A stretch of 64,000 bases of DNA from Selaginella moellendorffii (taxonomy: Eukaryota > Plantae > Lycopodiophyta), in the NCBI RefSeq assembly GCF_000143415.4, contig NW_003314346.1, positions 62,001 to 126,000 on the forward strand. The letters are read 5' to 3'. Below the pieces are notes generated by a model that saw only the letters and a list, made by a program, of their open reading frames with translations, was not told where the DNA came from and did no database searches. How positions within the stretch are numbered: the first letter of the stretch is position 1; the number at the start of each line of letters is the position of its first letter. Position numbers and translations under genes: made by a program. Of this stretch, positions 1 to 64,000 are shown in pieces.

Positions 1-14000: not shown

Positions 14001-17000
14001 ATGCCACGTGTCACATGCCACGTGTCCATGCCACGTGTCCATAGGAACCCGAGGTTCAGGGCCTTGGGCCACTGAACGAAGGAACGGTGCCAAACTCCCA
14101 AGCGTGACGCCAAGGAGTGGTGGAACCGGACCACGGAGCAACTCCCGAGCATATAGCCCAAGGAGCGAAGGGACAAAGGCCCGGAGCGACTTGGAACAGT
14201 CCTAGAGCAACCAGCATCCCAATGCCAGGACCAGCACGCAAAACGGAGCCAAACAGAGTCTGGCGCTATTTCGGCATACCGGTGGCCTAACGTGTGGATA
14301 TGGGTACTCCACCAGCTAGCATGGAATGGAACTTGGGCTTAGAGCCAAGCCGGACGCAGAACAAGGACAGGCACGCAAGCGGGAGCTAGACTATGCCTCA
14401 GGTTGGTCGGCCATGCCCGACCTACCCACTATCCCTACTATACATTTGGAACCCCCCATAGCCCCCCCCCCCTTGAGGAACACACGCTTTGGGCTTTCAC
14501 CCCAAGCTTCCCTTAGTATCAGGAGTTAGTCTCTGGGACAAACTCAAAACTTACTAAATATGGAATGTCCTTAGATTGCGAATTTGGACACAGGACAAAC
14601 ACCATTGTGTTCAGGCCGATCTCTACATTCCGTAGATATGCCAAATGAGCAAATCTGGACACTTTCCATAAATAGCATTTGGGACCGAAAGGAGACTAAC
14701 ACAAAGGGCATGATAGCGAGGGTGTTTGGCAGACACGGTAAGCTATCATATAGCGATATTGAGGGACCAATCTCAATACGCGAGGGTTCTTCGTCAAGCC
14801 AGTGCAAGACAGAGCAAAAGAGAACTAAAAAGCCAGGCCAAGTATGCTTGGCTGAATAGACACTTAGGAATTCCGTCCTTATGCTCATCCGGCCAAGTAC
14901 AGATGCAAAGTCCAGTTTACTAACACTTGAACAAGAGGGGCTGATAAAGGGTCCAGCAATACCGACCTCCTACCATCGTGACAGTAAGGTAAGAGTGTCC
15001 GTAAGGACTGGTCGACAGGTAACTTTCGATACCCGAAGTCACATGCGCGACACTCTCCCCCCCTAGGGAAGATCGACGTCCTCGTCGATGCATACTCCAG
15101 TCTAGAATACCGCCAAGGAAACAACTCCATAAAAAGTTCACGGTACTCACACTATGTGAGAAATGCACCAACTTAAATGAGTTAAGGGGGTAACCTCTTT
15201 GTCTAACGCGGATGCGCTACCAGCTCAGACACCTCCCGGCCGTCGCCGACAAGGAAATGACCAACGGAGTTAGCCACCCTTGCTGCTCTGGGCGTCACCC
15301 AGCTACAAAAGTGTGATATGCCCTGCCCGCAGGAACATAGAGAGAGAAGCCAGAGGCCCCAACCCTCCTGAGCAAAGAAACCAAACCCGTCGGTAAGGTT
15401 TAGATAGACTACTGTCAACAGGCAGTTAGAGTTGTTTACACGGTCACGCCCTTTCAACGTAACAAGGAACATCGACAGAGAGGCGGGTTATGTGACCAGT
15501 CGACAGTAGCTACCCCATGACTAGAGATTTCACCATGCACACGAAGTGCCGAAGCCAGTCTGCCTATACTGGCCCAAACTCAAAGATCAATGGATGGACA
15601 ATATCAAAGTCAGAGACAATGATATCTGAGAAGCTTAATTACTAGTGATTATATCTTAGAGTAGAACACAAAAGTATTCTAAGCAAGTTATCATCCGATA
15701 AACCAGTAGTATTGTAGATAGGAACCACCAAGATCATCATAATTTGGCAAACACAGGAATGACCATCCAACAAAATTCAATAGCTAGTATATCATCAAGG
15801 AAACTCAATGATGAAACTTAACTACCGAAGATAGTAGACAGTAAGCCAACAACTTACTAGAGAGAACTCAAAGAACACAAAGTATCATTGACTAACAAGC
15901 ACAATGCTCGCGAATGTATCACCCAAAGGAAATAACATTCAAATCTATCAAAACTAACTCGAGCAACGATCAACAGAAGAGAATGAATGTGGTAAGACCA
16001 ACAAACACTCATGCCTGCCAACTATCACAAAAGCTAATCTGAATAGATCCCAGCCAACAACACCAAGGAACTCAAGTTGCCTAAGCAAGTGGTAGCAACA
16101 TCCTACTGATATCTCAAGCCCAAGAAACCAAACCAAAGCAAACCACAAAGAATATGTGGTATTGCGAAAAACCAAAAGCCATCAAAGAGAACAACCAACT
16201 ATCATGAAAGATCGTCAATTAGCCCATCAATGTAGTGATGTATAATCATCGTTGAAGAAAGAACCTACCATCCCGAAGAATAGCAAATAATTCCAAACCA
16301 ACAATAATCAAACAAAACTTGTGATAAGAACAATCAACTACCCTAGATGATAGTCAATCATCACCAATGATTGCCAGATGCAAAGCCAACTTCAACATCG
16401 AAGCTAATGAGCCAAAATGCCTTCCCCAACAACTTCTAACAAATGGAACAATGAGCATAAAACTCAAAGAACCAAAGATCGAAGAAGCCTATAGCCAAGT
16501 CTTGCTTAATAATGATCACGAGTCTTGCATGAACTAACATCAATGCTAAAGAGAAATCATGGTATAACCCACGACATCCACTTTAACACATCCATAAGCT
16601 ATACTTCATAATGCAAAGCTAATGAAGAGCAGATTTGCATCACTCAAAAGCCAAGCACAATGGAGCTATGTTCAACAAGTGATCACCAAACCAATCCTCC
16701 ATGAATCCATCTACAGCAAGACGTAACTCACGTCATAACAATACAAGACGAATCATCAATGATCAATATATTCTAATTCAAACCCAATAAGGATTCAAAC
16801 TTTCCAATATTGATCACTAACTCTTCCGCTTGTAGAGTTAGCATAGTCCACGACTGAATCACTTTTTAAGGACAAGCTTAAAGCTCAACCCTTACTAAAT
16901 AATCTCGTCTAGAACACAACTAACTCAACTTGCCACTCAGTTCATTTGAACGTCAACACAGTTGCTAACTAGCAAATGCACGAATGCCAACAACACAAAG

Positions 17001-20000
17001 CTATAGCCAAATCATCAACACTATATTCATCAAGACTAATGAAACTCAATATCAATCCTTGGAAGGATATCTCATTTCACTCAGATCTCAATATCAACAA
17101 TGTCAACGACAAGGTATCACTTCAATGCTATCAACACTAGAACAAAGCTAGAAGAAAGCATAAGTGAATCACCACCCAAAGCTCTCTAGCAACCAAGCTA
17201 ACCAAGGTCGAAGATACCTTAGTCAGTATCCGAGACCAATCCTCCAACAATACTCAGTTACAGATAACACTTCCTCAAGGAGTGAATCACCACGTCCAAG
17301 ACTCAATGAAATCCAACACTATAGACCAAACGTAACCAAATGATATCGACAAAGGAATTGACATGCCAACATGGAAAAACCACGCCAGCCTAATGACACG
17401 ATCCTCCGCAACACCATCCGGTAAAGCAAGCCCATCACTGCTAAATCATCATCGAGCAAAGTAAGTGTCAACGGTCCTTGACGAAGTCTACAAGTAATCA
17501 CTAGTCACAAAGCAACTAACAATCACTCCTCAACTTGCCTTCATAAGACCCAAACACCAACTCTTGTCATCAAGTTACATACTTGTCCAACATGAACATA
17601 ATACCCCAAGTATGAGATAAAAGTTCATAGACAAGCACAAACTAAATGACCACTCGAATCCAACTCAACCGCAATAAGCTCACTAATGCATTTTAGTCAA
17701 TAGCTCTGAGCATGCCTTGAAGAGGCTAGCTATGTGATCAACACTCAGTCGAAACTAAAGTGAAGACCATGAGATGGACTCATATCGGTACACAACCTCC
17801 TCATAGACAAAGCTATAGTACGGGTACCAACATCTCAACCTCAAACAACTAAGTTGGACATCACCATCCTCAGCCAAGGTGCAGGGCCACCAAAACCAAG
17901 TCAAGATCAGTGAGAGCTCACTACTCTCATAGAGTCTAACGTAATGCAAGGTGCAAATTGCCACCAAGCACAACGCTACAAAAGAAAGGCACAAGGGTCA
18001 CCTTTCTTAGAAAAGTGCAACAGCCACTTTTCTACACCAAATCTAGACTCTATCCAACTCAATTGCCTTAACCCCAAAAGTCAGCATCCCTTTCGGGCCG
18101 CATCATACAAACTACCTACCAAGGTCTAAGCTAACCGAAGTCAACTCCAACCCCTTCTCTAGTTTGTACTGGCCTTCGAAAACAGAATGGTTTTCGGACA
18201 AAATGATCAATAGATCAGCCATTGGAAAAGTCTAAGAAAATTTGTGGAAAATTTCCCATCCTAGAGAAAGAATGACTCTCAGTCCAGGATTGCAAACTTT
18301 CAAGACTCAACCAACTTCCTCCTACCAACAACTTCACATAGGCTCACCTCAACACAAATTCTCATGATCCAAAAATATGCTTAAGCATCGAACATCTTTG
18401 CCCATCTAACCGTTATCCAACACCGATATCCGCAAAGTGCAAAATGAACATCCAAGGCTTGATCACGAAGACCACATCTTCGGATATCCATATTGCACTA
18501 ACGCTCTTCTTCAATCACTTTCAAGATCCAATGTGAAGCCAAAACACTAACAAGAAAAATGACATAGAAAAATCAAGGTCCAAGGAAAATTCCTCATCAC
18601 TTGAAATAACAATGCCACTTCCACTAACACAAGTGCTAGCAATGTTAATGCCTCAACTACACATCTTCTCCATCCAACAATCTACTCCAAGTGCTAACGG
18701 ATCAACCGACAAGCTATAGCAAATGAATGCTACAACCCTTTTCCAACACCTAATGGGCAAACTCAAGGAAACAAGGTACCAACTTAAGCTTAGCATAATG
18801 GACCACTATTGAGAATCCAGTCAAAGCTACTACAATGCTACTTCGTGCAAGTAGACTAGCTTCTCCATCAACCACTTTGGGGTTGATCATCATTTAACCA
18901 AGCAACTTCGTAAATACATTGCTCATTATCACATGGTTATGATATAAATCACAATGACTTGATCATCAATTGAGTAACACAATGAGCAAGGCTTATGTCA
19001 TTACTTCAAACGTTTATGTGAGTATCAAATGCCAACTCGATTCGACAAAATGCAACATAAATGCCACACTCCACCAATAGAGATTTACGACACCCAACAC
19101 CACTAACTTTTGTTCACAACACAGACAAGCTTATGCCACTCTCTTCCTGACCAATCTCAAAACTATTCCAACACCAAGCTACTCAAGGAGCAATAGCAAG
19201 GTTCCCCGGAAAAGAATTGAGCATTGCAACCCAAGTCTTCCAATAGCAAGCTTAGATAAAATGGTTTAGCGCTTCACCGCTATCCATCCCATAACTCACC
19301 ACTTGTAAGACCATCATTTCCAACATGCATCAAGGTAGGGACTCTTGATTGCATAATGTGAACACAAGCAATGAGTTAACACCTCTTTGCGAATCATCTC
19401 TCCAAGAAGAGAAAATGATTTACGTATTTGATCCTCCGTCCCCGATGACTCTCTTTTCGGTCTAATCTTTGACCAAACCTCAAGCTTGCTTTCGCACTGC
19501 CTTCAGTTCAATTGAAGAAAAGTTTATGAGAGAGCACGGCCATGATTACTTGAACCAATAGATTAATCCCTATAGTCTTGATTGATCCACTTATAATCAT
19601 GCCTAGGAAGGATCCACTAGTGCCGTGCTAAACAGCTACGGACTAGCCTATTTGCTACTCATAGCAAACTCAAGGAAAGTTTATTTTCACCCATGGTACA
19701 TGGAACAACTCATGGAACCAACAATAGATTAACATTAATCCTGCCAACTCAAAGTGTAACCTCGAGTTGCTAATGTGCCTCACTCACGAGCCCAAGCGCA
19801 AACTCGTTTAATGGAACAACTCAGTCCACCCTATGAGCCCAAGAGCAAGCTCACATAATATGGAACAAAAAGGTAACCAAAACCTATCCCAAGGAACCAA
19901 TGCGAAGTCTTTGCACCAAAACGTGTACCCACTCGGATCATCGTTTTCATCTCTGCGTATGCAACGAGACTAGTTGCCCAATCTCACTGAATAGTACTCG

Positions 20001-20350
20001 CTGAGACTCATTCTCTGATACCAAATGTAGCGCACGTGGTTTTGACCCTTTATCCTATGGTGATTTACCATGGGATAACACTACGAAGCGGAACCTAAAC
20101 CCTCTTTGTGCCACGTGACAGATGCCACGTGTCACATACCACGTGTCCATGCCACGTGTCCATAGGAACCCGAGGTTCAGGGCCTTGGGCCATTGAACGA
20201 AGGAACGGTGCCAAACTCCCAAGGTTGACGCCAAGGAGTGATGGAACCGGACCACGGAGCAACTCCCGAGCTTATAGCCCAAGGAGCGAAGGGACAGCAG
20301 CCTGGAGCGACTTGGAACAGTCCTGGAGCAACCAGCATACCAATGCCAGG
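11039..20350 (-). mobile_element. Tandem array of non-coding LTR family A (LARD-like): internal-LTR-internal-LTR
   Basis: 6121-bp period (LTR starts at 13905 and 20026). The LTR at 13905-15052 has a PBS on its left and a PPT on its right. Homologous to the intact copy at 55633-62947. Confidence 0.9.
13905..15052 (-). repeat. Family A LTR (shared between two tandem units)
   Basis: TGTAGCGCA...TGCGCGACA termini. Confidence 0.92.
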
Positions 20351-20392
20351 ATCATCGTAGTCTGCCAAACACCCTCGCTATCATGCCCTTTG

Positions 20393-21121
20393 NNNNNNNN
20401 NNNNNNNNNNNNNNNNNNNNNNNNNNNNNNNNNNNNNNNNNNNNNNNNNNNNNNNNNNNNNNNNNNNNNNNNNNNNNNNNNNNNNNNNNNNNNNNNNNNN
20501 NNNNNNNNNNNNNNNNNNNNNNNNNNNNNNNNNNNNNNNNNNNNNNNNNNNNNNNNNNNNNNNNNNNNNNNNNNNNNNNNNNNNNNNNNNNNNNNNNNNN
20601 NNNNNNNNNNNNNNNNNNNNNNNNNNNNNNNNNNNNNNNNNNNNNNNNNNNNNNNNNNNNNNNNNNNNNNNNNNNNNNNNNNNNNNNNNNNNNNNNNNNN
20701 NNNNNNNNNNNNNNNNNNNNNNNNNNNNNNNNNNNNNNNNNNNNNNNNNNNNNNNNNNNNNNNNNNNNNNNNNNNNNNNNNNNNNNNNNNNNNNNNNNNN
20801 NNNNNNNNNNNNNNNNNNNNNNNNNNNNNNNNNNNNNNNNNNNNNNNNNNNNNNNNNNNNNNNNNNNNNNNNNNNNNNNNNNNNNNNNNNNNNNNNNNNN
20901 NNNNNNNNNNNNNNNNNNNNNNNNNNNNNNNNNNNNNNNNNNNNNNNNNNNNNNNNNNNNNNNNNNNNNNNNNNNNNNNNNNNNNNNNNNNNNNNNNNNN
21001 NNNNNNNNNNNNNNNNNNNNNNNNNNNNNNNNNNNNNNNNNNNNNNNNNNNNNNNNNNNNNNNNNNNNNNNNNNNNNNNNNNNNNNNNNNNNNNNNNNNN
21101 NNNNNNNNNNNNNNNNNNNNN
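20393..21121. other. Assembly gap
   Basis: Run of N. Confidence 1.
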
Positions 21122-24100
21122 TCCGCTTCGTAGTGTTATCCTATGGTAAATCACCATAGGATAAATGCGCGACAATGGTGAGACTCACTTGGTATCAGAG
21201 GATGAGTCTCAGCGAGTACTATTCAATGAGATTGGGCAACTAGTCTCGTTGCATACGCAGAGATGAGAACGATGATCCGAGTGGGTACACGTTTGGGTGC
21301 AAAGAGTTCGCAATCGTTCCTTGGGTATGGATTCGGTTACCTTATTGTACCTTATGATGTGAGCTTGCGCTTGGGCTCATAGGATGGATCTGAGTTGTTC
21401 CGGTACAATGAGTTTAAGCTTGAGCTCGTGAGTGAGGCACATTAGCAACTCGAGGTTACACTTTGAGTTGGCAGGATTAATGTTAGCCTATTGTTGGTTC
21501 CATGAGTTGTTCCATGTACCATGGGTGAAAATAAACTTTCCTTGAGTTTGCTATGAGTAGCAAATAGGCTAGTCCGTAGCTGTTTAGCACGGCACTAGTG
21601 GATCCTTCCTAGGCATGATTATAAGTGGATCAATCAAGACTATAGGGATTAATCTATTGGTTCAAGTAATCATGGCCGTGCTCTCTCATAAACTTTTCTT
21701 CAATTGAACTGAAGGCAGTGCGAAAGCAAGCTTGAGGTTTGGTCAAAGATTAGACCGAAAAAAGAGTCATCGGGGATGGAGGATCAAATACGTAAATCAT
21801 TTTCTCTTCTTGGAAAGATGATTCGCAAAGAGGTGTTAACTCATTGCTTGTGTTCACATTATGCAATCAAGAGTCCCTACCTTGATGCATGTTGGAAATG
21901 ATGGTCTTACAAGTGGTGAGTTATGGGATGGATAGCGGTGAAGCGCTAAACCATTTTATCTAAGCTTGCTATTGGAAGACTTGGGTTGCAATGCTCAATT
22001 CTTTTCCGGGGAACCTTGCTATTGCTCCTTGAGTAGCTTGGTGTTGGAATAGTTTTGAGATTGGTCAGGAAGAGAGTGGCATAAGCTTGTCTGTGTTGTG
22101 AACAAAAGTTAGTGGTGTTGGGTGTCGTAAACCTCTATTGGTGGAGTGTGGCATTTATGTTGCATTTTGTCGAATCGAGTTGGCATTTGATACTCACATA
22201 AACGTTTGAAGTAATGACATAAGCCTTGCTCATTGTGTTACTCAATTGATGATCAAGTCATTGTGATTTATATCATAACCATGTGATAATGAGCAATGTA
22301 TTTACGAAGTTGCTTGGTTAAATGATGATCAACCCCAAAGTGGTTGATGGAGAAGCTAGTCTACTTGCACGAAGTAGCATTGTAGTAGCTTTGACTGGAT
22401 TCTCAATAGTGGTCCATTATGCTAAGCTTATGTTGGTACCTTGTTTCCTTGAGGGTTTGCCCATAAGGTGTTGGGAATGGGTTGTAGCATTCATTTGCTA
22501 TAGCTCATCTGTTGATCCGTTAGCACTTGGAGTAAATTGTTGGATGGAGAAGATGTGTAGTTGGGGCATTGATATCACTAGCACTTGTGTTAGTGGAAGT
22601 GGCATTGTTATTTCAAGTGATGAGGAATTTTCCTTGGACCTTGATTTTTCCATGTCATTTTTCTTGTTAGTGTTTTGGCTTCACATTGGATCTTGAAGGT
22701 GATTGAAGAAGAGTGTTAGTGCAATATGGATATCCGAAGAAGTGGTCTTTGTGATCAAGCCTTGGATGTTCATTTTGCACTTTGCGGATATCAGTGTTAG
22801 ATAACGGTTAAATGGGCAAAGATGTTCGATGCTTAGACGTATTCTTGGATCATGAGAATTTGTGTTGAGGTGAGCCTATGTGAAGTTGTTTGTAGGAGGA
22901 AGTTGGTTGAGTCTTGAAAGTTTGCAATCCTAGACTGAGAGTCATTCTTTCTCTAGGATGGGAAATTTTCCACAAATTTTCTTAGACTTTTCCAATGGCT
23001 GATCTGTTGGTCATTTTGCTCGAAAACCATTCCGTTTTCGTAAGCCAGTACAAACTATTGAAGGGGTTGGAGTTGGCTTCGGTTGGCTTAAACCTTAGTA
23101 AGTAGTTTGTATGATGCGACCCGAAAGGGATGCTGACTTTTGGGGCTAAGGCAATTGAGTTGGATAGAGTCTGGAGTTAGTGTAGGAAAGTGGCCGTTGC
23201 GCTTTTCTAAGAAAGGTGACTCTTATGCCTTTCTTTTGTAGCATTATGCTCGGTGGCAGGTTGCACCTTGCATTTCGCTAAGACTCTATGAGAGTAGTGA
23301 GCTCTCACTGATCTTGACTTAGTCTTGGTAGCCCTGCACCTTGGCTGAGGATGGTGATGTCCAACTTAGTTGTTTGAGGTTGAGATGTTGGTACCCATAC
23401 TATAGCTTTGTCTATGAGGAGGTTGTGTACCGATATGAGTCCATCTCATGGTCTTCACTTTAGTTTCGACTGAGTGTTGATCACATAGCTAGCCTCTTCA
23501 AGGCATGCTCAGAGCTATTGACTAAATGCATTGGTGAGCTTATTGCGGTTGAGTTGGATTCGAGTGGTCATTTAGTTTGTGCTTGTCCATGAACTTTTAT
23601 CTCATGTTTGAGGTATTATGTTTATGCTAGATAAGTATATAACTTGATGACAAGAGTTGGTGTTTGGGTCTTGTGAAGGCAAGTTGAGGGGTGATTGTTA
23701 GTTGCTTTGCGACTAGTGATTACTTGTAGACTTCATCAAGGACTGTTGATACTTGCTTTGCTCGATGATGATTTAGCAGTGATGGGCTTGCTTTACCAGG
23801 TGGTGTTGCGGAGGATCATGTCGTTAGACTTACATGAGTTTTCATGTTGGCTTGTCGACTCTACCTCTGTCGATATCATTTGGTTACGTCTAGTCCGTAG
23901 TGTTGGATTTCATTGAGTCTTGGACGTGGTGAATCACTCCTTGATGATGTGTATCTGAAACTGAGTATTGCTGAAGGATTGGTCTTGGATACACACTAAG
24001 GTATCTTCGACTGTGGTTAGCTTGGTTGCTAGAAAGTTTTGAGTGGTGATTCACTCTAGCTTTCTTCTAGCTTTTGTCCTGATGTTGATGGCATTAAAGT

Positions 24101-26639
24101 GATGCCTTGTCATTGATGTTGTTGATATTGAGATTCGAGTGAAATGAGATATCCTTCCAAGGATTGATATTGAGTTTCATTAGTCCTGATGATAATAGTG
24201 TTGATGATTTGGCTATAGCTTTGTGTTGTTAGCATTCATGCATTTGCTAGTTAGCAACTATATTGACGTTCAAATGAACTGAGTGGCAAGTTGAGTTAGT
24301 TGTGTTCTAGATGAGATTGTTTAGTAAGGGTTAAGCTTTGGCTTTTCCTTGAAAAGTGATTTAGTCGTGGACTATGCTAACTTTACGAGATGATGTGTTA
24401 GTGATTGATATTGAAGTGATTGAATCCTTGTTGGGATTTTAGTTGAAATATACCAATCATTGATGATTCTTCTTGTGCTTGCTATGAAGTGAGTTACGTC
24501 TTGCTATAGATGGATTCATGGAGGATCATTTAGTGATCACTTGTTGAGCATAGCTCCATTGTGCTTAGCTTTTGGATTGATGCAGAAATGCTCTTCATTA
24601 GCTTTAGCATTATGAAGTTTGGCTTATGGATGTGTTGAGAAAGATGTTGTGGGTTGCATCACGATTTCTTCTTTCACATTGAAGTTAGCTTTTATGAGAC
24701 TTGTGATCATTATTAGGCAAGACTTGGGTATAGGCTTCTTTGAGCTTTGGTTCTTGAGTTTTGTGCTCATTGTTCCATTTGTTAGAAGTTGTTGGGGAAA
24801 GCATTTTGGCTCATTAGCTTCGATGTTGAAGTTGGTTTTTGCATCTGGCAATCATTGGTGATGATTGACTATCATCTAGGGTAGTTGATTGTCCTTATCA
24901 CAAGTTTTGCTTGATTATTGTTGGTTTGAAATTATTTGCTATTCTTCGGGATGGTAGATTCTTTCTTCAACGATGATTATACATCACTATATTGATGGGC
25001 TGATTGACGATCTTTCATGAGGTAGTCATGGGGTAGCTACTGTCGACTGGTCACATAACCCGCCTCTCTGTCGATGTTCCTTATTCCGTGAAAGGGTGTG
25101 ACCGTGTAAACAACTCTAAACTGCCTGTTGCCAGTAGTCTATCTAAACCTTACCGACGGGTTTGGTTTCTTTGCTCAGGAGGGTTGGGGCCTCTGGCTTC
25201 TCTCTCTATGTTCCTGCGGGCAGGGCATATCACACTTTTGTAGCTGGGTGACACCCAGAGCAGCAAGGGTGGCTGACTCCGTTGGTCATTTTCTTGTCGG
25301 CGACGGCCGGGAGGTGTCTGAGCTGGTAGCGCATCCACGTTAGACAAAGAGGTTGCCCCCTAACTCATTTAAGTTGGTGCATTTCTCACATAGTGTGAGT
25401 ACCGTGAACTTTTTCTGGAGTTGTTTCCTTGGCGGTATTCTAGACTCGAGTATGCATCGACGAGGACGTCGATCTTCCCAAGGGGGGGAGAGTGTCGCGA
25501 ATGTGACTTCAGGTATCGAAAGTTACCTGTCGGCTAGTCCTTACGGACACTCTTACCTTACTGCCATGACGGCAGGAGGTCGGTATTGCTGGACCCTTTA
25601 TCAGTCCCTCTTGTGCTAGTGGAGTTAACTGGGCATTTCGAGTGTACTTAGACCGGACGAGCATAAGGACGGAATTCCTACGTGTTATTAGCTAAGCATA
25701 CTTAGCCCGGTAAGGAGTTCCCGTCTCGTTTTGTCTTGCACTTGCTAGTGACAAGAACCCTCGCGTATTGAGATTAGTCCCTCAATATCGCTACATGATA
25801 GCTTACCGTGTCTGCCAAACACCCTCGCTATCATGCCCTTTGTGTTAGTCTCATTTCGGTCCCAAATGCTATTTATGGAAAGTGTTTAGATTCACTCATT
25901 TGGCATATCTACAGAATGTAGAGATCGGCCCGAACACAATGGTGTTCGTCCCGTGTCCAAATTCACAATCTAGGGACATTCCATAATTAGTAAGTTTCGA
26001 GTTTGTCCCAGAGACTAACTCCTGATACTAAGGGAGGCTTGGGGTGAAAGCCCAAAGCGTGTGTTCCTCAAAGGGGGGGGGGCTATGGGGGGTTCCAAAT
26101 GTATAGTAGGGATAGTGGGTAGGTCGGGCATGGCTGACCAACCTGAGGCATAGTCTAGCTCCCGCTTGCGTGCCTGTCCTTGTTCTGCGTCCGGCTTGGG
26201 TCTAAGCCCAAGTTCCATTCCATGCTAGCTGGTGGAGTACCCATATTCTCACGTTAGGCCACCGGTATGCCGAAATAGCGCCAGACTCCGTTTGGCTCCG
26301 TTTTGCGTGCTGGTCCTGGCATTGGGATGCTGGTTGCTCCAGGACTGTTCCAAGTCGCTCCGGGCTCCTGTCCCTTCGCTCCTTGGGCTATATGCTCGGG
26401 AGTTGCTCCGTGGTCCGGTTCCATCACTCCTTGGCGTCACGCTTGGGAGTTTGGCACCGTTCCTTCGTTTAGTGGCCCAAGGCCCTGAACCTCGGGTTCC
26501 TATGGACACGTGGCACGGACACGTGGTATGTGACACGTGGCATCTGTCACGTGGCACAAAGAGGTTTTAGGTTCCGCTTCGTGGTGTTATCCTATGGTAA
26601 ATCACCATAGGATAAAGGGTCAAAACCACGTGCGCTACA
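21122..26639 (+). mobile_element. Family A copy in inverted orientation with an internal deletion near 25020
   Basis: PBS TGGTATCAGAG near 21190; internal region is the reverse complement of ~16200-20020; PPT GGGGGGGAGAG; LTR 25493-26639. Confidence 0.88.
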
Positions 26640-28264
26640 TTTGGTATATGATACTTTCAACTTTATACCATCCATGCACTTATAACCCGCCTCTCTGTCA
26701 ATGTTCTTTATTTCGTTGAAAGGGCGTGACCGTGTAAACAACTCTAAACTGCCTGTTGACAGTAGTCTATCTAAACCTTACCGACGGGTTTGGTTTCTTT
26801 GCTCAGGAGGGTTGGGGCCTCTAGCTTCTCTCTCTATGTCCCTGCGGGCAGGGCATATCACACTTTTGTAAGCTGGGTGACTCCCAGAGCAGCAGGGGTG
26901 GCTGACTCCGTTGGTCATTTCCTTGTCGGCGACGGCCGAAAGGTGTCTGAGCTGGTAGCGCATCCACGTTAGACAAAGAGGTTGCCCCCTAACTCATTTA
27001 AGTTGGTGCATTTCTCACATAGTGTGAGTACCGTGAACTTTTTCTGGAGTTGTTTCCTTGGCGGTATTCTAGACTCGAGTATGCATCGACGAGGACGTCG
27101 ATTTTCCCAAGGGGGGGAGAGTGTCGCGAATGTGACTTCAGGTATCGAAAGTTACCTGTCGGCTAGTCCTTACGGACACTCTTACCTTACTGCCATGACG
27201 GCAGGAGGTCGGTATTGCTGGACCCTTTATTAGCCCCTCTTGTGCTAGTGGAGTTAACTGGGCATTTCGAGTGTACTTAGACCGGACGAGCATAAGGACG
27301 GAATTCCTACGTGTTATTAGCTAAGCATACTCGGCCTGGCTTTTAGTTCTCTTTTGCTCTGTCTTGCACTGGCTTGACAAGAACCCTCGCGTATTGAGAT
27401 TAGTCCCTCAATAATGCTACATGATAGCTTACCGTGTCTGCCAAACACCCTCGCTATCATGCCCTTTGTGTTAGTCTCATTTCGGTCCCAAATGCTATTT
27501 ATGGAAAGTGTTTAGATTCACTCATTTGGCATATCTACGGAATGTAGAGATCGGCCCGAACACAATGGTGTTCGTCCCGTGTCCAAATTCGCAATCTAAG
27601 GACATTCCATATTTAGTAAGTTTCGAGTTTGTCCCAGAGACTAACTCCTGATACTAAGGGAGGCTTGGGGTGAAAGCCCAAAGCGTGTGTTCCTCAAGGG
27701 GGGGGGGGCTATGGGGGGTTCCAAATGTATAGTAGGGATAGTGGGTAGGTCGGGCATGGCCGACCAACCTGAGGCATAGTCTAGCTCCCGCTTGCGTGCC
27801 TGTCCTTGTTCTGCGTCTGGCTTGGGTCTAAGCCCAAGTTCCATTCCATGCTAGTTGGTGGAGTACCCATATCCTCGCGTTAGGCCACCGGTATGCCGAA
27901 ATAGCGCTAGACTCCGTTTGGCTCCGTTTTGCGTGCTGGTCCTGGCATTGGGATGCTGGTTGCTCCAGGACTGTTCCAAGTCGCTCCGGGCTCCTGTCCC
28001 TTCGCTCCTTGGGCTGTATGCTCGGGAGTTGCTCCGTGGTCCGATTCCATCACTCCTTGGCGTCACGCTTGGGAGTTTGGCACCGTTCCTTCGTTCAGTG
28101 GCCCAAGGCCCTGAACCTCGGGTTCCTATGGACACGTGGCACGGACACGTGGTATGTGACACGTGGCATCTGTCACGTGGCACAAAGAGGGTTTAGGTTC
28201 CGCTTCGTGGTGTTATCCTATGGTAAATCACCATAGGATAAAGGGTAAAAACCACGTGCGCTAC
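25493..28264 (+). mobile_element. Family A mini-derivative: LTR - ~480 bp (PBS stub, 3' UTR, PPT) - LTR
   Basis: LTRs at 25493-26639 and 27122-28264; TTTGGTAT follows the first and a PPT precedes the second. Confidence 0.85.
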
Positions 28265-29208
28265 GTTTATGTGAGTATCAAATGCCAACTCGATTTGACA
28301 AAATGCAACATAAATGCCACACTCCACCAATAGAGGTTTACGACACGCAACACCACTAACTTTTGTTCACAACACGGACAAGCTCATGCCACTCTCTTTC
28401 CGACCAAACTCAACACTAATCCAACACCAAGCTACTCAAGGAGCAATAGCAAGGTTCCCCGGAAAAGAATTGAGCATTGCAACCCAAGTCTTCCAATAGC
28501 AAGCTTAGACAAAATGGTTAGCATTTCACCACTATCCATCCCACAACTCACCATTGTAAGACCACCATCTCCAACATGCGTCAAGATAGGGACTCTTGAT
28601 TGCATGATGTGAACACAAACAATGAGTTAACACCTCGTTGCAAATCATCTCTCCAAGAAGAGAAAATGATTTACGTATTTGATCCTTCGTCCCTGATGAC
28701 TCTCTTTTCGGTCTCATCTTTGACCAAACCTCAAGCTTGCTTTCGCACTGCCTTCAGTTCAATCCAAGAAAAGTTTATGAGAGAGCACGGCCATGATTAC
28801 TTGAACCAATAGACTAATCCCTATAGTCTTGATTGATCCACTTATAATCACGCCTAGGAAGGATCCACTAGTGCCGTGCTAAACAGCTACGGACCAGCCT
28901 ATTTGCCACTCATAGCAAACCCAGGGAGGTTTGCTTTCACCCATGGTACATGGAACAACTCATGGAACCAACGATAGGCTAACATTAATCCTGCCAACTC
29001 AAAGTGTAACCTCGAGTTGCTAATGTGCCTCACTCACGAACTCAAGCTCAAACTCGTGTAAACGGAACATCTCCAAACCATCCTATGAGCCCAAGCGCAA
29101 GCTCACATCATAAGGTACAACAAGGTAACAATATCCATACCCAAGGAACCAATTGCGAAGCCTTTGCACCCAAACGTGTACCCACTCGGATCATCGTTTT
29201 CATCTCTG
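28265..29208 (-). mobile_element. Family A internal fragment
   Basis: Matches ~12895-13835. Confidence 0.85.
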
Positions 29209-29211
29209 AGT

Positions 29212-29718
29212 TGGTATCGGAGCAAATGGCACGGGTTCGATTCCCATTGATTAGTGGCTACTTAAAAAGTATAATATACCCTTGAGCAAGGTATATTCCT
29301 ACCCCTAAATTTGAAATCGTACGTATTGGGCATCCATGCGTACGTCCTTCCTCTTGTGTGGAGTATCCACGGACGAAGGTATCCACCGTGGGACTGCGGT
29401 ACGGGTGGATGACTAGTTGCCTCACATGGAATAGCTGGTCTACACAATGGAAGGATTGGTAGATTGAGTGTGGAAATGGAGGTGCTGGTTCCCCTTGGCT
29501 CAGTAGGGGTTGTTAGTCAATAGTCAATGAGGACATTGACATCTCTGAAGGGGGGGTGAGTGTAGCGCATGTGATCATGGGATGAGATTTGGATATACTG
29601 TCACCGTGGATCCTTGGAACCTTGGGAGATAAATGGGGATAAAATAGCCACTAAGGGCTCTCGCATCAAGCAATTGCCCCTTTTCCAGTTGGCTTAAGGG
29701 GAGAGAGAGCCCCTTACA
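29212..29718 (+). mobile_element. TRIM-like element lacking its 5' LTR (PBS, ~350 bp internal region, PPT, 158-bp LTR)
   Basis: PBS TGGTATCGGAGC at 29212; PPT GAAGGGGGGGTGAG; LTR TGTAGCGCATGTGA...CCCCTTACA at 29561-29718. Family A internal sequence resumes immediately after it. Confidence 0.7.
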
Positions 29719-32700
29719 ATTCCTCATCACTTGAAATAACAATGCCACTTCCACTAACACAAGTGCTAGCAATGTTAATGCCTCAACTACACATCTTCTC
29801 CATCCAACAATCTACTCCAAGTGCTAACGGATCAACCGACAAGCTATAGCAAATGAATGCTACAACCCTTTTCCAACACCTAATGGGCAAACTCAAGGAA
29901 ACAAGGTACCAACTTAAGCTTAGCATAATGGACCACTATAGAGAATCCAGTCAAAGCTACTACAAATACCAAATGTAGCGCACGTGGTTTTGACCCTTTA
30001 TCCTATGGTGATTTACCATAGGATAACACCACGAAGCGGAACCTAAACCCTCTTTGTGCCACGTGACAGATGCCATGTGTCACATGCCACGTGTCCATGC
30101 CACGTGTCCACAGGAACCCAAGGTTCAGGGCCTTGAGCCACTGAACAAACGAACGGTGCCAAACTCCCAAGCGTGACGCCAAGGAGTGATGGAACCGGAC
30201 CACGGAGCAACTCCTGAGCATATAGCCCAAGGAGCGAAGGGACAACAGCCCGAAGCGACTTGGAACAGTCCTGGAGCAACCAGCATACCAATGCCAGGAC
30301 CAGCACGCAAAACGGAGCCAAACGGAGTCTGGCGCTATTTCGGCATACCGGTGGCCTAACGTGAGGATATGGGTACTCCACCAGCTAGCATGGAATGGAA
30401 CTTGGGCTTAGACCCAAGCCGGACGCAGAACAAGGACAGGCATGCAAGCGGGAGCTAGACTATGCCTCAGGTTGGTCGGCCATGCCCGACCTACCCACTA
30501 TCCCTACTATACATTTGGAACCCCCCATAGCCCCCCCCCATTGAGGAACACACGCTTTGGGCTTTCACCCCAAGCTTCCCTTAGTATCAGGAGTTAGTCT
30601 CTGGGACAAACTCAAAACTTATTAAATATGGAATGTCCTTAGATTGCGAATTTGGACACAAGACGAACACCATTGTGTTCAGGCCGATCTCTACATTCCG
30701 TAGATATGCCAAATGAGCAAATCTGGACACTTTCCATAAATAGCATTTGGGACCGAAAGGAGACTAACACAAAGGGCATGATAGCGAGGGTGTTTGGCAG
30801 ACACGGTAAGCTATCATGTAGCGATATTGAGGGACCAATCTCAATACGCGAGGGTTCTTGTCAAGCCAGTGCAAGACAGAGCAAAAGAGAACTAAAAAGC
30901 CAGGCCAAGTATGCTTGGCTGAATAGACACTTAGGAATTCCGTCCTTATGCTCATCCGGCCAAGTACAGATGCAAAGTCCAGTTTACTAACACTTGAACA
31001 AGAGGGGCTGATAAAGGGTCCAGCAATACCGACCTCCTACCATCGTGGCAGTAAGGTAAGAGTGTCCGTAAGGACTGGTCGACAGGTAACTTTCGATACC
31101 CGAAGTCACATGCGCGACACTCTCCCCCCCTAGGGAAGATCGACGTCCTCGTCGATGCATACTCCAGTCTAGAATACCGCCAAGGAAACAACTCCATAAA
31201 AAGTTCACGGTACTCACACTATGTGAGAAATGCACCAACTTAAATGAGTTAAGGGGGTAACCTCTTTGTCTAACGCGGATGCGCTACCAGCTCAGACACC
31301 TCCCGGCCGTCGCCGACAAGGAAATGACCAACGGAGTTAGCCACCCTTGCTGCTCTGGGCGTCACCCAGCTACAAAAGTGTGATATGCCCTGCCCGCAGG
31401 AACATAGAGAGAGAAGCCAGAGGCCCCAACCCTCCTGAGCAAAGAAACCAAACCCGTCGGTAAGGTTTAGATAGACTACTGTCAACAGGCAGTTAGAGTT
31501 GTTTACACGGTCACGCCCTTTCAACGTAACAAGGAACATCGACAGAGAGGCGGGTTATGTGACAAGTCGACAGTAGCTACCCCATGACTAGAGATTTCAC
31601 CATGCACACGAAGTGCCGAAGCCAGTCTGCCTATACTGGCCCAAACTCAAAGATCAATGGATGGACAATATCAAAGTCAGAGACAATGATATCTGAGAAG
31701 CTTAATTACTAGTGATTATATCTTAGAGTAGAACACAAAAGTATTCTAAGCAAGTTATCATCCGATAAACCAGTAGTATTGTAGATAGGAACCACCAACA
31801 GATTATCATAATTTGGCAAACACAGGAATGACCATCCAACAAAATTCAATAGCTAGTATATCATTAAGGAAACTCAATGATGAAACTTAACTATCGAAGA
31901 TAGTAGACAGTAAGCCAACAACTTACTAGAGAGAACTCAAAGAACACAAAGTATCATTGACTAACAAGCACAATGCTCGCGAATGTATCACCTAAAGGAA
32001 ATAACATCCAAATCTATCAAAACTAACTCGAGCAACAATCAACAGAAGAAAATGAATGTGGTAAGACCAACAAACACTCATTCCTGCCAACTATCACAAA
32101 AGCCAATCTGAATAGATCCCAGCCAACAATACCAAGGAACTCAAGTTGCCTAAGCAAGTGTCAGCAACATCCTACTGACGTCTCAAACCCAAGAGACCAA
32201 TCCAGGCAAACCACAAAGAATATGTGGTATTGCGAAAAGGCATAAGCTATCAAAGAGAACAACTAACCATCATGAAAGATCATCAATCATTCCATCAATA
32301 AAGAGATGCATAATCATCGTTTAAGAAGGAATCCACCATCCCGAAGAACGGCAAACCATTCTATACCAACAATAATCAAGCAAAACTTTTCGACATGGAT
32401 AATCAATTATCCTAGATGATAGTCAATCATCACCAATGATTGCTAGATGCAAATACTAACTTCAACATCAAAGCTAAAGAGCCAAAAAAATGCCTTCCCC
32501 AACAACTTTTAACAAATGGAACAATGAGCATAAAACTCAAAGAACCAAAGCTCGAAGAAGCCTATAGCTAAGTCTTGCTTAATAATGATCACGAGTCTCA
32601 TAGAAGCTAACTTCAATGCTAAAGAAGAAATTATGGTGCAACCCACAATGTCTTCTTCAACACATTCATAAGCCAAACTTCATAATGCCAAAGCTAATGA

Positions 32701-35700
32701 AGAGCATTTCTGCATCAATCCAAAAGCTAAGCACAATGGAGCTATGCTCAACAAGTGATCACTAAATGATCCTCCATGAATCCATCTATAGCAAGACGTA
32801 ACTCACTTCATAACAAGCACAAGAAAAATCATTAATGATTGATATATCTCAATTGAAATCCAAGAAGGATTTAATCACTTCAATGCCAATCATTAACTCT
32901 TCCTCTCATAGAGGTAGCATTGTCCACGACTAAATCACCTTTCAAGGAAAAGCTAAAGCTCAATCCTCTACTAAATAATCTCGTCTAGAACACTACTAAC
33001 TCAACTTGCCACTCAGTTTGTTTGAACGTCAACACAGTTGCTAACTAGCAAATGCACGAATGCCAACAACATAAATCTATAGCCAAATCATCAACACTAT
33101 ATTCATCAAGACTAATGAAACTCAATATCAATCCTTAGAAGGATAGCTCATTTCACTCAAGTCTCAATATCAACAATGTCAACGACAAAGCATCACTTCA
33201 ATGCCATCAACATCAGGACAAAGCTAGAAGAAAGCAAGAGTGAATCACCACTCGGAGCTTTCCAGCAACCAAGCTAACCAAAGTCGAAGATACTATACTT
33301 AGTATCCGAGACCAATCCGTTAGCAAAACTCAGTGACAGATAACACATCATCAAGGAGTGAATCACCACATCCAAGACTCAATGAAATCCAACACTATAG
33401 ACCAAATGTAACCAAATGATATCGACAAAGGAATTGACATGCCACCATGGAAAAACCATGTCAGCCTAATGACACGATCCTCCGCAACACCATCCAGTAA
33501 AGCAAGCCCATCACTGCTAAATCATCATCGAGCAAAGCAAGTATCAACAGTCTTTTTGACAAAGTCTACAAGTAATCACTAGTCGCAAAGCAACTAACAA
33601 TCACCCCTCAACTTGCCTTCACAAGACCCAAACACCAACTTTTGTCATCAAGTTATATACTTATCTAGCATAAACATAATACCTCAAACATGAGATAAAA
33701 GTTCATGGACAAGCACAAACTAAATGACCACTCGAATCCAACTCAACCGCAATAAGCTCACCAATGCATTTAGTCAATAGCTCTGAGCATGCCTTGAAGA
33801 GGCTAGCTATGTGATCAACACTCAGTCGAAACTAAAGTGAAGACCATGAGATGGACTCATATCGGTACACAACCTCCTCATAGACAAAGCTATAGTACGG
33901 GTACCAACATCTCAGCTTGCAAACAACTAAGTTGGACATCACCATCCTCAGCCAAGGCGTAGGGCCACTAAGACCAAATCAAGATCAGTGAGAGCTCACT
34001 ACTCTCATAGAGTCTAACGTAATGCAAGGTGCAACCTGCCACGAAGCATAACGCTACAAAAGAAAGGTACAAGGGTCACCTTTCTGAGAAAAGTGCAACA
34101 ACCACTTTTCTACACCAACTCCAGACTCTATCCAACTCAATTGCCTTAGCCCCAAAAGTTAGCATCCCTTTCAGGCTGCATCATACAAACTATCTACTAA
34201 GGTTTAAGCCAACCGAAGCCAACTCCAACCCCTTCAACAGTTTGTACTGGCTTTCGAAAATGGAATGGTTTTCGAGCAAAGTGATCAATAGATCAGCCAT
34301 TGGAAAAGTCTAAGAAAATTTATGGAAAATTTTCCATCCTAGGGAAAGAATAACTCTCAGTCCAGGAATGCAAACTTTCAAGACTCAACCAACTTCCTCA
34401 ACTTCCTCAACTTCCTTCAAGACTCAACCAACCGGTTCACCTCAACAAAAATTCTCATGATCCAAGAATATGCTTAAACATCGAACATCTTTGCCCATCT
34501 AACTGATATCCAACACCGACATCCGCAAACTGCAAAATGAACATCCAAGGCTTGATCACTAAGACCACATCTTCGGATATCCACATTGCACTAACACTCT
34601 TCTTCAATCACCTTCAAGATCCAATGTGAAGCCAAAACACTAACAAGATAAATGACATGAAAAATCAAGGTCCAAGGAAAATTCCTCATCACTTGAAATA
34701 ACAATGCCATTTCTATTAACACAAGTGCTAGTGATGTCAATGCCCCAACTACACACCTTCTCCATCCAATAATTTATTCCAAGTGCTAACGGATCAATAG
34801 ATGAGCTATAGCAAATGAATGCTACAACCCATTCCCAACACCTTATGGGCAAACCCTCAAGGAAACAAGGTACCAACATAAGCTTAGCATAATGGACCAC
34901 CATTGAGAATCCAGTCAAGGCTACTACAATGCTACTTCGTGCAAGTAGACTAGCTTCTCCATCAACCACTTTGGGGTTGATCATCATTTACCCAAGCAAC
35001 TTTGTAAACACATTGCTCATTATCACATGGATATGATATAAATCACAATGACTTGATCATCAATTGAGTAACGCAATGAGCAAGGCTTATGTCATTACTT
35101 CAAACGTTCATGTGAATATCAAATGCCAACTCGATTCGACAAAATGCAACATAAATGCCACACTCCACCAATAGAGGTTTACGACACCCAACACCACTAA
35201 CTTTTGTTCACAACACGGACAAGCTCATGCCACTCTCTTTCTGACCAAACTCAACACTAATCCAACACCAAGCTACTCAAGGAGCAATAGTAAGGTTCCC
35301 TAGAAAAGAATTGAGCATTGCAACCCAAGTCTTCCAATAGCAAGCTTTAGACAAAATGGTTTAACGTTTCACCGCTATCCATCCCACAACTCACCATTGT
35401 AAGACCACCATCTCCAACATGCATCAAGATAGGGACTCTTGATTGCATAATGTGAACACGAGCAATGAGTCACACCTCATTGCAAATCATTTCTCCAAGA
35501 AGAGAACATGATTTACGTTTTTGATCCTCCGTCCCCGATGCCTCTCTTTTCGGTCTCATCTTTGACCAAACCTCAAGCTTGCTTTCGCACTGCCTTCAGT
35601 TCAATCGAAGAAAAGTTTATAAGAGAGCACAGCCATGACTATTTGAACCAATAGACTAATCCCTTATAGTCTTGATTGATCCACTTATAATCATGCCTAG

Positions 35701-36991
35701 GAAGGATCCACTAGTGCCGTGCTAAACAGCTACGGACTAGCCTATTTGCTACTCATAGCAAACCCTCTTATGAGCCCAAGAGCAAGCTTATATAATACGG
35801 TACAAAATGGTAACCAAAACCATACCCAAGGAACAATTGCGAAGCCTTTGCACCCAAACGTGTACCCACTCGGATCATCGTTTTCATCTCTGCGTATGCT
35901 ATGAGACTAGTTGCCCAATCTCATTGGATAGTATCGCTGAGACGTATCCTCTGATACCAAATGTAGCGCACGTGGTTTTGACCCTTTTGTAAGCGACTAA
36001 ATTTTCCATTCTACTTTAGTCACTTAACCACACCTCCGACCACTTGGAGGAGTCCCATTCACAACCTCCATCAGTCCAATTCAGGACTTGGGACTTGCTA
36101 GCCCCAAGAATGGCATCCATGCCACTCCACACTTGCACCTGGTCCAAGTGCTCCACGTGTCCGGTCCTGAGACCGACACCCAAAGGTACCACTAACATCT
36201 CGGCCCGTTACGCTAAGGCCATGGCCATTCACCTTTGCTGCACTAGTGGTTCAACACCACTTGCATCACCACCCCGTCTCTCCAAGACTGGGCCATGTGT
36301 CCACGAGTGGTCATCCTAGATCCACTCCTTAGCATCCTTAGGATGCCCACAGACCTGGGGAATCGCCTTCCCCAAAGTCCCTTTGTCAATTCCTACCAAG
36401 TCCCTTTTTGCCCCTGGCCGTGTTTGCCAACACTGCCACTGGATCGAGGCCCACAGGCCCGACCACTAAGTCCCATGGTCCTCTGGGACTTCCTCACCAC
36501 ACGACTGTGTCCTTGGTCACTACCCCAGAGGACTGCTCCTCTTCCTTTCCACAGTCTAGGCCTTTGGGACAACATTTCGGAACACCGTGGCCTTACGCGA
36601 GCCACCTGGGTACTCTCCCCGCCTTTCGCCTTTAGGTGCTCTAGCCATGGGCTTAGAGCGAGGTTCCATTGAGCCACACCTGGTATCCAAGTAGGTAGTG
36701 CCACCCACACTTGGACTGGGAGCATCGGCCAGTCGATCTCCCGGGGGAACTAGAGCCGGCTCTTGAACACTTCACCAAGCTACTTCACTTGTCGGTCTGT
36801 GTTCACTCTAGTCTTGGACTTCCCAGTGGGCAGCTCATCACCCAACACTGGGTCTGGCCTTCCTGGGCCAAACTGGCCTTTCCTGGCCAAACTGGCTCCA
36901 CTGCAGTCCTCCCCCCTACTATACTTTTGGGGCTCACCAAACCCCCCAGGGTCTGGGAGACGAACGCTTTGGGCTTTCACCCTCTCAGGCT

Positions 36992-37580
36992 CCGGACTCG
37001 GACTCGGACTCGGACTCGGACTCGGACTCGGATTCGGACTCGGACTCGGGCTCGGGCTCGGTCTCGGCCTCGGCCTCGGTCTCGGTCTCGGTCCCGATCT
37101 CGGTCTCGGTCTCGGTCCCGGTCTCGGTCCCGGTCTCGGTCTCGACTTCGGACTCCATCTCGGGTCCATCTCGGGTCCATCTCGGACTCCATCTCGGACT
37201 CCATCTCGGGTCCATCTCGGACTCCATCTCGGACTCCATCTCGGGTCCATCTCGGACTCCATCTCGGACTCCATCTCGGGTCCATCTCGGACTCCATCTC
37301 GGACTCCATCTCGGGTCCATCTCGGGCCCCTCTCGGACTCCATCTCGGACTCCATCTCGGGTCCATCTCGGGTCCACCTCGGACTCCATCTCGGACTCCA
37401 TCTCGGACTCCACTTCGGACTCCAACTCGGGTCCATCTCGGACTCCACTTCGGACTCCACTTCGGACTCCAACTCGGGTCCATCTCGGACTCCACTTCGG
37501 ACTCCAACTCGGGTCCATCTCGGACTCCACTTCGGACTCCAACTCGAGTCCATCTCGGACTCCAACTCGAGTCCATTTCG
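36992..37580. repeat. Minisatellite in family B LTR: (GGACTC/GGTCTC)n, then 11-12 bp CCATCTCGGACT/CCATCTCGGGT units
   Basis: Directly visible. Confidence 0.95.
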
Positions 37581-40500
37581 GACACTCCCACGTGTCATGT
37601 GTTGGTCCTTTTGGGTCCCTTTTTGGAGCCTCGCCTTTTGCTCGCTTCGTGCTCGTTCCTCGAGCACTTTGTTGGGAGTTCCACTCCCGCTCTTGACTTT
37701 TCAAGTCGGAGCTTTTGGTCCAAACGTGTTACGCTCGTTTGGCTCTCGCTTCGGCCACTCCCATGTGGCGCCCTTCCGGCTCCACTTTGGGGCCTAGGGA
37801 TTTTGTGTCTCACAACTCCACCACCCATAGACGAAGTTCGATGTCCTCATCGAACGGTAAACCCTTTCATAAAGTAACACCCACACGTGTTACCATTTCC
37901 ATCCTTGGCACCTAGCCAATCTTTGTCTATGGTTTGACATCAAAGGCTCACCATGCCTTGTCCATCCTTTAAGGGGCGTAGTCTCTCCAACTTAGAGACT
38001 GATTGGACCACATGTAATGGTTCTCCCCTTTTATTGGTTTAGTTCTCGCTAAACCTCTTAGAGACCCTTCTCTAAGTCAATCCCACTACTCCTTCTCGAG
38101 TAGTCTCAATTTCCATCTATTGAATGTTTGCACCTTGGAACTTTTACTCTTTTGACTTTTTGGAAGTCAATTTTCTAGGTGTCTCCAAAACCTTGCATTG
38201 CACAGATTGTGCAACTCCACTTCCCTATCCTAGGAAGTTCATTACTTGAGGGCACCATCATCCTCTCTTCTATTTCGTGCCACCTTGGGCAAAGTTCCAT
38301 TTATCATACTTTGTGCTAGGGCTGTCCATGGCCCCATCATTTGGCTACCTTACCGCTCCCTCACTTGGAGCCTCCACTTTCGCCAACTTGGAGCATTTCG
38401 GAATCCCTCCTTGGAAACACACTTCCTTTCCCGCAACTTGTTAGCGTCCAACACATTAGTGTTCCTCGCCTAACTTTGTCACTTGGATTCCTTCCAAGAG
38501 ATTCCACGGCCCTATCTTGGCCACTCATCTTTTGCTCCTATCCGTTGATTGTTGCACCAAGCAACATCGAATCTCTACCTCCCTCCTTGAGGTATTGTTT
38601 CGGTTCCATAGCAAAGACTCTTCTTTGCCAAGTCCGGAGGACGTTCACCCCTAGTACGTCTCTTTAGCATCTTCTGCTATGGGCTCTATCCACGGCCCAA
38701 CTTCGTGACCCTCCCATGGGTCTTTTATAGAGACTACTTTCCTCGGACTCACTATGCCATCGCACGGACATAGTTTATTTCCCTTAGGTGCTCTTCCCAC
38801 TTGGTTATCACGACCAAGCCACACCACCTTAAACAGTTCAATTTCAACATTTTGAACCAGGAACTTCATTCCTTAGCCAAACAAGGACCTTGTCCTTATC
38901 TGGCCATAAGATCACCTAGTGATCTCACCTTGGCACCTTAACAGAGTTGCCAAGAGGTACTTGGTTTTCTAGACCTCCAAGTTGTTGACTATAACCCCGG
39001 GGGCATCCCCCACACTTGGCGGTGCACCCAAGCCAGCCCTTACGGCCAAGGGTTCATAGCAACTGAGATTAGGTGTCCCCATCTCACTCACCACGACCTC
39101 GGTGCCACTTGCACCAAAGCGTTCAAGTTAGATATGCTGAGCTTTCACACTAAGCAATCTAACCGTGCATCACGACTCCGAGGCATCCCTCGCTTGGCGG
39201 TGTGCCCAAACCAGTCTCCCCACTGAGAGTCCATGACCACCGAAATATGAGTGTCCTCATATTCCAAACCATCACCACGCCCTAGTGATTTGGGACTCGA
39301 ACCCAAGCACTAGAGGGTCGGGACTCGAACCCAACCTCCGTATATGCATCTACGGACGGCATCACACTAGATGCCTGGCGTGACTCCCCACGCCGGTGCA
39401 CCAACCTATTTTTAAAGCGCGCTACAGATCACAGCTTAGGAACCTAGTTCCTCCACACTGCCAAGTCCTCTCACTTGACATGTCTGTGATTATGCATGGA
39501 CTCCTCCATGCTCGGCCCCATGGCCCACCCTTTTTGAAGTTATCACCTTCAACTAGGGTCTTTGTTCCCCCGACGTGCCAATCTCACTTGGCAAGTTCTC
39601 CGACCATTGTAACATGGTTCCTGCATAAGCGTGAAAGTCCTTGACCATCGACTTTCGTTCAAAGCCCTCTCTTTGAACACTCGGGAACTACTTCCCTAAC
39701 CTTGATAACCTTGCCTCATGGCAAGCTTCAAGACCACGCTTCTGCTGCGCCACTCTGATTTCGCGCGTTCCATGAACCATTTACACTTGGCCTTTCTAGG
39801 TACTACGCTACCTAGAATAGTCTTTGGGAACCTTGAAGGAACTCTATCCCTCAGCTTGCTAAGGCCTCCCTTTTTGCAAGCCTTCCAAATGCCATATAGT
39901 CTAACATGGACAATTCCATATTTTAGACTCTCCATGGCATCACGGTTGCTAGCGGCAACACCCTTGAGCCCCCACTTGATTTTCCACTCCCAGCTGGCAT
40001 AACCAACCTTGGTTATGCCCTTTGATTCCTACGGTTCGGTTCTATCCCCTTACTTCTTGCTTTTTGGCTTCACACCTTTCCTTTGGTCATTCTCCTCTAG
40101 ACCGGGAGGATAGCTTTACACTTTCTATCTTGCTTTAGCAAGTATTCTTAGGGATGAACCTACCCAATAGCCTAGGGAGTGGTTCCTCAATCCGGGTATG
40201 CTCACCTTATAATCCCACACACTGGGATTACATTGTTGCTTATGGGCCTTTACATGCCCATCACTAGCATTGCCAAAATTCCATTTTTGGCTTTGTCCAA
40301 CTCGGGTAGACAGTCCTCTCCTGTCTCCGCAACCTTGGACATTTGGATAGCACCTTCTATCCATCATTCGCTAGGGACTTAGTCCCTTGGGCTTTCTCCA
40401 TTGCCCTCGCGACATCAAACACCACCTTCTGGTGTTCTAGAGTGTTCAGGTGTCCCAATGATGGCTTTCTTGACAATGAGTATTTCCTTTTATGACATTG

Positions 40501-42890
40501 ACTTACTATATCGCAACACAAGCAACTTATCCCCCGTAAGGGTATATCCAACTTCCTTATACTATTAAGAAGTCTTGGGTAGCTACCTTCTACCCATTTA
40601 ACCAGTTATTTTGCACCTCTTGCTTAATTGCCTCATAGTTGTCAAGTCCTACAACTCATTGCTTGGTGCTTTCACACCTCCATCATTATCTGGGTCACCA
40701 CACTCCAACTGCATGCTCTGCAACTTAGGCTATGCTATTCCCATTTCCATTGGGATTCCTTTGGCAAGGGGTTCTCATGAACCCACCAACATAGCCTCAA
40801 GGTATCACACCTTGGCACATTTGGTGTCTCCACACCATCGGCTCCACGAGCCTACCTCTATGACATTTCCCTTCGTGTCTAAGTCTTTGCCAAGACCAAC
40901 ACCGCTCTTTCTCATGCCAACCATCCGTTAGCACTGCACCATAAAGGTCACACACAACTTTGTTTCAAAGTTGTTTTCTTTTGGGAACACCTTTCCCATA
41001 ACTTTCGCATGGCACATTTTGCCATCGATGAGATACCCTCTGTCCTCATCCTTGGATCCTATGATCCCCCCCCATCCTTTGTGGGGTACAACACACCTCA
41101 GTCCAAATGCTTCCATCAGTCCTTTTAGGACCATCCGTTGACTCTACTTGAGTCATCCAGCAGTTTTGGACTTGGTCAATCCACAGACTCGTAAGGTCCT
41201 ACTTGTGAGGCACTAGCTCACTGGAATACACTTCTTGCATTCTTGTCCTACTCAAAAGGACTATTTTCACAAGTGTTACTCCGACACTTGATTTTTTTTT
41301 TTTTTTTCTGGGGGCAACCTTTGCCCCTTAGGACTACTTGTCCATGTGATGAGAATACCAACTCATCCACTCAATACACCCCCAACTCCTTGGGTTGTTC
41401 CAGCATTTATTAGAGGTAGCCCTGGCTACCATTTCAAGGACTTGAGTCCTCTTCCGTATTTGACCTTCCACGGTCATTACCTTTGGTCTCACATTCATGA
41501 GCACCAACCTCAACTATATGAGGATAATCTTGTGACTCCTTTATTGTTTTGGAGTCTTTATCTTTCCCGTGATCCCAACTTTAGTTGTTTACCACAACAA
41601 CCTTAGCCAATTTGCTGAGACAAATGCTCATCCGGATCACATCCTCAACTCAATGAGGAAAACCTTGCACTGTTCCCAAGATCCCAAAGTCGTTCCACTA
41701 TTGGCCCTTTTCTATCCACCACCTCGTCTACAAGTTCACTCATGAACTGTAATGGAGAGCCATGTCTTCCCGACTTGCTACTCCTCAAGGATAGGCCCAC
41801 TCGTCGGACCTTCCGATGCCAACACTAGTGGTGATATACTTGAGCACCAATAAAAGTCGGACTAAGGAACAGCTCCGATACCAAGTTGTAAGCGACTAAA
41901 TTTTCCATTCTACTTTAGTCACTTAACCACACCTCCGACCACTTGGAGGAGTCCCATTCACAACCTCCATCAGTCCAATTCAGGACTTGGGACTTGCTAG
42001 CCCCAAGAATGGCATCCATGCCACTCCACACTTGCACCTGGTCCAAGTGCTCCACGTGTCCGGTCCTGAGACCGACACCCAAAGGTACCACTAACATCTC
42101 GGCCCGTTACGCTAAGGCCATGGCCATTCACCTTTGCTGCACTAGTGGTTCAACACCACTTGCATCACCACCCCGTCTCTCCAAGACTGGGCCATGTGTC
42201 CACGAGTGGTCATCCTAGATCCACTCCTTAGCATCCTTAGGATGCCCACAGACCTGGGGAATCGCCTTCCCCAAAGTCCCTTTGTCAATTCCTACCAAGT
42301 CCCTTTTTGCCCCTGGCCGTGTTTGCCAACACTGCCACTGGATTGAGGCCCACAGGCCCGACCACTAAGTCCCATGGTCCTCTGGGACTTCCTCACCACA
42401 CGACTGTGTCCTTGGTCACTACCCCAGAGGACTGCTCCTCTTCCTTTCCACAGTCTAGGCCTTTGGGACAACATTTCGGAACACCGTGGCCTTACGCGAG
42501 CCACCTGGGTACTCTCCCCGCCTTTCGCCTTTAGGTGCTCTAGCCATGGGCTTAGAGCGAGGTTCCATTGAGCCACACCTGGTATCCAAGTAGGTAGTGC
42601 CACCCACACTTGGACTGGGAGCATCGGCCAGTCGATCTCCCGGGGGAACTAGAGCCGGCTCTTGAACACTTCACCAAGCTACTTCACTTGTCGGTCTGTG
42701 TTCACTCTAGTCTTGGACTTCCCAGTGGGCAGCTCATCACCCAACACTGGGTCTGGCCTTCCTGGGCCAAACTGGCCTTTCCTGGCCAAACTGGCTCCAC
42801 TGCAGTCCTCCCCCCTACTATACTTTTGGGGCTCACCAAACCCCCCAGGGTCTGGGAGACGAACGCTTTGGGCTTTCACCCTCTCAGGCT

Positions 42891-43527
42891 CCGGACTCGG
42901 ACTCGGACTCGGACTCGGACTCGGACTCGGATTCGGACTCGGACTCGGGCTCGGGCTCGGTCTCGGCCTCGGCCTCGGTCTCGGTCTCGGTCCCGATCTC
43001 GGTCTCGGTCTCGGTCCCGGTCTCGGTCCCAGTCTCGGTCCCGGTCTCGGTCTCGACTTCGGACTCCATCTCGGTCTCGACTTCGGTCTCGACTTCGGAC
43101 TCCATCTCGGGTCCATCTCGGGTCCATCTCGGACTCCATCTCGGACTCCATCTCGGGTCCATCTCGGACTCCATCTCGGACTCCATCTCGGGTCCATCTC
43201 GGACTCCATCTCGGACTCCATCTCGGGTCCATCTCGGACTCCATCTCGGACTCCATCTCGGGTCCATCTCGGGCCCCTCTCGGACTCCATCTCGGACTCC
43301 ATCTCGGGTCCATCTCGGGTCCACCTCGGACTCCATCTCGGACTCCATCTCGGACTCCACTTCGGACTCCAACTCGGGTCCATCTCGGACTCCACTTCGG
43401 ACTCCACTTCGGACTCCAACTCGGGTCCATCTCGGACTCCACTTCGGACTCCAACTCGGGTCCATCTCGGACTCCACTTCGGACTCCAACTCGAGTCCAT
43501 CTCGGACTCCAACTCGAGTCCATTTCG
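42891..43527. repeat. Same minisatellite in the second family B LTR, 48 bp longer
   Basis: Directly visible; the offset between the two LTRs changes from 5899 to 5947. Confidence 0.95.
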
Positions 43528-43754
43528 GACACTCCCACGTGTCATGTGTTGGTCCTTTTGGGTCCCTTTTTGGAGCCTCGCCTTTTGCTCGCTTCGTGCT
43601 CGTTCCTCGAGCACTTTGTTGGGAGTTCCACTCCCGCTCTTGACTTTTCAAGTCGGAGCTTTTGGTCCAAACGTGTTACGCTCGTTTGGCTCTCGCTTCG
43701 GCCACTCCCATGTGGCGCCCTTCCGGCTCCACTTTGGGGCCTAGGGATTTTGTG

Positions 43755-43961
43755 TCTGATACCAAATGTAACCTCCTGAGTTTGGACTTCCCGGGAGGTC
43801 ACCCATCCCAGTACTATTCAAACCCAAGGACGCTTAACCCCAAATATCCCAAGACCCTTAACCGATTGGAAAAGGGGGTGCACTCTTTTTCATGGGCCCT
43901 TTCCCTCTATATTTGAACCCCTATGGATCGTCTCTCGAGTCGTTCCCTTTGGTTGCTTACA
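43755..43961 (-). mobile_element. Cassandra-type TRIM 5' LTR (43767-43961, 195 bp) plus tRNA-iMet PBS
   Basis: TGTAA...TTACA termini. The minus strand contains GTTAAGCGTCCTTGGG...TAGTACTGGGATGGGTGACCTCCCGGGAAGTCC (5S internal control region) and is followed by TT-TGGTATCAGA. Confidence 0.88.
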
Positions 43962-45094
43962 CCTTTATCCTATGGTGATTTACCATAGGATAACACCACG
44001 AAGCGGAACCTAAACCCTCTTTGTGCCACGTGACAGATGCCATGTGTCACATGCCACGTGTCCATGCCACGTGTCCACAGGAACCCAAGGTTCAGGGCCT
44101 TGAGCCACTGAACGAACGAACGGTGCCAAACTCCCAAGCGTGACGCCAAGGAGTGATGGAACCGGACCACGGAGCAACTCCTGAGCATATAGCCCAAGGA
44201 GCGAAGGGACAAGAGCCCGGAGCGACTTGGAACAGTCCTGGAGCAACCAGCATACCAATGCCAGGACCAGCACGCAAAACGGAGCCAAACGGAGTCTGGC
44301 GCTATTTCGGCATACCGGTGGCCTAACGTGAGGATATGGGTACTCCACCAGCTAGCATGGAATGGAACTTGGGCTTAGACCCAAGCCGGACGCAGAACAA
44401 GGACAGGCACGCAAGCGGGAGCTAGACTATGCCTCAGGTTGGTCGGCCATGCCCGACCTACCCACTATCCCTACTATACATTTGGAACCCCCCACAGCCC
44501 CCCCCCCTTGAGGAACACACGCTTTGGGCTTTCACCCCAAGCCTCCCTTAGTATCAGGAGTTAGTCTCTGGGACAAACTCAAAACTTACTAAATATGGAA
44601 TGTCCTTAGATTGTGAATTTGGACACGGGACGAACACCATTGTGTTCAGGCCGATCTCTACATTCCGTAGATATGCCAAATGAGCAAATCTGGACACTTT
44701 CCATAAATAGCATTTGGGACCAAAATGAGACTAACACAAAGGGCATGATAGCGAGGGTGTTTGGCAGACACGGTAAGCTATCATCTAGCGAATATTGAGG
44801 GACCAATCTCAATATCGCGGGGGTTCCTAACACTAGCAAGTGCAAGCCAACATCATGAGTTTCTCATCACCGTGTCAAGTCTGCTTGACTAAATGATAAC
44901 TTAGGATTTCCTTCCTTAGTGCCCTTCCGGTCTAAGTGCACATGTGATGACCAGTTTCTCAACTAGCTTAGGTGGAAACTGATAACGGGTCCAGCAATAC
45001 CGACCTCCTGCCATCGTGGCAGTAAGGTAAGAGTGTCCGTAAGGACTAGCCGATAGGTAACTTTCGATACCCGAAGTCACATGCGCGACACTAA

Positions 45095-46167
45095 TGTAGC
45101 GCACGTGGTTTTGACCCTTTATCCTATGGTGATTTACCATAGGATAACACCACGAAGCGGAACCTAAACCCTCTTTGTGCCACGTGACAAATGCCACGTG
45201 TCACATACCACGTGTCCGTGCCACGTGTCCATAGGAACCCGAGGTTCAGGGCCTTGGGCCACTGAACGAAGGAACGGTGCCAAACTCCCAAGCGTGACGC
45301 CAAGGAGTGATGAAACCGGACCACGGAGCAACTCCCGAGCATATAGCCCAAGGAGCGAGGGGACAGGAGCCCGGAGCGACTTGGAACAGTCCTGGAGCAA
45401 CCAGCATACCAATGCCAGGACTAGCACGCAAAACGGAGCCAAACGGAGTCTGGCGCTATTTCGGCATACCGGTGGCCTAACGTGAGGATATGGGTACTCC
45501 ACCAACTAGCATGGAATGGAACTTGGGCTTAGACCCAAGCTGGACGCAGAACAAGGACAGGCACGCAAGCAGGAGCTAGACTATGCCTCAGGTTGGTCGG
45601 CCATGCCCGACCTACCCACTATCCCTACTATACATTTGGAACCCCCCACAGCCCCCCCCCCTTGAGGAACACACGCTTTGGGCTTTCACCCCAAGCCTCC
45701 CTTAGTATCAGGAGTTAGTCTCTAGGACAAGCTTAAAACTTACTAAATATGGAATGTCCTTAGAATGCGAATTTGGACACAGGACGAACACCATTGTGTT
45801 CAGGCCGACCTCTACATTCCGTAGATATGCCAAATGAGCAAATCTAGACACTTTCCATAAATAGCATTTGGGACCGAAATGAGACTAACACAAAGGGCAT
45901 GATAGCGAGGGTGTTTGGCAGACACGGTAAGCTATCATGTAGCGATATTGAGGGACCAATCTCAATACGCGAGGGTTCTTGTCAAGCCAGTGCAAGACAG
46001 AGCAAAAGAGAACTAAAAAGCCAGGCCAAGTATGCTTGGCTGAATAGACACTTAGGAATTCCGTCCTTATGCTCATCTGGCCAAGTACAGATGCAAAGTC
46101 CAGTTTACTAACACTTGAACAAGAGGGGCTGATAAAGGGTCCAGCAATACCGACCTCCTGCCATCGT
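45095..46167 (-). repeat. Family A LTR, truncated by an oppositely oriented LTR
   Basis: Starts TGTAGCGCAC four nucleotides after the previous LTR ends. Confidence 0.88.
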
Positions 46168-46388
46168 TGTCGCGAATGTGACTTCAGGTATCGAAAGTTA
46201 CCTGTCGGCTAGTCCTTACGGACACTCTTACCTTACTGCCACGATGGCAGGAGGTCGGTATTGCTGGTTCCCTTTATTAGCCCCTCTTGTCCAAGTGTTA
46301 GCTTACTGGGCTTAGCATCTGTACTTAGCCAGATGGACATAAGGTAGGAACTCCTATGTGTTTCTAGCTGAGCATACTCGGCCTGGCT
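46168..46388 (+). repeat. 5' part of a family A/chromovirus-type LTR running into a gap
   Basis: Starts TGTCGCGAATGTGAC. Confidence 0.85.
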
Positions 46389-46488
46389 NNNNNNNNNNNN
46401 NNNNNNNNNNNNNNNNNNNNNNNNNNNNNNNNNNNNNNNNNNNNNNNNNNNNNNNNNNNNNNNNNNNNNNNNNNNNNNNNNNNNNNNN
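46389..46488. other. Assembly gap (100 N)
   Basis: Run of N. Confidence 1.
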
Positions 46489-46541
46489 ATGGTGCCCGCT
46501 ATAGACGACTTCGCACGTGGGCAGTCTTTGATCCAAAGAAG

Positions 46542-48692
46542 GTGGAAGCAGTGAAGTCCTGGGAAGTTCCGACCACTGTATCAGATGTTCGATCCTTTCT
46601 CGGTTTGGCGGGATACTATCGTAAGTTTGTCCGCAATTTTGCAAGGATTGCTCTTCCGTTGACTGAGTTGACGAAGAGTAGTATTCCGTTTCATTGGACA
46701 CCAGTTTGCCAGCGTGCTTTTGCACGGTTGGAGGAGATCTTGACTACAGTTCCTGTTCTCAGGATCCCAGATCTTGATAAACCCTTCGAAGTGCATTGTG
46801 ATGCATCTGGCTATGCTATTGGTGCCGTGTTGCAGCAAGATTGTGACAAAGCGATTGGTGTTACGCTAAGGCGACATGGTTGTCCCGTTGCGTTCTATTC
46901 CAAGAAATTGGATGAGACCCAACGAAAGTGGCCAACGCACGAGAAAGAGATGTTTGCTATAGTGTCGGCCCTGGAACACTGGAGACACTACTTGGGTGGA
47001 CATACCAAGGTTTATACGGATAGTAACACACTAAGCTACTTTGCTACGCAGCCTAAGCTTACGCCGAAGCAGGCTCGTTGGCAAGAGAAGCTTGCTAGAT
47101 ATGATATTGAAATCATATATAAACCTGGTAAAGACAATATTGTTCCGGATGCGTTGAGTCGTCAAGCTCAATTCCGGGCAATATCGGCAATCAGTTCGGA
47201 TTGGTTGGAAGACGTTCGGGCTTCATATGGAAGTGATCCATTGGCGAAGGCAATCTTATGCCGTGCGGGGTTGTTGAAGCAGAGCCCTGGTAGCGAAGCA
47301 GCAAAAGTTGCTAGTCGCACTAATGCGAAGCTTCACTTCTCAGTTCGGGATGGGCTTATATTCTATAAGCAAGAAAGATTGTATCTTCCCTCTAAGGATC
47401 TTCAGCAGTTATTTCTGCGGGAACATCATGATGTTCCAGCAGCGGGACATGGTGGGAAGCGAAAGACTCTAGCTTCATTGAAAAAGGGATTTTTCTGGTC
47501 TGGTATGGAAGATGATGTAGCGGACTATGTCCGTTCCTGTCCTGTATGCCAGCAATGTAAGCGCAGAACTGAGAAGCAGGCTGGAAAGTTGCAGTGCATT
47601 CCAGCACCGGCATGGCCATTTCAAAGTGTGACACTTGATTTCGTCACTTGCTTGCCGAAGTCTAAGGGTTATGATACTTTGATGGTGGTTGTGGATCGGT
47701 TGTCAAAGATTGCACACTTCGTTCCAACTGTGGGAACAGTAAATGCGAAACAAGCAGCAAAGCTCTTTTTCCATGAAGTAGTGCGGGTTCGTGGTCTTCC
47801 TGAAGAAATGATCTCAGATAGAGATTCGAGGTTTACGGGGAAGTTTTGGGGAACCCTATTCCAGTTGTTTGGTACCAAGTTGAAGTTTAGTACGGCTTAT
47901 CATCCTCAAACTGATGGGCAGACCGAACGCGTGAATGCTCAAGTTGAGGATTATCTGCGGTACTATGTCGCAGCGGACCAACGCGACTGGGTTGAGCATT
48001 TGGATACAGCAGAAATATGTTATAACAACACATTTCACAGCTCTATAGGCTGTTCTCCATGGGAGATGTTGCAAGGGAATGCTCGTGGGGTTCCTCAACA
48101 GATCGTTGTCCCAAAACCAATGACCGAGGTGTTGGTCCCAGCCGTGGAAACTTATGCGGAGCAGCTACGTCAAGGTTGGTCTAAAGCTACCGAGGCGATG
48201 GGCAAAGCTCAGGATAGGTATCGACGTGATAAGGATCAGCATCGTCGGGATGTATCCTATCAAGTGGGAGATCAGGTGTGGCTATCTTCCCGCAACTTGA
48301 ACATTAAGGGTTCTTTGTCTCGGAAGTTCTTGCCGAGATATGTTGGACCCTATCGGGTGTTAAAACGTCTTGGTGATGTATCCTATCGGTTGGATCTGCC
48401 TGCGGAGATGTCCAATGTTCATAATGTATTTCATGCCAATTTATTGGCACCTTACACTGTGGATGTTGCACGTCAACGGGAGATTCGTCCACCGCCAGAC
48501 GTTGTGGATGGTGAACCTGAGTATGAAGTCGAAGCTATTTTGGATTCGCGCTGGCTTAAACGTGCCAAACGTCGGGAGTATCTCGTTAAGTGGAAAGGTT
48601 ACCCAACTTGTGAATCAACTTGGGAACCTCTTAGTAATCTTACACATGCTCGTGAGCTTGTCACGGAGTATGAGCATTGTAATAAAGATTAG
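46542..48692 (+). CDS. Ty3/Gypsy chromovirus Pol, 5'-partial: RT thumb, RNase H, integrase, chromodomain
   Basis: Motifs VRSFLGLAGYYRKF, CDASGYAIGAVL, HHCC zinc finger, DFVT/SDRD/QTE (DDE), GPY, and YEVEAILDSR...YLVKWKGY...STWEP. Uninterrupted 716 aa. Confidence 0.97.
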   Translation: MEAVKSWEVPTTVSDVRSFLGLAGYYRKFVRNFARIALPLTELTKSSIPFHWTPVCQRAFARLEEILTTVPVLRIPDLDKPFEVHCDASGYAIGAVLQQDCDKAIGVTLRRHGCPVAFYSKKLDETQRKWPTHEKEMFAIVSALEHWRHYLGGHTKVYTDSNTLSYFATQPKLTPKQARWQEKLARYDIEIIYKPGKDNIVPDALSRQAQFRAISAISSDWLEDVRASYGSDPLAKAILCRAGLLKQSPGSEAAKVASRTNAKLHFSVRDGLIFYKQERLYLPSKDLQQLFLREHHDVPAAGHGGKRKTLASLKKGFFWSGMEDDVADYVRSCPVCQQCKRRTEKQAGKLQCIPAPAWPFQSVTLDFVTCLPKSKGYDTLMVVVDRLSKIAHFVPTVGTVNAKQAAKLFFHEVVRVRGLPEEMISDRDSRFTGKFWGTLFQLFGTKLKFSTAYHPQTDGQTERVNAQVEDYLRYYVAADQRDWVEHLDTAEICYNNTFHSSIGCSPWEMLQGNARGVPQQIVVPKPMTEVLVPAVETYAEQLRQGWSKATEAMGKAQDRYRRDKDQHRRDVSYQVGDQVWLSSRNLNIKGSLSRKFLPRYVGPYRVLKRLGDVSYRLDLPAEMSNVHNVFHANLLAPYTVDVARQREIRPPPDVVDGEPEYEVEAILDSRWLKRAKRREYLVKWKGYPTCESTWEPLSNLTHARELVTEYEHCNKD

Positions 48693-49300
48693 TTTTTGTA
48701 AATCTTGTAATAAATCTTGCAAATTAATAAAGTAAAATATTTCTATCACTCAAAGTGTCATTTCTCTCAATCATTTGTACTTGGGTCAGTTTTGGCAGGC
48801 TGACTTCGGCACTTCGGTGCATGGGTCCAATCCATAACCATGGGGATAACTATTATAGACTGATCACAAGTCCCCGCCTCTCTCTCGATGACTCCTTTTC
48901 AAAAAAAAAAAAAAAAGGGGCGTGGTCGTGTAAACAACTTACTCTGCCAGTTTATAATAGTTGTCTAAATCTTCCCGACGGGGTTGATTTCTTGCTCAGG
49001 GGCAGTTGGGCCTCTGGCCTTCTCCCTATATCCCTGCGGGCAGGGATGTATCATTCCTTTGTAAGCTGAGTGGTACTCAGAGCAGCAAGGGTGGCTAACT
49101 CCGTTGGTCATTTCCTTGTCGGCGACGGCCGGAGGGTGTCTGAGTCTTAGCATCTTTTGACGTAGAGGAGAGGTCGTTCCATAACTCATTTAAGTCGGTG
49201 CATTTCCCACATAGTGTGCTTTCCGTTAACTTTCGGGGTTGTTTCCTTGACGGTTTGCTAGACTCGGGTATGCATCGACGAGGACGTCGATCTTCCCCAA

Positions 49301-50196
49301 GGGGGGGAGAGTGTCGCGAATGTGACTTCGGGTATCGAAAGATACTTGTCGACCAGTCCTTACGGGCACTCTTTCCTTACTGCCATGACGGCAGGAGGTC
49401 GGTACTGCTGGTTCCCTTTAATAGCCCCTCTTGTCCAAGTGTTAGTAAACTGGACTTAGCATCTGTACTTGGCCGGATGAGCATAAGGACGGAATTCCTA
49501 AGTGTCTATTTTGCCAAGCATACTTGGCCCGGCTTTTTAGTTCTCTTTTGCTCTGTCTTGCACTGGCTTGGCAAGAACCCTCGCATGTTGAGACTAGTCC
49601 CTCAATATCGCCGGATGATAGCTTACCGTGTCTGCCAAACACCCTCGCTATCATATCCTTTGTGTTGGTCTCATTTCGGTCCTAAATGCTAAATATGGAA
49701 AGTGTCCAGATTAGCTCATTTGGCATATCTACGGAATGTAGAGATCGGCCTGAACACAATAGTGTTCGTCCCGTGTCCAAATTCGCAATCTAAGGACATT
49801 CCATATTTAGTAAGTTTCGGACTTGTCCCAGAGACTAACTCCTGGTACTAAGGGAGGCTTGGGGTGAAAGCCCAAAGCGTGTGTCCCTCAAGGGGGGGGG
49901 GCTGTGGGGGGTTCCAAATGTATAGTAGGGATAGTGGTTGGAATGCATGTCCGACCACCTGAGACATTAGTTTGGCTTCCGCTGGGCTGTGTCGCTCCTT
50001 GTTCTGTGTCCGGCTTGGGTCTAAGCCCAAGCTCCACGTTAGGCCACCGGTATGCCAAAATTGTGCCAGACTCCGTCTGACACCATTTTGCGTGCAGGTG
50101 CTAGATACGGGGAGCTGGTGCTCGTGGGATTGTACCGGACCCTCGTTTCGTAGCGCAACGGGCTTGGAGTTCGGCTCCAAATTCAGGTGCGCTACA
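49301..50196 (+). repeat. PPT and 3' LTR (49312-50196, 885 bp) of the chromovirus
   Basis: GGGGGGGAGAG followed by TGTCGCGAA...GTGCGCTACA; homologous to family A LTRs. Confidence 0.9.
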
Positions 50197-50416
50197 GTGT
50201 CTCTGCACCCCGAATTGTAGTCTGGAGAAGGGTCCTCTGCAGCGGACCGGGTTTAAGTCCCTTGGAACGGGACGCCAGAGAGGGTGAGAGCCCCGTCTAG
50301 CCCGGACCCTGCTGCATCACGAGGCTCTTTCGGCGAGTCGGGCTGTTTGGGAATGCAGCCTTAAGTGGGTGGTAAATTCCATCCAAGGCTAAATACTGGT
50401 GAGAGACCGATAGCGC

Positions 50417-50461
<45 letters not shown>

Positions 50462-50673
50462 TAAAAAGTGCTTGAAATTGCTGGGAGGGAAGCGAATGGA
50501 TGCCTTGTGCGCCCCTTGGTTGTGTGTGGAACGGCGAGAGCTGGTCTGCCAAGCAATGCAAGGGGCTGTCCAGCATGGGAGGACGCGGCGGGATAACGGC
50601 TTGTGAGCCTCTGGCTCCCTGCCAATGCCGCCGCTGCCTCTGAAAATGGTGGGGTGCTCCGGTGCCCCGCCAG
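50197..50673 (+). pseudogene. 26S rDNA fragment (477 bp)
   Basis: Near-identical to 6309-6785. Confidence 0.95.
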
Positions 50674-51176
50674 CATCCACAGTCTTCTCTCGTCCAACAA
50701 TGGGAAACTGCTGCCCGATGTCCTTCAGAGACAAGCCAGTTGGCAAAGAAGATAATGAATCCCTTTCAAGGCATTTTCTGTACATGCGGGCATGCTTAAG
50801 ACGAGGTCCAAAGAGCTCCTTCAGCTTGGCAATCCGATCACGGGCGTTTGACCAATCAACTCCACTAAAGGGAATGAGCTGCTGACGGAGCTGCTTCTCC
50901 TTCTCCATCCAGTTCTCCTTCTCACGGAGCTGCTTTTTCTCCTCCATCCAGTGTTTCTGAAGCTCACCCTGTGTGGAATCCACCTTCTGGTCAGCGCGCT
51001 CCACAACCTGCTCAATCGCTTGTTGCACGGCCCTGATCTCCGATTCCACTTCCTCAATCTGCTGCTGAATCGATCGCTCAGGCCCATCCGCCCTTTGCCG
51101 CTTCCCAGCCCTGATATCTGATTCCAATTCCTCCCCATCCGCCCTTGGCCGCTTCCCATGAGACTGCTCGCACCAT
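50674..51176 (-). pseudogene. Truncated coiled-coil protein gene fragment
   Basis: Heptad-like IEEVESEIRAVQQAIEQV...EKKQLREKE. The nearest in-context ATG (51176) is out of frame, and the 3' end is replaced by rDNA. Confidence 0.45.
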
Positions 51177-51225
51177 GGCGGAACCCTAACCTAGGTACTC
51201 TGTTTTTTAGGGTTCTAGCCGTAGA

Positions 51226-52965
51226 ATGGAAGACGGAGGACATTGTGCGAGGCGAGCTTCGACTGCATTCGATGTGAGGTTGATAGAAAACACCTGAAAC
51301 TGGCATTGAGGTATGTTCAGCTGAATCTGTGAAATGGTGTAGACTTTACTGAGTTTACCTGCATTCGGGCAGGTAAACTGGAGTAGGTTCACGTAGAAAA
51401 GAACTAATGTTGACTACTCATTCAGAGCGGCAGTGAGTATATGGCAGGACAGCTTCAGGCATCTCGGACTCTCCTCAGAGAGCTGATCTTTGGCTGATCA
51501 ACACGTAAGTTCAGTATCAGAAGGAAGAATCTTAAGCTGGATCAATTGTTGCTGCTGTTTTATTCGCAGGTGTACTGTGAAAGCTCCGACAATGGAAACA
51601 CTGATACGTAAAGGCAAAGCGGCCTCTATTCCCTTGGTGGATAGCTGGATGCGTTCCTCAGGGTTTAAAAGATCTCGAAGCCGTCAAATACAGCGGGGGA
51701 GACTTTGAAAGGCCACGAGGCCCAGCTGCTTTGATGGGATGCTTTACCGTCTCTTGATTTGCCAAATGTTTATAATCTCTTTTGCTGTTGTGTTTTCAGG
51801 TTCGTAAGAACAAGTTTGTCGAGATCATTCCTATCAACGTTGGCTGCTTGGGTGCTTGCACATACTGCAAGACGAAGCATGCTCGCAGGCATCTTGGCAG
51901 CTACACAGTAGACGCACTAGTAAGGACCTTCGCCAGTTTCTTTTCTCTGTTACTGAGCTTTATCTACAGGTGCAAAGATTGAAAACCGTGGTGTCTGAGG
52001 TGTGAAGGAGATATGGCAACACTGGAGCTTACGGTTATGGTTATCTGTTTCAAGCTAGCATTTTCTTTTTACTTTTTTCTTTCTTTGCACTACAGGACGA
52101 GACATTGGAGCAAATATACCAGCGCTTCTACGTGCTTTAGTTGCCGCGCTTCCTCATAGACAGAAGTACAATGCTCCGAATCTACATCTTACAGCATCTG
52201 GAGGAAATGGCTGTCACCCCTGCGTGTATTTGTTCCTTCATGTTCTGGTTCAATCTGGAAGGGACTCGGTGTTGGAGGTACCGATGTTCTGGGTGATTGT
52301 TTTGTCTCTGTAAGCTGTTTTCTGTGTTCTTCAGGGCATGAAGAGGGAGTACACGTTTTCTGAGTTTAGAAAAATTGTGGATACTCTCACAAGACTAGTC
52401 CCGGAGATTCATATCGCTACAGATATTATCTGTGGATTTCCAGGTACACTCACATGCATGAAAAAGATTGTATCTTATTGAGCTTTTATCCCTGTCAGGA
52501 GAAACATCAGAGGATTTTGACAGGATCATGGAACTAATACGAGAGTACACGTTCCCACAGGTCCACATATCACAGTTTTACCCTCGACCAGGTAGGTAAT
52601 CTCTGTACATGCTACTGAATGGTTCTCTCTGTCACTAGTGTTCATCCTGTCAATATCCTTAGACAGGAACACCGGCGGCTCTAATGAAACGGGTTCCAAC
52701 GCTCGAAGTGAAGAAACGAAGCCGTTCCTTGACAAGTCTGTTCGAATCGTTCACTCCTTACGCAGGAATGGAGGTAAAACGTACCGAGTCTGGGTCACCA
52801 ACACTGCTGCTGATGGAATTCATCTGGTATTCTTTCTTTTGTTCTACGTCTCTGCAGGTTGACCTGTGTACAAGTTCTACTTCCAGCTGTACCGGGCCTT
52901 CTTGGAAGCAAGTTAATGTGAAGATTACGTCTGTCGGAAGATGGTCTGTGACTGGCAAGTGGCGA
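51226..52965 (+). pseudogene. CDKAL1: Threonylcarbamoyladenosine tRNA methylthiotransferase (CDKAL1/eMtaB) pseudogene, intron-containing
   Basis: Motifs [38 protein letters not shown] (radical SAM CxxxCxxC), [25 protein letters not shown] and the TRAM segment VKITSVGRWS. Several small deletions and frameshifts. Confidence 0.88.
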
Positions 52966-54199
52966 ACCAGATTCCACTCCTGGAGATGATGCTGAGAAAG
53001 TCGGATGCGAGCAGCGGTAAGGAATGTGATCCTCGGGGAGTTCCTGAGAAAGAGATCTCGAGTCCGGGCATCACATTTTCGTTTGTTGAAATTCACCAGG
53101 ATCAGAAGCGGCGGGCTCTGTGGTCACTCTTGTGGCTTTCTTTACACACTCCAGACGAAAACAAGCTCAAGGACGAGTCTGTGCAACGCTCACACAAACT
53201 TGACTGGGCCCAACTGGGAGCTCCAACCAGAGTCCAATCTCCACTATCCCAGACGCGTAGAGTTTACGTCAATGACAGCGAGAGACTTATCTTCATCAGG
53301 ACTAGTACGCTCTGTGTTCGCTCTGTGTTCATCAGACTGTCTGTGGGAGAAATTCGTCGGCTCAAGTCAAGCCAACTTACCAAGGTACGTGCCTCCTGAC
53401 TATACTATTTTCTGGAAATGATGTTTTCCTTGCTTAAACGTTGAATTTTGCAGATGGCTGGTGCATAAGCACAGCACACTACTGTCGTCTTGAAGCACTC
53501 GCGTTTTATATTTCACGAACAGATACATGTTTCTGATTCAAGCCTTGGATGCATGGTGGGAACACAGGATTTACAGCTCCTCTAAGCTGTGTCCTCTTAT
53601 ATGAGAGCTTACGCTGCATGACTGGTGCGTATTCTATGAAGTGCTAAGCTCCACTTTTGCGAATCGTGCAGATTTCCTATCTGCCTCACTTCTGCCAAAG
53701 CTTCACAGCAGATTGAATATGTACGACCTGGAAGGTGTGTGTTTGGATGACAGAGTCACTGGGATGAAAATCTGGAAGGTGCTGTGTGACCTCTGACAGC
53801 ATTATATCTCATGGGTGAAAGTTTGCCTTCACTGCTCGGACCTGAATTATGCAGTCCGACTCGAGAGAGTCCGGTAAGTGGCATTCCCGCTGGCTGTTGG
53901 ATCCTCCACTGTTGGATTGTACAGATCTAACAGCTCAAACGCTCAGCCTTTGAGTTGCCAGAAATTTCAAAGTCCTAGCACTTGGTTTTTGGCAATGGAG
54001 AGGAAGGTACGTGAGCATGGCAGCTACGCCTTGAGCACACCACGGCCCAGGTCACCACAGCCAGCTGCTCCAGCAGCAGCAGCAGCTGCCGGCGCAGGCA
54101 GCGCCAGCCACTGCAACAGCCTGCGGCCTACCAACACCAGCAGCTGCTGCAGCTGCTGCTCCAGCCAGCCAGCTAGCCATGCCACGGCCGGCCTCCAGC

Positions 54200-54236
54200 A
54201 ACCCTAAACCCTAAAACCCTAAACCCTAAACCCTAG
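54200..54236 (+). repeat. Interstitial plant telomeric repeat (CCCTAAA) x5, imperfect
   Basis: Directly visible. Confidence 0.9.
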
Positions 54237-56794
54237 ATGCTAGACGACTACACCCAGCTGATGAGTCCCAAAAAGGATGAAACCTCTTGTCCTCACCCTC
54301 GCATGAAAATTCATTCCCTTGCCTCCTCTACTTGCACTCGATCACGCTGTCTCGACAACAGCACATGGAGAATGTGGATTGCACAAAGTGGTGCCGCAAT
54401 CTTGCTGGATTGCCCTGTAGGCAGTGGTATAGTCTTTTGGAACAGTGATCAGTTCACGGAACAGGTGCATCGAGAGTCGGCACAGCGAATCCAGCATGAA
54501 GTCTCGCAGCTAACTCACCAACTGGATGATGGGGAAGACGTGGGGAACATCTCTCTATGGGATGCACGTCGTGCAGCTCTCACAATTCTAATGGAGAACC
54601 TCAGGACTCGGAAGGACTAGGCAGCTGGCACACTCCCTGCTCACGGGAATGCATCAAGCTCATGCCCAGCTGGTGGGAACCCCTCGTCCCACCCAGAAAC
54701 TCCTGAAGACGTGGCCGGGCTCATCCCTGATCCAGTACATGCAAGTGTACAGGAGGAAACATGCCAGGTGGACCTTGCGCACTTGCAACAAGTGAGGAAA
54801 TCAGATCTGGACTCTCCCACAACACCGCATGAGGAGCAGAAGGAGTTGCTCCCCTCTCCACTCCTGAGACTCGACAAGGCAGGGATGTTGGTCTGGGACC
54901 CTCGCCACATTGAGGAAAGGATCCAAAGTTCTCCGCTTCCAGTATGCAAAGAACTCCAGTCAACTCTGATGTGCACGATCAGAGAGCTGGACCTGAATCC
55001 TTTGGGAGAGGACCTTGTGTTGGGCCCTGCACTACGTGAAGCTCAAGAACTAATCACGAAGGCAGTGGCCACACAGCAAGTGGACCTCTTCGATGCATGG
55101 GAGCAAGAGCAAGGTGGCAAGGTGGATACCACGCCAACACCAACAGTTGAAGCGGGACTTGGAGAGCCAGAAACAGAGCCAGAGACGGAGCGCTCACTGG
55201 ATGAATAGTCAGATGGCACACTTCAGTTCCAGAACTGTGATGCCTTCAACAAGAGGAAGACCAAACGTGAGAAGAAGAAAGTGAAGCGAGCAACGCGGCA
55301 GAAACTTAAAACTCTGAGACTGGCCAAGGAGGACCCGGCCTGGAGAAACACAGTTGAAGCCTTTCTTGAGGAGGAGCACGCCCCTCCAGATAAGAGAACA
55401 GAGTCTCAGGCGTACCAGCACCAGGAGGTTGACACACCTGAGCGAGTGGCAAAAGCCCAGTCAAGAGTGGGGAAGACTTGGGGCTGCAGAAAGGTGGTAG
55501 AAGTGCTGCATTCCTCGGACGGGAACAGTGACGTTAATAAAAAGAACGCCTCACATAACGTAAACGGGGGAACACCTGGTCAGGCCGAAGTGCACAAGGT
55601 GGCAGCAGTAGGTGAAGGTGGAAGTGTCTTGGTGTAGCGCACGTGGTTTTGACCCTTTATCCTATGGTGATTTACCATAGGATAACACCACGAAGCGGAA
55701 CCTAAACCCTCTTTGTGCCACGTGACAGATGCCACGTGTCACATGCCACGTGTCCATGCCACGTGTCACATGCCACGTGTCCATGCCACGTGTCCACAGG
55801 AACCCGAGGTTCAGGGCCTTGGGCCACTGAACGAAGGAACGGTGCCAAACTCCCAAGCGTGATGCCAAGGAGTGATGGAACCGGACCACGGAGCAACTCC
55901 TGAGCATATAGCCCAAGGAGCGAAGGGACAGGGGCCCGGAGCAACTTGGAACAGTCCTAGAGCAACCAGCATCCCAATGCCAGGACCAGCACGCAAAACG
56001 GAGCCAAACAGAGTCTGGTGCTATTTCGGCATACCGGTGGCCTAACGCGAGGATATGGGTACTCCACCAACTAGCATGGAATGGAACTTGGGCTTAGACC
56101 CAAGCCGGACGCAGAACAAGGACAGGCACGCAAGCGGGAGCTAGACTATGCCTCAGGTTGGTCGGCCATGCCCGACCTACCCACTATCCCTACTATACAT
56201 TTGGAACCCCCCATAGCCCCCCCCCCTTGAGGAACACACGCTTTGGGCTTTCACCCCAAGCCTCCCTTAGTACCAGGAGTTAGTCTCTGGGACAAGCTCG
56301 AAACATACTAAATATGGAATGTCCTTAGAATGCGAATTTGGACACGGGACGAACACCATTGTGTTCAGGCCGATCTCTACATTCTGTAGATATGCCAAAT
56401 GAGCAAATCTGGACACTTTCCATAAATAGCATTTGGGACTAAAATGAGACTAACACAAAGGGCATGATAGCGAGGGTGTTTGGCAGACACGGTAAGCTAT
56501 CATCTAGCGATATTGAGGAACCAAGCTCAATATCGCGGGGGTTCCCAACACTAGCAAGTGCAAGCCAACATCATGAGTTTCTCATCACCGTGTCAAGTCT
56601 GCTTGACTAAATGACAACTTAGGATTTCCTTCCTTAGTGCCCTTCCGGTCTAAGTGCACATGTGATGACCAGTTTCTCAACTAGCTTAGGGCGGAGACTA
56701 ATACCGACCTCCTGCCGTCGTGGCAGTAAGGTAAGAGTGTCCGTAAGGACTAGCCGATAGGTAACTTTCGATACCCGAAGTCACATGCGCGACA

Positions 56795-56807
56795 CTCTCC
56801 CCCCCTT
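56795..56807 (-). promoter_or_regulatory. Polypurine tract
   Basis: AAGGGGGGGAGAG immediately before the 3' LTR. Confidence 0.9.
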
Positions 56808-59800
56808 GGGAAGATCGACGTCCTCGTCGATGCATACTCGAGTCTAGAATACCGCCAAGGAAACAACTCCATAAAAAGTTCACGGTACTCACACTATGTG
56901 AGAAATGCACCAACTTAAATGAGTTAGGGGGTAACCTCTTTGTCTAACGCGGATGCGCTACCAGCTCAGACACCTTCCGGCCGTCGCCGACAAGGAAATG
57001 ACCAACGGAGTCAGCCACCCCTGCTGCTCTGGGAGTCACCCAGCTTACAAAAGTGTGATATGCCCTGCCCGCAGGAACATAGAGAGAGAAGCCAGAGGCC
57101 CCTACCCTCCTAAGCAAAGAAACCAAACCCGTCGGTAAGGTTTAGATAGACTACTGTAAACAGGCAGTTAGAGTTGTTTACACGGTCACGCCCTTTCAAT
57201 GGAATAAGGAACATCGACAAAGAGGCGGGTTATGTGACCAGTCGACAGTAGCTACCCCATGACTAGAGATTTCACCATGCACACGAAGTGCCGAAGCCAG
57301 TCTGCCTATACTGGCCCAAACTCAAAGATCAATATATAGGGACTATATCAAAGTCATAAACAATGATATCTAAGAAGCGTAATTACTAGTGATTATATCT
57401 TAGAGAAGAACACAAAAGTATTCTAAACAAGTTATCATCCGATAAACTAGTAGTATTGTAGATAGGAACCACCAAGATCATCATAATTTGGCAAACACAG
57501 GAATGACCATCCAACAAAATTCAATAGCTAGTATATCATCAAGGAAACTCAATAATGAAACTTAACTATCGAAGATAGTAGACAGTAAGCCAACAACTTA
57601 CTAGAGAGAACTCAAAGAACACAAAGTATCATTGACTAACAAGCACAATGCTCGCGAATGTATCACCCAAAGGAAATAACATCCAAATCTATCAAAACTA
57701 ACTCTAGCAACAATCAACAGAAGAAAATGAATGTGGTAAGACCAACAAACACTCATTCCTGCCAACTATCACAAAAGCCAATCTGAATAGATCCCAGTCA
57801 ACAATACCAAGGAACTCAAGTTGCCTAAGCAAGTGTTAGCAACATCCTACTGACGTATCAAACCCAAGAGACCAATCCAGAGCAAACCACAAACAACTGG
57901 TGGTATTGCAAAAAGCCAAAAGCTATCAAAGAGAACAACTAACCATCATGAAAGATCATTAATCATCCCATCAATAAGAGATATGCAGAATCATTGTCTT
58001 AGAAGGAATCCACCATCCCGAAGAATAGCAAATCAATCTAGATCAACGATAATCAAGCAAAACCTTCGACAAGGATAATCAACTTTCCTAGATGATAGTC
58101 AATCATCACCAATGATTGCTAAATGCAAATACTAACTTCAACATCGAAGCTAATGAGCCAAAATGCCTTCCCCAACAACTTCTAACAAATGGAACAATGA
58201 GCACAAAACTCAAGAACCAAAAGCTCGAAGAAGCCTATAACTAAGTCTTGCCTAATAATGATCACGAGTCTCATAGAAGCTAACTTCAATGCTAAAGAAG
58301 AAATCATGGTGCAACCCACAATATCTTCCTCAACACATCCATAAGCCAAACTTCATAATGCCAAAGCTAATGAAGAGCATTTCTGCATCAATCCAAAAGC
58401 TAAGCATAACGAAGCTATGCTTAACAAGTGATCATCAAACGATCCTCCATGAATCCATCTATAGCAAGACGTAACTCACTTCATAACAAGCTCAAAAAGA
58501 ATCATTAATGATTGCTATATTCCGAACTCAAATCCAGCAAGGACTCAACATTCTAATATCGATCACTAACTCTTCTTCTCGTAGAGTTAGCATAGTCCAC
58601 GACTAAATCACTTTTCAAGGAAAAGCTAAAACTCAACCCTCTACTAAATAATCTCGTCTAGAACACAACTAACTCAACTTGCCACTCAGTTCGTTTGAAC
58701 GTCAACACAGTTGCTAACTAGCAAATGCACGAATGCCAACAACACAAAGCTATAGCCAAATCATCAACACTATATTCATCAAGACTAATGAAACTCAATA
58801 TCAATCCTTGGAAGGATATCTCATTTCACTCAGATCTCAATATCAACAATATCAATGACAAGGCATCACTTCAATGCCATCAACATCAGGACAAAGCTAG
58901 AAGAAAGCAAGAGTGAATCACCACTCGGAGCTTTCCAGCAACCAAGCTAACCAAAGTCGAAGATACTATGCTTAGTATCCGAGACCAATCCTTCAGCAAT
59001 ACTCAGTTACAGATAACATTTCATCAAAGAGTGAATCACCACATCCAAGACTCAATGAAATCCAACACCACGGACTAAACGTAACCAAATGATATCGACA
59101 GAGATAGAATCGATATACTAACATAGAAAACCTATGCAAGTCTAACGACACGATCCTCCGCAACACCATCCGGTAAAGCAAGCCCATCACTGCTAAATCA
59201 TCATCGAGCAAAGCAAGTGTCAACTGTCCTTGATGAAGTCTACAAGTAATCACTAGTCGCAAAGCAACTAACAATCACTCTTCAACTTGCGTTCACAAGA
59301 CCCAAACACCAACTCATATCATCGAGTCACATACTTGTCCAACATGAACATAATACCCCAGGTACGAGATAAAAGTTCATAGACAAGCACAAACTAAATG
59401 ACCACTCGAATCCAACTCAACCGCAATAAGCTCACTAATGCATTTAGTCAATAGCTCTAAGCATGCCTTGAAGAGGCTAGCTATGTGATCAACACTCAGT
59501 CGAAACTAAAGTGAAGACCATGAGATGGACTCATATCGGTACACAACCTCCTCATAGACAAAGCTATAGTACGGGTACCAACATCTCAACCTCAAACAAC
59601 TAAGTTGGACATCACCATCCTCAGCCAAGGTGCAGGGCCACCAAGACCAAGTCAAGATCAGTGAGAGCTCACTACTCTCATAGAGTCTAACGAAATGCAA
59701 GGTGCAAACTATCACCAAGCACAACACTATAAAAGAAAGGCACAAGGGTCACCTTTCTTAGAAAAGCGCAACAGCCACTTTTCTACACCAACTCCAGACT

Positions 59801-61785
59801 CTATCCAACTCAATTGCTTTAGCCCCAAAAGTTAGCATTCCTTTCGGGCCGCATCATACAAACTACCTACTAAGATCTAAGCCAACCGAAGTCAACTCCA
59901 ACCCCTTCACTAGTTTGTACTGGCTTTCGAAAATGGAATGGTTTTCGGACAAAATGATCAATAGATTAGCCATTGGAAAAGTCTAAGAAAATTTATGGAA
60001 AATTTCCCATCCTAGATAAAGAATGACTCTCAGTCCAGGATTGCAAACTTTCAAGACTTCACCAACTTCCTCCTACCAACAACTTCACATAGGCTCACCT
60101 TAACACAAATTCTCATGATCGAACAACATGCTTAAGCATCGAACATCTTTGCCCATATAACCGACATCCAACACTGACATCCGCAAAGTGCAAAATGAAC
60201 ATCCAAGGCTTGATCACGAAGACCACATCTTCGGATATCCACATTGCACTAACACTCTTCTTCAACCACCTTCAAGATTCAATGTGAAGCCAAAACACTA
60301 ACAAGATAAATGACATGAAAAATCAAGGTCCAGGAAAATTCCTCATCACTTGAAATAACAATGCCACTTCCACTAACACAAGTGCTAGTGATGTCAATGC
60401 CCCAACTACACACCTTCTCCATCCAATAATCTACTCCAAGTGCTAACGGATCAATATATAAGCTATAGCAAATGAATGCTACAACCCATTCCCAACACCT
60501 TATGGGCAAACCCTCAAGGAAACAAGGTACCAACATAAGCTTAGCATAATGGACCACCATTGAGAATCCAGTCAAGGCTACTACAATGCTACTTCGTGCA
60601 AGTAGACTAGCTTCTCCATCAACCACTTTGGGGTTGATCATCATTTACCCAAGCAACTTCGTAAACACATTGCTCATTATCACATGGATATGATATAAAT
60701 CACAATGACTTGATCATCAATTGAGTAACGCAATGAGCAAAGCTTATGTCATTACTTCAAATGTTCATGTGAATATCAAATGCCAACTCGATTCGACAAA
60801 ATGCAACATAAATGCCACACTCCACCAATAGAGGTTTATGACACCCAACACCACTAACTTTTGTTCACAACACGGACAAGCTCATGCCACTCTCTTTCCG
60901 ACCAAACTCAACACTAATCCAACACCAAGCTACTCAAGGAGCAATAGCAAGGTTCCCCGGAAAAGAATTGAGCATTGCAACCCAAGTCTTCCAATAGTGA
61001 GTCTAGACAAAAATGGTTTAGTGTTTCACCACTACCCATCCCATAACTCACCACTTGTAAGACCATCACTTCCAACATGCATCAAGATAGGGACTCTTGA
61101 TTGCATGATGTGAACACAAGCAATGAGTTAACACCTCGTTGCAAATCATCTCTCCAAGAAGAGAAAATGATTTACGTATTTGATCCTTTGTCCCCGATGA
61201 CTCTCTTTTCGGTCTCATCTTTGACCAAACCTCAAGCTTGCTTTCACACTGCCTTCAGTTCAATCCAAGAAAAGTTTATGAGAGAGCACGGCAATGATTA
61301 CTTGAACCAATAGACTATTCCCTACAGTCTTGATTGATCCACTTATAATCATGCCTAGGAAGGATCTACTAGTGCCATGCTAAACAGCTACGGACCAGCC
61401 TATTTGCCACTCATAGCAAACCCAGGGAGGTTTGCTTTCACTCATGGTACATGGAACAACTCATGGAACCACTAGAACAACTTATGGAACCAACGATAGG
61501 CTAACATTAATCCTGCCAACTCAAAGTGTAACCTCGAGTTGCTAATGTGCCTCACTCACGAGCTCAAGCTTAAACTCGTGCTACTGGAACAACTCAATCC
61601 TTCCTATGAGCCCAAGAGCAAGCTCATATAATACGGTACAAAACGGTAACCAAAACCATACCCAAGGAACGATTGCGAAGTCATTGCACCCAAACGTGTA
61701 CCCACTCGGATCATCGTTTTCATCTCTGCGTATGCAACAAGACTAGTTGCCCAATCTCATTGAATAGTACTCGCTGAGACTCATC

Positions 61786-61796
61786 CTCTGATACCA
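61786..61796 (-). promoter_or_regulatory. Primer binding site, tRNA-iMet type
   Basis: TGGTATCAGAG located 2 nt after the 5' LTR. Confidence 0.92.
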
Positions 61797-64000
61797 AATG
61801 TAGCGCACGTGGTTTTGACCCTTTATCCTATGGTGATTTACCATAGGATAACACCACGAAGCGGAACCTAAACCCTCTTTGTGCCACGTGACAGATGCCA
61901 CGTGTCACATGCCACGTGTCCATGCCACGTGTCCACAGGAACCCGAGGTTCAGGGCCTTGGGCCACTGAACGAAGGAACGGTGCCAAACTCCCAAGCGTG
62001 ATGCCAAGGAGTGATGGAACCGGACCACGGAGCAACTCCTGAGCATATAGCCCAAGGAGCGAAGGGACAGGGGCCCGGAGCAACTTGGAACAGTCCTAGA
62101 GCAACCAGCATCCCAATGCCAGGACCAGCACGCAAAACGGAGCCAAACAGAGTCTGGTGCTATTTCGGCATACCGGTGGCCTAACGCGAGGATATGGGTA
62201 CTCCACCAACTAGCATGGAATGGAACTTGGGCTTAGACCCAAGCCGGACGCAGAACAAGGGCAGGCACGCAAGCGGGAGCTAGACTATGCCTCAGGTTGG
62301 TCGGCCATGCCCGACCTACCCACTATCCCTACTATACATTTGGAACCCCCCATAGCCCCCCCCCCTTGAGGAACACACGCTTTGGGCTTTCACCCCAAGC
62401 CTCCCTTAGTACCAGGAGTTAGTCTCTGGGACAAGCTCGAAACATACTAAATATGGAATGTCCTTAGAATGCGAATTTGGACACGGGACGAACACCATTG
62501 TGTTCAGGCCGATCTCTACATTCTGTAGATATGCCAAATGAGCAAATCTGGACACTTTCCATAAATAGCATTTGGGACTAAAATGAGACTAACACAAAGG
62601 GCATGATAGCGAGGGTGTTTGGCAGACACGGTAAGCTATCATCTAGCAATATTGAGGAACCAAGCTCAATATCGCGGGGGTTCCCAACACTAGCAAGTGC
62701 AAGCCAACATCATGAGTTTCTCATCACCGTGTCAAGTCTGCTTGACTAAATGACAACTTAGGATTTCCTTCCTTAGTGCCCTTCCGGTCTAAGTGCACAT
62801 GTGATGACCAGTTTCTCAACTAGCTTAGGCAGAGACTAATAACGGGTCCAGCAATACCGACCTCCTGCCGTCGTGGCAGTAAGGTAAGAGTGTCCGTAAG
62901 GACTAGCCGATAGGTAACTTTCGATACCCGAAGTCACATGCGCGACACTTGGTCCACGACGACACAAGAGGAAAGGCTGTCCCTGTTAAGCTGGTCGAGA
63001 CTCTGCAAAGAGCAGTAGCAAAGGAGGAAGAGGAACTCCGCAAGAAGGCACTGATTGCTGTTTTCAGGGGGAAGTTCCCAACAGGTCGCATGGCTAACGA
63101 TTGGATAAATGCAACGCTGGGACAGGGAATCCTCATGAAGAAGATGCTGCCGGATGGGAAGGGCTGCTACATAGTTATCTTTGAGATAGAGGAGGCACGG
63201 TCTCAGGTGGAGGCCATGCATGGCCTCATTGACGACAATTGGGCAGTGTCATTCCACCCATGGATCTCGAGGTTCACGGCAGAGGACCAGGCACATCTCA
63301 AGGGCGGGAGCTTTCCAGTGAACATCGCATTGTGGGATGTTCCCATGGAAATGCGAATCACAATGGTGATCCAGGAGCTGGTCAAAGGAAGTATCGGCCA
63401 GATAGCGGCTGGCCTTGACACTGTAGAAGCAGAGGGTGTTCTAGGTCCCATCCGCCTCAAAGTTTTTGTGTCAGCCCCGGCTGGAATCCCGATAGAGATT
63501 GCAGTGCTGGGCTAGTATATCAGGATCCAAACGGAGAACTCAGAACCTAGATGCAACTTTTGTCAGCATACTGGACACCGAGAGGAGGCCTACTCAGTCA
63601 AGCGGAACAGGTTGGCATCCCAGAAGCCGTTTGAGTTACCTGTAGAGCATGAGCGGATCTTGAAGGCACGCCCTCCAGACCAAGCTCCCCACATTTGCTT
63701 CCCAGTTGCCACACCACTCTTGGGTTCATCCTCGCAGCCCAAACTGTTCGAGGGACCTATTACGGATGCCGAAGGGGATGGCTTCGAGCTGGTCCTCCCT
63801 CAAACAGTAGGAATGGCGGTCAGGTGGATTCCGCCTAAGCGGGAATTAAGTCCCACAGAGGTGGGAGATTGGCTGATGTGCCGTGGGAACACAGCTTTCC
63901 TAGAGGTCATCACCATTGGAGACTACCAAACACACATGGAGAGTGCTATCACTGAGTGGACGGGCTTTGCAAAATACACTGTCTGAGGCTTCTCCTGGAC

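What the first reader, a model, noticed from the sequence alone, without database searches (positions are those of the whole stretch)
35983..43966. Composite retroelement: Cassandra LTR+PBS fused to a large LTR element inside one TSD
Seen: the family A LTR is interrupted by 35988-43961 and CCTTT is duplicated on both sides, yet the two ends belong to different families. The left end is a 1.8-kb family B LTR; the right end is a 195-bp Cassandra LTR. They join at a TCT microhomology between the Cassandra PBS and the family B LTR, which has lost 4 terminal nt. The hybrid termini TGTAAGCGACTAA / TTGGTTGCTTACA form an 11/13 inverted repeat, better than family B's own ends. Inference: a chimeric cDNA made by strand transfer between co-packaged RNAs may have integrated as one unit, placing a Pol III promoter and a second PBS upstream of a large element.
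Basis: partly seen in the sequence, partly recalled or inferred. Interest (0 to 1): 0.75.

Follow-up and report, generated by a model that had tools for sequence, protein, structure and literature searches.

The report
Cassandra end fused to LARD retrotransposon
One very young retrotransposon insertion in this plant genome joins the end repeat of a tiny 5S-carrying "Cassandra" element to a whole large gene-less element; it is most likely a fossil copying accident, and it hints, without proving, that both parasites are copied in the same particle.

Summary

- **Insertion:** 35988-43961 is a precise insertion into a family A LTR. Five uninterrupted family A paralogs in the window carry a single CCTTT at that site, so the 5-bp target-site duplication (TSD) is real.
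- **Structure (minus strand):** a 195-bp Cassandra-type LTR, a TT spacer, and the first 10 nt of a tRNA-iMet primer-binding site (PBS). These are joined through a 3-nt microhomology to the 5' LTR of family B, which lacks its first 4 nt. B's own PBS, a 4.07-kb non-coding interior, its polypurine tract (PPT) and an intact 3' LTR follow.
- **Family B:** it is LARD-like, and its LTRs differ by only 2 transitions in 1,822 nt, so the insertion is very young.
- **Mechanism:** the Cassandra piece is exactly "LTR + part of the PBS", the make-up of plus-strand strong-stop DNA. One misplaced strand transfer onto family B minus-strand DNA, followed by normal completion, yields exactly this product with two integrase-competent ends. 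I rate this single chimeric-cDNA integration at about 0.7.
- **Rivals:** two insertions at the same 5-mer followed by a deletion, capture of Cassandra cDNA at a break, and misassembly all need coincidences.
- **Not supported:** the chimera should not be able to reproduce itself. The Pol III/second-PBS consequence is speculation.
- **Not tested:** the genome-wide junction search could not be run.
- **Earlier work:** notes from this scan (unchecked) report about a dozen other Cassandra chimeras on other DNA of this genome, so this is one more case of a recurrent event.

The parts
35962..35987 (-). Last 26 nt (U5 end) of the host family A LTR, including the left TSD copy CCTTT at 35983-35987. The family A PBS (sense TGGTATCAGAGG) lies at 35948-35959 after a TT spacer.
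35988..37814 (-). Family B 3' LTR, complete, 1,827 bp. In sense it runs TGTGAGAC...CGCTTACA. It holds a minisatellite of about 580 bp with a 12-nt unit.
37815..37826 (-). Family B polypurine tract (sense GGGTGGTGGAGT), directly upstream of the 3' LTR.
37827..41871 (-). Family B interior, non-coding. The longest sense ORF is 80 aa. There is no Pfam hit and no DNA or translated match elsewhere in the window.
41872..41883 (-). Family B PBS (sense TGGTATCGGAGC, one mismatch to the standard tRNA-iMet PBS). An ACT spacer follows at 41884-41886.
41887..43757 (-). Family B 5' LTR, 1,871 bp, lacking its first 4 sense nt (TGTG).
43755..43764 (-). First 10 nt of the Cassandra PBS (sense TGGTATCAGA). Its last 3 nt (AGA; TCT on the + strand, 43755-43757) are shared with family B LTR nt 5-7, which is the junction microhomology. 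The TT spacer is at 43765-43766.
43767..43961 (-). Cassandra-type LTR, 195 bp, TGTAA...TTACA. The 5S-derived part is 43770-43857. BoxA, the 18-nt spacer and boxC lie at 43797-43839.
43962..45092 (-). Remainder of the host family A LTR, beginning with the right TSD copy CCTTT at 43962-43966.

Best explanation
A single integration of a chimeric cDNA made by one aberrant strand transfer during reverse transcription.

Shown:
- One precise insertion with a 5-bp TSD.
- The outer ends are a Cassandra U3 terminus and a family B U5 terminus.
- The Cassandra part is exactly LTR + TT + PBS nt 1-10.
- The join has 3 nt of microhomology and lies 4 nt inside the family B LTR.
- Family B is non-coding and very young.

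Inferred:
1. Cassandra RNA and family B RNA, both primed by tRNA-iMet, were reverse-transcribed in the same particle.
2. Nascent Cassandra plus-strand strong-stop DNA (U3-R-U5 plus the first 10 nt copied from the tRNA) left its own template.
3. It paired through its 3'-terminal AGA with family B minus-strand DNA at U3 nt 5-7, next to the PPT.
4. It was extended through the family B LTR into family B's tRNA primer.
5. This chimeric strong-stop DNA then made the normal second transfer through the family B PBS, and both strands were completed.

An equivalent route is that the family B minus strand, 4 nt short of the end of its own strong-stop template, jumped onto Cassandra strong-stop DNA. Either route needs only one error. 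Either gives Cassandra LTR, PBS stub, family B LTR minus 4 nt, family B PBS, interior, PPT and a full family B LTR, with blunt ends that an integrase can use. Integration then made the CCTTT duplication.

The locus is a dead-end record, not a new mobile family. Transcription from the internal family B LTR would yield ordinary family B copies.
For: - **TSD.** The TSD is exact against five empty-site paralogs.
- **Cassandra part.** It stops inside the PBS and contains nothing from a Cassandra interior or second LTR. That is the composition of plus-strand strong-stop DNA, as described in the established model reviewed in PMC6894440.
- **Family B breakpoint.** It lies 4 nt from the U3 terminus, next to the site where plus-strand synthesis normally starts.
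- **Family B LTRs.** They are 99.9% identical, as expected from one reverse-transcription cycle.
- **Shared signals.** Both elements use a tRNA-iMet PBS. Cassandra's 5' terminus is the reverse complement of family B's 3' terminus over 7/7 nt and 11/13 nt, which fits use of one integrase.
- **Precedent.** TSD-flanked complex LTR elements have been explained by template switching in PMC1950507.
- **Local parallels.** Two family A LTR copies in this window also end in LTR + TT + 6 nt of PBS joined to ectopic sequence.
- **Leads only.** Unchecked notes from this scan list about a dozen other Cassandra chimeras in this genome, some inside one TSD.
Against: - This is one locus. There is no read-level or allelic confirmation.
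- No reference Cassandra copy is in the window, so the completeness of the 195-bp LTR rests on its TGTAA/TTACA ends alone.
- Three nucleotides of microhomology is equally typical of cellular end joining.
- Co-packaging is inferred, not observed.
- The '4 nt lost' depends on placing the family B LTR start at the TG after the PPT.
- The family B helper element is unknown.
Confidence: 0.7

Rival explanations
1. Two ordinary insertions followed by a deletion. Family B and a complete Cassandra inserted one after the other at the same AAAGG 5-mer. A microhomology-mediated deletion of about 400 bp then removed Cassandra from PBS nt 8-10 onward, the middle TSD copy and the first 4 nt of family B.
For: Nested insertions and small deletions are abundant in this window. 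A 3-nt microhomology is typical of such deletions.
Against: The second element must have used exactly the 5-mer that abuts the first; otherwise the family A LTR would show extra or missing bases, and it does not. Both deletion ends must also fall at special places: inside a 12-18-nt PBS, and 4 nt inside a 7.8-kb element. Together these coincidences are improbable.
Confidence: 0.12
2. Family B integrated alone. Later a double-strand break at its 5' boundary was repaired by end joining that captured free Cassandra cDNA (strong-stop DNA or a linear fragment). A close variant: one integrase complex held a Cassandra U3 end and a family B U5 end from two separate cDNA molecules, and the cell joined the two free inner ends.
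For: The Cassandra piece starts exactly at a natural cDNA end, and the join shows microhomology. Filler DNA at plant break repairs is well known (own knowledge).
Against: In the break version, the break must fall exactly between the intact TSD copy and family B, with no loss on the family A side. In the two-molecule version, Cassandra must be trimmed back by about 390 bp to end just inside the PBS. Neither explains the breakpoint positions better than a strand transfer does.
Confidence: 0.1
3. Assembly or cloning artefact. Reads from different loci were merged through the high-copy Cassandra LTR, or a chimeric clone created the junction.
For: The region is repeat-rich and has N gaps at 20393-21121 and 46389-46488. 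Cassandra is a multi-copy repeat according to the scan's notes.
Against: A false join would not give matching 5-bp duplications at one and the same position of the family A LTR on both sides. A 3-nt overlap cannot drive an assembler join. The junction lies 2.6 kb from the nearest gap.
Confidence: 0.05

Closest known systems
TSD-flanked complex LTR retrotransposon insertions made by abnormal template switching (Sabot and Schulman 2007, PMC1950507)
   Same: A larger-than-unit element carrying an extra LTR, flanked by one 5-bp TSD, and explained by an error of strand transfer in a particle holding two templates.
   Different: Those complexes join two copies of one family as LTR-interior-LTR-interior-LTR, with near-identical outer LTRs and the switch in R. 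Here the partners are unrelated families. The outer LTRs differ, only an LTR plus a PBS stub comes from one partner, and the join is a 3-nt microhomology between a PBS and a U3 end.
Cassandra TRIMs (Kalendar et al. 2008; Kalendar et al. 2020, PMC7215508)
   Same: A short LTR with a 5S-derived segment: boxA, 18 nt, boxC, then the PBS TGGTATCAGAGC 32 nt downstream.
   Different: Only one LTR and 10 nt of PBS are present. BoxA has one mismatch. The 5S match is below the Rfam threshold and lacks about 30 nt of 5S. The host is said by scan notes to be a lycophyte, outside the fern-to-angiosperm range given in the papers. Common descent with published Cassandra was not tested.
LARDs, large retrotransposon derivatives (definition quoted in PMC4079214)
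   Same: Long LTRs, a PBS, a PPT and a non-coding interior of more than 4 kb.
   Different: No sequence relation to described LARD families was tested. The helper element is unknown.
LTR swapping and inter-family recombinants in plants (for example soybean SNRE/SARE, Du et al. 2010, cited in PMC6894440 and PMC4079214), and non-homologous retroviral recombination at short homologies (own knowledge)
   Same: Chimeras that arise from heterologous co-packaging and copy-choice by reverse transcriptase.
   Different: Those recombinants stay replication-competent and found new lineages. This product has mismatched outer LTRs and should not breed true.

Membership tests
Cassandra (5S-bearing TRIM) | [quoted passage not shown] | tested here: met
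   one match at 43797-43839 (-), with exactly 18-nt spacing, boxC 13/13 and boxA 11/12. No match in 100 shuffles.
Cassandra (5S-bearing TRIM) | Recognisable 5S rRNA-derived sequence | tested here: inconclusive
   RF00001 scores 32.4 bits, below the gathering score of 38, with E 4.3e-5 for this stretch. About 32 model positions are missing.
Cassandra (5S-bearing TRIM) | PBS TGGTATCAGAGC 5-200 nt after boxC | tested here: met
   TGGTATCAGA lies 32 nt after boxC. The last 2 nt are replaced by the junction.
Cassandra (5S-bearing TRIM) | Complete TRIM structure (two short LTRs, short interior, PPT) | tested here: not met
   Only one LTR plus a PBS stub is present at this locus. It is a fragment of such an element, not a member copy.
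Cassandra (5S-bearing TRIM) | Pol III transcription from the LTR | not testable with these tools
   No expression data are available here.
LARD | LTRs, PBS and PPT, with a large non-coding interior (usually more than 4 kb) | tested here: met
   The interior is 4,072 bp. The longest sense ORF is 80 aa, with no Pfam hit and no translated match in the window. LTRs that are 99.9% identical rule out decay after insertion.
Template-switch complex insertion (Sabot and Schulman type) | Flanking TSD of the length typical for the superfamily | tested here: met
   CCTTT on both sides, checked against five empty-site paralogs.
Template-switch complex insertion (Sabot and Schulman type) | Highly similar outer LTRs and two complete cores of one family | tested here: not met
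   The outer LTRs are a 195-bp Cassandra LTR and a 1.8-kb family B LTR, and there is one core only. It works like that class but is not a member of it.

The most novel reading that the evidence does not exclude
This locus, together with the other Cassandra chimeras noted in this genome, records Cassandra being routinely co-packaged and reverse-transcribed with chromovirus-dependent non-coding elements. If so, a chromovirus lineage is the long-sought helper of 5S-bearing TRIMs, and mis-transfer of plus-strand strong-stop DNA is a regular source of new element architectures in this plant.
Probability: 0.35. Interest if true: 0.7.

Novelty: new variant of a known kind. Interest (0 to 1): 0.5.

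Why it matters
The helper that mobilises Cassandra is unknown; PMC10886601 says there is 'no indication' of which autonomous family does it. A chimera whose anatomy points to Cassandra strong-stop DNA being extended on another element's cDNA is physical, though circumstantial, evidence that the two share a particle, a primer tRNA and an integrase.

With LTRs only 0.11% diverged, the machinery was active recently. That makes the idea testable, for example by sequencing extrachromosomal cDNA or particle RNA.

On its own this is a single dead-end fossil with no evident effect on the host. Its value lies in the collection of such cases.

Tried and rejected
- **Junction search.** That collection is not expected to hold this plant, so the blanks say nothing.
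- **Read or allele support.** I tried look-up of encoding contigs with an ORF that spans the junction.
- **Scan index by sequence.** Look-ups with the junction and with the family B LTR were blank.
- **Coding capacity of family B.** No ORF above 108 aa on either strand. No Pfam hit on the ten longest sense ORFs. No BLAST or tblastx match of the interior to the rest of the window. The idea that family B is a decayed autonomous element is rejected, because its LTRs are 99.9% identical.
- **Extended pairing at the junction.** I looked by eye for complementarity between the Cassandra PBS region and the family B PPT/U3 boundary beyond the 3-nt AGA. There were only scattered matches, so I make no claim.
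- **Searches not spent.** The costly protein searches were not used, because nothing here rests on a protein. The bacterial genome collection was not scanned, because it cannot hold this DNA.
- **Organism.** The name Selaginella moellendorffii comes from the scan's earlier notes. I did not verify it.
Full report
**What is there**

I read 35400-38200 and 41400-44600 and found that the element lies on the minus strand. Read in sense, the order is:

- host family A LTR, ending in AAAGG;
- a 195-bp LTR that starts TGTAAGC and ends GGTTACA (43961 down to 43767);
- a TT spacer;
- TGGTATCAGA, the first 10 nt of a tRNA-iMet primer-binding site;
- the family B LTR from its fifth nucleotide onward (43757 down to 41887);
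- an ACT spacer;
- the family B PBS, TGGTATCGGAGC (41883-41872);
- a 4.07-kb interior;
- a polypurine tract, GGGTGGTGGAGT;
- a complete family B LTR running TGTGAGAC...CGCTTACA (37814 down to 35988);
- AAAGG again, then the last 21 nt of the family A LTR, TT and the family A PBS.

**The duplication is real**

BLAST of the two flanks against the window shows that at least five other family A LTR copies cross this point, with exactly 5 nt of overlap between the left-flank and right-flank matches. In alignment A1 all five carry a single CCTTT where the interrupted copy has one on each side. The base before and the base after the repeat do not extend it. So 35988-43961 is one precise insertion, 7,974 bp long, with a 5-bp target-site duplication. 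These paralogs serve as empty-site controls, and that is much stronger evidence than a 1-in-1,024 chance match.

**The two partners**

*Family B*
- The two LTRs align over 1,822 nt with only 2 substitutions, both transitions, plus one 48-bp length difference inside a 12-nt-unit minisatellite.
- With a generic plant rate of 1.3e-8 per site per year (own knowledge, not calibrated for this lineage), that is on the order of 40,000 years. Two substitutions give wide error limits.
- The interior has no ORF above 108 aa on either strand, and none above 80 aa in sense.
- The ten longest sense ORFs hit no Pfam family.
- The interior matches nothing else in the window by DNA or by translation.
- An element this young and this empty was non-coding when it inserted, so family B is LARD-like.
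- Its LTR shares a 69-nt block with all family A LTRs, in the same orientation.
- The family A LTR is in turn 80% identical over 873 nt to sequence at 49310-50136, in the orientation of and about 600 bp downstream of a chromovirus fragment whose ORF carries RNase H, integrase and a chromodomain; I take it for that element's 3' LTR but did not map its ends.

*The 195-bp LTR*
- It has a 5S rRNA match below the Rfam threshold: 32.4 bits against 38, E 4.3e-5.
- It fits the operational Cassandra query of Kalendar et al. 2020 (PMC7215508): boxA 11/12, exactly 18 nt of spacing, boxC 13/13, and the PBS 32 nt further on. There is a single match in the window and none in 100 shuffles.
- I therefore call it Cassandra-type.
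- Whether it descends from the fern and seed-plant Cassandra or arose separately was not tested.

**The junction**

The family B LTR reads ...TGTG-AGA-CACAAAA and the Cassandra PBS reads TGGTATC-AGA-GC. The composite reads TGGTATC-AGA-CACAAAA. So 3 nt are shared, family B has lost TGTG, and Cassandra keeps PBS nt 1-10. The figure of 4 nt assumes that the family B LTR starts at the TG after the PPT. Only the intact 3' LTR can show this; the TG...CA convention and the 5/6 inverted repeat of the ends support it.

The outer termini match 11/13, against 9/13 for family B's own ends and 8/13 for Cassandra's own ends.

**Mechanism**

A contiguous U3-R-U5-PBS does not exist in the genomic RNA of an LTR element. 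It exists in plus-strand strong-stop DNA, which is the LTR plus a copy of the tRNA primer's 3' end (model reviewed in PMC6894440). The Cassandra part of the composite is exactly that unit, cut short after 10 nt of PBS. It carries nothing from a Cassandra interior or second LTR. The family B breakpoint lies 4 nt from the U3 end, next to the PPT where plus-strand synthesis normally starts.

One error is enough. Nascent Cassandra strong-stop DNA pairs through AGA with family B minus-strand DNA at U3 nt 5-7. It is then extended through the family B LTR into family B's tRNA. After that it makes the normal second transfer at the family B PBS. Completing both strands gives precisely the observed order of parts, with a full 3' family B LTR and a 5' family B LTR short by 4 nt.

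The mirror route gives the same product: the family B minus strand jumps from its own strong-stop template to Cassandra's, 4 nt before the end. The ends of the product are a genuine U3 terminus and a genuine U5 terminus, so concerted integration and a 5-bp TSD follow. These steps are inference from the anatomy and were not observed.

**Why the rivals rank lower**

- *Two insertions plus a deletion.* The second element must have used the very 5-mer that abuts the first, because the family A LTR shows neither loss nor gain. Both deletion ends must also fall in a 12-18-nt PBS and 4 nt inside family B.
- *Break repair that captures Cassandra cDNA.* The break must fall exactly at the boundary, with an intact TSD copy beside it.
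- *A two-molecule integrase complex.* About 390 bp must be trimmed back to the PBS.
- *Misassembly.* It cannot explain matching duplications at the same position of the family A LTR, and a 3-nt overlap cannot drive a join.

I give the single chimeric cDNA about 0.7.

**Consequences**

The composite should not breed true. Transcripts from the internal family B LTR would yield ordinary family B copies, whose U3 end is restored from the intact 3' LTR. No 3' Cassandra LTR exists to regenerate the 5' one.

In sense, the strand has TTTT at 43870-43873. After that there is no run of four T for 2,002 nt, until 41855, just past the family B PBS. A Pol III transcript could in principle read through the family B LTR, but nothing shows that it does.

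**Context and novelty**

- TSD-flanked complex elements made by template switching are known (PMC1950507).
- Multi-LTR Cassandra copies and inter-element recombination are known in pear (PMC4079214).
- I found no published heterologous Cassandra chimera in the papers I read. The helper of Cassandra is stated to be unknown (PMC10886601).
- Earlier notes from this scan, which are unchecked leads, name the genome as Selaginella moellendorffii. They list about a dozen other Cassandra fusions with chromoviruses or large non-coding elements, several joined at the PBS or lying inside one TSD.
- So the scan has met this kind of event before, on other DNA of this genome. This locus adds a case with a distinct join, PBS to U3 end, that points specifically to strong-stop DNA.
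- In this window two family A LTR copies also end in LTR + TT + TGGTAT joined to ectopic sequence, which fits the same error class.

**Limits**

- No tool here holds this genome or its reads.
- The two metagenome scans were blank, as expected.
- There is no intact Cassandra copy in the window to confirm the LTR length.

Noticed in passing
window 29900-29999: A family A LTR copy (29973-31121) ends in LTR + TT + TGGTAT, only 6 nt of PBS. It then continues with family A interior from about 1 kb further in, joined at a 2-nt microhomology (AT). This looks like the same class of error as the finding, but within one family.
   Followed up: partly
window 25491-28264: Two family A LTRs in plus orientation (25491-26640 and 27120-28264) enclose only about 480 bp: TT + TGGTAT, 34 nt of unknown filler, then sequence that in other copies lies about 220-440 nt outside the U3 edge of a family A LTR, probably the 3' end of the family A interior. 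This is a miniature deletion derivative whose breakpoint again lies in the PBS.
   Followed up: partly
window 45068-45118: The host family A LTR is followed head-to-tail by a second family A LTR. The junction reads ...GCGCTACA-TT-AG-TGTCGCGC..., like a 2-LTR circle junction. Another first-stage note (s1-382163) also flags this.
   Followed up: no
window 5643-5712: A 70-nt stretch, 86% identical to the PBS-proximal end of the Cassandra LTR (43767-43836), lies on the minus strand inside ITS1 between the 18S and 5.8S rRNA genes. It is covered by note s1-382103.
   Followed up: no
window 6207-8544 and 50164-50650: The 28S rRNA match spans model positions 24-3399 in only 2,338 nt, so the gene is internally shortened or interrupted. 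A second 28S 5' fragment of about 490 nt sits at 50164-50650, beside a family A-like LTR stretch that ends at 50136.
   Followed up: no
window 36993-37583 and 42892-43530: The family B LTR carries a minisatellite of about 600 bp (12-nt unit CTCGGACTCCAT, about 50 copies, preceded by a hexamer run). The only length difference between the two LTRs, 48 bp, lies in it.
   Followed up: partly
window 36914-36982 versus 44469-44537, 30502-30570, 56188-56256, 62327-62395: A 69-nt block, 74-76% identical, is shared by the family B LTR and every family A LTR, in the same relative orientation. It may be a common promoter or R-region module of two otherwise unrelated LTRs.
   Followed up: no
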